NCBI GenBank assembly: GCA_045106175.1
Contig: JBGCEF010000033.1
Location: 5,319-69,318, forward strand
From: Bdellovibrionales bacterium
Lineage (GTDB): Bacteria; Pseudomonadota; Alphaproteobacteria; Micavibrionales; Micavibrionaceae
DNA length: 64,000 bases
Reading direction: 5' to 3'
The stretch's first letter is position 1. The number at the start of each line of letters is the position of its first letter. Under the pieces are notes generated by a model. It saw only the letters and a program-made list of their open reading frames with translations, was not told where the DNA came from and ran no database searches. Below are positions 1 through 64,000 of the stretch, in pieces. Both the position numbers and the translations under genes were made by a program.

Positions 1-510
1 TTTTGGATCGGCAATAGGAACACGTGTGTGGAAGCGTATGACTTTTATATGATCGATTGCTTGTAGTTGTCGCATCATGTTTGAGAGTTGTTTTGATGAT
101 AAAACTAATGGATCTCCGCCTGTTAAGATAACCTCCCAAATTTCTTTATTGTTTGCGATGTAATTAATTGCCGTGTTGCGTTCTTCTTCGTTTAAAATGT
201 CACTGCCAGGGCCGACCTTTTCGCGGCGAAAGCAATAGCGGCAATAAACGGCGCAGACATTTGCAGGTTTGAAAAGTACACGATCAGGATAGCGATGTAC
301 GATTCCTTTTACGGGTGTGTGAGCTTCATCGCCTATTGGGTCTGCGTTTTCTTCTGGTGTTTGGATCAGCTCAGCAGGCGTAGGGATATATTGGCGTGCG
401 ATTGGGTCATTATCGGGGGTGCCAGTGATGAGTTGATTAATTGTACCAGTTGTACGGAATGCGTAGCGATCGGAGACGGCCTTTATTGTTTTACGTATGC
501 GATCTGACAT
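1..510 (-). CDS. KamA/EpmB-family radical SAM protein (lysine 2,3-aminomutase-like); partial, 3' end runs off the window
   Basis: Absent from the ORF track because it runs off the window edge. Reverse-strand translation from the ATG (complement of 508-510) reads MSDRIRKTIKAVSDRYAFRTTG...NVCAVYCRYCFRREKVGPGS...EIWEVILTGGDPLVLS. It carries the CX3CX2C radical-SAM motif and the GGDPL block typical of the KamA family. Confidence 0.8.
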   Translation of the reverse strand, partial: MSDRIRKTIKAVSDRYAFRTTGTINQLITGTPDNDPIARQYIPTPAELIQTPEENADPIGDEAHTPVKGIVHRYPDRVLFKPANVCAVYCRYCFRREKVGPGSDILNEEERNTAINYIANNKEIWEVILTGGDPLVLSSKQLSNMMRQLQAIDHIKVIRFHTRVPIADPK

Positions 511-545
511 ATTAATTTGCTCAATTTTTTTTGAAAATATGCGCT

Positions 546-2063
546 TTAATCATTCACAATTAGTTCAGAGAGGACTTTAACACCGAAACCAGAACCGTAT
601 TTTGGAACAGTTGGTTGGTCGGATTTTCGCCATGCTGTACCCGCAATGTCCATATGTGCCCAAGGGATGTCATTTTCGATGAAATGTTCAAGGAAACCAG
701 CGGCTGTACAGGCTCCAGCAAATCGGCCAGATTTGGCTAAATTTTGTAAATCTGCGACGTTGCTGACCATATCGTTTTTGTAAACGGTGTCTAATGGCAT
801 ACGCCATAGTTTCTCGCCAGTGGTTTGGCTTGCTTTATCCATGTCGTTCCATAAATCACTATCATTGACGAATGTGCCGCAATATTCATGGCCTAATGCG
901 ACCATCATAGCACCGGTCAGTGTGGCAAGATCGATGATGAATTTGGGTTTAAATTTTTGCTGGATATGGGTAAGGCAATCGGCGAGGACGAGACGACCTT
1001 CTGCGTCTGTGTTGAGGACTTCGATTGTTTTGCCGGAGAGGGATCCGATAATATCGCCGGGCCTGTAGGCGTTGTGTGATGGCATATTTTCCGCCAAACC
1101 GACAATAGCGACGACATCTTTTTCAACCTTGTTGAGTGCAATGGCTTTCATGGTTCCGATCACCGCAGCAGATCCGCCCATGTCCATTTTCATTTCATCC
1201 ATACCTGCTCCAGGTTTGAGTGAAATGCCGCCTGTATCGAAGGTTACACCTTTACCGACCAGTGCGATGGGTGCATCTTTTGTTTTAGTCTTTTGACCTT
1301 TCCAGTGCATGACAACCATGCGAGGTTGTCTTTCGGAGCCTTTACCAACGGCTAAAATTGCGTCCATGCCCAGCTTTGCCATTTTCTTTTCATCAATAAT
1401 CTCAACTGTAACACCAAGTGGTTTTAACTCACTTTGGATGAATTTTGCGTAGCTTTCGGGATAAAGATCGTTTGGCGGTGCGTTTACCAGATCACGCGCG
1501 GTGAAAACAGATTCAGCGATGTTATCAAGTGTGGTGTATGTCTTTTTTGCTTTGGTATGGTCGCTGTTGATGATTGTTAATGTTTTTAATTCAGATGGAG
1601 GGCTTTTGGGCTTTGTTTTGTATTTTAGGTATGTGTAGCTTCTGAGTTTGAGGCCATATGCGATATTTGCTGTGAGGTCTGAGGTTGTAAGATTTTTGAT
1701 AGCTTTATCATCTTCGATGGACAGGCCAACCGTTGATGCACCTAGCGATTTCAGTGTTATGAATAATTTGCCGCCTGCTTCTTGAGCTTTTAGGGTGTCG
1801 AGTTTTTTGGGATCATCAAGACCGAGTAATATGAGTGTTTCTGTATCATTTTTGTTGGCGGCGTTGATGGTTAGTGTTTGGCCGAGCTTTGATTTAAAAT
1901 TGGGATTGTTGTCTAAGGTTCTTGTGATAAGAGCTTTAAAGGGCTTTGCTGTTTCACTTAATTTGCCACCTTTATAAACAGGCACGACCAATGTTTTAAT
2001 GGTTTTTGTTTGTGATTTTGAAAATGTAATTTTGGTCATGGTGATGTATCGTTTCTTTATCAT
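546..2063 (-). CDS. pepA: Leucyl aminopeptidase (M17 family)
   Basis: 505-aa ORF with the M17 signature NTDAEGRLVLAD and the VGKGVTFDTGG block. Alternative start at ATG 2039 (MTKITF). Confidence 0.93.
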   Translation of the reverse strand: MIKKRYITMTKITFSKSQTKTIKTLVVPVYKGGKLSETAKPFKALITRTLDNNPNFKSKLGQTLTINAANKNDTETLILLGLDDPKKLDTLKAQEAGGKLFITLKSLGASTVGLSIEDDKAIKNLTTSDLTANIAYGLKLRSYTYLKYKTKPKSPPSELKTLTIINSDHTKAKKTYTTLDNIAESVFTARDLVNAPPNDLYPESYAKFIQSELKPLGVTVEIIDEKKMAKLGMDAILAVGKGSERQPRMVVMHWKGQKTKTKDAPIALVGKGVTFDTGGISLKPGAGMDEMKMDMGGSAAVIGTMKAIALNKVEKDVVAIVGLAENMPSHNAYRPGDIIGSLSGKTIEVLNTDAEGRLVLADCLTHIQQKFKPKFIIDLATLTGAMMVALGHEYCGTFVNDSDLWNDMDKASQTTGEKLWRMPLDTVYKNDMVSNVADLQNLAKSGRFAGACTAAGFLEHFIENDIPWAHMDIAGTAWRKSDQPTVPKYGSGFGVKVLSELIVND

Positions 2064-2130
2064 TGTTGTTTTGATGATATTTCCTTAAAAGAGTATAAGA
2101 ATTTCAACGCTGAAGGCTAGATGAAAAGTC

Positions 2131-3255
2131 ATGTTATCCGTATTTGATCGATACATTATGAAGAATATTGCGATTGCAACTTTGTTCGTTGCGATTACTT
2201 TGTCTGCGATTATTTTCCTGACGCAATCCTTGCGGTTTTTGGAATTAGTTATTGAATCGGGAGCATCTGGTGCTGCGTTTTGGCAGTTAACGTTTCTTGC
2301 GTTGCCGCGTTTTTTTGAAGTGATATTGCCGCTGGCTTTAATGTCTGGGGTTGTTTTTGTCTATGCGCGTATGATTTCAGATTCTGAAATTGTTGTTTTA
2401 CGCGCATCTGGTTTATCTGCGTTTCGATTATCGCGCCCCGCGATTATATTTGCGCTTGTTGTGACGGTGTTATTAATGAGTATTACCATGTGGGTGGGGC
2501 CAAAATCCCTTTCAAAGATGCAAGAGATGCGGCAAGTGATTAAATCTCAATTTTCGGCTTTGTTTTTAAAAGAGGGGGTGTTTAATCAGGTTGGTAAAGG
2601 TTTGACAGTCTATGTACGTGAGAAGGACATTAATGGTGACCTTAGAGGGCTTTTGATTCATGATTCCCGGCAAAAGAATGAAAACCCGTCTACTGTTGTA
2701 GCGCGACATGGTGTTTTGGTGAGTACGGATCGTGGGTTTGAGGTTTTGGTTCACGAGGGGTCGCGCCAAGAGTTTAATGTTCAAAAACAGGTTTTACAGC
2801 GATTGGATTTTGATCGTTATACGATTGATTTGCCTAATAGTGGTGAGGTGCGTCAGCGTTGGGCAGAGCCGGATGAGCGCACGATTATTGAGCTTTTATC
2901 ACCGGATTTGAGCAATGCGAGTGATATTCGTAATCTGGATGAGCTTAGATTAGAAGTGCATAAGCGCTTTGTGAGCCCGTTTTTGGCGCTGTCTTTTTCC
3001 TTGGTGGGATGTATGTGTCTTTTGATTGGCTCTTATAATCGCCGTGGACAGGTCCGGCGTATATTGATAGCTGTTTTGGGGGTGGCTATTTTGCAGGGCT
3101 TATATCTCGCGTTTTTTAATATTGCTAAGCAGAGTGAATTTGGTCTTGTGATGATGTATGTGATTGCGATTGGGCCGATTGGTTTTTCTCTTTTTATGCT
3201 GAGTCGTTTAAGTGAGGGGTTTAGACGCCGTACGCTTTATGGGGTTGCATCATGA
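2131..3255 (+). CDS. lptF: LPS export ABC transporter permease LptF
   Basis: 374-aa polytopic protein starting MLSVFDRYIMKN, the YjgP/YjgQ permease pattern. It overlaps the next paralogous permease by 4 nt. Confidence 0.85.
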   Translation: MLSVFDRYIMKNIAIATLFVAITLSAIIFLTQSLRFLELVIESGASGAAFWQLTFLALPRFFEVILPLALMSGVVFVYARMISDSEIVVLRASGLSAFRLSRPAIIFALVVTVLLMSITMWVGPKSLSKMQEMRQVIKSQFSALFLKEGVFNQVGKGLTVYVREKDINGDLRGLLIHDSRQKNENPSTVVARHGVLVSTDRGFEVLVHEGSRQEFNVQKQVLQRLDFDRYTIDLPNSGEVRQRWAEPDERTIIELLSPDLSNASDIRNLDELRLEVHKRFVSPFLALSFSLVGCMCLLIGSYNRRGQVRRILIAVLGVAILQGLYLAFFNIAKQSEFGLVMMYVIAIGPIGFSLFMLSRLSEGFRRRTLYGVAS

Positions 3256-4367
3256 GAATTAGTCAGACGTTTAGTCGTTATATTGCAATGAAATATCTTA
3301 CCAATACGCTCTTTTTATTGTTGGCTCTGATGGGGGTTGTTTATCTTTTTGATACGGTTGAGCTGATTAGGCGTGCCAGTAAGGTTGAGGGGGTATCTTT
3401 AGGGCTTGTGATGCAGATGGGTTTTTTTAAGCTGCCTGAGGTTATACAAATCTTGTTTCCTTTTGCCATTTTATTTGCTGCGATGTTTACTTTTTGGCAG
3501 CTTAACCGTCGCCAAGAATTGGTCGTTGTGCGCTCAGCGGGTTTTTCTGTGTGGCAGTTTTTAGCGCCCGTTATTGGAACGGCTGTTGCGATTGGGATTT
3601 TACAGATTGGTGTTTTAAACCCTATTGGTGCTTTATTGGTTAATAAGTATGAACAATTAGAAAATAGTTATCTTAAACAACAAGATGACCACATCGCTAT
3701 TTTTGAAGAGGGGTTGTGGCTTCGTCAAAAAGTTCACTTGGGCGCGCCTTACTCAGAAAAAGGGTATGTTATATTAAATGCGAGCCGAATACAGCGTGAT
3801 GATTGGCGCATTAAAGATGTAAAAGCTTTGTTTTTTGATAATGATGATAATTTTGTCAGTCGACTTGATGCATTATATGCAACCCTTGAAGGGGGGGCGT
3901 GGGTTTTTAATGAACCTCTTATTCATCAAAGTAATGGTGAAATCATAAATCTGCCTATTTTCAAAATCCCCACATATTTAACGATTAATGATGTTGAGGG
4001 CACGTTTGCCTCTACGTCTTCGTTATCATTTTGGCAGTTGCCGGGACATATTGAAACGCTTGAAACAACAGGTTTTGATGCCAGTTCGCTTAAGGTTCAC
4101 TATCATAATTTATTATCTCAGCCGTTATTTTACATTGGTATGGTTTTGCTAGCGGCGATTGTATCGATGCGGCCTCCAAGGCAAAGGCAGGGGTTTGTTT
4201 TGTTTTCAACAGGTGTTTTTATAGGCTTTTTTGTGTTCTTTATGACTAGCTTTTTGCAAGCTTTAGGAGCATCGCAGCAGATTCCGGTGATTTTGGCGGC
4301 CTGGTCGCCTGCCTTGATCTGTTTTATGCTTGGAATTAGTGTGATTATAAACTTAGAGGATGGTTAA
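3252..4367 (+). CDS. lptG: LPS export ABC transporter permease LptG
   Basis: 371-aa YjgP/YjgQ-type permease (FSRYIAMKYLTN...), translationally coupled to lptF. Confidence 0.85.
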   Translation: MRISQTFSRYIAMKYLTNTLFLLLALMGVVYLFDTVELIRRASKVEGVSLGLVMQMGFFKLPEVIQILFPFAILFAAMFTFWQLNRRQELVVVRSAGFSVWQFLAPVIGTAVAIGILQIGVLNPIGALLVNKYEQLENSYLKQQDDHIAIFEEGLWLRQKVHLGAPYSEKGYVILNASRIQRDDWRIKDVKALFFDNDDNFVSRLDALYATLEGGAWVFNEPLIHQSNGEIINLPIFKIPTYLTINDVEGTFASTSSLSFWQLPGHIETLETTGFDASSLKVHYHNLLSQPLFYIGMVLLAAIVSMRPPRQRQGFVLFSTGVFIGFFVFFMTSFLQALGASQQIPVILAAWSPALICFMLGISVIINLEDG

Positions 4368-4457
4368 CCTTTTCATGTTATAAATTGAGCTATATAAGCT
4401 ATTGACTTCATGTCAGTGATAAAGAAAATAGATAATAGAGGGTTATAGGGATTTGTT

Positions 4458-5237
4458 ATGGTTAAAAATATTAGAGAGCTGAGTAAATATAGTTTTTTGT
4501 GTGCCGCTGTTTGCGGTCTTATGTTGACAAGTGGTTGTGCTTCGCAGGATCAATCGGCACTTGGCGGTGATGTTGTTATTTCCGATCCGCTAGAAGACAC
4601 AAATCGTGCGGTTTTTAAATTCAACGAAGTTGTTGATGATACAATTATTCACCCTACTGTTAGGGGATATCGTTTTGTTGTGCCTAAAGATATTCGTAAC
4701 CGTTTGGGAGATTTCTTACGCAATTTACAAAGTCCGGTTATTTTTGCGAACCAAGTTTTGCAAGGTGATATCGAAGGTGCAGGTCATGTGCTTTTGAGAA
4801 CGACAATTAACACTTTTGCTGGTTTTGGCGGATTGTTTGATTTTGCAGCGAAAGAAGGTTTACCTCACGAGTCAGAAGATTTTGGGCAGACACTTGCGGT
4901 ATGGGGTCTGGATCATGGTCCTTACCTCGTTGTTCCAATTTTAGGGCCTAGCACAGCACGTGATTCTGTTGGTTATATCGTTGATTCCTTTGCTGATCCG
5001 ATACGTTGGTATTTGTTTGATATTGGTGAGGAGCATTTAGCGTATAAAAGAACTGGTGCGAATTATCTTAATGTGCGTGATGAGCTTATGGATGTTTTGG
5101 AAGATTTGAGAAACAGTTCTATTGATTATTATGCATCAACGCGTAGTATTTATTATCAGCGTCGTGAAGCGTTGGTGAATGATGAGAATCCAGATGATGC
5201 GGTTTCTGTTTCCATTCCTGACTATGACGATGAGTAG
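4458..5237 (+). CDS. mlaA: MlaA/VacJ family outer-membrane lipoprotein
   Basis: Lipobox LTSGC in the signal peptide. VacJ blocks DPLEDTNRAVFKFNE and GPYLVVPILGPST. Confidence 0.88.
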   Translation: MVKNIRELSKYSFLCAAVCGLMLTSGCASQDQSALGGDVVISDPLEDTNRAVFKFNEVVDDTIIHPTVRGYRFVVPKDIRNRLGDFLRNLQSPVIFANQVLQGDIEGAGHVLLRTTINTFAGFGGLFDFAAKEGLPHESEDFGQTLAVWGLDHGPYLVVPILGPSTARDSVGYIVDSFADPIRWYLFDIGEEHLAYKRTGANYLNVRDELMDVLEDLRNSSIDYYASTRSIYYQRREALVNDENPDDAVSVSIPDYDDE

Positions 5238-5263
5238 TGACGTCATTTAAAAAGGATCATACT

Positions 5264-5917
5264 ATGCGTACTCATACCAAGCTGCTTTTAATTGGAGCAT
5301 GCGCTTTAACTATCGTGTCACATGAAAGCTATGCTTTTAGTAGTCATGACATCCAACGTATTAGTCAATCTTCCTTTACTGTTGTCAGTGACAATAGAGA
5401 CGAGATTGCGGAAGCGTTTGTTAATGACATGGCGAGAGATGCTATATCATTTTTGAGTGATACTGGCCTTTCGGAAACTACGAAACAGCAACGTTTTTCC
5501 AGACTCTTAAAAAGAAGTTTTGATATGCCTACTATAGGTCGCTTTGCACTCGGTAAGTACTGGCGTCAGGCGTCTGCGCAACAACGTGATGAATATCAAA
5601 GTCTGTTTAGAGATATGATTATTGAGGTTTATTCGCGTCGTTTTGGTGAATATAAAGGGCAGGGCTTAAACGTAAGCGGTAGTCGTACGATGCAGAAGAA
5701 TGATGTTGCGGTCAGTACCTTAGTTGTTCCGAAAGATGGCGGGCCCAAGGTTAAGGTCGATTGGCGTTTACGTAAGAAAAATGGTCAATACAAAGTTATT
5801 GATATTATCGTTGAAGGTGTCAGTATGGCCTTAACGCAGCGTTCTGATTTTTCATCTGTTATACAGCGTGGCGGTGGGCAAGTGTCCGTATTGTTGGATC
5901 ATTTACGCGCGCAGTAG
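5264..5917 (+). CDS. mlaC: Phospholipid-binding periplasmic protein MlaC (Ttg2D/toluene-tolerance family)
   Basis: Signal peptide followed by Ttg2D-like blocks (FDMPTIGRFALGKYWRQAS, YKVIDIIVEGVSM). The ATG at 5264 with an AAAGGA RBS is preferred over the track's GTG at 5237. Confidence 0.8.
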   Translation: MRTHTKLLLIGACALTIVSHESYAFSSHDIQRISQSSFTVVSDNRDEIAEAFVNDMARDAISFLSDTGLSETTKQQRFSRLLKRSFDMPTIGRFALGKYWRQASAQQRDEYQSLFRDMIIEVYSRRFGEYKGQGLNVSGSRTMQKNDVAVSTLVVPKDGGPKVKVDWRLRKKNGQYKVIDIIVEGVSMALTQRSDFSSVIQRGGGQVSVLLDHLRAQ

Positions 5918-5945
5918 CTGTTTTATTCTTTAGATTAATATTTTT

Positions 5946-8648
5946 TTAACCGCCTGCGATTGCTTGGAGGTTACCTTGGGTTGCGCCTTGAACTTGGTTA
6001 GACACTAGCACACTTCCGCGATAGACATTATTGGTTAGCTGACCGGCTGGGTCGCCCGCGTTTTCTTGGAATGTTGCTGCATTAGAGCCCATCCAGCGCA
6101 GAATGTTGTTTGGTATGAGATCAATCAATTTAAAGCACGACATACCAACAAGATAGCAAATGATGGCGTACATTGCCGTGAAGAAGAATTGGTCTATTGG
6201 TCCCCTGTAATAAGCAATTTGTGTTGGTAATGCCTTAATTTCGCCTTCCACGCCAAAGCCTGCAGTGTTTGCAACGAGTAAGTCAAATATACTGTTCAAT
6301 ACGAACACCAGGGCGGAGAATATACTAATACTTGCGAGCAGTCCGAATAATATCAAAATCGGTCTTAAGAAAATCTCACAGAGTAAGAAATAACCATTTG
6401 CAGCGTCTTGTCCGGGAATTCCTTCGCCATCAATACGAATGTGTGCAAGTGCCCAAAGTGGCATTGCTACAATGGCTTCGAAAATACTTTTAACCCACCC
6501 ACTGACGGCGAATAAGAAGTAGATGAATGGCAGGAACGGTAAGACGTAGTATAAAATTACTGCGATACCGATTGATGAGATGATGACAGAGAACATGAAG
6601 CCGCTCAGCACTTTCGCAAGCTCTGCTGGAACGTCTCCGAGGATCGCTTCTAAACCGCCGCCAACATACCCTGCCGATGCGATGGCTGTGTTGCGAATGG
6701 TCGCTTCCATCATACCTTTTCCAATGGCTGTAAGTTGTGCGAGTGGGTTGATATCAACATTTTTGCGCATATCGAAAACGCCGCTTGTTCCAAGGATTAG
6801 ATTGATAACATCGAGGACTGCGTTGCCTGTGCTTTCGGTTTCTGCGGTGTCTGCTGCGTTGCGTTCTTGCCAGAAATTATGCGCGTAATAAATTGCATTG
6901 TAAGTTTCTTGTCGGTCTCCAGGAAGCTCCATAGCTGTCCCGTCCGCAAGAATTGGATTGTATTTGTTTTCGCCAGTAATGTTGAGATTTTCTTGGAGGC
7001 GTCTTTCATAGGTTAGCTCCATAGAATAGGGGTATAGTGTTGGTCGTGGGATATTGAGTGATGCGTCTATGACGGCGCCATTCATTTCAGCAATGCGGTT
7101 AAACCATATCGCTGCGCCGGCCCATCCTTTTTCAATGATTTCTGGAGGTACTAGAAAATTACCGGATGCTTGTTGTTGTGCGACACCGTTATCAATGGAA
7201 GCCTGTGCAAATGCATCGAAGATACTTTTCATCTCTTCAACATATTCATTGTTTGGTTCATATGTTACATCTGCGCATGTTGGATCTCTATCATAGTCGG
7301 ATATACGGCTTCTCGCTATGCATTGCGCGACTTCGTTTAGTGTTGTGTCGGTCCATAATCTATCGACAAGTTTGTAGTATTCTTCTGCGATGTAGAGAGA
7401 GCCTGGTTCAAAGTAATCAGTTGTTAGAACTGTGATATCGCCACAATGCGGGAAGACTTGCCCTGCGTAGCCCTCATATTCTGTTCCTGTTCCGACTGTT
7501 CCGAAGCGAATGTTAATATTACCGTTATAAGAGAAGCTAAGTGCTGTGCCGTATGGTGTGCCAATGTAATTATTTGCGTTTGGATTAACGCTTCCTGCGG
7601 GTGCGCCGGTTACGTAATCGGGTGGTGGCGGCCGTACGACGTATGCTTGGACGTCATTTCCGTGTTTGGTTCTCTCAACCATTGCGCAGACTTTTGCCGT
7701 TAATATGAATTGGTTTAAATTACCCATTTCTGGTCTGTTTGGAATGGCTACCAGGTTTGATTGATCACCTAAAAATGTTCCAGTTGATAATGTTGTATTG
7801 AAGTATGCCCAGCCATTTGATGCGAAATTAGAGCCATGTTTGGCGACCCAGAATGTTAGCATTTGCGCGCCGTTTAAGCCGTTATTATTATCACTTAGAT
7901 TGAGTGGGATGATCATTGCGAAGAACAACACAAAGCGTACGGGGGCCCATGCTCTGTTAAAGCGTTGCCCGAATGGTGTTCCTGTTGCTGCGGTTTCACC
8001 GACAACTGTAATTGTAAAATAGACAAAAAGCATTGCGGCCACGACGATGATGCCTAGTGAATAAAATCTGAGCATTGTATGTAAGGCGTCATGGAATGGA
8101 TATGGATATGCAGGGATGGCGGCAATGGATGGTACTCCGCTACTGCTTTCGCAAGCAACGAGCATTGAAACACAGGATTCGTAAATGCCAACCATTCCAA
8201 AGACGCGGTCTAGTATTATAAAGGCAAGATCTTGCTCTGGGCCTGCTGATCCTGTTGTTGCATTGGGGTTTAAAAATAAATCTTCGACAGGGAAGCCGAG
8301 CGCAAATGCAGAATGTGATGCAAAAAATGCAAGCCCCAGTAGTATAATTTGGATAATGATAATAGCTAAACCAGTCAGGATCGTGAAGAAAATGATGATT
8401 TGATCTGTGTTTTTTCGTTTAAAAACGAGGTTATCTGCGGCGGCCATAATAACATGCCGAATGCCGTATTTACCAATATTAGTACGATTGAGGTAAGGGT
8501 GACCATCAGGGATTAATTTTACAATGTTGTAAACAAGCGCAATGTAGAAAGCCAACGTTGAAAAACCGGATGTGGCAAGCGTCATGATTCTTGGAATAAA
8601 ACCAGGAAGCACGCTGTATTTGATTGCCTTTTTTGTGTTGGTTTTCAT
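5946..8648 (-). CDS. Large polytopic membrane protein, paralog 1 of 3; DotA/TraY-like (tentative)
   Basis: 900 aa. Shares these blocks with the two upstream ORFs: HPY..NIGKYGIRHVI, DLAFIILDRVFG, CX6C, ETAATGTPFGQRF..WAPVR, GWAGAAIWFNRIAEMNG, LPFLPFIYFLFAV..WVK.IFEA....PLWALAHIRIDGEG.PG, EIFLRPIL, FKLIDLIPNNILRWMG. The family assignment is from memory of Legionella DotA motifs and is not aligned. Confidence 0.55.
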   Translation of the reverse strand: MKTNTKKAIKYSVLPGFIPRIMTLATSGFSTLAFYIALVYNIVKLIPDGHPYLNRTNIGKYGIRHVIMAAADNLVFKRKNTDQIIIFFTILTGLAIIIIQIILLGLAFFASHSAFALGFPVEDLFLNPNATTGSAGPEQDLAFIILDRVFGMVGIYESCVSMLVACESSSGVPSIAAIPAYPYPFHDALHTMLRFYSLGIIVVAAMLFVYFTITVVGETAATGTPFGQRFNRAWAPVRFVLFFAMIIPLNLSDNNNGLNGAQMLTFWVAKHGSNFASNGWAYFNTTLSTGTFLGDQSNLVAIPNRPEMGNLNQFILTAKVCAMVERTKHGNDVQAYVVRPPPPDYVTGAPAGSVNPNANNYIGTPYGTALSFSYNGNINIRFGTVGTGTEYEGYAGQVFPHCGDITVLTTDYFEPGSLYIAEEYYKLVDRLWTDTTLNEVAQCIARSRISDYDRDPTCADVTYEPNNEYVEEMKSIFDAFAQASIDNGVAQQQASGNFLVPPEIIEKGWAGAAIWFNRIAEMNGAVIDASLNIPRPTLYPYSMELTYERRLQENLNITGENKYNPILADGTAMELPGDRQETYNAIYYAHNFWQERNAADTAETESTGNAVLDVINLILGTSGVFDMRKNVDINPLAQLTAIGKGMMEATIRNTAIASAGYVGGGLEAILGDVPAELAKVLSGFMFSVIISSIGIAVILYYVLPFLPFIYFLFAVSGWVKSIFEAIVAMPLWALAHIRIDGEGIPGQDAANGYFLLCEIFLRPILILFGLLASISIFSALVFVLNSIFDLLVANTAGFGVEGEIKALPTQIAYYRGPIDQFFFTAMYAIICYLVGMSCFKLIDLIPNNILRWMGSNAATFQENAGDPAGQLTNNVYRGSVLVSNQVQGATQGNLQAIAGG

Positions 8649-8669
8649 TGGCTGTTTTCACCCATTCCT

Positions 8670-11510
8670 TTATCCGACGAGCTTCTTCAACCCACTGCCC
8701 AAAGCTGATGATGTTTGTTGTGAACCAACAGTTGCTTTACCAACTAAGCCTTGTGCAGCGTCTTCACGTTGATCGTTAAATGTTGCCGTACTCTGACCCA
8801 TCCAGCGAAGGATGTTATTGGGAATAAGATCAATCAGTTTGAATGATGACATTGCCATCAGGTAGATCACGATTGTGTAGATAATTGTGAAGAAGAATTC
8901 GTCAATGGCTGAACGTGCGCTTTGAAGAACAGATGTGATTGTCTTAGGTCCGCGCGGTGTAACAACTTTTCCTCCGCCTTCTTCCGCTCTAAAATCGAAA
9001 CCGCCAACGTTAGATGTTACGAGATCAAAAACTTGATTGAGGACACTGACGAGTGCAGAGAAGATTGAGATACTTGCGAGCATTCCAAACAGCATCAAAA
9101 TTGGTCTTAAGAAGATTTCAAATATTAGGAAATATCCTGCTACGCCTGCTTGTCCTGGTAAGCCGTTTTGATCAATTCTAATATGGGCAAGTGCCCATAG
9201 AGGCGCGCCAACCATGGCTTCAAAAATACCTTTGACCCATCCGCCGACTGCGAAGAAGAAATAGATAAAGGGTAAAAACGGTACGATATAGAATAGGATA
9301 AATCCTGCAGTTAAGCTTACCATGGTTACAGTAATAAGGAATGTACTCATGATTTGTACCATGCCTGCCGGTACGTCCATGAATGATAGTAATTGTCCAC
9401 CAACACCGCCGACGACTGCAACGGTTAGGTTTCTGACGGCTGCTTCAACTAAGCCACGGCCAATTCCTACAATCTGTGCTAGTGGATGCGTATCTGGGTT
9501 ACGACGAATGTTATAAAGGCCTTCTGTTCCGAATAATGCATTAATAGAATCGATCATCGCATTGCCGGTTGGTGTGATATGTGATGATGATTCCACACCA
9601 TTGCCTTGCCATGATTTGAAGGCTTCCCAATGTGCATTGGCCATATCTGCTTCAACTGGACTTAGATTTATTGGGTCACCACTTATCACTTGCGGGTGGA
9701 ATCGCGTTTCAAACGGGACGTTATTGTTACGTCTTTTCTTCTCAGTCAAAATGTGTTCCATGAGGTCAGGATATAATGACGGATAGGGTATGTTTAAAAC
9801 TGAGCTTGTGACGGCACCGTTCATTTCTGCAATGCGGTTATACCAAATTGCGGCACCGGCCCAGCCTTTTTCAGTGACCATGTTATTCACATTGTAGCGG
9901 TCTGAATTTTGAAGGGCAGGGATTGCAGCTTCTGTGACGTTTAAGGTGCCACATACTGAGAATGGAACAGAGCAGTCGACCATGGCTGATTCCATATCTT
10001 CTCTGTAAAAATCTACTTGGTCAGCCTGAAAGTCACTTGGTGGTAGTTGCGCTAGTGTATCTCTTTCATATGGACCGTATTTTTGAGCGGTATTACGCGG
10101 GTAGTTTTGAGGCCCTGTTGTGAATGTTTCGAACCATAATTCCCTTAATACAAAGAAGTAGTAGTATTGCATAACCAGTGTACCAAGTTCTGGTCTTTCA
10201 CTTACGTCAGCCGCAGAAGGGTTTCTTGGATCTGAGAGTTTCATGGTTACGCGGCCACAATACGGGTATACGGAGCCTTCAAAGTTGCCGTAATCATCTT
10301 CAGATTCTACACCGAAAACAAATCTTACTGTCGCACTTTGATCTGTAAAATTATTCAATGATTGATAGGCAACATCATTTGCTGTTCCTATGTCTGGTAT
10401 TTCTAAGAAGTCTTGTCCTGTTGCAGTACTATTGCTTCCGCGAACGGCATACATTTTAATTTCTTTTCCACTAGCACCAGCGCCATATGCAAGATCGTAC
10501 ATTTCTGCACATGTTCGTGCGGTGTAGAAAAATTGTAATAGTGTCTTAATCTCTGGGATGTTGGGTGTGGAGACTAAATCTTTCATATCACCAAAATAGC
10601 CGCCTGCTATTGTTGTGTTAAAGTAATTCCAGCTATTTGTGGCAAAGCCGGAGCCGAATTGTGCAGCATAAAGAACAGTCCATTGAGAGCCGTTAAAACC
10701 AAGGCCGACGGGGACTAGCATTCCGATGGCAAATACAATGCGAAGTGGTGCCCATACTTTGTTAAAGCGCTTGCCAAATGGCGTGCCTGTTTGCGCTGTC
10801 TCAACAACGATTGTTACCATGAAATAGCTGGCGATGATGATCGCGACGACTAAAAGCCCGGTATTATAAAGTTGAAACATTTGATGCATTGCGGTGTGTA
10901 TCGGGAATGGGAATCCAAGCCCGTTATATATCGAAACATCAGTCACATCTGTCATGACATTTCTTGTCGCTGGTGTTGGGGGGCCATACCCTGTGTCAGG
11001 TAGGCTTTCCGTACATGTAATGCCTTGTGCTACGCATGAATTAAATAAATGATTTGTTCCGTCACTTACCCCGAAGACTAGATCCATCATAATGCCTGCA
11101 AGGTCGGTTGCTTCGCTTGCCGCTGGCGTTAAGAAGAATCCAGCAAAGTTAGTTGGCATTGCGAAGACGGGCTGCATGAAAATTGCAGCTCCTAGCATGC
11201 ATATTTGAATGAAAATTAAGACAAGGCCTATTAATAAGGCAACAAACAGAATGATTTGGTCGGCGTTTTCTTTTCTTAAAACCAGATTGTTTGCGGCTTC
11301 TGCGATGACATGTCTGATGCCAAATTTTCCAATATTTTGGCTTTGCGTATAGGGGTGGTGTGTAGGCAGCAAATTAACAGCGCTGTAAACCAATGCCATA
11401 AAGTAAGAAATATATTGAAAACCACCTGTAAATATTTCTTCAAGACGCACCTTAAAGCGAGGCAGTCCCATATATCCGATGATTTGTTTTCCTGTTAATA
11501 AACCGATCAT
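8670..11510 (-). CDS. Large polytopic membrane protein, paralog 2 of 3; DotA/TraY-like (tentative)
   Basis: 946 aa with the same conserved blocks as paralogs 1 and 3. Its start ATG overlaps the stop of paralog 3 (ATGA). Its stop lies 21 nt upstream of the paralog 1 start. Confidence 0.55.
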   Translation of the reverse strand: MIGLLTGKQIIGYMGLPRFKVRLEEIFTGGFQYISYFMALVYSAVNLLPTHHPYTQSQNIGKFGIRHVIAEAANNLVLRKENADQIILFVALLIGLVLIFIQICMLGAAIFMQPVFAMPTNFAGFFLTPAASEATDLAGIMMDLVFGVSDGTNHLFNSCVAQGITCTESLPDTGYGPPTPATRNVMTDVTDVSIYNGLGFPFPIHTAMHQMFQLYNTGLLVVAIIIASYFMVTIVVETAQTGTPFGKRFNKVWAPLRIVFAIGMLVPVGLGFNGSQWTVLYAAQFGSGFATNSWNYFNTTIAGGYFGDMKDLVSTPNIPEIKTLLQFFYTARTCAEMYDLAYGAGASGKEIKMYAVRGSNSTATGQDFLEIPDIGTANDVAYQSLNNFTDQSATVRFVFGVESEDDYGNFEGSVYPYCGRVTMKLSDPRNPSAADVSERPELGTLVMQYYYFFVLRELWFETFTTGPQNYPRNTAQKYGPYERDTLAQLPPSDFQADQVDFYREDMESAMVDCSVPFSVCGTLNVTEAAIPALQNSDRYNVNNMVTEKGWAGAAIWYNRIAEMNGAVTSSVLNIPYPSLYPDLMEHILTEKKRRNNNVPFETRFHPQVISGDPINLSPVEADMANAHWEAFKSWQGNGVESSSHITPTGNAMIDSINALFGTEGLYNIRRNPDTHPLAQIVGIGRGLVEAAVRNLTVAVVGGVGGQLLSFMDVPAGMVQIMSTFLITVTMVSLTAGFILFYIVPFLPFIYFFFAVGGWVKGIFEAMVGAPLWALAHIRIDQNGLPGQAGVAGYFLIFEIFLRPILMLFGMLASISIFSALVSVLNQVFDLVTSNVGGFDFRAEEGGGKVVTPRGPKTITSVLQSARSAIDEFFFTIIYTIVIYLMAMSSFKLIDLIPNNILRWMGQSTATFNDQREDAAQGLVGKATVGSQQTSSALGSGLKKLVG

Positions 11511-14416
11511 CTACCTGCCCCCGTTGCTCGTGCTAGTAAATTACCAAAGCTTCCGCCTGCGCCAGACGCTGCTTGTTGAACACCTTCTGATAATTGACGT
11601 CCGGCTGTTGCTCCACCAAGAGCCGCATAGCGCGTTAGGCCATCAACAGAATCCTGGTTAATGTCACCAAATGAGGACACTTGGTTACCCATCCAACGCA
11701 GAAGGTTATCGGGAATTTTATCAATGAGTTTGAAAGCTGCGATTGCCATCATGTAAACGATAATCGCATAAATCACACTGAAGAAGAATTGGTCAACAAT
11801 ACTGCGTTTAAATGAGATGCGCGCATTACCAGCCTGTACAAGATCAATCGTTGTATCATTATCGAAGCCAGCAAGGTTTTCTGTGACTATGCTCCATAAG
11901 AAGTGTAATACGCGGACTTGTGCTGTAAATATAAGTGTTGCTGCAACTAGTCCGAAGATTGTTAAAACGGGTCTTAAGAAAATTTCAAAAATCAGGAAAT
12001 AGCCATTGAGCGCAGATGTGCCAGGAAGCCCATCACCATCAATGCGTAAGTGTGCTAAGGCCCATAGAGGCGCGCCAACCATTGCTTCAAAAATTGTTTT
12101 GATCCATGAGGCGACTGCAAAGAAGAAATAGATAAACGGTAAAAACGGTACAATGTAGTACAGAACGAGACCGGCTGTAAGGCCTACAAAAGCAGTTGAA
12201 AGAATGAAATCAGCCGCAGGTGTGATCAGGCCAGGTATGACGCGATCAATGATAACTCCTAAGCCGCCGATTGCGGATCCTGCGGATGCTGTTGCGATGT
12301 TGCGGATTGAGGCATCAACAAGGCCTTTTCCGAGAAGGGTTAGCTGCGTGAGTGGGTGCGTAGAAACATTTGTATCTGTCATTGCAGAAAGGGGTTGTGT
12401 TCCGAAAATAAGGTTGATTGTGTCTTCGAATACGCTTCCTGAAATTTCTACTTCATCTGATAGGATGCTTCTGCCGTTGTCATTCCAATATTTCATGACT
12501 TTACACAGCACTTCACCAACACTTCTCATGTCTGATGTAATTTCACCTGTGTTTTTCACACTTTCTAGACAAAAACGGTTGCTCTGAGTGATGAGTACGT
12601 TTTCTCTTCTTTCTATTTCTTGGATGTTACGCATTACAATCGGATATTTACTTAAAACAGGGACATCACGGACGGCAGACATGTAATTTCCGTTAATACG
12701 CGCTATTGTGTTGTACCATATTCCAGCACCTGCCCAGCCTCGACTCAGGATGTCACTGTTCATTTCATAAAGGTTGGTTGCGTTTGTGTAGTCTGTCCAG
12801 ATTGTTCCTAGTCTTGCTTGTAAATTTGTTTGCATTTGCGCGACATATGTTGTTTGCCATCTTGTTCGCGGTGCAAGATTACATAGGGGTACAGGAGGTG
12901 TGCTAAGAGCGCCCAAAACACCACCTGCAACATCTGTAGCAGTAACACCTGACGGTGGGTTACAGACATGAATAAGTGCTGGGTCATTTGTTGCACCTTG
13001 CAGCTGCAAGGATGCGAATCTAAATGCAAACGCTTCTAATCCGAAGCTGTTAGCATCAAACCAAGCATCTCTGATTAAAGTATAGTAATATTCTTGAACT
13101 GCTTCTGGGCCTAAGCCTGTTCCACTTGCGCTGTGGATTGAAATTCTTATCTCTCCGCAGTGGTCTAGTTCTGTTTCTCCTGCGTCAACTTCGCCATCAC
13201 CATCATTGTCAAAATGTTCACCAAAACGAATAGTAATGTCGCTATTGTTGAAAAAGCTTAAGGCATCAGCGTATGTTGTCCCGGAATTTATTTCCATGAC
13301 CGAGTCTGTATTTGGCATCCAGTTTGGGGCGGTTTTGAAGAAGTAAGCTTTTACGAGGTCATTGTCTGGTGTGTATTGTTTGGTGCCTGCATCATCAGTG
13401 TCGATGTAATAAAAACCAGCTGCACATGAATGAACAACAGACATTGCCGTAAGGATGGGGGTTACATCAGGTGCTTCGGGATTTCCGATTAAGCTTGTTC
13501 GCTCACCTGTTGGGTTGGCACCTTTACCGCCAGCAAAAGGCGCGCCGAGGCGAATTTGGTTATTATAAGTTACCCATGTATTTGTTGCGAAACCTGATCC
13601 TATTTTTGCAGCAAATAGGGTTATGAATTGCCCGCTGTTTAATCCGTAATTGATTGGAACTAAAAGTCCAAGCGCTACGACTAGTCGGATTGGAACCCAT
13701 ACATTTTGGAAACGCTGGCCGAAAGGTGTTCCTGTGACGGCTGTTTCTCCAATTACTATTAGGATGAAATACAAGAAAATAAGCGCACCGATCAGAAGAA
13801 TTCCTGTGTTATAAAAGCGGAATAATTCATGTAATGCTTGGTGAAATGGCCATCTTGTCCCTGGTGTAATTGCCGGTAATGGCGTGGGTGCGATTGTTGT
13901 TGTTCCTGTTTGACATGATACGCCCTGCTCGATACATGATCCAAACATGTCAGGAATACCAAAAACCTGATCCAAAAGCATGAATGCGATATCAAATGTT
14001 GGATCAACTGTTAAAAAGATAGATTTACCTGCGACTGTCCCGGATGGATGAGGCGCAGAGGGGTATGATGCGAGAGCAGGTTCAAAAATCAGTGCGAATA
14101 TAATCATCGCGATTTGAATGATTATTAGTACTAATCCCGTTAGAATTACTCCGAAAATCAAGATTTGGTCAATATTTTCTTTTTTAAGAACAATATGATT
14201 AGCGGCTTCAGCTATGACTTGTCTGACGTTGAATTTTCCGATGTTTTCAGGATTTAAATAAGGATGATTGCTTGGTAAAAGCCTTACCATTGCGTAGATT
14301 TGTGCGATTAAGAAGGCAATATACCCAAAGCCAGACGTAAACAGATTTCCTACCCGCGGCATGATGCCGGGTAAAATTACATATCCTGCTACTTTTTTTG
14401 CTTGTATACCGCTCAC
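11507..14416 (-). CDS. Large polytopic membrane protein, paralog 3 of 3 (first gene of the operon); DotA/TraY-like (tentative)
   Basis: 969 aa with a GTG start preceded by GGTGAG. Same conserved blocks (ETAVTGTPFGQRF, GWAGAGIWYNTIARINGN, PFLPFIYFFFAV, PLWALAHLRIDGDGLPG, FKLIDKIPDNLLRWMG). Confidence 0.55.
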   Translation of the reverse strand: MSGIQAKKVAGYVILPGIMPRVGNLFTSGFGYIAFLIAQIYAMVRLLPSNHPYLNPENIGKFNVRQVIAEAANHIVLKKENIDQILIFGVILTGLVLIIIQIAMIIFALIFEPALASYPSAPHPSGTVAGKSIFLTVDPTFDIAFMLLDQVFGIPDMFGSCIEQGVSCQTGTTTIAPTPLPAITPGTRWPFHQALHELFRFYNTGILLIGALIFLYFILIVIGETAVTGTPFGQRFQNVWVPIRLVVALGLLVPINYGLNSGQFITLFAAKIGSGFATNTWVTYNNQIRLGAPFAGGKGANPTGERTSLIGNPEAPDVTPILTAMSVVHSCAAGFYYIDTDDAGTKQYTPDNDLVKAYFFKTAPNWMPNTDSVMEINSGTTYADALSFFNNSDITIRFGEHFDNDGDGEVDAGETELDHCGEIRISIHSASGTGLGPEAVQEYYYTLIRDAWFDANSFGLEAFAFRFASLQLQGATNDPALIHVCNPPSGVTATDVAGGVLGALSTPPVPLCNLAPRTRWQTTYVAQMQTNLQARLGTIWTDYTNATNLYEMNSDILSRGWAGAGIWYNTIARINGNYMSAVRDVPVLSKYPIVMRNIQEIERRENVLITQSNRFCLESVKNTGEITSDMRSVGEVLCKVMKYWNDNGRSILSDEVEISGSVFEDTINLIFGTQPLSAMTDTNVSTHPLTQLTLLGKGLVDASIRNIATASAGSAIGGLGVIIDRVIPGLITPAADFILSTAFVGLTAGLVLYYIVPFLPFIYFFFAVASWIKTIFEAMVGAPLWALAHLRIDGDGLPGTSALNGYFLIFEIFLRPVLTIFGLVAATLIFTAQVRVLHFLWSIVTENLAGFDNDTTIDLVQAGNARISFKRSIVDQFFFSVIYAIIVYMMAIAAFKLIDKIPDNLLRWMGNQVSSFGDINQDSVDGLTRYAALGGATAGRQLSEGVQQAASGAGGSFGNLLARATGAGR

Positions 14417-14550
14417 GATAAATTACTCACCACTATCAATATTCTAGTGTAACGCGAAAATAGTTAAAATTTTAGTTAATTTTTATAATTTTCGCCTTAT
14501 TTTCACCACTTTTTGTCTTTTTCAGTGATTAAAGTATAGGCGTAAGAGCT
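14417..14550 (-). promoter_or_regulatory. AT-rich upstream region presumed to hold the promoter of the three-paralog operon
   Basis: This is the only non-coding space between the ettA terminator hairpin and the first paralog. On the minus strand a possible TAGAAT -10 box follows TTAACT/TTTTAA. The spacing is not ideal, so the exact promoter is not resolved. Confidence 0.3.
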
Positions 14551-14577
14551 TAAAAAACCCTGAATATTCAGGGTTTA
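14551..14577 (-). terminator. Rho-independent terminator downstream of ettA
   Basis: Perfect palindrome AAACCCTGAATATTCAGGGTTT followed, on the minus strand, by a T-run. It lies about 20 nt after the ettA stop. Confidence 0.75.
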
Positions 14578-14597
14578 ATAACATATTTTTGTATAAT

Positions 14598-16280
14598 TTA
14601 GCCCGCTTTGCGTAGGGGTTTATATTTTATGCGGCTAGGGGATTCACCTTCGGCTAAGCCCATGCGGCGGCGATAATCTTCTTCATAGTCTTGATAGTTG
14701 CCTTCAAACCATGTGACTTGGGAATTTCCTTCGAACGCTAGAATATGCGTACACAAGCGGTCTAAGAACCAACGATCGTGGGAAATGATGACCGCGCAGC
14801 CAGGGAATTTTTCAATGGCCTCTTCAAGAGCGGCGAGTGTTTCTGTGTCTAAATCGTTAGTTGGTTCATCGAGGAGAATAACATTTGCCTCTTTTTTCAA
14901 CATCTTAGCGATGTGTACGCGGTTTCTTTGTCCGCCTGATAGATCTTTAACAAGCTTTTGTTGGTCGCCTTTTCTGAAATTAAATGCGGATACGTACGCC
15001 CTCGATTGCATTTCTACTTTGCCGAGTTTGATGATGTCTGTACCGCCGCTGATTTCTTCCCAGACATTGTTATCACCTGTTAGCGTATCGCGGGATTGGT
15101 CGACATAGCCTAGTTGGACGGTATCACCGACGTGGAAGTCGCCTTCATCGGGTATTTCATGGCCTGTAATCATCTTGAATAATGTTGATTTACCTGCGCC
15201 GTTTGCGCCGATAACTCCAACAATTCCACCAGGTGGGAGTTTGAAAGATAGATCTTCAATAAGGAGTTTGTCGCCAAAGCCTTTTTTGATGTTTTTGGCT
15301 TCGATGACCAAATCGCCGAGGCGCGGTGGTGCGGGAATGACGATCTGTGTGGCGCGTGAATCGATACCTTGTGATTCTTCGATGAGATCATTATAGGCGC
15401 TGATACGGGCTTTTGATTTGGCACGACGGGCGGATGGTGATTTACCCATCCATTCACGTTCGCGTTTGAGGGCTTTTTGGCGTGCATCTTCTTCGCGACC
15501 CTCTTGTTCCATACGTTTGGCTTTTTTCTCAAGGTAGGCTGTATAGTTACCTTGGTAAGGGATGCCTTGTCCGCGATCAATTTCCAAGATCCAGCCTGTT
15601 ACATTGTCGAGGAAGTAGCGATCATGCGTGATCATTACAACTGTTCCGGTGTAATCGCTTAGGAAGCGTTGTAGCCATGCGACGCTCTCTGCATCTAAGT
15701 GGTTTGTTGGTTCGTCGAGTAAGAGTAGGTCTGGTTTTTCAAGGAGTAATCGACATAGAGCAACGCGGCGTTTCTCGCCACCGGAGAGATTTTCCACGCC
15801 CGAATCGGCCGGTGGGCAGCGCAGTGCGTCCATTGCAATTTGGGCTGTACGTTCGACTTCCCAGCCTTCGTTATTATCAAGCCATTCTTGTAATTCGCCC
15901 ATTTCAGTTGTGAGAGCATCGAAATCTGCGTCGGGGTCAGCCATTTCTGCGGCTACCTCATTGTAACGACCCAACTTTTCAAGTGCTTCGCCTAGTCCGT
16001 CCATTACATTTTCAAGAACAGTTTTGCTGTTATCGAGTTGTGGTTCTTGTTCCAAGTAGCCTACACGCGTACCTTTAGCGGACCATGCCTCGCCGCTGAA
16101 TTCTTTATCAATGCCACCCATGATTTTAAGAAGGGTTGATTTACCAGCGCCATTTGGCCCCAAAACACCGATTTTAGCGCCTGGATAGAAGCTTAGCGTG
16201 ATGTTTTCGAGGATTTTATTACTTCCATAGGCCTTGCTTAGGCCATTCATCACGTAAATATAGCTGCCTTCTTTTGACAT
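14598..16280 (-). CDS. ettA: Energy-dependent translational throttle ABC-F ATPase EttA
   Basis: 560 aa with two ABC cassettes. Long colinear matches to E. coli EttA as I recall it: ISLSFxPGAKIGVLGxNGAGKSTLL, LSGGExRRVALCRLLLEKPDxLLLDEPTNHLDAESVAWL, ITHDRYFLDNV.GWILE.DRG.GIP. Confidence 0.95.
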   Translation of the reverse strand: MSKEGSYIYVMNGLSKAYGSNKILENITLSFYPGAKIGVLGPNGAGKSTLLKIMGGIDKEFSGEAWSAKGTRVGYLEQEPQLDNSKTVLENVMDGLGEALEKLGRYNEVAAEMADPDADFDALTTEMGELQEWLDNNEGWEVERTAQIAMDALRCPPADSGVENLSGGEKRRVALCRLLLEKPDLLLLDEPTNHLDAESVAWLQRFLSDYTGTVVMITHDRYFLDNVTGWILEIDRGQGIPYQGNYTAYLEKKAKRMEQEGREEDARQKALKREREWMGKSPSARRAKSKARISAYNDLIEESQGIDSRATQIVIPAPPRLGDLVIEAKNIKKGFGDKLLIEDLSFKLPPGGIVGVIGANGAGKSTLFKMITGHEIPDEGDFHVGDTVQLGYVDQSRDTLTGDNNVWEEISGGTDIIKLGKVEMQSRAYVSAFNFRKGDQQKLVKDLSGGQRNRVHIAKMLKKEANVILLDEPTNDLDTETLAALEEAIEKFPGCAVIISHDRWFLDRLCTHILAFEGNSQVTWFEGNYQDYEEDYRRRMGLAEGESPSRIKYKPLRKAG

Positions 16281-16341
16281 GCGTTTTGCTCCTCTTTTTG
16301 AAAACTAAAAGAGAATTATCTTAAGTGCAGCTAAAAATCAA

Positions 16342-16944
16342 TCAAAAGCTGTTTTCGAAAAAGACTTCTTCATCGGCGAGGAAGCCGGGTTTGTCCCATG
16401 CAGGTTTTATGGCTTTACCGACGGTTATGATCATACCAATCACGTGGTCGTCCGGAAGATTGATGATGGATGCGACCTGATCGCCATCAAAACCGATCAT
16501 TGGGCATGTGTCATAGCCCATATCTTTTGCCGATAGCATGATTGTTTGTGCGGCTATCCCTATGGAGCGCATGGCTTCATCGCGTTGTTGCCATTCACGT
16601 CCTTCATAAAAGGGTTTGATCATGGGGACTAGAATATCTTGGGCTTCTTTAGGGGCGTCTTGCCAGTATTTTTGCGGGTTTTTATCCCATGCGTTTATGT
16701 CTGCGCATAGAATCAGTAGTAATGAGGCATCGGTTACTTGAGCTTGGCCCCATGCGGCCTCGCGAATTGCTGTACGTTTTTCAGTGTCTTTGACGATAAC
16801 AAAGCGCCAGTTTTGAAGATTAAATGATGTGGGTGATTGACGGATGAGTGTTTTTAAACGGGTTTCATCTTCAACGGGCATTTGGAATTCGGGATCGTAG
16901 TGTTTTACGGCGCGGCGTTGATGAATGGCGTCTTGAGTTTGCAT
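16342..16944 (-). CDS. Nitroreductase family protein
   Basis: 200 aa. The blocks RRAVKHYD, PTSFNLQNWRFVIV and a C-terminal GYDTCPMIGFD pattern fit the NAD(P)H nitroreductase fold. Confidence 0.8.
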   Translation of the reverse strand: MQTQDAIHQRRAVKHYDPEFQMPVEDETRLKTLIRQSPTSFNLQNWRFVIVKDTEKRTAIREAAWGQAQVTDASLLLILCADINAWDKNPQKYWQDAPKEAQDILVPMIKPFYEGREWQQRDEAMRSIGIAAQTIMLSAKDMGYDTCPMIGFDGDQVASIINLPDDHVIGMIITVGKAIKPAWDKPGFLADEEVFFENSF

Positions 16945-17103
16945 GATTATATTCCTTTGTTACGTGCAGTAATTCCAGATTAATCATGTGCCATTGTTTT
17001 GCAAGCGCGAAGGCATGTTGTTGTGCAACACATGTTTTTATTGATGTTTTCTATATTTTCTATAATTTTTATTTTTTCGAACAATGTCTGAAGTGAGAGT
17101 TTT

Positions 17104-17637
17104 ATGTCTGCGTCATCTGATTTTATTTCTATGCAAGCTGTTGTCGATTTGCTTGCACAGTTGGAACATCAATATCAAGCGATGACGGCAGATTTTAATG
17201 ATTTTGCAAAAACAAATACAGGTGTTGAGTGTGTAAAAAGTCTTATTGGCGGTCAGTTTCGTGTTGCTTGTCATGATTTTGTTGGCATTAAAGTGACAGA
17301 AGCCGAGGAGGGGCTTGTCAGGGCGGTTTATAAGCCGCAGTGGTTTCAGAATAATTCTTTTGGAACAACGCAAGGTGGCTCTTTGGCTGTGCCGTTAGAT
17401 GGTATTGTCACGCTTGCGGGGCGTACGCTTGTTGGTGAAGGGCAGACGGCAGTGACAAGGGGCCTTAATGTATCTTATAAAAAACCTGTTTCTTCTGAAA
17501 CTTCTGGTGTTCTTGCCGTTTTTGGTCAGGCATATCGTGGCGGAAGGGACATTTTTAGCCATGGGTGGTTGCAAGATGAATCTGGTTCAAGGGTTGCGAC
17601 GGCGACTGCTGAAATTTTGGTTCGAGACTTGGGGTAA
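17104..17637 (+). CDS. Hotdog-fold thioesterase-like protein (PaaI-like, tentative)
   Basis: 177 aa. GTTQGGSLAVPLDGIVTLAG resembles the G.xHGG...L.D motif of PaaI-family thioesterases. This is a weak motif-level call. Confidence 0.45.
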   Translation: MSASSDFISMQAVVDLLAQLEHQYQAMTADFNDFAKTNTGVECVKSLIGGQFRVACHDFVGIKVTEAEEGLVRAVYKPQWFQNNSFGTTQGGSLAVPLDGIVTLAGRTLVGEGQTAVTRGLNVSYKKPVSSETSGVLAVFGQAYRGGRDIFSHGWLQDESGSRVATATAEILVRDLG

Positions 17638-17640
17638 TCT

Positions 17641-18225
17641 ATGCAAGATAGTTTAATTTTTGGTGATGATGGTTTTTCACGATGTTATTGGTGTGGAGAT
17701 GATCCGCTTTATGTGACCTATCATGACGAAGAATGGGGGAAGCCTGTTACGGATGATGTACGTCTTTTTGAGAAGATTTGCTTAGAGGGCTTTCAAGCGG
17801 GTTTAAGTTGGATTACGATTTTACGAAAGCGGGAAAATTTTCGTGTTGCTTTTGAGGGGTTTAATTTTAATAAGGTTCGTTATTACAACGAAAAAGACGT
17901 ACAGCGTTTATTGGATAATGCAGGTATTATACGCCATCGTGGAAAGATTGAAGCGACGATTAATAATGCTTCGTGTGCCATCAAGATGGTTGAGGAATTT
18001 GGGTGTTTATCGGATTATTTTTGGACGTATAAGCCAGAGCATCATCAAAGGCCTCTATCAAGAGCGGATGTTCAGTCAACAAGCAAAGAATCAAAGGCAA
18101 TGTCGCAAGACCTTAAAAAACGCGGTTGGAAATTTGTGGGGCCGACAACATGTTATGCCTTTATGCAAGCTATGGGTTTGGTGAATGATCATATTGTAGG
18201 GTGTGATTTTTTTGAGCAGGAGTAG
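17641..18225 (+). CDS. tag: DNA-3-methyladenine glycosylase I
   Basis: CYWCGDDPLYVTYHDEEWGKP...LFEKICLEGFQAGLSWITILRKRENFRVAF is the canonical Tag N-terminal region. Confidence 0.93.
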   Translation: MQDSLIFGDDGFSRCYWCGDDPLYVTYHDEEWGKPVTDDVRLFEKICLEGFQAGLSWITILRKRENFRVAFEGFNFNKVRYYNEKDVQRLLDNAGIIRHRGKIEATINNASCAIKMVEEFGCLSDYFWTYKPEHHQRPLSRADVQSTSKESKAMSQDLKKRGWKFVGPTTCYAFMQAMGLVNDHIVGCDFFEQE

Positions 18226-19338
18226 GTGATGCGACTGATTTTGTCTTTTTTGTGTTTGTGTTTTGCTTTGCCTGTGTTTGCTCAGGATTTGCAGAGATCC
18301 CAGCATCATGCGTTTAAAGTGGTGTTGGTTGCGGATGCACTTGAATTTCCCTGGGGTATGGCGTTTTTGCCGAGTGGTGATGTGTTGGTTACAGAAAAAC
18401 CAGGACGATTGTTGCGTGTTGATGTTTTGAGTGGTGAGAAAAATGTGATTGATAACGTGCCGAATGTTGCCTTTGAAGGGCAGGGCGGGTTGTTGGATGT
18501 GATGGTACATCCCCATTTTGAGAATAATCAGGAGATTTTCCTTTCTTATTCAGCCGAAGATGACGGGCGATTTGGAACAGAGGCTGTACGTGCGCGATTA
18601 AAAGATGATGCGTTGGTGGATGTGGAGAGAATTTTTGTTGCTGATCCAAAAGTTAAAGGCGGTCGGCATTTTGGCTCGCGATTTCTTTGGGGTGAGGATG
18701 ATAAGGTTTATATAACGTTGGGAGATCGCGGGCAGCGTCATTTTGCACAAGATCCTAGTAATCACATTGGGTCGACAATTCGGATTAATCCCGATGGAAG
18801 CATTCCTGAAGATAATCCATTTGTTGGGCATAAGACGTATAGGCCTGAGATTTTTACGTATGGAAACCGTAATGTACAAGGAATTGCGCTTTATCCTGAT
18901 GGTAAGGATATTTGGTCGCATGAACATGGGCCGCGCGGCGGGGATGAAGTAAATATTTTAAAGAGTGGTGGTAATTATGGTTGGCCGGAGGTGACGTACG
19001 GGCGGGAATATTATGGTTTAGCAATTACAGATCAACGCAGTGCGCCGGGAATGGTGGATTCTATTCTTCATTGGACGCCGTCGATTGCGCCATGTGGGAT
19101 GGCGTTTTATACAGGTGATGCTTTTGATGCGTGGCGAGGGGATGTGTTTGTTGGTTCGCTTAAAGATACGCATTTGCGGCGTTTGGATGTTAATGCGGCA
19201 GGTGAGATCATTGGTCAGGAGATATTGCTTCAGGATATGGGGGAGCGTATTCGCGATGTTGAAAATGGGCCAGACGGGTTTTTATATGTTTTGAGCGATA
19301 GTCACGATGCGCAACTTTTGAGGCTTGAGCCGCAATAG
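18226..19338 (+). CDS. PQQ-dependent soluble sugar (aldose/sorbosone) dehydrogenase, YliI-like
   Basis: Signal peptide followed by GGLLDV..HPHF, GGRHFGSR and GDRG blocks of the beta-propeller glucose/sorbosone dehydrogenase family. The ATG at 18229 is an alternative start. Confidence 0.85.
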   Translation: MMRLILSFLCLCFALPVFAQDLQRSQHHAFKVVLVADALEFPWGMAFLPSGDVLVTEKPGRLLRVDVLSGEKNVIDNVPNVAFEGQGGLLDVMVHPHFENNQEIFLSYSAEDDGRFGTEAVRARLKDDALVDVERIFVADPKVKGGRHFGSRFLWGEDDKVYITLGDRGQRHFAQDPSNHIGSTIRINPDGSIPEDNPFVGHKTYRPEIFTYGNRNVQGIALYPDGKDIWSHEHGPRGGDEVNILKSGGNYGWPEVTYGREYYGLAITDQRSAPGMVDSILHWTPSIAPCGMAFYTGDAFDAWRGDVFVGSLKDTHLRRLDVNAAGEIIGQEILLQDMGERIRDVENGPDGFLYVLSDSHDAQLLRLEPQ

Positions 19339-19343
19339 GCTAT

Positions 19344-19376
19344 AAAAAAAGCCGCACATGGATGCGCGGCTTTTTT
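19344..19376. terminator. Bidirectional rho-independent terminator between convergent genes
   Basis: AAAAAAAGCCGCACATGGATGCGCGGCTTTTTT: a GC-rich hairpin flanked by an A-run and a T-run, between the dehydrogenase (+) and yegP-like (-) stops. Confidence 0.8.
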
Positions 19377-19395
19377 AGAATTTGTTTTGGATCAA

Positions 19396-19770
19396 TTAAG
19401 CGGCTTTTGCTGCTTCTGTTTGATCATCGATTTCAGCGATTTCAGCATTTTTCTTCACTGACTCGATACCGTTGAGAGCACCGCTGCGTGATGCGTAGCC
19501 TTGTGATGACAAAATAACTTCACCGTTTGTAGCGGTAAGGTTGAAGTATGTCTTGCCGTCTTTGCCTTCTTTTGTTTCGAATTTTGGGTTCTTTTCACCA
19601 TCAGCTTCTGCTTTTGGTGCATTTTTTTGTACTGATGCAATTCCGTTTTCAGCAGATGCTTTTGCTTTGTACATTTCTGACTTACCGATTGGTTCGCCAT
19701 TACCGGCAGTCAAAGTGAAATATGTTTGACCGTCTTTTGCTGTTTTTAAAATAAATGATGGGTGTGCCAT
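19396..19770 (-). CDS. YegP/DUF1508 tandem-domain protein
   Basis: Two repeats of the DUF1508 pattern (KDGQTYFTLTAGNGEPIGKSEMY...; KDGKTYFNLTATNGEVILSSQGY...). The start is set at MAHPSF, preceded by GGAG. The track ORF extends to 19836. Confidence 0.85.
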   Translation of the reverse strand: MAHPSFILKTAKDGQTYFTLTAGNGEPIGKSEMYKAKASAENGIASVQKNAPKAEADGEKNPKFETKEGKDGKTYFNLTATNGEVILSSQGYASRSGALNGIESVKKNAEIAEIDDQTEAAKAA

Positions 19771-19898
19771 GTCTTTAATCTCCAAAGTTAGTAGTGGTAC
19801 GCGTATATAGATGCAAATCTGGGGGGCTTGAGTCAAGAAAACTCTTAAAAAGCTTAAAGGGCTTTGGCATTTTAGTGATCAGATGATATGATTTTTTT

Positions 19899-20657
19899 AT
19901 GAATAAAAAAGCACAGTCAGAAGGCGGGAATGCCTCAAATAACTCATTAATTAATGCGACGAAAAGTCGTGCAAATTTCTCTGGTCATGGAGGCTCTCTG
20001 GGAGCTTCTGGTTATCGTGTTGCAGCGAATAATCCGGATAATTGTGAATTTTTGAATGAGCCTGGTCAGAATATTGCCATCAACTGTGGTGACAATGGTT
20101 TCGAGGATATTTTGATAGGTGTGGAGTGGGATAACACGCATGTTCAAGATGTTGGTTTTTTCCAGAAACTTTTAAAACGTGTTCAAAAAGAAGGTGTTGA
20201 TTTGGATATTGGCTGTCTTTACGAGATGGCGGATGGAACACGTGGAGCTATTCAAGCTTTTGGTGAAAAATTTGGCTCGTTTGACGCGCCGCCTTACATT
20301 TCCTTGTCAGGAGATGAGCGTACAGGTGATGCGGAAGGGCATGATGAGTTTTTGCTGGTTAATGGTCAGCATTGGAATGATATTAAGCGGCTTTTGGTTT
20401 ATATCTACATTTATGAAGGTGCGCCGAGCTGGAGCGAGATTAATCCGCAGATTATTTTGGATGTGCCGGGTGAAAATGATTTGGTTGTTACACTAGGGGC
20501 GCATAATGATCATCTTTGTTTATGTGCGGTTGGTGGTATAGAGAATATCCGCGGCGGTATTAAATTGACTAATTACACTGAATATTTCCCCGGGCATGCG
20601 GAAATGGACCGTGCGTTTGGCTTTGGGCTTGATTGGGCTGATGGGACAAAAGATTAA
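19899..20657 (+). CDS. TerD-domain protein (tellurium-resistance/Ca-binding fold), with N-terminal extension
   Basis: VDLDIGCLYE, SGDERTGDAEGHDEFLLVN and IKRLLVYIYIYEG match the TerD-domain pattern (DLD...GDxxTGxGxGDDE...IxxIxxxxxIY). Confidence 0.75.
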   Translation: MNKKAQSEGGNASNNSLINATKSRANFSGHGGSLGASGYRVAANNPDNCEFLNEPGQNIAINCGDNGFEDILIGVEWDNTHVQDVGFFQKLLKRVQKEGVDLDIGCLYEMADGTRGAIQAFGEKFGSFDAPPYISLSGDERTGDAEGHDEFLLVNGQHWNDIKRLLVYIYIYEGAPSWSEINPQIILDVPGENDLVVTLGAHNDHLCLCAVGGIENIRGGIKLTNYTEYFPGHAEMDRAFGFGLDWADGTKD

Positions 20658-20746
20658 AACTCTGCCTTTGTTTAGCTCTTTTGTTTATGCATGATACCAG
20701 TTACAGTAATTTTTACTGATTAATTCTTTTCAATCTCAGGTCTTTC

Positions 20747-21727
20747 ATGGATTTTTCTTTGTTTTCACAACTTTTAGTGCCGCTGGCGATGATGCTGGCT
20801 GGAATTGCGTTGTTGGTTCAGGGCGGTAATTGGACTGTTGATGGGGCGGTTTATGTTGCGCATAAATTTGGTATTTCTCCCCTGGTTGTAGGTTTTACGA
20901 TTATTGCGTTTGGAACGTCTTTACCTGAATTGCTGATTTCTGTATTTGCAAATCTACGTGGATCGGGCGGTATTGCTTTGGGTAATGTTTTGGGGTCCAA
21001 CATTGCTAATATTCTCCTTGTGATTGGTGTGAGCGCTGTGATGGCGCCATTGATTGGCAAATCTCAAGCCGTTTTGCGTGATTTATTTATGATGATTTTA
21101 ATGACCGGTTTGCTGGCCTTTTTAATGCAATATGGTGTGATTGACCGGGTTGCAGGGTTTGGGATGATTGCCATTTTGTTTGGGTATGTGTTTTTTCAAT
21201 ATAAATCAGCAAAAGCAGATAATGAAATTCCACAAGAAGCGGAAGATGTTCCCGATTATTCAAAGCCGATTTTTGCGTATGCATTTTTGTTGATTGGAAT
21301 GATTGCGATTGCTGGGGGTGCAGAGTTTTTAGTGCGGGGGGCAAGTGCGAGCGCAAATATTATTGGTGTGCCTGAAGCCGTAATCGCGTTGAGCATTATT
21401 GCGTTAGGCACTTCCCTGCCTGAGCTTTCTACGTGTGTCATTGCAGTGCGTAAAGGCCATAGCGATATTGTTTTGGGAAATATTATTGGATCGAATGTAT
21501 TTAATATTTTGATGATTCTTGGGTTTACAGCATTGGTAAAGCCGATTGCACAGGGATCATTTGCGCCACAATTAGTTAATTTTGATATTTGGATTACTGT
21601 TTTGGTAAGCGTTATTTTTGCTCTATTGCTTGTTTTTACTGGTAAAATTGGTCGTGTTACAGGTTTTGTTTTCTGCGCGGCCTATATTGTTTATAATATT
21701 TATATATATGCCCTTTATATTGGTTAG
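20747..21727 (+). CDS. Ca2+/Na+ antiporter (CaCA family, YrbG-like)
   Basis: 326-aa polytopic protein with the duplicated alpha-repeat signature GTSLPEL (twice) and GNVLGSNIANILL / GNIIGSNVFNILM. Confidence 0.9.
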   Translation: MDFSLFSQLLVPLAMMLAGIALLVQGGNWTVDGAVYVAHKFGISPLVVGFTIIAFGTSLPELLISVFANLRGSGGIALGNVLGSNIANILLVIGVSAVMAPLIGKSQAVLRDLFMMILMTGLLAFLMQYGVIDRVAGFGMIAILFGYVFFQYKSAKADNEIPQEAEDVPDYSKPIFAYAFLLIGMIAIAGGAEFLVRGASASANIIGVPEAVIALSIIALGTSLPELSTCVIAVRKGHSDIVLGNIIGSNVFNILMILGFTALVKPIAQGSFAPQLVNFDIWITVLVSVIFALLLVFTGKIGRVTGFVFCAAYIVYNIYIYALYIG

Positions 21728-21738
21728 ACATTTTATTT

Positions 21739-22386
21739 TTGAGGATTGCCGTGGTTGATATTTTTGATACACGATTTGAAGATCAGGACGTTGATGTAGA
21801 CAATTTTGTCGCGCTTGGTGACGAAGTGAACATTAATGAGAAAGACCCGACCTTAAAGCGTATTTTGATTGGTTCAGGTTGGGATACGAATGCGTTTAAT
21901 GCTGATGTTGTCGATGCAGATATCAGTTTGTTTTTATTAAATAATGATGAGATGACGCGCATTGATGAGGATTTTGTCTTTTATAATCAAAAAGAGGCTA
22001 ATAACGGTGCTATCCGTCATCATGGTGATAGCCGAACAGGTGCAGGTGACGGTGATGATGAAACGATTTCCGTTTTTCTTGAAGGTGTCCCGTTTGATGT
22101 TATGCAGATTATGATTGTTCTAACGATCTATCGTGGTTTCGAAAAAGAACAGAATGTTAGTATGATTCGTAATGCGTATATTCGTATTGTGAATGAAGAG
22201 AACAATTATGAGATTGTTCGCTATAAATTGGATCCCGATATTAAAGACCGAACGGAGACGGGCGTTCTTGCCGCGACGCTTAATCGTGAAGGACCAAAAT
22301 GGCACTTTAAACCTTTGGCAGAATTTTATCCGAATGGATTGCCTGAAATTGCCTCGAAATACGGTATTATTGTGAAAGAGCAATAG
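21739..22386 (+). CDS. TerD family protein
   Basis: ILIGSGWD, DADISLFLL, DFVFYNQ and HHGDSRTGAGDGDDETISVFL (the canonical TerD Ca-binding motif), then MQIMIVLTIY. The start codon is uncertain (TTG 21739 or GTG 21751). Confidence 0.85.
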   Translation: MRIAVVDIFDTRFEDQDVDVDNFVALGDEVNINEKDPTLKRILIGSGWDTNAFNADVVDADISLFLLNNDEMTRIDEDFVFYNQKEANNGAIRHHGDSRTGAGDGDDETISVFLEGVPFDVMQIMIVLTIYRGFEKEQNVSMIRNAYIRIVNEENNYEIVRYKLDPDIKDRTETGVLAATLNREGPKWHFKPLAEFYPNGLPEIASKYGIIVKEQ

Positions 22387-22392
22387 GTACGA

Positions 22393-22977
22393 TTATTTTT
22401 TCATACCCAGTAGTTGGCCCGGTTTGATATTAGGTGATTTACGTCCTATGCGGCCGCGTTTCCCCCCGCCATAAAAGCTGTCATCCTTCATGTTTTCATC
22501 AATAAGATCATCAAAATCGGGGATTTCACCCATTTGAAGAGATTCTATAGTCGCGCGGAAGAGGTCACATCCTTTGCCTTCCCAATCATGGAATTCGTTG
22601 ACGTAGCTTTTGTCATTTACGCGGAGTTGCTTTGGCCCCCATTGATTTTGTACAGCTGAGTCGGCACGCATCCACAAGACTTGTTTGCGCCCGCCCGGAG
22701 GTACTTTATTCGCACCCTCACTTTTATTTTCATTAGGGTCTGGGATTTCCATGCTTCCCGCGCCGCCGCCTTCGTCTTCGTCTTCTTCTTCGGCGTCGTC
22801 ATCGCGTAATAGCTGGATTTCGGCTTCTAAATCTTCTCCTGCTGTTCCCATACGTACCTCTGCACTGCAGGTGATGCCCTTTGATTCATCATAATGAACC
22901 CATGGCATCGTCTCGTATGGAGACATAACGTAGTTTACGCCCAACTTTTCTAATAATTCTTCAAGCTCAACACGCAT
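22393..22977 (-). CDS. Hypothetical protein with central poly-acidic tract
   Basis: 194-aa ORF with good coding appearance. It contains a DDDAEEEDEDEGGG tract and a basic C-terminus (GGGKRGRIGRKSPNIKPG). I recognise no family. Confidence 0.6.
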   Translation of the reverse strand: MRVELEELLEKLGVNYVMSPYETMPWVHYDESKGITCSAEVRMGTAGEDLEAEIQLLRDDDAEEEDEDEGGGAGSMEIPDPNENKSEGANKVPPGGRKQVLWMRADSAVQNQWGPKQLRVNDKSYVNEFHDWEGKGCDLFRATIESLQMGEIPDFDDLIDENMKDDSFYGGGKRGRIGRKSPNIKPGQLLGMKK

Positions 22978-23135
22978 GAAAGAAAGCTATCCTTTTCTTA
23001 CTAGGCCGCGATATTACTTAAGTTTAGCACTATTGTCAGCCAAAAGGTTAGAATTGATTGAAAAACATGATTGTTTAAAGTCATTGTGCAATAGAGTATA
23101 ATAAATAATCAAAACAATCTTTGGCTTTAATTCAC

Positions 23136-24218
23136 ATGATCAGACTTTTTATTTTTAGCGCGTTGCTTTTATCGACAGGGTTTTTAAGTTCGCCTGTTAT
23201 TGCACAAGATTCCCCGACTGCTGCGGCGCAAGCACGCGTTTTTAAAAGCAAGATGTTTGCTGTTAATGCAGGTCAGCTTAAGGCGGGTAACTTGGATGTT
23301 TTGATTTGGGGCGTTAGACAACCGGATAATCTGTCTGGTGAGATTTCAGAAAAAGGTCGTATTTTTCTTGATGATATTATCAATAACCAAAATGTTGAAT
23401 GCCAGTTAAAAGAAAAAGACGGTATGCGTGTAACAGCGCAGTGTTCGAATTTTGAAGGACAAGATATTGGTCTTTCGATGCTGCGTTCTGGGTATGTAAG
23501 CGCGGAGCGTTCGGCGGTGAGTGATAGTGTTTTTGAGCAGCCTTATTTGCAGGCCGAGAAAGAAGCTCTTAAAAAAGCCATTGGATTATGGGGTAATGAT
23601 CAATCGTCGTCTGATATTGGGCAGTTCTCAATGAATGTCATTGTGATCACTATTATTGTTTTGGTTTTGATACTTAGTGTTTTTGGGTTGCTTGTGTTCA
23701 TTATTATGCGTGGATTTAGAACTGTTATTGCGTCACAGGAAAAGAGCCAGGACATTTTGGAACGCGAGCGCAAAATTCGTGATAAAGAGCGTTCAGTTGT
23801 TGCGAGCATGTTGGATGCAGAGATTAAAGCCAACAAATCCAAAATTGATGCTTATATTGCTGTTTATGAAGAAATGATGAGCGATCTTACCAATCCTCAG
23901 AGACAGCCAAAATATAAGAAGGTTGGTGATATTGTACAAAGTCAGCCATCACTGGAGCGCGCTGTTTTTGATCGTAATACAGATAAAATGGATATTTTAG
24001 ATAAAGAGCTTTCTGCAAAAGTGATTCATTTTTATGCGCAGATTAATGCAAAGCCTAACTATGTTAATTTAGAGCCAGATACCCCGATAGAAGAGGCGAA
24101 GACACTTGTTCAAGGTGGAATTGAAACAGCGCGACTGCTTAATAAATATGCGGATCAGTTGCTTGATGGTTTTCAACGTGCGGGGTTATCTGTTGATTTA
24201 ATGGGTTCGGATGAATAA
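23136..24218 (+). CDS. Membrane-anchored protein with N-terminal SNase-like (thermonuclease-fold) domain and C-terminal helical domain (tentative)
   Basis: Signal peptide, then VLIWGVRQPDN...GRIFLDDII...VECQ...GQDIGLSMLRSGYV, which resembles the SNc pattern VRL.GID.PE...G..A...L...G.D....ML..G.A. A TM helix follows (VIVITIIVLVLILSVFGLLVFII), then a charged helical tail. Catalytic residues are not clearly conserved. Confidence 0.4.
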   Translation: MIRLFIFSALLLSTGFLSSPVIAQDSPTAAAQARVFKSKMFAVNAGQLKAGNLDVLIWGVRQPDNLSGEISEKGRIFLDDIINNQNVECQLKEKDGMRVTAQCSNFEGQDIGLSMLRSGYVSAERSAVSDSVFEQPYLQAEKEALKKAIGLWGNDQSSSDIGQFSMNVIVITIIVLVLILSVFGLLVFIIMRGFRTVIASQEKSQDILERERKIRDKERSVVASMLDAEIKANKSKIDAYIAVYEEMMSDLTNPQRQPKYKKVGDIVQSQPSLERAVFDRNTDKMDILDKELSAKVIHFYAQINAKPNYVNLEPDTPIEEAKTLVQGGIETARLLNKYADQLLDGFQRAGLSVDLMGSDE

Positions 24219-24220
24219 TT

Positions 24221-25654
24221 TTAAAATAGACTTGTTTGCGATTCATTGTCAGCTTTTTTAGTCTTTTTCTTTTTTACTGGCGATGGGTTTTGAGTCAATG
24301 TCCCTGTTTGTACTGAGACAAATTCTTTATTTTGGAATTCTATATTAAGCGTTTCGTGCTTTTTCGCTGCGCTGGCTTGGGTGATGGGTTTGCCATGTTC
24401 ATCGCGTATCACACTGAAGCCGCGTTTTAGTGTTTTTTCATAGCTGCATGCTTCTAGCATTTTACCAAGGTAGTCCAGCGTTTGTGTTTGTTTTTGGATG
24501 GTTTTATCGCCGCTTGATCTTAGTTGTTCACCCCAACGTTCTAAGCGCGTTTTGGCATTGATTATAATATCGCGTGGATGCTTTAGCTTTGCATGGTTTG
24601 TGATTAATTTTTCACGTTTTTTGATTAGGAAGTTCTGAAACGCGCTTTCAATTTTTTCGGCATTATAGTCGAGCGATTGTGCTTTTAGGGTTAAGAGTTT
24701 TTCAGGGCTGCCGAGGCCGCGTTTTTGGGCCTCTAATTTATGTTTGTTTTCATTAAGAAATCTGGTTGTTGCGTTTATAAGACGTTTTTCGTTATCCAAG
24801 ATTTGCGCTAATAGATTGGCACGTACAGGTACAGCCATCTCAGCAGCGCCTGTTGGTGTTGGTGCGCGAAGATCTGCGGCGTAGTCGATTAATGTTGTAT
24901 CAGTTTCATGTCCGACGGCGGATATGATGGGGATTTGCGAGTTGGCGGCGGCGCGTACGACGTTTTCTTCGTTAAAGGCCATTAGGTCTTCTAGTGATCC
25001 GCCACCGCGGGCTACGATTAGAAGATCCGGCTTTGGTGTTTGTGTTCCATCCATTGCGTTGAAGCCATCGATGGCATCGGTGATCTGGTTGGCTGCGCCG
25101 TCTCCCTGTACCAAAACGGGCCATAATAAGACATGACTTGGCATACGATCGGCAAGGCGGTGCAGGATGTCGCGAATAACCGCCCCTGTGGGGGAGGTGA
25201 CGACCCCTATTGTTTTGGGGAGGAAGGGGAGTTGTTGTTTTTTCTCTTCTGCAAATAGGCCCTCTTGGGTCAGTTTTTTGCGGCGATCTTCAAGCATTTT
25301 TAGCAAGGCGCCTTCGCCAGCTAATTCCATTGATTCAATGATGAGCTGGTATTTAGAGCTTTTGGGGTAGCTTGAGATTTTCCCGATGCATATAACTTCT
25401 AAGCCCTCTTCGGGGCGAACGGATAAGCGGTTGATATTACCTTTCCAGCAGACGGCATCAATGACGGCATTATCATCTTTGAGTGATGAGTACATATGAC
25501 CAGAACCTGCTATGGATACGCGTGATAATTCACCGCGTACGCGCACGCGTCCGAAATTATCTTCCAAGGTTTTTTTAAGAGAAAAGGCTAGTTCGCCGAC
25601 AGAAAATTCGGGAACGTTTGATTTATGCGGTGTCTGGGGCTCGATCTCTTGCAT
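24221..25654 (-). CDS. xseA: Exodeoxyribonuclease VII large subunit
   Basis: 477 aa. N-terminal OB-fold region (VRVRGELS....GHMYSSLKD) and the IGVVTSPTGAVIRDI and RGGGSLEDL blocks. Confidence 0.92.
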   Translation of the reverse strand: MQEIEPQTPHKSNVPEFSVGELAFSLKKTLEDNFGRVRVRGELSRVSIAGSGHMYSSLKDDNAVIDAVCWKGNINRLSVRPEEGLEVICIGKISSYPKSSKYQLIIESMELAGEGALLKMLEDRRKKLTQEGLFAEEKKQQLPFLPKTIGVVTSPTGAVIRDILHRLADRMPSHVLLWPVLVQGDGAANQITDAIDGFNAMDGTQTPKPDLLIVARGGGSLEDLMAFNEENVVRAAANSQIPIISAVGHETDTTLIDYAADLRAPTPTGAAEMAVPVRANLLAQILDNEKRLINATTRFLNENKHKLEAQKRGLGSPEKLLTLKAQSLDYNAEKIESAFQNFLIKKREKLITNHAKLKHPRDIIINAKTRLERWGEQLRSSGDKTIQKQTQTLDYLGKMLEACSYEKTLKRGFSVIRDEHGKPITQASAAKKHETLNIEFQNKEFVSVQTGTLTQNPSPVKKKKTKKADNESQTSLF

Positions 25655-25701
25655 GGCTTGATGATAAGATATGACGTTACAAAAACAACTGTAAAGATTT
25701 T

Positions 25702-28700
25702 ATGAGTCATTCTAAATTGTCCGAATTCCTGCATGCCCACGAAGACAAAGCTGTTGCTGATTGTTTAAAAACCTTGCTTTGGGATCAGGAATTTTCCCGA
25801 AATGTTGAACAGTATGCGACAAAAATGGTGGAAGACTTGCGCGTTAAGGGTGCGCCGATTGGGCAGTTAGAGGCTTTCATGAAAGATTATGCGTTGGATA
25901 CGCAAGAAGGGCTTGCGCTGATGTGTCTTGCAGAGGCCTTGTTGCGTATCCCTGATAAACAAACCGCGAATGATTTGATCCGTGATAAAGTTGCCGCAGC
26001 AAATTGGTTAGATGCCGCGGGAGGGTCAAAAGATTGGATTGTTAAGGCCGCTGGCGTTGGTTTGTTTATGACGTCAAAGACCCTAGATGGTCTTTTAGCG
26101 CGTGTTGGAGAGCCGTTTATTCGTGAAGCGATGATTCAAGCCATGCAAGTTCTGGGTAAACAATTTGTTTTGGGCGTTGATATTGAAGATGCGGTTCAAA
26201 ATGCTGCAAAGCTGCGTAAAAAAGGCTATCGCATGTCTTATGATATTTTGGGCGAGGGCGCGCGTACAGCCGTTGACGCGGAGCATTATTTTGATACTTA
26301 TATGCGCTCTATTCACTATATCGGGGAACGTGGGTCGCAAGATGAAGTGAAACGGCCGGGGATTTCGATTAAATTGTCGGCGCTTCATCCACGTTATGAA
26401 TACGCGCAAAAAGAGATTTGCGTTCCTGCGCTTGCAGAGCGTTTGATGGAGCTAGCGTTAACGGCGCAAAAGCATAATCTGACCTTTACCGTAGATGCAG
26501 AAGAAGCAGACCGGTTAGAGCTTTCTTTGGATATTATGGCGGGGGTTTTGCCGCATCTTGACCCTTCGTGGGAAGGGTTTGGTTTGGCGGTGCAGGCTTA
26601 TCAGAAGCGTGCTTTGCCTTTAATTGATTATCTGGTTGATTTGTCATCATCCCACAAGCGTCGCTTTCAGGTGAGACTTGTTAAAGGTGCGTATTGGGAT
26701 AGTGAGATCAAACATGCACATGAGCTTGGGCTTGATGGGTTTCCTGTTTATACGCGTAAGGCCAATACAGATGTTTCATATTTAGCGTGTTCGCATAAGC
26801 TTTTGGGCAATGAGAGTGCTTTTTACCCAATGTTTGCGACGCATAATGCACATTCTTTGGCGGCAGTTATTGAGATGTCGCAAGGGAGAGCATTTGAATG
26901 TCAGCGATTATTTGGCATGGGATCAGGCTTGTTTGATGACATCATGAGCACGCATAATATTATGACGAGTGTTTATGCGCCAGTTGGCCCTCACCATGAT
27001 TTATTGCCGTATTTGGTGCGTCGATTATTAGAAAATGGTGCGAATACATCCTTTGTGAACCGGATGTTGGATCTTGACGCACCTGTGGATGCGTTAGTGG
27101 CCGATCCTGTGGAAAAGGTTCGTGATCGCAAGACTCATATGCATCCTAAAATTGTGTTGCCGCAAGACATTTATCAAAGCGAGGAAGCCGCGCCTCGTCT
27201 CAATTCAAAGGGCGTGGATCTTTCTGATCCGGTAAGTGTGAATACACTTTTTGATGGGTTTGATAGTTTTAAAGCGAATAAGTATGAGGCGGAGCCAGTC
27301 ATAAAAGGTGTTATGTACCGTCAAGGCGCGCATGAGGATGTCGTTAATCCTGCGCATTTGGGTGATGTTGTTGGTGCGTCATGGAACACGCGTCGTGAGC
27401 TTTGCGATCAATCTGTTGACGTTGCAAAGGCGGCCTTTATTGAATGGTCGGGGACGGATGTTGATATTCGTGCGCATATTTTAGAACAGATTGCGGATTT
27501 ATATGATGCGAATCGTGACGAGCTTTTGACTTTGCTTGTGCGTGAGGCTGGTAAAACGATGTCTGATGCGATTGGTGAGATTAGGGAAGCGATTGATTTT
27601 TGTCGTTATTACGCCAATCGTGCGCGCCATGATTTTCGCAGTGGTGGTTTTTCGATGCCATGTGTGACGGGTGAAAGTAATGTTTATTCTCTTCATGGGC
27701 GCGGTGTTTTTGTGTGTATCAGTCCGTGGAACTTCCCTATGGCTATTTATACGGGGCAGATCGTAGCGGCGCTGGTTGCGGGTAATTGCGTAGTTTGTAA
27801 ACCTGCAGAACAGACGCCTTTGATTGCGGCGAGGTGCATTGAATTGATGCATCAAGCCGGGGTGCCGGATGATGTTTTGAATATTGTGATTGGTAGCGGT
27901 GATGTTGGTGCGGCGTTGATTGCGCATAAAGATGTGGGCGGTGTTTGTTTTACAGGATCCACGGAAGTTGCGAGAGAGATTAATCAGACCTTGGCGGCGA
28001 AAGACGGGCCGATTGTTCCCTTTATTGCCGAGACAGGTGGGCAAAATGCCATGATCGTTGACTCGTCTGCTCTTCCTGAGCAAGTGATCGATGATGTTAT
28101 GTTGAGTGCCTTTGGGTCTGCGGGGCAGAGATGTTCAGCTATGCGGATTTTATGTGTGCAGGATGATATCGCCGATAAGATTATTCGCATGTTAAAGGGC
28201 GCAATGGCGGAGCTTGTTGTTGGAGCACCCGAGCAACTATCGAGCGATGTTGGACCAGTCATTGATGAGCAGGCGAAAGGTGTTTTAATGCGTCATCGCG
28301 AAGCGCTTAAGGGGTTTGGTAAGTTTTTGTATGAATGTAAAGTGGATAAAAATTTGTATGATCAAGGGACGTATTTTGCGCCAGTTGCTTATGAGATTGA
28401 TGGGATTCATGCGTTACATAATGAGGTTTTTGGACCGATTTTACATGTGGTGCGTTATGAGAAAGATAAGCTGGGTGATCTCTTGCAGGATATTGATGAT
28501 TCTGGTTACGCGTTGACATTTGGTGTTCATAGCCGGATTGATGAATTTCATGATTTTGTTGTGAGTCGTGTTAGGGCCGGTAATGCCTATGTTAACCGTT
28601 CTATGATTGGTGCTATTGTTGGTTCTCAGCCTTTTGGTGGGCATGGTTTATCGGGGACGGGGCCAAAGGCAGGCGGGCCACATTATTTGCATCGTTTTGC

Positions 28701-28773
28701 GACGGAGCGTGTTGTTAGTGTGAATACAACAGCAAGTGGTGGCAATGCTTCGCTTGTTAGTTTAGAAGAATAA
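25702..28773 (+). CDS. putA: Bifunctional proline dehydrogenase / L-glutamate gamma-semialdehyde dehydrogenase PutA (no N-terminal DNA-binding domain)
   Basis: 1023 aa. PRODH barrel blocks (VRLVKGAYWD, YLVRRLLENGANTSFV) are followed by ALDH blocks (ISPWNFPMAI, ETGGQNAMIVD, FGSAGQRCSA). Confidence 0.95.
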   Translation: MSHSKLSEFLHAHEDKAVADCLKTLLWDQEFSRNVEQYATKMVEDLRVKGAPIGQLEAFMKDYALDTQEGLALMCLAEALLRIPDKQTANDLIRDKVAAANWLDAAGGSKDWIVKAAGVGLFMTSKTLDGLLARVGEPFIREAMIQAMQVLGKQFVLGVDIEDAVQNAAKLRKKGYRMSYDILGEGARTAVDAEHYFDTYMRSIHYIGERGSQDEVKRPGISIKLSALHPRYEYAQKEICVPALAERLMELALTAQKHNLTFTVDAEEADRLELSLDIMAGVLPHLDPSWEGFGLAVQAYQKRALPLIDYLVDLSSSHKRRFQVRLVKGAYWDSEIKHAHELGLDGFPVYTRKANTDVSYLACSHKLLGNESAFYPMFATHNAHSLAAVIEMSQGRAFECQRLFGMGSGLFDDIMSTHNIMTSVYAPVGPHHDLLPYLVRRLLENGANTSFVNRMLDLDAPVDALVADPVEKVRDRKTHMHPKIVLPQDIYQSEEAAPRLNSKGVDLSDPVSVNTLFDGFDSFKANKYEAEPVIKGVMYRQGAHEDVVNPAHLGDVVGASWNTRRELCDQSVDVAKAAFIEWSGTDVDIRAHILEQIADLYDANRDELLTLLVREAGKTMSDAIGEIREAIDFCRYYANRARHDFRSGGFSMPCVTGESNVYSLHGRGVFVCISPWNFPMAIYTGQIVAALVAGNCVVCKPAEQTPLIAARCIELMHQAGVPDDVLNIVIGSGDVGAALIAHKDVGGVCFTGSTEVAREINQTLAAKDGPIVPFIAETGGQNAMIVDSSALPEQVIDDVMLSAFGSAGQRCSAMRILCVQDDIADKIIRMLKGAMAELVVGAPEQLSSDVGPVIDEQAKGVLMRHREALKGFGKFLYECKVDKNLYDQGTYFAPVAYEIDGIHALHNEVFGPILHVVRYEKDKLGDLLQDIDDSGYALTFGVHSRIDEFHDFVVSRVRAGNAYVNRSMIGAIVGSQPFGGHGLSGTGPKAGGPHYLHRFATERVVSVNTTASGGNASLVSLEE

Positions 28774-28803
28774 AAAATATAGTTCTATTAAAAGGGTATC
28801 GTT

Positions 28804-30090
28804 ATGAGAGTTTTGTTGATTGGATCTGGTGGGCGTGAACATGCGCTGGCGTGGGCAATGGCGCAATCGGATGGTTGCGATGCGCTATATTGTGCGCCAG
28901 GTAATGCTGGCATTGAGAGTTGTGCAGATTGTGTTGATATTGCGGCGGATGATGTTGATGGGCTTGTTGATTTTGCGGTTCAAAATGCGATTGATTTGGT
29001 TGTTGTTGGACCGGAACAGCCCCTTGTTTTAGGGGTTGTTGATCGCCTGAAAGAAAAGGGCATCAGTGCTTTTGGCCCTGATAAGGCTGCGGCGCAAATT
29101 GAAGGTTCAAAAGGGTTCATGAAGGACTTATGTGCGAAGTATGATATTCCGACTGCTGCTTATCAACGTTTCAGCGAAGTTGAACCTGCTAAGGCCTTTA
29201 TTGAGGCACAAGGCGTTCCGATTGTCATTAAAGCGGATGGTTTGGCTGCCGGTAAGGGTGTGATAATTGCGGACCATTTGGACGATGCATTTGCGACTGT
29301 CGATGATATGTTATCGGGTAATGCGTTTGGTGAAGCTGGTCATGAAATTGTGGTTGAGCAGTTTTTAAACGGGGAAGAGCTGAGCTATTTTGCCTTAGCT
29401 GATGGTCAAACAATATTGCCATTAACGAGTGCGCAAGACCATAAACGTGCTTTTGATGGTGACGCAGGACCGAATACGGGGGGTATGGGTGCTTATAGCC
29501 CTGCACATTTGATGGATGATGTATTGGAAGAGAAAATTTTGACTCGCATCATTGAACCGACCATTGCAGGGATGGCACAAGATGGTAATCCTTTTACAGG
29601 GGTCTTGTTTGCGGGATTGATGGTTGTTGATGGGGAACCTTTTCTGATTGAGCATAATGCCCGCTTTGGTGATCCAGAATGCCAGACATTGATGATGCGA
29701 CTGCAAGGAGACATTTTGTATGTTTTGGATATGGCGGCGCAAGGAAAGCTGGATCAAGTTAAAGATCAAGTGAGTTGGCGTGATGAGAGTGCGTTATGTG
29801 TTGTGATGGCCGCAAATGGTTATCCTGGTGCATATGAGAAGAATAGCGTGATTGAACAGTTGGATGATACAGCGGAGATTAAAGATTTAACGGTATTTCA
29901 TGCAGGAACCGCCAAGAATGATGATGGACAGTTTGTCAGCATAGGTGGACGTGTTTTGGGTGTAACAGCTATTGGTGTTGATGTAGCAGAAGCGCAGCGT
30001 CGCGCTTATATGGGTGTTGATCAAATTCGTTGGCCTGGTGGATTTAGCCGCAAGGATATTGGTTGGCGCGCTGTCAAAGCTATAGCTTGA
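28804..30090 (+). CDS. purD: Phosphoribosylamine--glycine ligase
   Basis: MRVLLIGSGGREHALAWA, IVIKADGLAAGKGV and the ATP-grasp pattern. Confidence 0.95.
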   Translation: MRVLLIGSGGREHALAWAMAQSDGCDALYCAPGNAGIESCADCVDIAADDVDGLVDFAVQNAIDLVVVGPEQPLVLGVVDRLKEKGISAFGPDKAAAQIEGSKGFMKDLCAKYDIPTAAYQRFSEVEPAKAFIEAQGVPIVIKADGLAAGKGVIIADHLDDAFATVDDMLSGNAFGEAGHEIVVEQFLNGEELSYFALADGQTILPLTSAQDHKRAFDGDAGPNTGGMGAYSPAHLMDDVLEEKILTRIIEPTIAGMAQDGNPFTGVLFAGLMVVDGEPFLIEHNARFGDPECQTLMMRLQGDILYVLDMAAQGKLDQVKDQVSWRDESALCVVMAANGYPGAYEKNSVIEQLDDTAEIKDLTVFHAGTAKNDDGQFVSIGGRVLGVTAIGVDVAEAQRRAYMGVDQIRWPGGFSRKDIGWRAVKAIA

Positions 30091-30579
30091 TTATCTTTTT
30101 GATTTGAAAAAATCTTTTAGGATTTGTCCGCATTCATCAGCCAGTAGTCCTTGTTTTGATTCTGGTCTCCAATGGCATGTGGGCTGTTCATAGAATTTGG
30201 CCCCGTGAAAAATACCTCCGCCCTTTGGATCATCTGCTCCTATAATGACTTTCTTAATGCGTGCGAAGCTGATGGCGGCTGCACACATTGTGCATGGCTC
30301 TAGTGATACGTAGAGTGTCGTATTTGGAATTCTCTGTGCGCTATGTTTTTCACATGCCTTACGGATGCATAATATTTCTGCATGTGCGGATGGATCGTTT
30401 AATTCACGAGTGCGATTTCCGGCGGATGCGATGATTTCTTTTGAACTATCTTGCACCAATACTGCACCGATTGGGACTTCATCTCTCTCTTTTGCTTTGT
30501 TTGCCTCTTCCAAAGCTAGGCGCATGAAGTTATGGTCTTCTTCTGTAAAAATGTTTTGTGTTTGAAAGTTGGATGTCAT
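30091..30579 (-). CDS. tadA: tRNA adenosine(34) deaminase
   Basis: CDA zinc motifs HAEILCIRKA and PCTMCAAAI. An internal alternative start MRLALEE lies at 30525. Confidence 0.9.
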   Translation of the reverse strand: MTSNFQTQNIFTEEDHNFMRLALEEANKAKERDEVPIGAVLVQDSSKEIIASAGNRTRELNDPSAHAEILCIRKACEKHSAQRIPNTTLYVSLEPCTMCAAAISFARIKKVIIGADDPKGGGIFHGAKFYEQPTCHWRPESKQGLLADECGQILKDFFKSKR

Positions 30580-31327
30580 GACTGTAGAGAATCATAAAAA
30601 AGAACGAATTGCAAAACGAATTGCAAGGGCTGGCCTTTGTTCACGCCGAGATGCGGAAAGATGGATTGAGAGTGGGCGCGTTGTTGTGAATGATGAAGTG
30701 CTTAAGACTCCGGCTTTTTTGGTTGGTGATGAGGATAAGATTGTTGTCGATGGAAAGCCATTGCAGGCAAAAGAACAATCGCGCTTGTGGCTCTATCATA
30801 AGCCAGCAGGGCTTGTTACGACGCATAGGGATGAGCAGAACCGAGCGACCGTTTTTGATAGTTTGCCAGATCATTTGCCACGCGTTTTGAGCGTCGGGCG
30901 TTTAGATTTAAATACTGAAGGGTTATTGCTTTTGACCAATGATGGTGAATTATCAAGGTTTTTGGAGTTGCCGTCGACGGGTTGGACACGTCAATATCGT
31001 GTGCGGGTGATGGGGCGTTTGAATCGAAAACGCCTTGAAAGTTTAGATAAGGGAATTGTTGTGGATGGTGTTCGTTATGGTTCAATTAAGGTGCAAGTGG
31101 ATCAAAAAAGTGAAGGGACAAACCAATGGCTGACTTTGTCATTGAAGGAAGGTAAGAACCGTGAAATTAGACGTGTGATGGAGGCACTTGATTTAAGGGT
31201 TAGCCGTCTTATTCGTGTTTCCTATGGGCCGTTTGATTTGGGGCAGATACCGCGTGGTGATGTTGTTGAAATTAAAGATAAAGTTATGAAAGCGCAGCTT
31301 GCTAAATATTTTAAAGGTACGATTTGA
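30578..31327 (+). CDS. Pseudouridine synthase, RsuA/RluB family with S4 domain
   Basis: S4 motif ERIAKRIARAGLCSRRDAERWI and the catalytic block GRLDLNTEGLLLLTNDGEL. The ATG at 30578 is preferred over the track's TTG at 30569. Confidence 0.88.
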   Translation: MTVENHKKERIAKRIARAGLCSRRDAERWIESGRVVVNDEVLKTPAFLVGDEDKIVVDGKPLQAKEQSRLWLYHKPAGLVTTHRDEQNRATVFDSLPDHLPRVLSVGRLDLNTEGLLLLTNDGELSRFLELPSTGWTRQYRVRVMGRLNRKRLESLDKGIVVDGVRYGSIKVQVDQKSEGTNQWLTLSLKEGKNREIRRVMEALDLRVSRLIRVSYGPFDLGQIPRGDVVEIKDKVMKAQLAKYFKGTI

Positions 31328-31884
31328 TGCGCGTGGTAGCCGGAGAGCTTGGTGGACGTCGTCTTAATGTTCTAGAAGGACGCGATATAAGGCCAACTAG
31401 TGACAAGGTTAGGGGCGCTGTTTTTAATGCGCTTATTGGTCTTATTGAGATTGAGAGTGTATTTGTTTTAGATCTTTTTTGTGGAACGGGCGCATTAGGT
31501 ATTGAAGCGTTATCGCGGGGCGCGCTGCATTGCGTCTTTGTTGATCAGGCGCGCTCCTCGCTTAATCTGGCGCGCCAGAATGTTGCTACGCTTGGTGTTG
31601 AGGAACAATCTGATTTTATTTTGAGTGATGCAAAAAAGGTTCATTTTTCAGATGTTCAGCGCTTTGATCTGGTGTTTTTAGATCCGCCCTATAACAAGGA
31701 TTTAATACTGCCTTGTCTTGATTGTCTTGGGGCAAGTGATGCGCTTAATGATGGTGCAGTATGTGTTTTGGAGAGTGAGGCAATGTTCCAGTATAAGGGG
31801 TGTCAGCATTTTGAAATGATTAAGAGCAAGGTGTATGGAGATACTCTTATAACATATTTACGCTATAGGAAGTCTGTTGCGTAG
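31327..31884 (+). CDS. rsmD: 16S rRNA (guanine966-N2)-methyltransferase
   Basis: RPTSDKVRGAVFN, DLFCGTGALGIEALSRGA and the DPPY motif. The start ATG overlaps the preceding TGA (TGATG). Confidence 0.88.
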   Translation: MRVVAGELGGRRLNVLEGRDIRPTSDKVRGAVFNALIGLIEIESVFVLDLFCGTGALGIEALSRGALHCVFVDQARSSLNLARQNVATLGVEEQSDFILSDAKKVHFSDVQRFDLVFLDPPYNKDLILPCLDCLGASDALNDGAVCVLESEAMFQYKGCQHFEMIKSKVYGDTLITYLRYRKSVA

Positions 31885-32690
31885 ATTGTAATTAATAGCC
31901 CAGTTCCTAAAATGATGCGGTAGATTGCAAATGGTGTGAAGCTTGCTTTAGCAAGCCATTTCATCATGAGAATGATTGCGATATAGCCCGAGAGAAATGC
32001 TAAAAACGCGGCAATCAATACATTATAGGATAAATTTGGATCAGGTTGATTGAAGAGTTCGAGCCCGCCTAATGCGCCTGCACCAGAAATTGCAATAATT
32101 CCGAGGAGGAGAGAGTAATGCGCGCATTCGCTTCTGCTGTAGCCTAAAAAGCGGCTTGTGGTCATGGTGATGCCAGAGCGGCTTGTGCCAGGGATGAGGG
32201 CTAAGCATTGAGATAGACCAATGATGAATGCATGTTTGTAGGTGAGCTCTTCGATTGATTTTTCTTCTGTGGCATATCGGTCCGCAACCCAGAGCATGAT
32301 GCCAAAAATAAGTGTGGTCCACGCGACAATTTCAACAGCCAAAAGCCAAGACGGGCTGAGTGCGTTTAGGGCGAAGCCGGCAATTATGACAGGTATTGAA
32401 CCGATTATGATTTTAAGGGTTAAGACGTTTCCATTGTGATTGGTTTTGCCTGTTAATAAGGCTATTAAGCCATTTAACATGAGAAGGACATCTTTGCGGA
32501 AGTAGAGTAAGACTGAAAATAGTGTGCCAATATGGACCGCTACATCCATGATTATATGCTTGTCCCATTCTTGTGTTGCGTTTCCGTCGATAGCGGCATG
32601 TGCCAAGACTAAGTGTCCGCTTGAGCTGATGGGAAGAAATTCTGTAATCCCTTGTATTAATGCCAGTATGATGATGTGGTAAAGCGGCAT
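31863..32690 (-). CDS. uppP: Undecaprenyl-diphosphate phosphatase
   Basis: BacA signature QGITEFLPISSSGHL and PGTSRSG. 275-aa polytopic protein. Confidence 0.93.
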   Translation of the reverse strand: MPLYHIIILALIQGITEFLPISSSGHLVLAHAAIDGNATQEWDKHIIMDVAVHIGTLFSVLLYFRKDVLLMLNGLIALLTGKTNHNGNVLTLKIIIGSIPVIIAGFALNALSPSWLLAVEIVAWTTLIFGIMLWVADRYATEEKSIEELTYKHAFIIGLSQCLALIPGTSRSGITMTTSRFLGYSRSECAHYSLLLGIIAISGAGALGGLELFNQPDPNLSYNVLIAAFLAFLSGYIAIILMMKWLAKASFTPFAIYRIILGTGLLITIYATDFL

Positions 32691-32698
32691 TTATATCC

Positions 32699-32947
32699 GT
32701 GTTCTTGCTTTTTAATTCATTATCGTGGACCATGTTTTATATGGTTTATGTGGTTGGTACAATCGGATTTTTTTCGGGGTTTGTTTTAGGGATTTTTATT
32801 CTGAGCGCGCTTTTGAAGGATCGAAGTCGGCGTGAATTATTAGAAGATCGTGGTTTGAAATGGACCTACGGGGTATTTGCCTGGATTATTGCAGCGATTA
32901 CGGCTTATGCGGCTGTGCAGAGTTATAACATGTATTTGGTTGAATAA
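32699..32947 (+). CDS. Small membrane protein, hypothetical
   Basis: 82-aa ORF (or 71 aa from the ATG at 32732) with two predicted TM helices. No recognisable family. Confidence 0.45.
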   Translation: MFLLFNSLSWTMFYMVYVVGTIGFFSGFVLGIFILSALLKDRSRRELLEDRGLKWTYGVFAWIIAAITAYAAVQSYNMYLVE

Positions 32948-32972
32948 GTTGCGGGTCATGAAGGAGCATTAA

Positions 32973-33635
32973 GTGTCAGCAGATAATGAAAATTATAACA
33001 ACGTATCGCGTTTTTTTCATTGGGGGATAGCGTTGTTATTTATTGGTCTTTTGAGCGTTGGGTTTTATATGGTCACGATGGACCCAGAGCCTTTTAAATT
33101 TAAGGTTTATGGTTGGCATAAGGCAACGGGCATTACCGTATTGTTTTTTGTATTATGTCGTGTTGTTTGGAAATTCATTTCTAAAAACCCTGATGCTTTA
33201 AGTCACCATAAACAATGGGAAAAAATACTCTCTAAAACGATACATATTGTTTTATATGGAGCAATGATCGGTATGCCATTATCCGGGTGGATCATGTCAT
33301 CTGCGGGTGGTTATCCAGTTTCGTTTTTTGGTCTTTTTGAAGTACCTAATATTGTTTCGAAAGATAAAGAATTATCGCGATTGGCCAATCAAATTCATGG
33401 GTATATGGGTTTTACTATTTTGTTTTGTATTGGGCTTCATATTATCGGTGCATTGAAGCATCACATTTTTGACAAGGATCGTACGTTGAACCGTATGGGT
33501 GGTCATGTTGCTTTCGGTGTTATTGCTCTATTATTTTTAAGTATTGCTTTTTATTTTCCAGCAAAAGGGTTTATTTCGAATTTGATGCAATCGCAGAGTA
33601 TTGAAAACAGCGTTTCCAGCTCTGATAGTGAGTGA
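32973..33635 (+). CDS. Cytochrome b561 family protein
   Basis: FHWGIALLFI, WHKATG and HIIGALKHH heme-ligand histidine pattern in a four-TM protein. GTG start preceded by AAGGAG. Confidence 0.8.
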   Translation: MSADNENYNNVSRFFHWGIALLFIGLLSVGFYMVTMDPEPFKFKVYGWHKATGITVLFFVLCRVVWKFISKNPDALSHHKQWEKILSKTIHIVLYGAMIGMPLSGWIMSSAGGYPVSFFGLFEVPNIVSKDKELSRLANQIHGYMGFTILFCIGLHIIGALKHHIFDKDRTLNRMGGHVAFGVIALLFLSIAFYFPAKGFISNLMQSQSIENSVSSSDSE

Positions 33636-33705
33636 ATTAGGAAAGTCTTATGGAACTGTTCATTTTGCTCTAGGATTCTTTAATCGTTCAGGCTAAGCTT
33701 AATTT

Positions 33706-34374
33706 ATGAGAAAGCTTTATCATTTATGGTTGCACCCTTATTCGCGCAAAGTTCGTCTTGTTTTAGCTGAGAAAAATTTAGACTTTGATCTACAGGTTGA
33801 AAAGATTTGGGAGCGCCGTACAGATTTTTTAGCCATGAACCCGGCTGGAGATGTTCCCGTTTTAGTGGAGCAAGATGGCACAACATTGGCGAATTCTCAG
33901 GTTATTTGCGAATATCTTGAAGAGGTCTACCCTGAGAATAATATATTAGGTTCTGACCCGGTTCAACGCGCAGAGACGCGCCGTTTGGTGAGTTGGTTTG
34001 ATGTGAAATTTAACCGTGAAGTCACAGAGAATTTGGTCAGTGAGAAGCTCATGAAACGCTATTTGAAACTTGGTGAGCCAAATGGCCCATCAATTCGTGC
34101 GGGTCATGCGAATATTCATTATCATCTTGATTATATTGGTTTTTTAACTGAAAAACGTCGTTGGCTTGCGGGGGATCAGTTTTCGTTGGCGGATATTGCC
34201 GCGGCTTCACATTTATCAGCGGTGGATTATATTGGTGATGTGCCATGGGAAGAGCATCATGCAGCGCGTCAATGGTACGAAAAAATACGTGAGCGTGATA
34301 GTTTCAAGCCTTTGCTTGATGACCGTGTTCCGGGATTTGAACCTGTTTCCCAGTATGAAAATGTTTCTGCTTAA
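33706..34374 (+). CDS. Glutathione S-transferase family protein
   Basis: N-terminal thioredoxin-like GST pattern (LYHLWLHPYSRKVRLVLAEK, VPVLVE.DG..L..S..I.EYL) and a C-terminal helical domain. Confidence 0.85.
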   Translation: MRKLYHLWLHPYSRKVRLVLAEKNLDFDLQVEKIWERRTDFLAMNPAGDVPVLVEQDGTTLANSQVICEYLEEVYPENNILGSDPVQRAETRRLVSWFDVKFNREVTENLVSEKLMKRYLKLGEPNGPSIRAGHANIHYHLDYIGFLTEKRRWLAGDQFSLADIAAASHLSAVDYIGDVPWEEHHAARQWYEKIRERDSFKPLLDDRVPGFEPVSQYENVSA

Positions 34375-34396
34375 TAAACACTAAATTGGATTGTGT

Positions 34397-35314
34397 ATGA
34401 CGCAGCAAAATAAGCTGTTTTGCTTTGGATATGGATATAGTTGTGATTATCTTGGCCACGAATTGAGTGCTCAAGGGTGGCGCGTCTCTGGTACAACACG
34501 TAATACAGAAAAACGAGACACTCTTAAAAATCGTGATGTTGATGCTCATTTGTTTGACTATGAATGCCCTTTGCCTGATCCACTTCTGACTCTTAGAGAT
34601 GTTACTCATTTGGTTATTTCAACACCGCCGGGTGATGATGGTGACCCTGCATTTTTGATGCATGCCGAAGATATTTTGCAATTACCAAACCTTCAATGGA
34701 TTGGGTATCTTTCGACGACCGGTGTTTATGGTGATCGTGATGGTGGGTGGGTTGATGAAAATTCTGAAATACGCCCTAATAGTAAACGTGGATCGCGTCG
34801 TGCGCACGCGGAAGAGCAATGGTTGTCTCTTGTGAAATCTCATAATTTGCCGGTTCATGTTTTTCGGTTGGCTGGAATTTATGGACCAGGGCGCAGTGCG
34901 CTCGATTCTATTCGTGCGGGGGTTGCGCGGCGCATTGAAAAAGCAGGGCATGCTTTTAGCCGTATTCATGTAGAAGATATTGCGCAGATTTTGATTGCTT
35001 CGATGCGATATCCGAATCCGGGAGCAGCATATAATATTTGTGATGATGTGGCCGCGCCTAGCCATGAGGTTATCGCGCATGCATGTGAGTTGCTTGCGCG
35101 CCCTATTCCGCCACTTATTCCTTTTGACGAGGCGGATTTATCACCTATGGCGCGTAGTTTTTATGCCGATAATAAACGCGTTCGTAATAATCGCATCAAA
35201 GATGAGCTTAAAGTGGATCTGAAATATAAGAATTATATTGATGGTTTACAGGCCTGTATGGACGCGGAGCAATATGCCTTATCACTTTTCAAAGGTATGG
35301 CGACAAAGTCTTAG
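34397..35314 (+). CDS. NAD(P)-binding Rossmann (SDR/epimerase-like) family protein
   Basis: About 305 aa. Has FGYGYS in place of the glycine-rich loop, and STTGVYGD and RLAGIYGPGR blocks as in atypical epimerase/dehydratase-family proteins. Confidence 0.55.
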   Translation: MTQQNKLFCFGYGYSCDYLGHELSAQGWRVSGTTRNTEKRDTLKNRDVDAHLFDYECPLPDPLLTLRDVTHLVISTPPGDDGDPAFLMHAEDILQLPNLQWIGYLSTTGVYGDRDGGWVDENSEIRPNSKRGSRRAHAEEQWLSLVKSHNLPVHVFRLAGIYGPGRSALDSIRAGVARRIEKAGHAFSRIHVEDIAQILIASMRYPNPGAAYNICDDVAAPSHEVIAHACELLARPIPPLIPFDEADLSPMARSFYADNKRVRNNRIKDELKVDLKYKNYIDGLQACMDAEQYALSLFKGMATKS

Positions 35315-37191
35315 TGTTTTGTTTGCGGGCTCTCGGGTTCTGAGGGTTGGTGATATGGGAGTTTGATTTGTACAGTTGTACCGACATCAATCGTTGATTT
35401 AATCGTAAGTTCACCGTTATGAAGCTCAATGAGCTCTTTTGTGATTGCTAGGCCGAGGCCAGAACCTTCGTGGTCGCGTGCATATGATGAAGAGACTTGT
35501 TCAAAGGGGTTTGTAATAGTTGCGAGTTTATTAGCGGGAATTCCGATACCGTTATCGATTATTTCTAAAATAATTTCGTTTTCGCCGTTTTTACAGTCGA
35601 TATTGATTTCACCATTTTCTTTTGAGAATTTTACTGCGTTGGAGAGTAGATTTAGCATAACCTGAAGGATACAGCGACGGTCAGCTACAATTTTCAAATC
35701 TGTTTCTGGTGTTAAGTTGTGAGAGAGTTTGACATCCGCATCAAGGGCTCTGTTTTCTATCATATGCAAGGAGACTTGAATGACTTTTGCGACATTCAGC
35801 TCTTCGAGCATGAGGTCATATTTTCCAGCTTCGATTTTTGACATGTCTAGGATGTCGCTAATGAGATCGAGCAGATGTTCGCCGCTTTCACGGATGCCGC
35901 CAATATAATCGACATATTTTTCATTGCCCAAAGGGCCTAGAAGCTGACGTTCCATCATTTCTGAGAAGCCGATGATGGCGTTTAGTGGTGTGCGTAATTC
36001 GTGAGACATGTTGGCTAGAAATTGCGTTTTTGCTGCGTAAGCTCGTTCTGCGCTGTCCTTTGCAGTTTTTAGCTCGTGCTCATATAGCATGCGTTCGGTC
36101 ATATCTTGCATAATGCCAAAGAGGGCTATTACTTCACCGTCGTCATTGGTTGAGCAACGACCTTCACTGCGGATGAAGCGTTCTTCACCGTCTGGTCTTA
36201 AGATTGTGAATTCAACATCGTAGTCATTTTCTTCGATGACTGCGCGGTGTAAAGCTTGGTTAAGGCGGTCAACGTCGTCTTCATGGATCATAGCGTTCAT
36301 GTTATCGAGTGTTGTGGTGAATGCATTTTGATCAACGCCGAAAATTCGATAGATCTCTTGTGACCATTCGATTGAATCTTCGCCTAGAACCCAACGCCAG
36401 TGACCCATGCGTCCGATTGCTTCGGCTTGTGATAGTTGTTTTTGACCGTGTTTGAGGGCGGTTTGTTGTGCTTTAATCGCTGTGACATCACGTCCAGCAT
36501 AGTATGTTAAGCCTTTAAAATTCTGTTTACGCCATTCTACCCAGATGCTTGCTTGTTCTTTAGTTATGATCCTGGCTTCGAAATCATAAGCGTTATTTGG
36601 AGTAGGCACGCTTGATGATAATTTATTTTTATCGTCTTCATCAAAAAGTGTATCAAATGATATGTCGTCTAATTCATCTGCTGAGTAGCCGATTTTTTCA
36701 GCAAAACGGGCATTGGCTTTTAGGATTTTATCTTGGTGATCGACGACGACCATCATCTCACGTGAGAGATTTAAAAAGACATCGATATCTTCGTATGTAT
36801 TTTTTGTGCTGTTTTGCGACGGTGGGGTGTTTTCGTTTGCCTCATTTGTGTAAGAAGCGATGAGATAGCGCCTTGAGTCTTCTAGATGAATCCAGTCGAA
36901 ATGAAAGTCTTGGCTGTTTTGATTGCCGTTGACTGTAACGTTATGCATTCCCGGTTCAATGTCTTCGGGCGTTTGTACGGCGTTTGTGAAACTTAGTAGT
37001 GTGTTGAATTTATGATTGGCAATTGTTTCTGATGTCAGGTGAGCCAAATCCATGAAGGCGGCAGTAGCGAAGACAATTACGCCATTTTGATCAATGACAA
37101 TGCGTGCATCTTCTTCTTTTGCAAAATCTGCAAAAGGCAGGGGTGTTGTTTCGTCTTTTTTTCGGCGCAGTGAAAACATATGCGGTTGCAA
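35311..37191 (-). CDS. PAS-domain sensor histidine kinase (no receiver domain)
   Basis: HisKA H-box NMSHELRTPLNAIIGFSEMM, N-box LLSNAVKFS, and G-boxes DNGIGIP / GSGLGLAI. PAS-like repeats lie upstream. Confidence 0.92.
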   Translation of the reverse strand: MQPHMFSLRRKKDETTPLPFADFAKEEDARIVIDQNGVIVFATAAFMDLAHLTSETIANHKFNTLLSFTNAVQTPEDIEPGMHNVTVNGNQNSQDFHFDWIHLEDSRRYLIASYTNEANENTPPSQNSTKNTYEDIDVFLNLSREMMVVVDHQDKILKANARFAEKIGYSADELDDISFDTLFDEDDKNKLSSSVPTPNNAYDFEARIITKEQASIWVEWRKQNFKGLTYYAGRDVTAIKAQQTALKHGQKQLSQAEAIGRMGHWRWVLGEDSIEWSQEIYRIFGVDQNAFTTTLDNMNAMIHEDDVDRLNQALHRAVIEENDYDVEFTILRPDGEERFIRSEGRCSTNDDGEVIALFGIMQDMTERMLYEHELKTAKDSAERAYAAKTQFLANMSHELRTPLNAIIGFSEMMERQLLGPLGNEKYVDYIGGIRESGEHLLDLISDILDMSKIEAGKYDLMLEELNVAKVIQVSLHMIENRALDADVKLSHNLTPETDLKIVADRRCILQVMLNLLSNAVKFSKENGEINIDCKNGENEIILEIIDNGIGIPANKLATITNPFEQVSSSYARDHEGSGLGLAITKELIELHNGELTIKSTIDVGTTVQIKLPYHQPSEPESPQTKH

Positions 37192-37280
37192 TGCGGTTAT
37201 GAATGATTTGGTTTAATGAATATAAACCGACTTTTATTAGCATAAGTCGAAACTATTGTGTGATACAAGCGTTTTGGTAT

Positions 37281-37317
37281 AAAAAACGCCCCAATATTGA
37301 AGCTATTGAGGCGTTTT
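37281..37317 (-). terminator. Rho-independent terminator after the redoxin gene
   Basis: AAAACGCC-C-CAATA...TATTG-A-GGCGTTTT extended hairpin, followed on the minus strand by a T-run. Confidence 0.65.
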
Positions 37318-37342
37318 GATGATTATTTAAGAATTTTATTGC

Positions 37343-37978
37343 TTAGCGTGCGTATTTAACGGAGCAACCATATGGTTTTGTTTGCGCTGTTGTTACTTCT
37401 TTTCCAGCTACCAATTCATCAACAGCGGCTAGGATATAATTATCGGCGCCTTCAACTGTTTTTGGGCTTGGGCTTGAGTTACTGTCGATTGCACCTGCAT
37501 AGGCGATGTTGCCGTCTGCGTTGATCACAAACATATGCGGTGTTGTTTTCGCATCATATAATTTGCCGATTTCACCGGATGGGTCGAGGATCTTTGCGCT
37601 GACAGTTGCGCCTTGGTCTTCTAACACTTTTGCAGCTTCTTCAGCTGAGAAATGTCCTTGGCGGCCTTCACCGGATGAGTTGATGCTCACCCATTTTACG
37701 CCTTTTCCAATTGTCTCTTCTTGGACTTTTTGCATGTTGCCTGTGTCGTAGTGTTTCACGACAAATGGGCATTCTGCGTTTGTCCATTCCAATACAACGA
37801 TGTCACCTTTGTGGTCGCTGAGTTTGAAAGGATTTCCGTTAATGTCGGTTGTTTCAAAATCAGGCGCTGCTTTGCCCACTTCAGGGGCGGCGGCGTTGAC
37901 GCTTGATGGTGATATTGCCGGTGCGATTGCGAATGCAAGTGCAAAGACAGCTATTGAGGTTGTAAATAATTGACGCAT
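37343..37978 (-). CDS. Periplasmic thioredoxin-fold redoxin / peroxiredoxin-like protein
   Basis: Signal peptide, then WTNAECPFVVKHY (single active-site Cys context) and C-terminal KPYGCSVKY, as in AhpC/TSA-redoxin family envelope proteins. Confidence 0.7.
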   Translation of the reverse strand: MRQLFTTSIAVFALAFAIAPAISPSSVNAAAPEVGKAAPDFETTDINGNPFKLSDHKGDIVVLEWTNAECPFVVKHYDTGNMQKVQEETIGKGVKWVSINSSGEGRQGHFSAEEAAKVLEDQGATVSAKILDPSGEIGKLYDAKTTPHMFVINADGNIAYAGAIDSNSSPSPKTVEGADNYILAAVDELVAGKEVTTAQTKPYGCSVKYAR

Positions 37979-37993
37979 TGTATGTCTCCTTTT

Positions 37994-40144
37994 CTATTTA
38001 AATAAGTTTGTAATGCTATTGGGGGTTAAAATTTGCGGTAAAATTTGGGCTTCTGGTCTTTGTCCTGTTTGGTTGTCTTTTTCTCCATAAAATACATAGA
38101 TCGGAACGCCATTTCGTCCATACTTATTGAGATATTGCGTAATCTTAGGATCTTGGTTTGTCCAATCTCCAACTAAGTATCTTACGTTATTATTTGCGAA
38201 AACCTTCTTTGTTGAATCAATATTAATGGCGACTTTGTTGTTTACTTTACAAGTGATGCACCATGCGGCGGTCATTTCAACAAATACTGGGTCATTCGTT
38301 TGATTTAACAGGCTGTCTATCTTTTCGAGGCTGAATGTTTCGCCGAAGGTTGCTTTTTCGCTTTTAGTTTCATTTGTTTGTGTCACTAGCTGGTTTGTTT
38401 TTAGATTTGTTGGAATCCATGCTGCGATGATTAGAGTCATTAGTGCTATGAGCTTTAACACCATCTTTCCAGATGATTTTTTAAGTAGCCAAATGCCGAA
38501 GGTAATTGCGCTCATCCCGATCAGGATTTGCAGTACGCCATCAGAGCCGGATTGTTTTGCGACAACCCATGTTAACCAAACAGCAGATAAGAAAATCGGG
38601 AAGGCCAGTAATTCTTTGAATGTGTTCATCCATGCTCCGGGCTTTGGCATCATTTTTTGGAGTGCAGGGGCAAAAGATAGCGCTAAATACGGTAGAGCGA
38701 GGCCGAGGCCGAGGGCCGCGAAAACGGAGAGGTTTACGAATGCGCCTTGTGTTAGAGCAAACCCGATTGCCGCCGCCATGAAAGGTGCTGTGCATGGCGT
38801 TGCGACAAGTGTTGCGAGTATTCCGGTAAAAAATGAGCTGTTTAAGCCGTTTCCTTGGGTGAGTTTATTGCCGATATTGCCAAGGTTGCCTCCGAATTCG
38901 AAGAAGCCCATCAGATTTAGGCCTACGATGAATAATAGATAGGCCAGAGCGCCTACGACGATTGGGTTTTGTAATTGGAAGCCCCAACCGATTTGCGCAC
39001 CTGCTGATTTTAAAACAAGGAGGATCCCTGCAATGGTAAGAAAGCTTAAGACAACACCAAGCGTGTAGGCAATGCCGTGCATGCGCGCCAAAGCTGGGCT
39101 TTCATCAGATATTTTAATCAGACTGAGCGCTTTAATAGACAGTACAGGGAAAACACATGGCATAAGATTTAAGACTATTCCGCCCAAAAGTGCGTAGATG
39201 ATGGCTTGGAATACGGTAATCCCGCTTTGTGCTTCCTTTATATTTTCTGACGAAGTTGCTGTTTCTGTTGATGCTTTTTTGCTGTTTGTATCGTTTGGGG
39301 CTGTGGGGGCTGTGCTTGTTTTATTTGCGCTTACTAAAAAGCTGTTTGTGAGGTTTTGCTTGTTTTTAAATGTGACGAGAAAGTCAGCCTTTTTAAGGTC
39401 ATTGATGTTTCTTTCGCCGAAGTTTTGTGAAAATTCGATTTTTGAATTATTGAGCGCAATGGATTGTTCGGCGGCATTTTCGATTAATCCCCATTCTAGT
39501 GGGAAAAATGATAATGTTTCAGGCTGAATGTCTGTAATGAGTGTATTTGGTGCGTCGATTTCAAGTTTGAAAGCTGCATCTTGTTTTTGAAAGTTTGAGG
39601 ACCAATCGACAACAATAGGCAGCTTAGCAATGGCAGCTTCGAAATAGGCCGTGTTATTTTCATTTTCGCTTTGCTCGCCATTTAGTGTGAGTATGTATGT
39701 GCCATATTCTGGGATGCATTCTTCTTTGCAGACCAAGAGTTCTATATCGGCGCTTAGTGTTATTGGGCCTTCAGGAAGCGTGTTAGGCAGTTTTAATTTT
39801 TGAAGTAAGACAACGTTATCTTCGTAGCCAAAGTTCATAAGAGGGCCGAAGGGAAGGCGTTTTGGAGTAGGCCAGTGAATATCGGAAATTGTGGCACCAT
39901 AGGGCAGTGTCCAATTAGAAGCAGTTATAGTGCCTGAATCTCCGGGGTTTTTCCAATAGGTGTGCCAGTGCGGGGTGATGGCTTGTTCCATGCCTATCCA
40001 GATTTCTTCGCCTGCATTCACGTTTCCGCGTTCTGCCATTAATCTGATTTGCACAAGATTTTCGCCCTTATCCTGGGCTATTGCAGACATCGTGCTTGCG
40101 ATGATTGTTAAGATAACAATTATCGGTAATAGTAACTTGTGCAT
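37994..40144 (-). CDS. Membrane thiol:disulfide electron transporter, ScsB/DsbD-like
   Basis: 716 aa. A long N-terminal periplasmic domain carries LLVCKEECIPE. A central CcdA/DsbD TM core follows (LNLMPCVFPVL, ATPCTAPFM). The C-terminal thioredoxin domain carries AAWCITCK. Confidence 0.85.
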   Translation of the reverse strand: MHKLLLPIIVILTIIASTMSAIAQDKGENLVQIRLMAERGNVNAGEEIWIGMEQAITPHWHTYWKNPGDSGTITASNWTLPYGATISDIHWPTPKRLPFGPLMNFGYEDNVVLLQKLKLPNTLPEGPITLSADIELLVCKEECIPEYGTYILTLNGEQSENENNTAYFEAAIAKLPIVVDWSSNFQKQDAAFKLEIDAPNTLITDIQPETLSFFPLEWGLIENAAEQSIALNNSKIEFSQNFGERNINDLKKADFLVTFKNKQNLTNSFLVSANKTSTAPTAPNDTNSKKASTETATSSENIKEAQSGITVFQAIIYALLGGIVLNLMPCVFPVLSIKALSLIKISDESPALARMHGIAYTLGVVLSFLTIAGILLVLKSAGAQIGWGFQLQNPIVVGALAYLLFIVGLNLMGFFEFGGNLGNIGNKLTQGNGLNSSFFTGILATLVATPCTAPFMAAAIGFALTQGAFVNLSVFAALGLGLALPYLALSFAPALQKMMPKPGAWMNTFKELLAFPIFLSAVWLTWVVAKQSGSDGVLQILIGMSAITFGIWLLKKSSGKMVLKLIALMTLIIAAWIPTNLKTNQLVTQTNETKSEKATFGETFSLEKIDSLLNQTNDPVFVEMTAAWCITCKVNNKVAINIDSTKKVFANNNVRYLVGDWTNQDPKITQYLNKYGRNGVPIYVFYGEKDNQTGQRPEAQILPQILTPNSITNLFK

Positions 40145-40241
40145 GCTTGGAACCTTTTTTATTATAATATGCGTATTATTTTTACACGATTTAAGTTTGT
40201 TACAATATAATTCGTTGCAATCAACATAAAGGTTACAGCAT

Positions 40242-42200
40242 ATGAATCAACCAATATGGACACCATCTCAAGAGCGTGTTGAAGAGTCCCAATTAAAGGC
40301 CTTTATGGATGTTGTTGAAACACGTACAGGCAAAAGTTTTTCTGATTATAAAAGCTTTTGGCAATGGTCGGTTGATCATATTTCTGATTTTTGGGATTTG
40401 CTCTGGGATGAGATGGGTGTTGTGGGCGATAAGGGCGCACGCGTTTTGATTGACCAAGATAAGATGCCTGGTGCGCGATTTTTCCCTGATGCGACATTGA
40501 ATTATGCGGAAAATATGCTTCAGAAACGCGATAACGATGTTGCTATTATTTTTAGGCCTGAGGATGGTCAAGATTCACAAATCTCTTACAAACAGCTTTA
40601 TGAGTGGGTTTCGCGTTGGCGCCAAGCCTTAGAGGCCGAAGGTGTTGGTGAGGGAGATCGTGTTGCGGGATATCTTCCGAATATGCCTGAAACTATTATT
40701 GTTATGCTTGCGACGGCGTCGTTGGGTGCGATTTGGTCAAGTGCGTCGCCGGATTTTGGAACGCAAGGTGTGATAGATCGTTTTGGGCAAATTGAGCCGA
40801 AAGTTTTGGTGAGCGTTGATGGGTATCGATACAACGGTAAGGATATTGATTGTCTGGAGAAGATCGCAGAGATACAGCCCGTTTTAAAAGGTTTGGTAAA
40901 GACTGTGGTTATACCGTTTTTATCAGATGATGCGGATATTGATTTATCATCGATTGATGGAGCGGTGTCTTGGTATGATTTTTTGCTTGAATTTAAGCCT
41001 AAGCCTATAGAATTTGCACAAGTTTCTTTTGATTATCCGTTATTTATTATGTTCTCGTCAGGGACGACAGGTGCACCAAAATGTATTGTTCATGGTCATG
41101 GTGGCGTTTTGCTTCAACATCTTAAGGAGCATCGATTGCAGAGTGATGTTCGTGATGGAGATCGCGTGTTTTATTTTACGACATGCGGCTGGATGATGTG
41201 GAATTGGCTAGTGAGTGGTTTGGGCAGCGGGGCCGCACTTATGCTTTATGATGGATCGCCTTTTTATCCTGATGGCAATGTGCTTTGGGATTATGCGGAT
41301 GATAATAAATGTACGTTTTTTGGTGCATCGGCGAAATATATTGATGCTTTGAAACAGGCTGGCTTGGCGCCGCGTGAAAGCCATGATTTATCAGATCTTC
41401 GCACGATAGCATCAACGGGATCGCCGTTGGTTCATGAGAGTTTTGATTACGTTTATGCGGATATTAAACAAGACGTACATCTCGCCAGTATTTCTGGTGG
41501 GACGGATATTGTGTCTTGTTTTATGTTGGGAAACCCAATTTCACCTGTTTTTCGTGGGGAGTTGCAATGCGCTGGTCTTGGAATGGATGTGCATATTTGT
41601 GATGGTTTGGGTGAGGATATATGCCAAGAAGCTGGTGAATTAACATGTAAAAAACCATTTCCTTGTATGCCTGTAAAGTTTTGGAATGATGATAGTGGGG
41701 CGCGTTATCAATCTGCTTATTTTGATATGTTTGAGAATATATGGGCGCATGGTGATTGGGTCGAAGAGACAGATAATCAGGGTTTTATTATCCATGGGCG
41801 TAGTGATGCGACCCTTAATCCTGGTGGCGTTCGCATTGGCACAGCTGAGATTTACAGGCAGGTAGAACAGTTGGATGGCATTCAAGAATCTATAGCTGTT
41901 GGTCAAGATTTTAATGGAGATGTACGTGTCATATTATTTGTTGTTCTGAAAGATGGTTGGGCCTTAGATGACAATTTTGTTAAGGAAATTAAAGTTGCTA
42001 TTCGTCGGGGAGCTACGCCGAGGCACGTGCCAGCAAAGATTATTGCAGTTGATGATATTCCAAGGACTAAGAGCGGTAAAATCACGGAAATTGCGGTACG
42101 CGATGTGATTATGGGACGACCGATTAAAAATGTTGAAGCCCTTGCGAATCCAGAAGCTTTGAAGCTTTATGAAGGGCTTGAAGTATTAGAGGTTGCATAA
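40242..42200 (+). CDS. Acetoacetate--CoA ligase (acetoacetyl-CoA synthetase)
   Basis: 652 aa. N-terminal PIWTPSQERVEESQLKAFM, AMP-binding motif FSSGTTGAPKCIVH, and C-terminal PRTKSGKITE. Confidence 0.9.
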   Translation: MNQPIWTPSQERVEESQLKAFMDVVETRTGKSFSDYKSFWQWSVDHISDFWDLLWDEMGVVGDKGARVLIDQDKMPGARFFPDATLNYAENMLQKRDNDVAIIFRPEDGQDSQISYKQLYEWVSRWRQALEAEGVGEGDRVAGYLPNMPETIIVMLATASLGAIWSSASPDFGTQGVIDRFGQIEPKVLVSVDGYRYNGKDIDCLEKIAEIQPVLKGLVKTVVIPFLSDDADIDLSSIDGAVSWYDFLLEFKPKPIEFAQVSFDYPLFIMFSSGTTGAPKCIVHGHGGVLLQHLKEHRLQSDVRDGDRVFYFTTCGWMMWNWLVSGLGSGAALMLYDGSPFYPDGNVLWDYADDNKCTFFGASAKYIDALKQAGLAPRESHDLSDLRTIASTGSPLVHESFDYVYADIKQDVHLASISGGTDIVSCFMLGNPISPVFRGELQCAGLGMDVHICDGLGEDICQEAGELTCKKPFPCMPVKFWNDDSGARYQSAYFDMFENIWAHGDWVEETDNQGFIIHGRSDATLNPGGVRIGTAEIYRQVEQLDGIQESIAVGQDFNGDVRVILFVVLKDGWALDDNFVKEIKVAIRRGATPRHVPAKIIAVDDIPRTKSGKITEIAVRDVIMGRPIKNVEALANPEALKLYEGLEVLEVA

Positions 42201-42423
42201 AAGACTTGCGCTGCAGCATAAAAAATGGTTTTTTATAGTTATGAATAGGCGAATTTCAGCGTTAACTTTGTATACAGCGGCCGCGGCAAACGCGGCGGCT
42301 TAGCCCGCTATTATCTTTGACATAGTACGAATGCGTACGCCCTAAAAAATTTCCAAGAATTTAACATTGAGACGGTAGATATGATCTGCCGATTAACGAT
42401 ATTGACGTGAAAAGAGAATTATT

Positions 42424-43638
42424 ATGAATGCGATTAGACCAGAAGATCAGGATATGCAGGAAAGTACAGGACAAACAAAGTTTCGTCCCGTTCTTCATGC
42501 GTTAACAGCGAACCCGGGTGTTGAGTTGATGACTTATGCATCTGGACGACAGGATATGATCACAATGGGTCAAGGTGAGGGTGATGTACCTACGCCTGAT
42601 TTTATTGTTGATGCTGTGACGCAGGCCTTAAAGGATGGTAAGACATTTTATGGCCCTACACTTGGTTTATCGGGGTTGCGTGAGACAATTTCTAATTATT
42701 ATGACCGTATTTATAATTTAGATGTCATTTCAGATCGTATTTTTGTTACCCAGAGCGGATCGACCGCGATGCATCTTTCGCTCGCGGCCCTTCTTGATAA
42801 GGGTGATAACGTTGTTGCGGTCACGCCGATTTGGAAGAATTTATTGGGTGCGGTTGAGTTGACACAGGCCTCGACGACGCAAGTTGCGCTTGATTATACT
42901 GATGAGGATGGTTGGCAACTTGATTTAGATAAATTATTTGGTGCGGTAACACCTTACACGAAGGTGATGTTGATTGTGTCGCCGTCAAACCCGACGGGAT
43001 GGACAGCTACCCGAAAAGAAATGCGCGCGATTTTAGATTTTGCCCGTGAGCGCGGTATTTGGGTTCTTGCGGATGAGGTGTATGCACGTCTTGTTTATAA
43101 TTCCAAGCATGAGCATGCACGTTCGGATAGTTTTTTGGATGTTGCACAAGATGATGATTTGCTTTTGGTGGTTAATAGTTTTTCAAAAAGCTGGGCGATG
43201 ACGGGATGGCGAATTGGTTGGATTGTTGGACCAAAGGAAGCGGAAGCCAAGATTAAGGATGTTGCTCTTTATAATAATTTATGTCCACAAACACCGATGC
43301 AATATGGCGCGATCGCTGCGTTGGATCAGGGTGAGGACTTCCTTAAAAGCCAAGTAGCAATGTATCAGTCGAACCGTGATTTGATGATGGAGCGTTTTGC
43401 GAATATGAGTAATCGTGTGCATCTTGCCAAGCCAGAGGCCACATTTTATGGTTTCTTTAAAGTTGATGGTGAAGATGATTGTATTGCGTTATGTAAGCGA
43501 TTTGTTGATGAAGCGCAGCTTTTGTTATCACCGGGTAGTGCGTTTGGTAAGACGTGTAAGGGATATGTACGTATGTGCTTTGCGGTCTCGGAAGACAGGT
43601 TAAACGAAGCGTTTGACAGAATGGAAAAAGTTATATAG
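42424..43638 (+). CDS. Pyridoxal-phosphate-dependent aminotransferase, class I/II
   Basis: 404 aa. The blocks SPSNPTGW, LADEVYARLVY and NSFSKSWAMTGWRIGW (PLP lysine context) fit the aspartate/aromatic aminotransferase fold. Confidence 0.88.
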   Translation: MNAIRPEDQDMQESTGQTKFRPVLHALTANPGVELMTYASGRQDMITMGQGEGDVPTPDFIVDAVTQALKDGKTFYGPTLGLSGLRETISNYYDRIYNLDVISDRIFVTQSGSTAMHLSLAALLDKGDNVVAVTPIWKNLLGAVELTQASTTQVALDYTDEDGWQLDLDKLFGAVTPYTKVMLIVSPSNPTGWTATRKEMRAILDFARERGIWVLADEVYARLVYNSKHEHARSDSFLDVAQDDDLLLVVNSFSKSWAMTGWRIGWIVGPKEAEAKIKDVALYNNLCPQTPMQYGAIAALDQGEDFLKSQVAMYQSNRDLMMERFANMSNRVHLAKPEATFYGFFKVDGEDDCIALCKRFVDEAQLLLSPGSAFGKTCKGYVRMCFAVSEDRLNEAFDRMEKVI

Positions 43639-43672
43639 TTTACATAATTTATCTTTAAGGTTTGAATATTTT

Positions 43673-44065
43673 ATGAGCGGTATGTATGAGCGTCGGGATG
43701 GAGATATTATTTATGGTGCTCCTCCTACGCAGTTATTTAATGAACAACAAACACAATCACCTCGATTGGTTCTTTCCGGTGTTTACAAAGCTGAGGCTCG
43801 TGACCCCGCTGTTGATTATTGCGCTGTAGGCAGATTTCCTGATGGTCGGTTTGTATGTATTCCCGAACGTTATTTGAGGGCTGCTCTTCCTGAGGCTGCT
43901 ATGGGTGGTCTTATTAGTGTGAAACAGCATCCAAAAATTGGAGGAAAGCCAGAGCAACAGGTTATTAACCTTGATTTAGCACGTATTAAAACTGTTTTAG
44001 AATTTATTGGTACGAAAGCGCCACATGACAGGCCGTTTGGTCCTCGTCCCGGGGGAATGGATTAG
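43673..44065 (+). CDS. Hypothetical protein
   Basis: About 130-aa ORF. The ATG at 43673 is preferred over the track's TTG at 43613, which overlaps the aminotransferase. Its stop abuts the next start (TAGATG). No family recognised. Confidence 0.5.
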   Translation: MSGMYERRDGDIIYGAPPTQLFNEQQTQSPRLVLSGVYKAEARDPAVDYCAVGRFPDGRFVCIPERYLRAALPEAAMGGLISVKQHPKIGGKPEQQVINLDLARIKTVLEFIGTKAPHDRPFGPRPGGMD

Positions 44066-44620
44066 ATGACTATGCGTGGATATTTTGGTATTGGGGTTGA
44101 AGGGGTTTCGAAAGAACAGAATGTTGGCACGATTGCGCGCTCAGCACATTCTTTTGGAGCTTCGTTTTTCTTTACGATTGATCCAGAAGTGGATGTTCAT
44201 AAATTTCGTTCATCGGATACTTCTGATGCGTTTGATCATTTGCCGTATCACCAATATGACAGTGTTGATACGTTTGTTTTGCCAGAGAAATGCGCTCTTG
44301 TTGCGGTTGAGTTGGTTGAAGATTCCATTGAATTACCCAGTTTTCGCCATCCTATCCGTGCGGCTTATGTTTTGGGGCCTGAGATGGGGAATGTTTCACC
44401 GGAATTACTTGAGAAATGCGATCATGTTATAAAAATTCCGATGAAGTTTTGCGTAAATGTTGGAGTTGCTGGGGCTTTGGTTATGTATGACCGTGTTTTG
44501 AGTATGGGGAAATTTGCGCCGCGTCCAGTAAGAGCAGGCGGTCCAACAGAGAGCCTTCCTCCGCCGCAAACATCTTTGAGGCGAAAAGTGCGCAATCCTA
44601 AAAAATACGTGAAGAGCTAA
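44066..44620 (+). CDS. SpoU/TrmH-family RNA 2'-O-methyltransferase
   Basis: NVGTIARSAHSFGA near the N-terminus and the C-terminal knot region YVLGPEMGNVS...IKIPM....NVGVAGALVMY, typical of the SPOUT SpoU class. Confidence 0.75.
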   Translation: MTMRGYFGIGVEGVSKEQNVGTIARSAHSFGASFFFTIDPEVDVHKFRSSDTSDAFDHLPYHQYDSVDTFVLPEKCALVAVELVEDSIELPSFRHPIRAAYVLGPEMGNVSPELLEKCDHVIKIPMKFCVNVGVAGALVMYDRVLSMGKFAPRPVRAGGPTESLPPPQTSLRRKVRNPKKYVKS

Positions 44621-44772
44621 TTTTGTTTGGTTTTTGGATATTGTTGACGGCGCTTGCACGTTACCTCCACGTTACTTCCACAGGGCATTTTTTATTGGTT
44701 TCTATTCTCCTTGCAAATTTTGATCAGTTCCTATAAAAAATGCTTTATTCAACGACTACAAAGGATTTAGTT

Positions 44773-45291
44773 ATGAGCAGATACGTGCGTTATTTGGGGC
44801 TATGCTGTTTGGCTTTAGGCTTCATTGTTGCCGGCCAATCTTATGCGCAAAATGGTGAGCCGAGGTTACTATCTAAATATGGTGACTGGTCCGCTTATAT
44901 GTTCATCGAGAATGGCAGTAAGGTCTGCTACATGATTAGTCAGCCAAAAACAGCGCAAGGCAATTATTCTAAGCGTGGCAAGATATATGCATTGGTTACG
45001 AATCGTCCAGCGGAAGGGACGCGTGATGTCTTTAGCTACATCACTGGTTATGGTTATAAAGCAGGTAGTGATGCGACTTTGGAGATTGATGGAACGACAT
45101 ATACTCTCTTTACCCAAGATGAGACCGCATGGGCGCCTGATGCGGCAACTGATAAGCAGATTGCCCGTGCGATCCGTGATGGGTCACGTATGGTGGTTAA
45201 GGGTGTTTCATCACGCGGTACAAAAACAACAGATACATTTAGTTTAAAAGGAAGTAGCAAAGCGTATAAGCGTATGAGCGATGAGTGTTAA
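44773..45291 (+). CDS. Invasion-associated locus B (IalB) family protein
   Basis: Signal peptide, YGDWSAY...CYM and two-lobed repeats ending SLKGSSKAYKRMSDEC. The ATG at 44773 with an AAAGGA RBS is preferred over 44740. Confidence 0.8.
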   Translation: MSRYVRYLGLCCLALGFIVAGQSYAQNGEPRLLSKYGDWSAYMFIENGSKVCYMISQPKTAQGNYSKRGKIYALVTNRPAEGTRDVFSYITGYGYKAGSDATLEIDGTTYTLFTQDETAWAPDAATDKQIARAIRDGSRMVVKGVSSRGTKTTDTFSLKGSSKAYKRMSDEC

Positions 45292-45395
45292 ATTCGCTAA
45301 ATTATCCCTAGATTTATGGGGGGTGAGACATTGCTCTTACTTCCCTTTGTTTTTTTGCGATGATAGCTTTGTATTTGAAATAACGATCAATAAAG

Positions 45396-46892
45396 ATGCA
45401 TTACTTTTACAAATCCCCACAGTCTAATATTTTACGCAGTCTTTTTGGCTTGCGTGAGCGTTACTTGTTTACGCGCAACAATCGTCTTCGTTTAAGATAC
45501 AGTGCGACTGGTCTTTCATGTGTGCTTGCTGCGTTTGTTCTTTTGGGCCCGCAGTTGACGCAATCTGATGAGGAGCGTCATTCAGTTAGTGCGGATCAGA
45601 GTGTTGCATTGATTGAACCTGCTGCTGGCGTTTCTATTATTGATCAGGGCGGTGAAGAGCAAAATTTGCAGGTATTTTTATCGGATAGTTTGAAGGCGCG
45701 CATTTCCGATTCTATGCGTGCGGCGCCTGATATTCTTAAAAAGGCTGAAAAGCCAGTGTTGCATCGCAAGGTTTCTGTTGGAAGTGGGCAGACGATTGCG
45801 GGTGTTTTGCAAGAAGTTGGTGTTGGTAAAAATGATACATTTTATGCAGTGAAAGCGTTGGGTGAGCATTTTGATCCCCGTCGCGTGCGTTCCGGTCAAA
45901 AGCTTGATGTGCATTTTAAGAGTTTGGATGACGGGCAGCTTGGATTTGATCGTCTTGAGATGAAGGTTTCTCCTGTTAAAGAGATTTTGGTGACAAAAAA
46001 AGCGGATGAGAATTTTTCATCCGAGCTTGTTGAACAAGAACTTCAGCGTAGAGTTTATGGTCGTATTGCAAAGATTGAGACATCGCTTTACGGGTCTGCA
46101 GCGCGAGCAGATATTCCTTCGCCGATTATTGCGGAGATGATCCGTATTTATTCTTGGAATTTTGATTTTCAACGTGATATTCGCCGTGGTGATCAGGTTC
46201 AGGTGATGTATGAAGCCTTTGAGACGGAAGATGGTGAATTCGCGAAATTCGGGAAAATCTTATTTGCGAATTTGAAGAATGGTAATAGTGAAACACCGAT
46301 CTACCGTTTTGAGATGGCTAATGGACGTGTTGATTATTTTGAACCGGATGGGACCAGTGTTCGTAAGACATTGATGAAAACACCGGTTGATGGCGCGCGC
46401 ATTTCTTCTGGTTTTGGTATGCGCCGTCATCCTATTCTTGGTTATAACAAAATGCATAAAGGGGTAGATTTTGCAGCCCCCACAGGAACACCAATTTACG
46501 CGGCTGGCGACGGTGTGGTTGAGCATGTCGGTCGCAGAGGGGCGTACGGTAAATATATTCGTTTGCGTCATAATTCGAAATTAAAGACGGCCTATGCGCA
46601 TTTGCACAAATATAAAAAAGGTTTGAGCGCAGGCAAGAGTGTTAAGCAAGGCGATGTGATTGGTTATGTTGGATCAACAGGACGATCAACTGGTCCGCAT
46701 CTTCATTATGAAGTCCTTGTAAATGGTACCCAGGTTAATCCACGAAGTGTCAAATTGCCAACTGGTGAGATCTTAAGAGGTCAGGAATTAGATAAATTTA
46801 AAGCTATGGTTCGCAATCTTGATCGTGAATATGTTTCATTGACGAAGGGTCTTCGTTTTGCCTCTTGGTCTTTATCGGATGACCGTAGTTAA
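45396..46892 (+). CDS. M23 family peptidoglycan metalloendopeptidase with OapA/LysM-like domain
   Basis: HKGVDFAAPTGTPIYAAGDGVV, YAHL and GSTGRSTGPHLHYEV catalytic blocks. An upstream GQTIAGVLQEVGV domain is present. Confidence 0.9.
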   Translation: MHYFYKSPQSNILRSLFGLRERYLFTRNNRLRLRYSATGLSCVLAAFVLLGPQLTQSDEERHSVSADQSVALIEPAAGVSIIDQGGEEQNLQVFLSDSLKARISDSMRAAPDILKKAEKPVLHRKVSVGSGQTIAGVLQEVGVGKNDTFYAVKALGEHFDPRRVRSGQKLDVHFKSLDDGQLGFDRLEMKVSPVKEILVTKKADENFSSELVEQELQRRVYGRIAKIETSLYGSAARADIPSPIIAEMIRIYSWNFDFQRDIRRGDQVQVMYEAFETEDGEFAKFGKILFANLKNGNSETPIYRFEMANGRVDYFEPDGTSVRKTLMKTPVDGARISSGFGMRRHPILGYNKMHKGVDFAAPTGTPIYAAGDGVVEHVGRRGAYGKYIRLRHNSKLKTAYAHLHKYKKGLSAGKSVKQGDVIGYVGSTGRSTGPHLHYEVLVNGTQVNPRSVKLPTGEILRGQELDKFKAMVRNLDREYVSLTKGLRFASWSLSDDRS

Positions 46893-47587
46893 GATTTTTT
46901 TCCAAAAAACCGTAATCCATAAATCAAAATTAAACTAGCTGCGAGTGTGAACCAGAAAAACGCATATTGTGCGTGATTATTATTTGGTGACCATTTTTCG
47001 TTGCTTGGGAATGACCCTTTTAATGGTGGTTTGGCGTGATCAGCGAAAAGTATGAATGGGATCGCGCTGCCTAAATTTTTAGCGTTTGCGATTTGCTCAA
47101 TATCGTATCTGTACCAAATGTCGTTTGAAGGGTCGTTTTCAGGGATGAAATTATTCCAGGTTGAGCTCCTTGCGAGGCCTTTGAAGGTTATGGTCTGTCC
47201 GTTTAGCTCATTCAGTGGGTGTTGTCTGATGTCTTGGGTACTTGGGTTAAAACCTAGATCAACAAGAAGCATTCCTTGCATTGTTTTTACTGGTGTGACG
47301 ATGGTATGTCCGCCGATACTGTCTTGGACGTGGTGGCCAAATGGGATTGATTGATCGAATAAGAATTTACCGCTTATTTGCCCATAGGCGAAATCCTCTT
47401 CATTTATCGTGCTGAAATTTAACTCTTTGCTATTGTCTGAGGCATAGGCGGTTTCTAGTTTTTCTATGATATCATTTTTCCACGCCATGCGCTTAATTTG
47501 CCAGCTACCGAGCGCGCATAGAATGATGAAGCCAAGACATGTAAACAATGTTGCCCATAATGGAATTGAACGAGGTTTTTGTGTCAT
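46889..47587 (-). CDS. surf1: SURF1 family cytochrome oxidase biogenesis protein
   Basis: N-terminal TM plus LGSWQIKRMAWK, and C-terminal NNHAQYAFFWF. It sits at the end of the cox cluster. Confidence 0.88.
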   Translation of the reverse strand: MTQKPRSIPLWATLFTCLGFIILCALGSWQIKRMAWKNDIIEKLETAYASDNSKELNFSTINEEDFAYGQISGKFLFDQSIPFGHHVQDSIGGHTIVTPVKTMQGMLLVDLGFNPSTQDIRQHPLNELNGQTITFKGLARSSTWNNFIPENDPSNDIWYRYDIEQIANAKNLGSAIPFILFADHAKPPLKGSFPSNEKWSPNNNHAQYAFFWFTLAASLILIYGLRFFGKKS

Positions 47588-47590
47588 ATG

Positions 47591-47944
47591 TTATTCCCAA
47601 TCATTGGGCCGGTGTTTGAATTGAAGCGCGATAATATATGCTTTTAATGGTTTAAGTGTCAGTATGATTAAGATTAAGGTGCAGACGCCCCATATTAAAC
47701 CATGGAGCCATAAGGGCCATGTTAATAAGCGATCAGCGATAAGAGCTATTGGTACAATAAGCGAGCCGAGAATAAATGTCAGAAATACTGCTGGGCCGTC
47801 TGCGCTATCATTTTTTGTGAAATCCAGATTACAATTTTGGCACTGATCCAGCAATGTTAGATCAAATCTTGATTTATACAAATCGCCTGTTTTGCATCTT
47901 GGGCATTTGCAGGCTAGACCTGTTTTGATGAGGTCTAGATCCAT
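47591..47944 (-). CDS. DUF983 domain membrane protein
   Basis: CPRCKTGDLY...C.NC zinc-ribbon-like N-terminus followed by two TM helices. Typical cox-cluster neighbour in alphaproteobacteria. Confidence 0.75.
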   Translation of the reverse strand: MDLDLIKTGLACKCPRCKTGDLYKSRFDLTLLDQCQNCNLDFTKNDSADGPAVFLTFILGSLIVPIALIADRLLTWPLWLHGLIWGVCTLILIILTLKPLKAYIIALQFKHRPNDWE

Positions 47945-47971
47945 TTGTTAGTCCGCTCTTTATAATCTATT

Positions 47972-48895
47972 TTATTCCGCGGGGACTGCACGTGGTGCAC
48001 CCCTTAACAATTCTAGTTCGCTGTGGTCAACGCCGATTGCGCCCCACCAGTAGACAGCGATAAAGAGGAATAGCCATACAACGTCAACAAAGTGCCAATA
48101 CCAAGCTGCCGCTTCGAAGCCGAAGTGTTTTTCTGCGGTGAAGTGGTTGTTAGCCATTCGCCACCAGCATACGCCGAGGAATATCGTTCCCACTAAGACG
48201 TGGAAGCCGTGGAAACCAGTGGCCATAAAGAATGTTGATGAGTAAATACCGTCTGTAAAACCAAAATGTACATGACCGTATTCATAGATTTGGAAACATA
48301 AGAAAAAGAATCCTAAACCAACGGTGATTCCGAGGGCTTTTGAGGCTTCTTTGATATTATTGTGCAAGATTTCATGGTGCGCCCATGTACATGTACAGCC
48401 CGATAGCAAAAGAATCATTGTCATCATAAATGGAAGATCAAACGCTGGAATTGTTTCTATATTTTCAGGAGGCCAAACAAAATTTATGGCTTCTGTTGGG
48501 AATAAGGATGCGTTAAAGAAGGCCCAAAAAAATGCAACGAAGAACATTAATTCTGATGCGATAAATAAAACCATGCCGTAACGAAAGCCAATTTCTGCGA
48601 TGGGTGTATGGGCTTTTTCGACGACAGCCTCGTATATGACATCTTTCCACCAAAAGAACATACAAATTAAAATGGCTATAAGACCAAACATTGGGCCCCA
48701 TGGGAATGGTGCGTCTATTGGTTCACCGCTGAGTTGAGATGCGTTAAGGGCTTCGCGATAGGTTGGGAAATACAAAACCATTAAAAGGCAGAAAAACCCG
48801 GCTGCGAATGAGCTTGCTAACGGCCAAACATTGGGGCGCAAAATATGATAGGGGTGGGGTTTTCCCGTTGTGGTGTATTCAATATTTTCAGCCAT
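47972..48895 (-). CDS. ctaE: Cytochrome c oxidase subunit III
   Basis: HPYHILRPNVWP, GFHGFHVLVGT and WYWHFVDVVWLFLF signatures. Confidence 0.95.
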   Translation of the reverse strand: MAENIEYTTTGKPHPYHILRPNVWPLASSFAAGFFCLLMVLYFPTYREALNASQLSGEPIDAPFPWGPMFGLIAILICMFFWWKDVIYEAVVEKAHTPIAEIGFRYGMVLFIASELMFFVAFFWAFFNASLFPTEAINFVWPPENIETIPAFDLPFMMTMILLLSGCTCTWAHHEILHNNIKEASKALGITVGLGFFFLCFQIYEYGHVHFGFTDGIYSSTFFMATGFHGFHVLVGTIFLGVCWWRMANNHFTAEKHFGFEAAAWYWHFVDVVWLFLFIAVYWWGAIGVDHSELELLRGAPRAVPAE

Positions 48896-48936
48896 GGCTC
48901 GGTTATCTCTTAGAAGTTATATATTACTATGAAGGC

Positions 48937-49557
48937 TTAGTTGATTTGCTGTTCCAAATCAACAGTTTCATCATTGTAAAAGGCTTCCATGGCTTGATCA
49001 AGTTCTTCTGATTGTGCGGTGAAAAAAGTGTACGAGAGCGTGATGGTATCTATGTCTTGCATGAGTGGGTCATCATTCATTGCCGGATCGATATAAAACA
49101 TGACTGGCATGTCGACATATTCTTTGGGGCTTAGAATTTGTTCATCAAAGCAAAAGCATTGGATTTTGTGGAAGTATTTTCCAACCTTTAATGGGGTCAC
49201 ATTATAGACAGCGGTTCCGCCAGTGGGGGTCATGGCTTTGTTATATGCACTGTATGCGGTGAGGCCGCGTTGGCCTAGTTTAACGGTTATTTCCCTTTGT
49301 TCGGGTTTAAAGTCCCAAGGGAGGTTGCGATTTGTTTCGGCGTTGAACTTGACGGTAACTTCGCGGTCCAAAATTACATCAGGTAGCTCTGTTGCGACCT
49401 GTGTTGTTCCGGCGAAACCAGTGACGCGGCAAAAAAGGTTGTATAGAGGGACGAATGCATAAGACAGTGCGATCATGCCAACGACAAGTCCAAGGATTGT
49501 TAGCCCTAGGCGCGCATTTTTGCGAGATTGTTCTGCGTGGAGGTCATTATCCATCAT
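48937..49557 (-). CDS. ctaG: Cytochrome c oxidase assembly protein CtaG/Cox11
   Basis: LYNLFCRVTGFAGT and KIQCFCF Cu-binding motifs. Confidence 0.93.
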   Translation of the reverse strand: MMDNDLHAEQSRKNARLGLTILGLVVGMIALSYAFVPLYNLFCRVTGFAGTTQVATELPDVILDREVTVKFNAETNRNLPWDFKPEQREITVKLGQRGLTAYSAYNKAMTPTGGTAVYNVTPLKVGKYFHKIQCFCFDEQILSPKEYVDMPVMFYIDPAMNDDPLMQDIDTITLSYTFFTAQSEELDQAMEAFYNDETVDLEQQIN

Positions 49558-49622
49558 ACCAATATATATAGTGAAAAAATTGTTGGTATCAATCGTTGCT
49601 TAATAAGATTATTCGAAGGGTA

Positions 49623-49928
49623 TTACTTGGCAACAAGATCATTGTCATGGTTGCGTTCGTTGTTCAGGTCAGCGAGCTTTTTGTCATAGCGTTTACGGCT
49701 TTCGATCATTGGCTCAGCATATTGTTTTCTGCGTTCATCAATCGCTTTTCTAAACTCGATGCGGCTTTTGCGATATTCAAATTGACGATCATATATTTCA
49801 TTACATGAATCGATAGCTTCACCGGCTGAGTCTGTATCAATGGATTGTCCGCATGAATCTTGTGCGTTTGCATGTATTGGTGCGAATGCTGCGAATAGAA
49901 TTATGGCTAAGAGTGAGAGACGAATCAT
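49623..49928 (-). CDS. Small secreted protein, hypothetical
   Basis: 101 aa. Signal peptide (cleavage near ANA-QD), two Cys (DSCGQ, DSCNE), then a highly charged helical region. No family recognised. Confidence 0.5.
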   Translation of the reverse strand: MIRLSLLAIILFAAFAPIHANAQDSCGQSIDTDSAGEAIDSCNEIYDRQFEYRKSRIEFRKAIDERRKQYAEPMIESRKRYDKKLADLNNERNHDNDLVAK

Positions 49929-50001
49929 TGTGTGTAAACCTATATAGCTTTTCTAATAGTATATCTGAAATTGCTTGTTCGATAAAGATTTTATGCTTGG
50001 T

Positions 50002-50124
50002 TTAAGCTGGGCCGGCAATACGGATCATTGTGACAATCCATATCATTGCGATAAAAGCAAAAATAATGGCCAGAATGACAAGGTTTTTATTCTTTTTTTC
50101 TTTATGCAAATCGGAATGCGGCAT
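50002..50124 (-). CDS. 40-aa single-TM peptide between ctaB and ctaG (not in the ORF track)
   Basis: Manual reverse translation gives MPHSDLHKEKKNKNLVILAIIFAFIAMIWIVTMIRIAGPA, a basic N-terminus plus one TM helix. It starts 24 nt downstream of the ctaB stop. Confidence 0.55.
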   Translation of the reverse strand: MPHSDLHKEKKNKNLVILAIIFAFIAMIWIVTMIRIAGPA

Positions 50125-50148
50125 TTTGATCGTTCTTTTTGATAGTGG

Positions 50149-51054
50149 TTATAAGAGCATGAGGGCTAAAAATAATGCGAATAGATAAAATACCGAATAG
50201 CCGAACATGATTTTTGCATCTTTGAAGGTGTTATCATTTTCATCGGATTTGTAAACGCGAATAGCAGAGATTAAAAACAAGCCGCTTAATATGCTGGCTG
50301 CGATACCGTAGGATACATTTTCGAATCCTAAAAACCATGGGCTTAGTGTGATTGGGAATAACAGTAATGTATATGCCAGCATTTGAATTTTTGTCTTTTT
50401 TGCGCCGGCGGTCACGGTCATCATTGGAATTTTTGCACGTTTGTAATCTTCGTTTGCGAATAGTGATAAGGCCCAGAAATGTGGCGGGGTCCACATAAAT
50501 ATGATGGCGAACATAATGATAGGGTAAAGTGTTATATCTCCGGTTATTGCGGCCCAGCCAATGACGGGCGGGAAAGCGCCAGCAGCACCACCAATCACAA
50601 TATTTTGGGGCGTTGAGCGTTTTAACCAGATTGTATAGATTAAAACATAGAATAGATTTGCAAAGGCGAGTAACCCTGCTGCGGTCCAGTTCATAGCAAC
50701 GCCCATCATCATGCATGAAAAGACAGAGAGCACGCAGCCGAATGTGAGGGCTTCGTCTGGGTTGATTTTGCCAGTTGGAATAGGGCGTTCTTTGGTTCTG
50801 TCCATGATGGCGTCAATATCACGGTCAAACCACATATTAATTGCGCCTGCTGCGCCTGCGCCCAGAGCGAGACAGAGCATTGCGACGAATGCCAAAAAAG
50901 GGTGAGTGGTTTCTAAACCTGGAGCGACCCACATGCCTGCGAAACCTGTAAAGATTACGAGGCTCATAACCTTTGGTTTGAGCAAGGCGAAATAATCAGA
51001 AACAGTGCTTTCGCTTGTTTGTGTCACGTTATTTTGTGTGAGTGTACTATCCAT
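50149..51054 (-). CDS. ctaB: Protoheme IX farnesyltransferase (heme O synthase)
   Basis: UbiA-superfamily pattern N.WFDRDID..M.RT..RP and WTPPHFWAL. Confidence 0.93.
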   Translation of the reverse strand: MDSTLTQNNVTQTSESTVSDYFALLKPKVMSLVIFTGFAGMWVAPGLETTHPFLAFVAMLCLALGAGAAGAINMWFDRDIDAIMDRTKERPIPTGKINPDEALTFGCVLSVFSCMMMGVAMNWTAAGLLAFANLFYVLIYTIWLKRSTPQNIVIGGAAGAFPPVIGWAAITGDITLYPIIMFAIIFMWTPPHFWALSLFANEDYKRAKIPMMTVTAGAKKTKIQMLAYTLLLFPITLSPWFLGFENVSYGIAASILSGLFLISAIRVYKSDENDNTFKDAKIMFGYSVFYLFALFLALMLL

Positions 51055-51094
51055 TTGAGATATATACGCTCAGCAAGTCTATTGGGCAAGGGGT

Positions 51095-51670
51095 TTAGCC
51101 GTATGATGCGCCTAAAAATGGTTTCACGTCAGCTTTTGGTTTATAACGTTCGTCATCAAAATGTGCTTCAATGGCATAGCGAAGACGGCCGACTTCGCCT
51201 GCGTTTTCGACTGATCCTGTTGAATTTGGTCCGGTGTTAAAGAAATCAACGCCCATTCCTAAATCTGAGTAGCTTAGAATTGGTAGAGCGGCGATGACGT
51301 GTTGAAGTTCGCGTGCCATATCGTTGAGGCCCATGTCGCTGAATTCTTGTGCGAATTCAGATAGTGTGCGTTCGATGATAGCTGTGCTCTCACCATCTAG
51401 ATGATCATATATATAATCTAAGACTTGGCCATGGGGTGTTCCGTTGAGGATGAGTGAGAAGACTTGTTGTTTGAGGCTTTGCGCATATGGGTTGAGGACT
51501 AATTCTTCAACGCCTGCCGTTGTCTCTGCGTTTTCTGCAATGTCTTTTATAGTTTCGAATGTTGTTTTTCTTGTGCCCGTGAGTGCGCCAGCCTGTTCAA
51601 AATTATTGGACAGGGTGATTGTTCCAAAGTTACTTGGTTCATAGTCAGTGTGCGCGTAACTATTTAACAT
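51095..51670 (-). CDS. Hypothetical soluble protein inserted between ctaD and ctaB
   Basis: 191-aa ORF with no TM helix or signal peptide. It is preceded upstream by the ctaD terminator hairpin. No family recognised. Confidence 0.55.
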   Translation of the reverse strand: MLNSYAHTDYEPSNFGTITLSNNFEQAGALTGTRKTTFETIKDIAENAETTAGVEELVLNPYAQSLKQQVFSLILNGTPHGQVLDYIYDHLDGESTAIIERTLSEFAQEFSDMGLNDMARELQHVIAALPILSYSDLGMGVDFFNTGPNSTGSVENAGEVGRLRYAIEAHFDDERYKPKADVKPFLGASYG

Positions 51671-51751
51671 GTAATTTTATTAGCACTTTGTGCTATTAAA
51701 TGCAAATAAAATTATCATTTAGAGTTCTCTAATATGCAGGCTTCAGAGTAT

Positions 51752-51779
51752 AAAAAACCCCGCATTGAGCGGGGCTTTT
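51752..51779 (-). terminator. Rho-independent terminator after ctaD
   Basis: AAAAAACCCCGCATTGAGCGGGGCTTTT, about 20 nt downstream of the ctaD stop. On the minus strand the hairpin is followed by a T-run. Confidence 0.8.
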
Positions 51780-51798
51780 GGCTTAATTAATGTTCTGC

Positions 51799-53490
<1,692 letters not shown>

Positions 53491-53518
53491 TTATTCTTTA
53501 TCCCTTGATTTTAATATC

Positions 53519-54412
53519 TTAGTTTTGTTGCTGTGTTGTATTTTGCGCATTATCTAGAGTGTTTTCGAGCGCAGTCATTTCTGTATTATCGTTTACAGCT
53601 TTTATTTCTTTATCTGCGACCATAAAATCATCCTCGGATGCGCCATTGGCTAATGCCCATGTTTTATATTCTTCTTTTGTGACGGCTTTTACTTCGATTG
53701 GCATGTATGCGTGATCTTTACCGCAGATTTCTGAACACTGACCGTAATAAATGCCAGGTTCATTGATGCGGACCCATGTTTCATTCCAACGTCCTGGTAT
53801 TGCATCCATTTTTACGCCAAATGAGGGAACAGTCCATGAGTGGATGACGTCACCAGCCGAAATTAATAGCTGAATGTCTGTGTCTACAGGGAGTACGATT
53901 TGATTGTCTGTTGAAAGCAATCTGACTTGGTCTGCTGTAATATCTTTATCAGCGATCATGTACGAATCAAATGTGATGTCACCGTGATCGGGATATTGAT
54001 ATTGCCAATACCATTGATATCCGATGATTTTCAAGGTCATTTCTGGTGTTTCTGTTCTGTCGTTGTAATACAAAAGTTGAAATGACGGGATTGCAATGAA
54101 GATTAAGATGATGATTGGAACTAAGGTCCAAATGACCTCAATAAAAACATTGTGTGAAAATTGCTTAGGCTCTGGGTTAGCTTTGTGATTGTAGCGGATG
54201 ATGACCCAAACTAGTAAAACCAAAACGAATAGTGCGATTGCGATAATGATCCACAGCATCAAATTGTGAAAATCTGTGATGCGTTCTTTTAGTGGCGTTG
54301 CGGAATCTTGTAAATTTATGCCCCACGGTATTGGTTTTGCTGCAAAAGCAGGCAATGAGTACGAGGTTATAAATGCCGCTATGGCTAACATGATTGCGTT
54401 TAATTTTATCAT
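53519..54412 (-). CDS. ctaC: Cytochrome c oxidase subunit II
   Basis: CuA motif HSW.VP....K.DA.PGR...... CSEICG..HAYMP. The start is set at MIKLNAIM (signal/TM). The track ORF extends to 54511. Confidence 0.93.
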   Translation of the reverse strand: MIKLNAIMLAIAAFITSYSLPAFAAKPIPWGINLQDSATPLKERITDFHNLMLWIIIAIALFVLVLLVWVIIRYNHKANPEPKQFSHNVFIEVIWTLVPIIILIFIAIPSFQLLYYNDRTETPEMTLKIIGYQWYWQYQYPDHGDITFDSYMIADKDITADQVRLLSTDNQIVLPVDTDIQLLISAGDVIHSWTVPSFGVKMDAIPGRWNETWVRINEPGIYYGQCSEICGKDHAYMPIEVKAVTKEEYKTWALANGASEDDFMVADKEIKAVNDNTEMTALENTLDNAQNTTQQQN

Positions 54413-54520
54413 AATAAGAATTTTCTGATTTATATATGGGCGTTTAGTACGCTTAATTTCTTGATATATAAATAGAAACAAAATCCCTGAAAAGCAAGGC
54501 ATGTAATGCATTTTATGTGA

Positions 54521-55258
54521 TTATTTTTGTTTGAGAAATTCGGCGTGTGTTAAACATATAATGCTTGCTGTTTCTGCGCGTAAGATACGACTGCCGAGCG
54601 TTATTGACGTTACATTTGGCTTAGAGAGTAGGACGTTGATCTCTTGATCGGAAAAACCGCCCTCTGGACCGACTAAGAAATATAGAGAATTGCCCTTAAC
54701 CTTGTTTATGTGAATCGTTTCGTTCTGATTATCATTGCGTTCAATGCAAGCGTGGATTGTTTCTTCTTGAGGAAGGTCATGCAGAGATAGTGTTTCCGAT
54801 AACATTGGGATTTCTAGGCGTTCGCATTGTTCGCTTGCTTCTAGGATTTGTGCTTGTATGCGTTCTTTTTTAAAATGTCTGTTTTGGGTTCGCTCGGTAA
54901 TGATGGGGGAGAGTGTGTCAACGCCTAGCTCAACGGCTTTTTCAATTAAAATATCCATACGTGATTTTTTGATCGGCGCAAAGTAAAGCGTTGTTTTTGA
55001 ATGGTTTTCAGGTTGTTTTCTTGATTGGGATTGTAATTTTGCTTGTCCTGATTTTTTAGATAAGTTTTCTAGTTTTGCGATCCATTCACCGTTTTGGCCG
55101 TTAAACAGCCGGATAAAATTGCCGTCTTGTCGGCGTAGGACGTTTTTGAAATAATGAGCATGAGCAGTTGAAAGATCAATCACTGCTCCTTTATTGAGGG
55201 GCGTATCGACGTAAATACGTGGATATGTCCAAATTTTGTATATCTCTTCATTATGCAT
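54521..55258 (-). CDS. rsmE: 16S rRNA (uracil1498-N3)-methyltransferase
   Basis: PRIYVD..L, HAHYFKNVLR and C-terminal LVGPEGGFSDQE...LG.RILRAETA. Confidence 0.88.
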   Translation of the reverse strand: MHNEEIYKIWTYPRIYVDTPLNKGAVIDLSTAHAHYFKNVLRRQDGNFIRLFNGQNGEWIAKLENLSKKSGQAKLQSQSRKQPENHSKTTLYFAPIKKSRMDILIEKAVELGVDTLSPIITERTQNRHFKKERIQAQILEASEQCERLEIPMLSETLSLHDLPQEETIHACIERNDNQNETIHINKVKGNSLYFLVGPEGGFSDQEINVLLSKPNVTSITLGSRILRAETASIICLTHAEFLKQK

Positions 55259-56189
55259 AGGAATTGTATTGAAAGCGCAGAATCATCAAATTGGCAAGAG
55301 TGATATTCAACAAGAGCATTGGATTATCAAAACTTTGCCTAAACTTTACAAGCCGTATGCCTTGTTGGCGCGGGTTGATAGGCCCATTGGTGTGTGGCTT
55401 TTGGCTTTGCCGGGTTTGTGGGGGATATGGCTTGCTAGTGATGATTTTACTCTACGGGCCGTTGGGTTGAGTTGTTTATTTTTGGTTGGTGCTTTTGTGA
55501 TGCGATCGGCGGGATGCGTTATTAATGATATTTGGGATCGTGACCTTGATCGCCGTGTTGAACGGACAAAAGGCAGGCCATTAGCCGCAGGGGATGTTTC
55601 ACTCAAACAGGCTTTAATGTTTTTGCTCGCATTGCTTGGGGTTGGTTTGCTGGTTTTGATGCAGATGAATGCGACGACCATTATGCTTGGTTTTTTAAGT
55701 TTGCCTTTGATATTTGCGTATCCATTGATGAAGCGTATTACCTTTTGGCCACAAGCGTTTTTGGGGCTAACGTTTAATTTTGGTGTTTTGATGGGGTGGA
55801 GTGCGATGACAGAGGCTATTGGGCTTCCTGCATTATTGCTATATGTCGGGGCGATTTTTTGGACATTGGCGTATGATACGGTTTATGCGCATCAGGATAT
55901 CGAAGATGACATGAAAATTGGTGTGAAATCGACTGCAATTCGGTTTGGCGAGGCTAGTAAGGTATGGGTTAGTGTTTTTTATCTGTTGGCATTGAAGTGT
56001 ATGGTTTTAGCGTTTTGCGCTGTTCAACCTCTAGCTGCGCTAGCGCTTTTGCCCGTGGCGGGGCATATGGTTTTTCAAATTATCAGCTGGAAGCCAGAAA
56101 ACGCTAAGAGCTCGCTTAAGGTTTTTCAATCAAACCGTGATTGTGGATTTTTGATTTTAGCGGCGGCGTTAGTCGCAGCTTTTATATAG
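55236..56189 (+). CDS. ubiA: 4-hydroxybenzoate polyprenyltransferase
   Basis: LARVDRPIGVWLL and NDIWDRDLDRRVERTKGRPLA, plus a second Asp-rich block (YAHQDIEDD). The true start is probably downstream (e.g. TTG 55269), which would remove the overlap with rsmE. Confidence 0.88.
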   Translation: MYISSLCIGIVLKAQNHQIGKSDIQQEHWIIKTLPKLYKPYALLARVDRPIGVWLLALPGLWGIWLASDDFTLRAVGLSCLFLVGAFVMRSAGCVINDIWDRDLDRRVERTKGRPLAAGDVSLKQALMFLLALLGVGLLVLMQMNATTIMLGFLSLPLIFAYPLMKRITFWPQAFLGLTFNFGVLMGWSAMTEAIGLPALLLYVGAIFWTLAYDTVYAHQDIEDDMKIGVKSTAIRFGEASKVWVSVFYLLALKCMVLAFCAVQPLAALALLPVAGHMVFQIISWKPENAKSSLKVFQSNRDCGFLILAAALVAAFI

Positions 56190-56309
56190 ATAATTATCTG
56201 AGCTTTAATCTGAATTTAAAGTTTTATAGCTATAGTTTTTGGATTATTTAAATTTAAAGATTAAAGCTATGACAGAACGTGCAATTTTAGTGAACCCATA
56301 GAAAGCCAT

Positions 56310-56705
56310 TTGGATAAACCGCCAGGGTCGGCGGTTTACGAATTTGCAGATGTTCCATTAGAGCCTCTACCAGATGGAAGCCATCAGCTTGTAGGCACTT
56401 TGAATGGAGTTCCTATTTATCTTGCGGATCCATGTTTAGATTTTAGTAATATTGATGGTGGTGAAAATTATGTTGCTATTGGACATGTTACCTTATGGGA
56501 AAATGAATATAGCAGCATGACAGGGACCATTGAATTTGAGAGTTTTGATGCGTCCGAATTAGGTGATTTTATAGCACAAAATCATGAGCGTCTGACAGAT
56601 GATAACGCGTTAAGGCAAAGTGAATGTATGGTTGTTTCAAGCGTTGAGATGGACGTCATTTCGCCTTCTTCCCAGTTTCATTTAGATTTAAACCGTACAA
56701 TTTAA
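56310..56705 (+). CDS. Hypothetical protein (non-ATG start, uncertain gene)
   Basis: 131-aa ORF opening with TTG. It is acidic, with no TM helix and no recognisable family. Confidence 0.35.
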   Translation: MDKPPGSAVYEFADVPLEPLPDGSHQLVGTLNGVPIYLADPCLDFSNIDGGENYVAIGHVTLWENEYSSMTGTIEFESFDASELGDFIAQNHERLTDDNALRQSECMVVSSVEMDVISPSSQFHLDLNRTI

Positions 56706-56707
56706 AC

Positions 56708-59700
56708 TTAACCGCCTGCTAAGCTTCTTAATCTTTGTTCTGCGATGATCAGCATGGGCAGGTCGACGGTTCCGGCGCGGCGGAGTTCGTTGAACAAGTT
56801 TTCTAATCTTTGTGTTTGCTGTTGGTGTTTTTCGACCCATAGCTTTGCAGCGTTTTCACCAGCTTTTAACTTGCTGTTTGTGTCTTTTAGGATGCGTACA
56901 GTTAATAATGCCTGACAGCTATAGAGTTGATCCACTAGGCCTGAGGTTGCTTCGGCTTGCCAATGGTCATCGGATGGAAGATAGCGGGCTTGTTGGCGAA
57001 GCCAATCCATGTGGAAGTTATCGCCGATTTCAAAGTATGCGCGCGCAGTGTCCAAAAGATCAGTTTTCTGTTCCAACGAGATGCGGATGATGTCGCATGC
57101 GGATGATAAAACAGGCATGAGTGCAATTTGTTTTGCTAATGTTTTAGGTAGGCCGTCATGTTCGCCTGCGGCTTGGCGTTGTTTGATGATCTCTTTAAGT
57201 GATGGTGTGATAACTTTTTCAAGGTTTTTCCTTAGTGTGGCAATGCCATCGCCAAATCCCGTGATATCTTTTCCTATATTCAAATCACGACCCAAACGGG
57301 TTAGGAACCAGCTGATTGCATGTTCTGAGAGTTCTACGATTTCTTTCATTGCCTTGAGTTGAACTTCGGCGGGGACACTGTTGTCTATGGCCTCGATTGC
57401 ATCCCAGCTATCGCGGAGATTATACGCATCACGCACGATAATGTACGCTTTTGCGATTTCTGCAGGGGTGGCGCCAGTCTTGTTCATTTTACGCTTTAGG
57501 AATGTTGGTCCCAAACGGTTAATGAGCGAGTTTGCCATGGTCGTTGCGATGATTTCGCGGGCCAAGCGGTGGCGTTTTATTTCTTTGGCGAATTTCTTTT
57601 GCAAGATATCCGGGAAATAATCAAAGAGCCAATTTTCCATTTCCTTTGTATCGGGAATGTTGCTGGCTAAAAGATCTTGAGTGAAATTGATTTTTGCGTA
57701 AGAGATTAAAATCGCTAATTCTGGGCGAGTTAAGCCTTTGCCTGTACGCATACGCAATTCTATGGTTTCTTCGTCCGGAAGGCCTTCGATAGAGCGTTTG
57801 AGGCCTTTTTCACGTTCCAAATCTTTGATGAAGTCTTCTTGGAGTTGGAGATTTTCGCGGGCTTGTAATTCTGCCAGTGAAAGCGCTTGTGCTTGTTGGT
57901 AATTATTGCGAAGCACATGTGCTGCGATTTCATCGGTCATGGTTTCCAGCAACTTGTTGCGGGATTTTAGATCCATTTTATGTGAGGTTTGACCCATGAC
58001 ATCACTGAGTAGGATTTTGATATTTACTTCATGGTCGGATGAATCGACACCGCCGGAATTATCGATGAAATCGGTGTTGATTTTGCCGCCTTTTTCGTCG
58101 AATTCAATGCGTCCTAATTGTGTGACGCCAAGGTTTGCGCCTTCGCCGATAACTTTTGCGCGTACTTCGGGGGCGTCAACACGCAGCGCGTCAGTTGATT
58201 TGTCGCCTGCGTCTGCGTGTGATTCTTTGGTTGATTTGATATATGTTCCAATACCGCCAAACCAGAGTAAATCTGTTCTTGCTTTTAGTATGGCTCGGAT
58301 GAGTTCGTTCGGTGTGACCTTGTCTTTTTCGATATCGAGGCGTTTTTTAATTTCGGGTGTAAGCTCAAGGATTTTTTCATCGCGTTCAAAAATGCGTCCG
58401 CCTTTTGATAGGAGCTTTGTGTTGTATTCGCCCCATCCCTTTACAGCTTTAAACAGGCGTTTTCTTTCTTTGAAAGATGTTTGTGAGTCGGGTTCGGGGT
58501 CGATGAAAATGTGGATGTGGTTAAAAGCCGCGATCAGATTAATTTCTTCGGATAGCAGCATGCCGTTGCCGAATACATCGCCCCCCATGTCACCACAGCC
58601 CATTACATCGAAGGGTTGTGTTTGTGTGTTGTGGTTAAGCTGGCGGAAGTGAAGTTTGACCGATTCCCATGCGCCGCGGGCTGTGATGCCCATGACTTTA
58701 TGATCATAGCCAGCGGAGCCGCCGGATGCGAAGGCATCATCGAGCCAGAAGCCGTATTCTTGGCTAATTCCATTAGCAATATCAGAGAAAGTTGCAGTTC
58801 CCTTATCGGCGGCAACAACCAAATATGGGTCATCGCCATCGCGGCGGACAACATTCTTTGGTGGGATAACTTTTTCCCCTTGGAGATTGTCAGTGATATC
58901 CAATAGGCCACTGATGAAGGTTTTGTAACATTTGATACCTTCTTCTTGGAATTCGGCGCGGGTTTTGGTGGGTGTTTTGACGACAAATCCACCTTTTGAT
59001 CCCATTGGGATAATGACGGAGTTTTTGACCATTTGCGCTTTCATGAGGCCGAGGACTTCGGTGCGGAAGTCTTCGTGACGGTCAGACCATCGTAATCCGC
59101 CGCGAGCAATTTTATCGCCGCGCAGATGAATGGCTTCGACCCTAGGGGAATAGACAAAAATTTCGCGATATGGCTTTGGCTCAGGTAATTCAGGGACTTT
59201 TTTACTGTCTAGTTTGATTGATAAATAAGGTTTCGCGCTGCCGTCATCTTGTCGTTGATAATAGTTTGTTCGTAATGTGGCTTCGACCATGGCGGTGAAG
59301 ATGCGCAGGACTCTGTCTTCGTCTAATGATTCGACGGATTCGAGTTCGTAGTCGATAGCAACTGCGCAGCCTGCAGCGTTACTTTCGCCGTCTTTGGCGT
59401 TTTCTGGGTCATGAAAGCTTTTGAACAGGTCGACAATTAGGCGGCTGATTTTCGGATTGTTGTTAATAGCTTTGATGATATAAGCGCGGCTGAATGGGTA
59501 GCCGATTTGTTTGAGATAGCGAACATAGGTGCGCAAGATTGTGATTTCGTGCCAATTCATGTTAGCGGATAAGACGAGCTTATTCAGGCCGTCATTTTCC
59601 ATGTGTTTATCCCAGATTTTAGCAAAGGCTTTTTCAAAGTTTTCTTTTACTTTTGGGATATCCACGAAACCTTCGATAGAGGGGGTTTCCAATAAGAAAT

Positions 59701-61507
59701 CATGGATCCAGACACTTTGGTCTGTATCTTCAGGGGTGATTTCGAATGGGAGTTCGGCGATTGCGCGTAAGCCTAGATTTTCCAAAATTGGCATAACATC
59801 GGAGAGTGTAACGGGTTTATCCGGGTTATATATTTTTAGGCGTAGGCGTTTGAGGTCTAAATCTTCTGGGCGATATAGGTCCAGTTGAAGAGCATTGTTG
59901 TTTAAGACTGTTTCGATTTTTTCAATGTCGAATACGGCTTGTTTAGCGCGATATTTTGTACGATATCCAATGGGGAAGGCTTCACCATATTTCATGGTAT
60001 ATTTTGTGATCGGTTTTTCGTCTTCTAATGTCTCAACAAGCGCAGATGATAAAAGTTCGGGCCATGTTTGTGAGGCCTCTTGCAGTTTTTGTTCTATTTT
60101 TGCTGCGCTGTAGCTTGGTTTGCGTTTTTGGCTGACTTTAATAGTGATCATGATGCGTGCGAACACGGAGTCATCCATGGAGGTGTAAAAGTTTTCACAG
60201 ACTCCGTTGAGTTCAGCTTCTAGAATTTTACAAATTGTTTTACGCAGTGCGGTGCCGAATCGGTCACGGGGGATATAGACCAAGCATGAGATGTAGCGAC
60301 CGAACGGGTCGTGGCGCATAAAGAGTGCAACGCGTTGGCGTTCCTGAAGATTTAAGATGTTCGTCGAGATTTTGAATAATTCTTTGGCGGAAATTTGGAA
60401 GAGCTCGTCTCTTGGGTATTTTTCTAAAATATGGCGAAGCGCCTTTCGATCGTGTGACCCTGGTTTAAGAGCGCTAATTTCCATGACTTCTTCGACTTTT
60501 TCTCTTAAGTAAGGCACATCGCTGACGCTGCGTGAGTAGGTCACGGATGTGAATAGGCCGAGGAAGAGTTTTTCGCCGATGACCGTTCCATCTTTATCGT
60601 AAACTTTGATAGCGATGGCATCCATGGGAACGCGGCGATGGACGGTTGAAAGACGGTTTGTTTTTGAGATAGAAAGTGGTGGCAGGTTGCGGCGCATTTC
60701 CTGAAGGTTTCTTGGAAGGCCTTCGTCGCTCTCGCTTATGTAAGCGGGGCTGATGTCGTCATGCAGAAGGCCAAGGCTTGAGTCTTTTACATTTTGACTT
60801 GTTAGGACACCTTTACGTTCCACAAATTTATATTCTCGATATCCAAGTAGTGTGAAGTTATTGTCGTAAAGATAATCCAAGAAAGCGCAGTATTGGCGGA
60901 TTTCTTTTAAAGGTCTGCGTGTTCTTGCGGATTCTAAATCGCGTCTGGACTGTTTGAGTTGAGCCAGCATATTACGCCAGTGAACGTTGCATGTATGGAC
61001 GTCTTTAAGGGCGTGTTGTAGGCCTGTTGTCAGATTTTGTATGTCGTCCTTTGATAGGGCGTCTTTGATATGAATATGAATGTGAGATTGGCTTATGCAG
61101 ACTTCATCATTATCACCGACAACCTGGTTAAGATTACCTTTTTTGTCGTAACATGCACGTACAACAGGGTGGACCAATAGTTCGATGAGGTAATTATGTT
61201 TGTTGATTTCGGCCACAACGGAGTCAACCAAAAACGCCATATCGTCGCTTACGATGTCGACGATTGTTTTCATGGGGCCAAGCGTGTCTGTTTTGGGCGT
61301 GTAGATGTTGATGTTGGCTTGTCCGGGGATGCGCTTTGTTGCGAGGGACAGGTGAGATGCTGACATTTCCTTTATAAGGCTGTTATCGAATTGATCCCAG
61401 TCTTCGCCTTGGATAACTGCGGCTAATTGCTGCAATATATCTTTTTGGTTTTTATTGGCGTTTTTAGGAAGGGCGTTGAGTGCGTTCTTGTTATTAGTTT
61501 TCGTCAT
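56708..61507 (-). CDS. NAD-specific glutamate dehydrogenase, large (about 180 kDa) class
   Basis: 1599 aa. The central catalytic region has GGLRWSDR, VIIPMGSKGGFV, VVAADKGTATFSD and GITARGAWESV, typical of the Bac_GDH large-form enzymes. Confidence 0.93.
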   Translation of the reverse strand: MTKTNNKNALNALPKNANKNQKDILQQLAAVIQGEDWDQFDNSLIKEMSASHLSLATKRIPGQANINIYTPKTDTLGPMKTIVDIVSDDMAFLVDSVVAEINKHNYLIELLVHPVVRACYDKKGNLNQVVGDNDEVCISQSHIHIHIKDALSKDDIQNLTTGLQHALKDVHTCNVHWRNMLAQLKQSRRDLESARTRRPLKEIRQYCAFLDYLYDNNFTLLGYREYKFVERKGVLTSQNVKDSSLGLLHDDISPAYISESDEGLPRNLQEMRRNLPPLSISKTNRLSTVHRRVPMDAIAIKVYDKDGTVIGEKLFLGLFTSVTYSRSVSDVPYLREKVEEVMEISALKPGSHDRKALRHILEKYPRDELFQISAKELFKISTNILNLQERQRVALFMRHDPFGRYISCLVYIPRDRFGTALRKTICKILEAELNGVCENFYTSMDDSVFARIMITIKVSQKRKPSYSAAKIEQKLQEASQTWPELLSSALVETLEDEKPITKYTMKYGEAFPIGYRTKYRAKQAVFDIEKIETVLNNNALQLDLYRPEDLDLKRLRLKIYNPDKPVTLSDVMPILENLGLRAIAELPFEITPEDTDQSVWIHDFLLETPSIEGFVDIPKVKENFEKAFAKIWDKHMENDGLNKLVLSANMNWHEITILRTYVRYLKQIGYPFSRAYIIKAINNNPKISRLIVDLFKSFHDPENAKDGESNAAGCAVAIDYELESVESLDEDRVLRIFTAMVEATLRTNYYQRQDDGSAKPYLSIKLDSKKVPELPEPKPYREIFVYSPRVEAIHLRGDKIARGGLRWSDRHEDFRTEVLGLMKAQMVKNSVIIPMGSKGGFVVKTPTKTRAEFQEEGIKCYKTFISGLLDITDNLQGEKVIPPKNVVRRDGDDPYLVVAADKGTATFSDIANGISQEYGFWLDDAFASGGSAGYDHKVMGITARGAWESVKLHFRQLNHNTQTQPFDVMGCGDMGGDVFGNGMLLSEEINLIAAFNHIHIFIDPEPDSQTSFKERKRLFKAVKGWGEYNTKLLSKGGRIFERDEKILELTPEIKKRLDIEKDKVTPNELIRAILKARTDLLWFGGIGTYIKSTKESHADAGDKSTDALRVDAPEVRAKVIGEGANLGVTQLGRIEFDEKGGKINTDFIDNSGGVDSSDHEVNIKILLSDVMGQTSHKMDLKSRNKLLETMTDEIAAHVLRNNYQQAQALSLAELQARENLQLQEDFIKDLEREKGLKRSIEGLPDEETIELRMRTGKGLTRPELAILISYAKINFTQDLLASNIPDTKEMENWLFDYFPDILQKKFAKEIKRHRLAREIIATTMANSLINRLGPTFLKRKMNKTGATPAEIAKAYIIVRDAYNLRDSWDAIEAIDNSVPAEVQLKAMKEIVELSEHAISWFLTRLGRDLNIGKDITGFGDGIATLRKNLEKVITPSLKEIIKQRQAAGEHDGLPKTLAKQIALMPVLSSACDIIRISLEQKTDLLDTARAYFEIGDNFHMDWLRQQARYLPSDDHWQAEATSGLVDQLYSCQALLTVRILKDTNSKLKAGENAAKLWVEKHQQQTQRLENLFNELRRAGTVDLPMLIIAEQRLRSLAGG

Positions 61508-61594
61508 AAAATGATTCTTAATTTTTATTTTCGTGACATGCGTGTAAATTGATTGAGTATCAAAATCAACATTGGAAAGATATTACCGCTTATT

Positions 61595-62284
61595 ATGTGT
61601 GGACGCTATGCTTTTTATCTGCCTCCTGTGAAATTACAATCGTTTTTTGGGTTGGAGAACCTGATTAACATGCCTGCGCGCTATAATTGTGCGCCGTGCC
61701 AAGAGATGCCGATTGTTATTCGTAATCGTATGGGATTTGGGCGTTGGGGTTTTCGTCCCGAATGGTCAAAACAAGATGATTTGGGGCAAGCTTCCAAAAT
61801 GATTAATGCCCGTAGTGAGAGCGTTGCTGATAAACCAGCTTTTCGGGATTCCTGGGCGCGTGGGCGGCGGTGTATTATTCCTGCTAATGGTTTTTTTGAA
61901 TGGCAAAAAAGTGAAGATAAAAAGAGCAAGCAGCCTTACTATATTCAGCATCAATCAGATGAGATTTTATGCATGGCAGGTTTGTGGTCAAAGGTTGATG
62001 ATTGTGTGAGCTATACCGTTCTGACAAAGCCAGCGGATGGAGATATTGCACAATATCACCATCGTATGCCGGTTATGCTTGCACGTGATGATATTTCTGA
62101 TTGGTTTCAAGCGGATTTGAATGGCGCGCGCGAGATGATTGCGTTAGCCACAGGACAGTTTTGTCGAGCGCATAAAGTTGCGCGCGATGTGGGCAAAGTT
62201 GCGAATGATCATGAGGGCCTTATTGCGGCGATTACGAATTCGCATATTGAAGAACAAGATAGCCAATCCATGTTGGCATTATAA
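61595..62284 (+). CDS. yedK: SOS-response-associated peptidase (SRAP/YedK, abasic-site processing protein)
   Basis: MCGRYAF N-terminus (catalytic Cys2 requires this start, not the upstream track start), NARSE block, and IPANGFFEW. Confidence 0.88.
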   Translation: MCGRYAFYLPPVKLQSFFGLENLINMPARYNCAPCQEMPIVIRNRMGFGRWGFRPEWSKQDDLGQASKMINARSESVADKPAFRDSWARGRRCIIPANGFFEWQKSEDKKSKQPYYIQHQSDEILCMAGLWSKVDDCVSYTVLTKPADGDIAQYHHRMPVMLARDDISDWFQADLNGAREMIALATGQFCRAHKVARDVGKVANDHEGLIAAITNSHIEEQDSQSMLAL

Positions 62285-62552
62285 CCCATGTCATCAATGT
62301 GCTAATAATAGGAGCGTATTTTTTCTTTAGGATGATTGACCCTAAAAGGATTGCAGCATAAACAGCCATGACAGTTGAGAATTCGTTCATGACCTTACTG
62401 ATTGTTTCGGACCCGTCTTCTTTCGGGTAGATGGCCGCGATCAAAAAGATCCCTATTGCTGCGCCTATGCTATAGGCAGCGTTGCGTGCGATTTTTCGAA
62501 TCTTTTTATTTAATTTTTCTTCAGGATCATCCCAAGGTTTGTTGCCCAGCAT
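62232..62552 (-). CDS. Small membrane protein, hypothetical
   Basis: 106 aa with about three TM helices. It lies last in the ccsA-tlpA minus-strand operon, and its 3' end overlaps the yedK 3' end. Confidence 0.5.
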   Translation of the reverse strand: MLGNKPWDDPEEKLNKKIRKIARNAAYSIGAAIGIFLIAAIYPKEDGSETISKVMNEFSTVMAVYAAILLGSIILKKKYAPIISTLMTWVIMPTWIGYLVLQYANS

Positions 62553-62562
62553 TTTTATCCGT

Positions 62563-63156
62563 TTAAGTTTTTTGTTTGAGTTTATCGATAATGGCTTGAA
62601 GATCGTTCAAAGTCCAATTTGCACCTATTAATTTGTGCTGTAATTTTTGTTGCTGGTCAATAATAAGTGTTTCGGGAAGTTTGAATGTGCTGAATTTTCC
62701 CGCGGTTATGGCTTGGTCTATGTCGAGGGCGATGTGAATGTTAGGGCCATTGAATGAAAGGGTGTCAAAATTTTCGTTTTGCTGCGCTTTTTTGATGAAG
62801 CGGTTAATGGCGCTTTCTTCTAAATCCGAAGATAGGGCAATCAAGATGATATCTTCGGGGTTGTTGTTTGCGGCTTTCAGTAGGTTTGGAAATTCTTTGA
62901 TACAGGGTGCACACCAAGATGCCCAGAAGTTCAGGATGATGATTTTATCTTTAAAATCCGCGCTGTTTTTTGTTGTTTTATTGATATCAGTAAATGTGAA
63001 TGCAGGGATTGCTTCTTTGTTTTTTATTTCTTTTTTGATGGCCTCTTTGTTGGGAATTTCATTGATGGTTTTTACGACATTATTATTTGTTAACAACAGC
63101 GTTAAGCCAAATGTTGAAACTCCGACGATCAGTAATAAGATGATGTTAAGTTTCAT
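62563..63156 (-). CDS. Periplasmic thiol:disulfide oxidoreductase, TlpA/ResA-like
   Basis: N-terminal TM anchor and FWASWCAPCIKEFP (CXXC thioredoxin motif). The start overlaps the ccsA stop (TAATG). Confidence 0.85.
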   Translation of the reverse strand: MKLNIILLLIVGVSTFGLTLLLTNNNVVKTINEIPNKEAIKKEIKNKEAIPAFTFTDINKTTKNSADFKDKIIILNFWASWCAPCIKEFPNLLKAANNNPEDIILIALSSDLEESAINRFIKKAQQNENFDTLSFNGPNIHIALDIDQAITAGKFSTFKLPETLIIDQQQKLQHKLIGANWTLNDLQAIIDKLKQKT

Positions 63157-64000
63157 TAGGACGGTATCTCTTGTTTTTTATGTTTTATGCGTATCGTAGC
63201 CCAGAGGCCGAGGATGATGATTATTTCGATGCTGCAAAATAGGATAAGACCGTTTGCTATGCCACTGGTGAAGCCATAAGAGTGGAGGCCTACGCCCAGC
63301 AGATTAACCCCAAACCATGCGATGGCGACTACGATGTTGAGCGCGGCAATACCGGCGGCGTAAGCGAGCGGTCTGATGTGGCCGGAAAGGCGGCCATGTT
63401 GAATCCAGATGATCCAGAGCACGATCAAAAGCGCGCCGTTTTCTTTTGGGTCCCATCCCCAAAAACGCCCCCATGATTGGTCAGCCCAGATACCGCCTAA
63501 AACTGTTCCCACGGATGTAAGCAGTAATGCAACAAGGCCTGTTTTATGAATGGATTGAAATAATCCTTCGAGGAGGAGGTGTTGTGGGTTTTTTAAGCGC
63601 AGTAAAAGATAAGCGTGCGCCAAGCATGCGGCGATGATGCAGACGCCGTATCCGGCTGTGATGCATAAGACATGCGTGGCAAGCCAGAAATTTGTATTGA
63701 GAACAGCCACAAGTAATTCAAGGCTGTCGTTATTTTGTAGCATTGATGGCGCAACGGCAAGCAAGCCAAGTGCCGCAATTTGACCAGTTAGTGCGAAGAT
63801 TGATTTGTTGGTTTTGATAAAAGCAATCAGTGCAATAATAGCGCAGATTAAACTGACGAATAAGACGGATTCATATAATGTGCCGACAGGTGGGCGATCA
63901 AGAATGTAGATACGCGCAGCGATTGCGGAGATGTGGCATAAGGTTGCTGATGACAGTATTAATGTTGTAGCCCAATTAAGGGGTTTTGATGGTTTGAACA
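63156..64000 (-). CDS. ccsA: Cytochrome c biogenesis protein CcsA/ResC-like (System II heme handling); partial, 5' end beyond the window
   Basis: Trp-rich motif GGIWADQSWGRFWGWDPKENGALL with flanking conserved His residues. My manual reverse translation shows the frame stays open upstream of the track's TTG (63764) to the window end. Confidence 0.75.
   Translation of the reverse strand, partial: FKPSKPLNWATTLILSSATLCHISAIAARIYILDRPPVGTLYESVLFVSLICAIIALIAFIKTNKSIFALTGQIAALGLLAVAPSMLQNNDSLELLVAVLNTNFWLATHVLCITAGYGVCIIAACLAHAYLLLRLKNPQHLLLEGLFQSIHKTGLVALLLTSVGTVLGGIWADQSWGRFWGWDPKENGALLIVLWIIWIQHGRLSGHIRPLAYAAGIAALNIVVAIAWFGVNLLGVGLHSYGFTSGIANGLILFCSIEIIIILGLWATIRIKHKKQEIPS

Follow-up and report, generated by a model that had tools for sequence, protein, structure and literature searches.

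We conclude that three tandem genes in a MAG of a Micavibrio-lineage alphaproteobacterium very likely encode DotA-family proteins and form a conserved stand-alone operon, with the reservation that absence of T4SS genes has not been established genome-wide for this MAG. DotA, the central channel protein of the Legionella-type machine, is considered a core component dedicated to type IVB secretion. The genes described here have so far been listed as 'putative membrane protein' or under the automatic label 'DotA/TraY family protein', without comment; the product of gene B matches the NCBI entry 'MAG: DotA/TraY family protein [Bdellovibrionales bacterium]' at 100% identity. The arrangement of the array within the window, by which we mean the whole 64-kb stretch of DNA that was analysed, is summarized in Table 1. 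The start of gene B overlaps the stop of gene A by 4 nt (ATGA), 21 nt separate genes B and C, and gene C is convergent with mlaC across a gap of 28 nt. An earlier reading, made from the sequence alone (the sequence-only reading), had called the same three ORFs, coordinates, overlap and 21-nt gap, all of which held. Intergenic gaps within the arrays of other genomes are mostly -4 to 60 nt. The operon-like layout consists of the short overlap and gap in the window, the small gaps elsewhere and a conserved upstream element.

Table 1. Positions of the array genes and of upstream features within the window
Feature	Position	Strand	Description
Gene A	11507..14416	(-)	969 aa, GTG start, first in operon, DotA/TraY-family polytopic membrane protein
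Gene B	8670..11510	(-)	946-aa DotA/TraY-family paralogue
Gene C	5946..8648	(-)	900-aa DotA/TraY-family paralogue
ettA terminator-like hairpin with T-run, AAACCCTGAATATTCAGGGTTTTTT	about 14552..14576	(-)	From sequence
Conserved upstream element AATTAACTAAAATTTTAAC	14463..14481	(-)	~58 nt 5' of gene A start
TACACT, -10-box-like hexamer (TAnAnT)	14446..14451	(-)	After conserved GCG(G/T) 3' of palindrome; inferred
Shine-Dalgarno-like AGTGGTGAG	14426..14434	(-)	9 nt 5' of gene A GTG

Assignment to the DotA/TraY family was supported by profile, sequence and structure. All three proteins passed the 100-bit cutoff of NCBIfam TIGR04346 DotA_TraY (A, 249.1 bits; B, 267; C, 249), with gene C matching in a single stretch (residues 187-854 on profile positions 24-656 of 656). 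They failed the NF033886 equivalog for true DotA, for which the three proteins scored 172.1, 181 and 161.9 bits against a cutoff of 500, and this match was confined to their C-terminal third. Legionella DotA was the sole significant PDB match by sequence (E 6.8e-21). Likewise, DotA 9ngy (9ngy_FP1) was the sole significant PDB match of the AF2 model of A (pLDDT 75.2, pTM 0.70; E 1.1e-12), and Foldseek returned it for the model of B (pLDDT 78.9, pTM 0.72) at E 1.4e-11, the next match being at E 0.46. Both models aligned with 9ngy at a probability of 1.00 over ~957-993 columns with a TM of 0.40-0.45; the models are monomers of A and B only, and the TM value denotes merely a global fit. Membership of the VirB6/TrbL family was not supported: a Pfam scan of the three proteins gave no family above cutoff (a chance KRE1 match only, E 0.047), and the TrwI chains 7o3v_G, 8rtd_L and 8rt9_F were reached only at E 2-10. 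PADLOC anti-phage defence models matched none of the three proteins (0 families). DotA DLSVVFLGNLFGV and NTAHEGQMLGQKWSSIWIPLR align with DLAGIMMDLVFGV and ETAQTGTPFGKRFNKVWAPLR of the array proteins. The sequence-only reading had made the DotA/TraY assignment and proposed these structural and TrbL/VirB6 comparisons; its assignment held, and the N-terminal DotA blocks that it listed are real in the alignment.

The layout of the proteins is that of DotA, with a hairpin of TM1, ETAxTGTPFG loop and TM2, a periplasmic domain of ~430 residues and, at the C-terminus, very long hydrophobic helices in a bundle that contains the most conserved block, PFLPFIYFxFAVxxWxKxIFEAxVxxPLWALAHxRID. Hydropathy and AF2 secondary structure place TM0 at ~86-108, TM1 at ~205-236, TM2 at ~239-270 and long helices at 715-775, 787-835 and 861-903, an order that agrees with the published DotA scheme of TM1/TM2, HH1-5 and extended domain (10.1101/2025.06.23.660953). 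When the DotA fold is defined by the TM1/TM2 hairpin, an extended periplasmic domain and five long C-terminal hydrophobic helices, both A and B meet it. Cysteines equivalent to B C334 and C418 form an invariant pair in the periplasmic domain (100% conserved), while a CX6C motif just 5' (on the N-terminal side) of TM1 is 69-88% conserved. Each protein additionally carries ~85 N-terminal residues that are specific to the clade and predicted to lie in the cytoplasm, together with an extra TM helix: in B, ~85 conserved residues and a strong TM helix (86-108) come before the DLAGIMMDLVFGV block (residues 136-148), and the array proteins lack the DotA trait of a cleavable signal peptide directly before the D.S..FL...FG block. 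The N-terminal 200 residues, used as a query, returned only six short proteins, probably same-clade fragments, and no functional lead. The M50 peptidase GMV_199, which adjoins the triplet of M. aeruginosavorus, was considered as a processing partner for the extra TM helix and rejected because it is absent from every other locus. A three-way alignment (37-39% identity to A) displayed all of the shared protein blocks listed in the sequence-only reading, with one correction, namely that the gene A motif is NIGKFNVRQVI, with N where G had been given.

The array proteins thus share with Legionella pneumophila DotA (T4BSS Dot/Icm; 9ngy, 9nh0) the subfamily TIGR04346, a TM1-loop-TM2 hairpin with the motif (E/N)TAxxG...G.(K/R)(W/F)...W.P.R, a big cysteine-containing periplasmic domain and long hydrophobic C-terminal helices. 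In contrast to DotA, they show only 14-15% identity in structural alignment, lie far under the equivalog cutoff, exist as three paralogues rather than one gene, and occupy a chromosomal locus in housekeeping synteny without nearby IcmX, DotG, DotO, DotB or DotL. The ~85-residue predicted cytoplasmic segment and extra TM helix stand in place of the DotA signal peptide, and one invariant plus one mostly conserved cysteine pair compare with five disulfides in DotA. In DotA proper, five identical subunits build a chamber that an IcmX pentamer caps; the window showed no IcmX-like gene. The array also belongs to the same family as IncI1 TraY and the DotA/TraY proteins of MPF_I conjugative plasmids. 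Searches of plasmids with tblastn gave matches in 3839 records, chiefly to the C-terminal helical block, all below 60% identity and none covering at least 80% of the query. A homologue on a Methylorubrum megaplasmid aligns over residues 203-940, the array N-terminus giving no alignment to it; plasmid homologues differ in not having the N-terminal 200 residues in common with the array, and in being single genes amid tra/trb or Dot/Icm genes. DotA and VirB6 have been described as structural analogues (10.1101/2025.06.23.660953). The rvhB6a-e genes of Rickettsiales are tandem VirB6 paralogues of a T4ASS and, as in the array, represent a multiplied polytopic inner-membrane channel subunit; they differ in belonging to the VirB6/TrbL family and in lying alongside a full rvh T4SS gene set.

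The triplication is old. Nucleotide identity between the paralogues is 0.49-0.53, the codon is shared at 43-50% of identical residues, and the best DNA repeat blocks reach 61-73% identity; synonymous sites have reached saturation, whereas the protein blocks are kept. Nearest-neighbour and NJ analysis of at least 59 three-copy genomes resolved three positional orthogroups, with 176 of 177 nearest cross-genome neighbours at the same array position and the own-genome paralogue closer in only 1 of 177; gene A falls in the position-1 orthogroup and gene C in the position-3 orthogroup. (A UPGMA cut of the 235 homologues into k clusters mostly split off outliers and gave no useful grouping, and these analyses were used instead.) The view that the duplication is old and maintained, which had been based on differing codons, therefore held. 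A search for orthogroup-diagnostic residues found essentially none, so no signature of distinct roles for the three copies is visible.

One alternative is that the array is a decaying, functionless relic of an ancestral integrated T4BSS element, as the isolation of the genes from every known partner gene might suggest. This is all but excluded. The ORFs are intact (~900-1000 aa) in nearly every genome with enough contig, 78 columns are at least 95% conserved over all three orthogroups, and the blocks persist despite saturation of synonymous sites. Furthermore, the M. aeruginosavorus orthologues GMV_196/197/198 are transcribed with a bias to the attack phase (attack/attachment GEI 11.9/3.9, 4.8/1.7 and 3.6/2.8), the flanking housekeeping genes being at ~0 in that phase; these expression data come from a single study and a distant orthologue set.

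The array lies between ettA and mlaC-mlaA-lptGF in essentially all of at least 79 GTDB species genomes, including that of cultured M. aeruginosavorus, so the survey of relatives proposed in the sequence-only reading found both triplet and neighbours conserved. Among 40 larger flanking ORFs of the window (about a dozen smaller ones were left out), every family match was housekeeping and T4SS families numbered 0; the Pfam-annotated flanks of four related loci were likewise housekeeping, without secretion genes. Dot/Icm or Tra/Trb partners (DotB, DotO, DotL, DotC/D/H/G, IcmX) were found neither in the scanned window ORFs nor in the four annotated flanks. When ORFs from two T4BSS regions were compared by BLASTP with 1.72 Mb of Micavibrio-lineage DNA (84 loci), only DotA/TraY was recovered. 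The query set for this negative test was incomplete, since IS elements interrupt the IncI1 region, in which traJ, traU and traO are not annotated. Within these three bodies of data, the claim that no other secretion genes lie nearby held.

These findings bear on a second alternative, in which the array would encode routine, multiplied subunits of a full type IVB secretion/conjugation system whose other parts are dispersed or too diverged to recognize. Such a situation can be likened to that of Rickettsiales, with their scattered rvh genes and multiplied VirB6. In its favor, all characterised members of the family act inside a T4BSS; the nearest plasmid-borne homologue, that of the MPF_I-typed Methylorubrum megaplasmid, adjoins a DotM/IcmP-like gene; the DotA-IcmX protochannel of Legionella fails to assemble without DotG or IcmX (10.1101/2025.06.23.660953); and our inspection was limited to 64 kb of the source genome and +/-10 kb around the arrays elsewhere. 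Against it, the complete genome of M. aeruginosavorus (the sequenced type strain) was reported in a 2011 paper to be without any T4SS, the 1.72 Mb around the arrays yielded only DotA/TraY homologues with the incomplete query set, scores lie far under the DotA equivalog cutoff with a clade-specific N-terminus, and, unlike mobile T4BSS clusters, the locus keeps its place among housekeeping genes in at least 79 species. We consider this alternative unlikely, with the proviso that the reported absence of a T4SS is a 2011 annotation of a relative, which named the triplet genes only 'putative membrane protein' and does not cover the source MAG.

A third alternative is that the array forms an envelope-maintenance or lipid-handling complex with Mla and Lpt, using a hydrophobic DotA-type chamber for lipids rather than as a secretion conduit. 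Its location beside mlaC-mlaA-lptG-lptF is nearly invariant in the lineage, the DotA-IcmX lumen of Legionella has been described as hydrophobic (10.1101/2025.06.23.660953), and T4SSs are reported to drive lipid mixing (10.64898/2026.01.14.699567). This last link was rejected, as the activity is assigned to DotG, independent of DotA (10.64898/2026.01.14.699567). Moreover, the triplet is convergent with the Mla and Lpt genes, which lie on the other strand and so are not co-transcribed with it, and the expression bias of M. aeruginosavorus vacJ/mlaA is opposite to that of the triplet (0.7/12.2 vs 11.9/3.9). The pepA-lptF-lptG order is a common housekeeping arrangement by itself. We regard the lipid-handling alternative, too, as improbable.

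Taken as a whole, the findings are best explained by a DotA-derived membrane complex that works without a T4BSS, a reading that we favor by a modest margin and in which the channel role and the link to predation are inferred. In the mechanism that we propose, the three proteins would be made together from one promoter and would build an oligomeric, DotA-like chamber in the inner membrane that reaches into the periplasm, perhaps with the paralogues mixed in one assembly; the complex would serve as a gated conduit or scaffold of the envelope, with no need of a Dot/Icm machine. The parts of this scheme are not equally secure. Independence from any T4BSS is an inference toward which the balance tips slightly. 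Whether the proteins form a DotA-like oligomeric channel could be argued equally well either way, only monomers having been modelled. The hetero-oligomer of three paralogues, which the sequence-only reading had raised as an envelope channel, remains an inference without oligomer evidence, and we lean slightly against it. Neither a DotG or IcmX counterpart nor an energising ATPase was seen at the array, which counts against the explanation that we favor.

A role at the predator-prey interface is our leading guess for function, since transcription of the M. aeruginosavorus orthologues is biased to the attack phase; a relation to predation is nevertheless no more than a weak possibility, and inferred. 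The Micavibrio lineage includes obligate epibiotic predators for which prey breach and nutrient extraction are explicitly unresolved (PMC3189940), and the triplet is among few conserved, attack-phase-expressed, envelope-spanning candidates; a species that can be cultivated carries its orthologues (GMV_196-198). Since photoheterotrophy has been proposed for at least one Micavibrionales MAG (PMC9933672), the lineage is perhaps not uniformly predatory. On a bolder reading, which is inferred and which we think unlikely, a T4SS-free channel co-assembled from the three paralogues would be the long-sought conduit, or part of it, by which epibiotic Micavibrio predators inject factors into prey or take up its nutrients; were this true, the DotA/VirB6 channel fold could act autonomously and would have been recruited from a conjugation-type machine to a predation organelle.

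Independently of the predation question, an intact, expressed DotA triplet has become a fixed part of the core chromosome in a lineage with a reference genome reported to lack a T4SS, and the DotA chamber fold may therefore have a function of its own. Because the triplet stands alone and is conserved, and the type strain reportedly has no T4SS, we infer that the DotA channel fold seems to be reused for an unknown job, and the array offers a natural minimal system in which to study the chamber fold. In the literature searched we found no paper linking Micavibrio with DotA and no description of the module. The statement that no triplicated stand-alone DotA-like module has been described fits this literature, although the label 'DotA/TraY family protein' is already attached to these proteins in databases.

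Upstream of gene A, the ettA stop codon lies at 14598-14600. We take the ettA hairpin to be the boundary between ettA and the upstream region of the triplet, outside the DotA-like module proper; an AT-rich spacer of ~135 nt separates it from the gene A GTG, in keeping with the hairpin and ~130-nt spacer claimed earlier. The conserved upstream element has a palindromic core, TAAAATTTTA, at 14465-14474. It is present as a single copy in the window, where a motif count gave 1 match vs 0.5-0.8 expected by chance and was not significant alone, so the case for it rests on cross-genome conservation: the element occurs at a similar distance from gene A in ~40 of 60 loci of the Micavibrio lineage, that of M. 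aeruginosavorus L056 among them. Its function is inferred, and it is a possible operator or unusual -35 region. A generic promoter and terminator scan found fewer sites than in shuffled controls and missed the conserved element, and a generic sigma-70 scan did not call the TACACT hexamer. In the aligned upstream regions this -10-like position reads TACACT, TAGACT, TATGAT, TAAAAT or TATTAT, and the k-mers AGTGGTG and TGGTGAG are repeated in 16-17 of the 60 regions.

The three DotA-like ORFs of the array (genes A, B and C) lie on the minus strand, and the coordinates, the ATGA overlap of A with B and the 21-nt gap between B and C proposed in the sequence-only reading all held in the ORF calls (see table). 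The hairpin 3' of the ettA stop (AAACCCTGAATATTCAGGGTTTTTT) and the AT-rich spacer between it and the GTG of gene A were likewise confirmed, the spacer measuring ~135 nt. All of the shared protein blocks described in that reading were found in a three-way alignment, with the gene A motif corrected to NIGKFNVRQVI; B and C are 37-39% identical to A across their full length. The DNA shows the duplication to be an old one: nucleotide identity among the paralogues is 0.49-0.53, the same codon is used at only 43-50% of identical residues, and the best DNA repeat blocks are 61-73% identical.

Features of the triplet and its surroundings (window positions unless a related Micavibrio-lineage locus is named)
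Feature	Position	Strand	Description
Gene A	11507-14416	-	969 aa, GTG start
Gene B	8670-11510	-	946 aa, ATG start
Gene C	5946-8648	-	900 aa, ATG start
Upstream element	14463-14481	-	AATTAACTAAAATTTTAAC, ~58 nt ahead of gene A; palindromic core TAAAATTTTA
Antisense ORF	6580-6888	+	within gene C
Antisense ORF	12204-12587	+	within gene A
TerD/exchanger genes	19899-22386		weak TerD-like ORF, Na/Ca exchanger, TerD-domain protein
ORF without Pfam match	22393-22977	-	191-365 aa (range of the three such ORFs)
ORF without Pfam match	23121-24218	+	as above
ORF without Pfam match	51095-51670	-	as above; within cytochrome oxidase cluster
TerD/exchanger genes, locus L001	1946-4427		near triplet
Longer A-orthologue, locus L004	6850-10008		1052 aa
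Insertion, M. aeruginosavorus HCB189 (L056)	6243-9764		710-aa ORF (opposite strand) and M50 peptidase

All three proteins exceeded the cutoff of 100 bits for TIGR04346, the NCBIfam DotA_TraY subfamily (249.1, 267 and 249 bits for A, B and C, respectively), and gene C covered nearly the entire profile in a single stretch. None reached the DotA equivalog NF033886 (162-181 bits vs a cutoff of 500), and no model matched A, B or C in scans of Pfam or PADLOC. The sole significant PDB sequence match was Legionella DotA (9ngy, 9nh0; E 6.8e-21), aligned at the TM1-loop-TM2 hairpin and the C-terminal helices. AlphaFold2 models built from a 64-sequence alignment were of usable quality for A (pLDDT 75.2, pTM 0.70) and B (pLDDT 78.9, pTM 0.72); gene C was left out of modelling. 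When the models were compared with 350,542 PDB chains using Foldseek, the single significant match for both was DotA from the in-situ DotA-IcmX protochannel (model B: E 1.4e-11, probability 1.00, 993 aligned columns, TM-score 0.41-0.45, next best E 0.46; model A: E 1.1e-12, probability 1.00, 957 aligned columns, TM-score 0.40-0.44, next best E 1.5). VirB6/TrwI chains matched these models only at E 2-10. Because TIGR04346 was passed and DotA was the sole significant PDB match by both sequence and structure, the DotA/TraY assignment made in the sequence-only reading is correct at the family level. A, B and C are DotA-fold polytopic membrane proteins, with the structure predicted by model for A and B only.

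As read from hydropathy and the AlphaFold2 models, each protein begins with a conserved ~85-residue segment (…LPxxHPYxxxxNIGKFGIRHVIAEAANNL…), followed by a strong extra TM helix at ~86-108 and a ~90-residue segment bearing the D.A..LD.VFG block and the CX6C motif. TM1, the ETAxTGTPFG loop, TM2 and a periplasmic domain of ~430 residues come next, and then very long hydrophobic helices at 715-775, 787-835 and 861-903. In DotA a signal peptide comes first, then TM1/TM2, then an extended domain containing five disulfides, and finally HH1-HH5 (10.1101/2025.06.23.660953). Thus, where Legionella DotA starts with a signal peptide, the triplet proteins carry the ~85-residue segment and extra helix, and in contrast to its five disulfides they possess one invariant Cys pair (C334/C418 in B) and a CX6C pair that is 69-88% conserved across 177 proteins. 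Conservation in this set peaks in TM1-loop-TM2 and the C-terminal helices and is lowest in the periplasmic domain. Used as a query, the N-terminal 200 residues brought up no more than six proteins, all short and probably fragments from the same DotA-like family, and did not align to the closest T4BSS-embedded homologue, to which B aligns only over 203-940 (E 2e-32).

An NCBI entry for protein B already exists under the title 'MAG: DotA/TraY family protein [Bdellovibrionales bacterium]'; hundreds of full-length relatives occur in MAGs whose labels read Alphaproteobacteria, Micavibrio, Rhodospirillales or Pseudobdellovibrionaceae. Micavibrio is an alphaproteobacterium (PMC3189940); NCBI taxonomy keeps it in Bdellovibrionales/Pseudobdellovibrionaceae, which accounts for the 'Bdellovibrionales' source label, and many MAG labels for the lineage are misleading. 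The record of the window is itself labelled 'Bdellovibrionales bacterium'; both its relatives and its gene content match the Micavibrio lineage.

A GTDB scan using one genome per species returned 226 matching stretches, and all 79 loci kept belong to the Micavibrio lineage, one of them on the complete chromosome of M. aeruginosavorus HCB189, which is in culture. The order ettA, three DotA-like ORFs, mlaC, mlaA, lptG recurs in nearly every locus with sufficient contig, the same housekeeping flanks were present in the four loci with precomputed Pfam annotation, and inter-paralogue gaps in other genomes are mostly -4 to 60 nt. This conservation excludes a decaying relic. Among three-copy loci, the nearest cross-genome relative occupies the same array position for 176 of 177 proteins, and for just one is a same-genome paralogue the closer relative. 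The triplication is therefore older than the radiation of the sampled lineage, with gene order fixed since. Between-position distances (1.05-1.15) are barely above within-position distances (0.88-0.99), and orthogroup-diagnostic residues are nearly absent from the alignment of three-copy loci (1, 0 and 0 columns for A, B and C). Any functional distinction among the three leaves no visible residue signature, and the selection keeping three copies is unexplained. Eight genomes carry four tandem DotA-like genes (L042, L052, L059, L063, L070, L074, L080 and L081); a small deep-branching group including L070, L080 and L081 forms separate clades in a neighbor-joining tree.

The palindromic element ahead of gene A occurs once in the window and bears no resemblance to a sigma-70 -35 box; on its 3' side come TATTTTCGCGT and, next, TACACT. 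A closely similar sequence, AAATT[AT]A[CA]TAAAATTTTA..TAT.T..GCGGTA.A.T, lies at a like distance ahead of gene A in ~40 of 60 loci, including distant genomes and M. aeruginosavorus (e.g. L004, L013, L048, L056 and L072); in distant genomes, the AT-rich palindrome and GCG(G/T)TAnAnT are found ~40-70 nt ahead of the first DotA-like gene. Since neutral intergenic DNA should not stay conserved at the 40-50% protein identity separating these genomes, we infer that the element most likely serves the triplet alone, as its promoter or operator.

Classical DotA/TraY members are embedded among T4BSS genes, whereas the triplet lies among housekeeping genes. The initial claim that nothing else in the 64 kb is T4SS-like held for the 40 larger flanking ORFs scanned, none of which matched a T4SS family; about a dozen smaller ORFs were outside the scan. 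Every family-matched ORF among the 40 was housekeeping, including pepA, lptF/G, mlaA/C, ettA, tag, xseA, putA, purD, GDH and the cox operon; a few ORFs lacked any family match, and the window contained no tRNA or Rfam matches. The small TerD/exchanger cluster is separated from the triplet by a few kb, and its TerD and exchanger genes, at the least, recur near the triplet in L001, with no evident link to it.

By tblastn, TraY/DotA was found in 3839 plasmid records (3230 typed conjugative), every match being <60% identical. The best match, on a Methylorubrum extorquens megaplasmid (typed MPF_I), adjoins a DotM/IcmP-like gene, and the IncI1 copy is flanked by traX and excA, with trbA-C and nikAB close by. 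When every ORF of these two regions was compared by BLASTP with 84 Micavibrio-lineage loci totalling 1.72 Mb, the window among them, matches arose only from DotA/TraY ORFs and their antisense shadow ORFs, and no other T4BSS homologue was found in the 1.72 Mb. This query set was incomplete, since IS elements interrupt the IncI1 region. Shadow ORFs opposite the Methylorubrum DotA gene, the source of spurious cross-matches, are comparable to the long antisense ORFs within genes C and A, which are most likely non-coding shadows of codon bias. The lineage is reported, on the basis of the M. aeruginosavorus genome, to lack a T4SS; with the BLASTP comparison confined to DNA around the loci, genome-wide absence of Dot/Icm genes is only presumed, which is the main risk to the stand-alone reading. 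A T4BSS whose genes are scattered across the genome or strongly diverged is not excluded.

In an RNA-seq table for M. aeruginosavorus ARL-13, the orthologues GMV_196, GMV_197 and GMV_198 (2694, 2763 and 2742 nt, between the Ttg2/MlaC gene and ettA) displayed attack/attachment phase expression indices of 11.9/3.9, 4.8/1.7 and 3.6/2.8, respectively. Indices were 0.5/4.7 for ettA (GMV_200), 0.7/12.2 for vacJ (GMV_194) and 0/27.8 for efp (GMV_188). Only a third of M. aeruginosavorus genes are transcribed at all in attack phase (PMC3189940), and GMV_196-198 are among the minority biased toward it. Lack of expression, which the sequence-only reading had named as a refutation, thus fails for these orthologues.

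The three genes sit side by side in the same orientation, spaced as in an operon and preceded by an element of their own; the sampled lineage has retained them as a set throughout its history, and a cultured member transcribes them. DotA forms a pentameric inner-membrane and periplasmic chamber whose narrow hydrophobic neck opens into a trans-envelope conduit (10.1101/2025.06.23.660953). By analogy, and without an oligomer model, the three proteins may form an oligomeric chamber, and their tight coupling and universal co-retention suggest that it would be a mixed assembly of A, B and C. Since no DotO, DotB or DotL is nearby, energy and substrates would have to be fed from elsewhere, putatively docking at the N-terminal segment, which is conserved and has a predicted cytoplasmic location. 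Weighing against a stand-alone chamber, assembly of Legionella DotA requires DotG and IcmX (10.1101/2025.06.23.660953). Alternatively, the triplet may serve envelope lipids together with the Mla and Lpt genes, its conserved neighbours. We rank this lower because those genes are convergent with the triplet and biased the other way in expression, and because T4SS lipid mixing does not depend on DotA (10.64898/2026.01.14.699567). For the chamber, a role at the prey interface is an attractive idea in view of the attack-phase bias and the epibiotic lifestyle, albeit a speculative one; how epibiotic Micavibrio predators extract nutrients is explicitly unresolved (PMC3189940).

DotA/TraY membership and the automatic family label were already known, and the 2011 M. 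aeruginosavorus genome paper listed the triplet merely as 'putative membrane protein'. The stand-alone context, fixed-orthogroup triplication, clade-specific N-terminus and lineage-wide conservation, in a group reported without a T4SS, were undescribed in the literature searched.

In M. aeruginosavorus HCB189, the 710-aa ORF and M50 (site-2 protease family) peptidase lie between ettA and the triplet, and GMV_199 of ARL-13 shares the attack-phase bias (3.2/0.7). Both were rejected as parts of the module, as neither is present in any other locus. Finally, some position-1 orthologues are longer, such as that of L004 and the 1037-aa protein P0037, with a weak match to PF13884 (Peptidase_S74), hinting that part of the lineage may carry an extra C-terminal module. 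Phage tail-spike and fibre proteins have Peptidase_S74 as their intramolecular chaperone domain.
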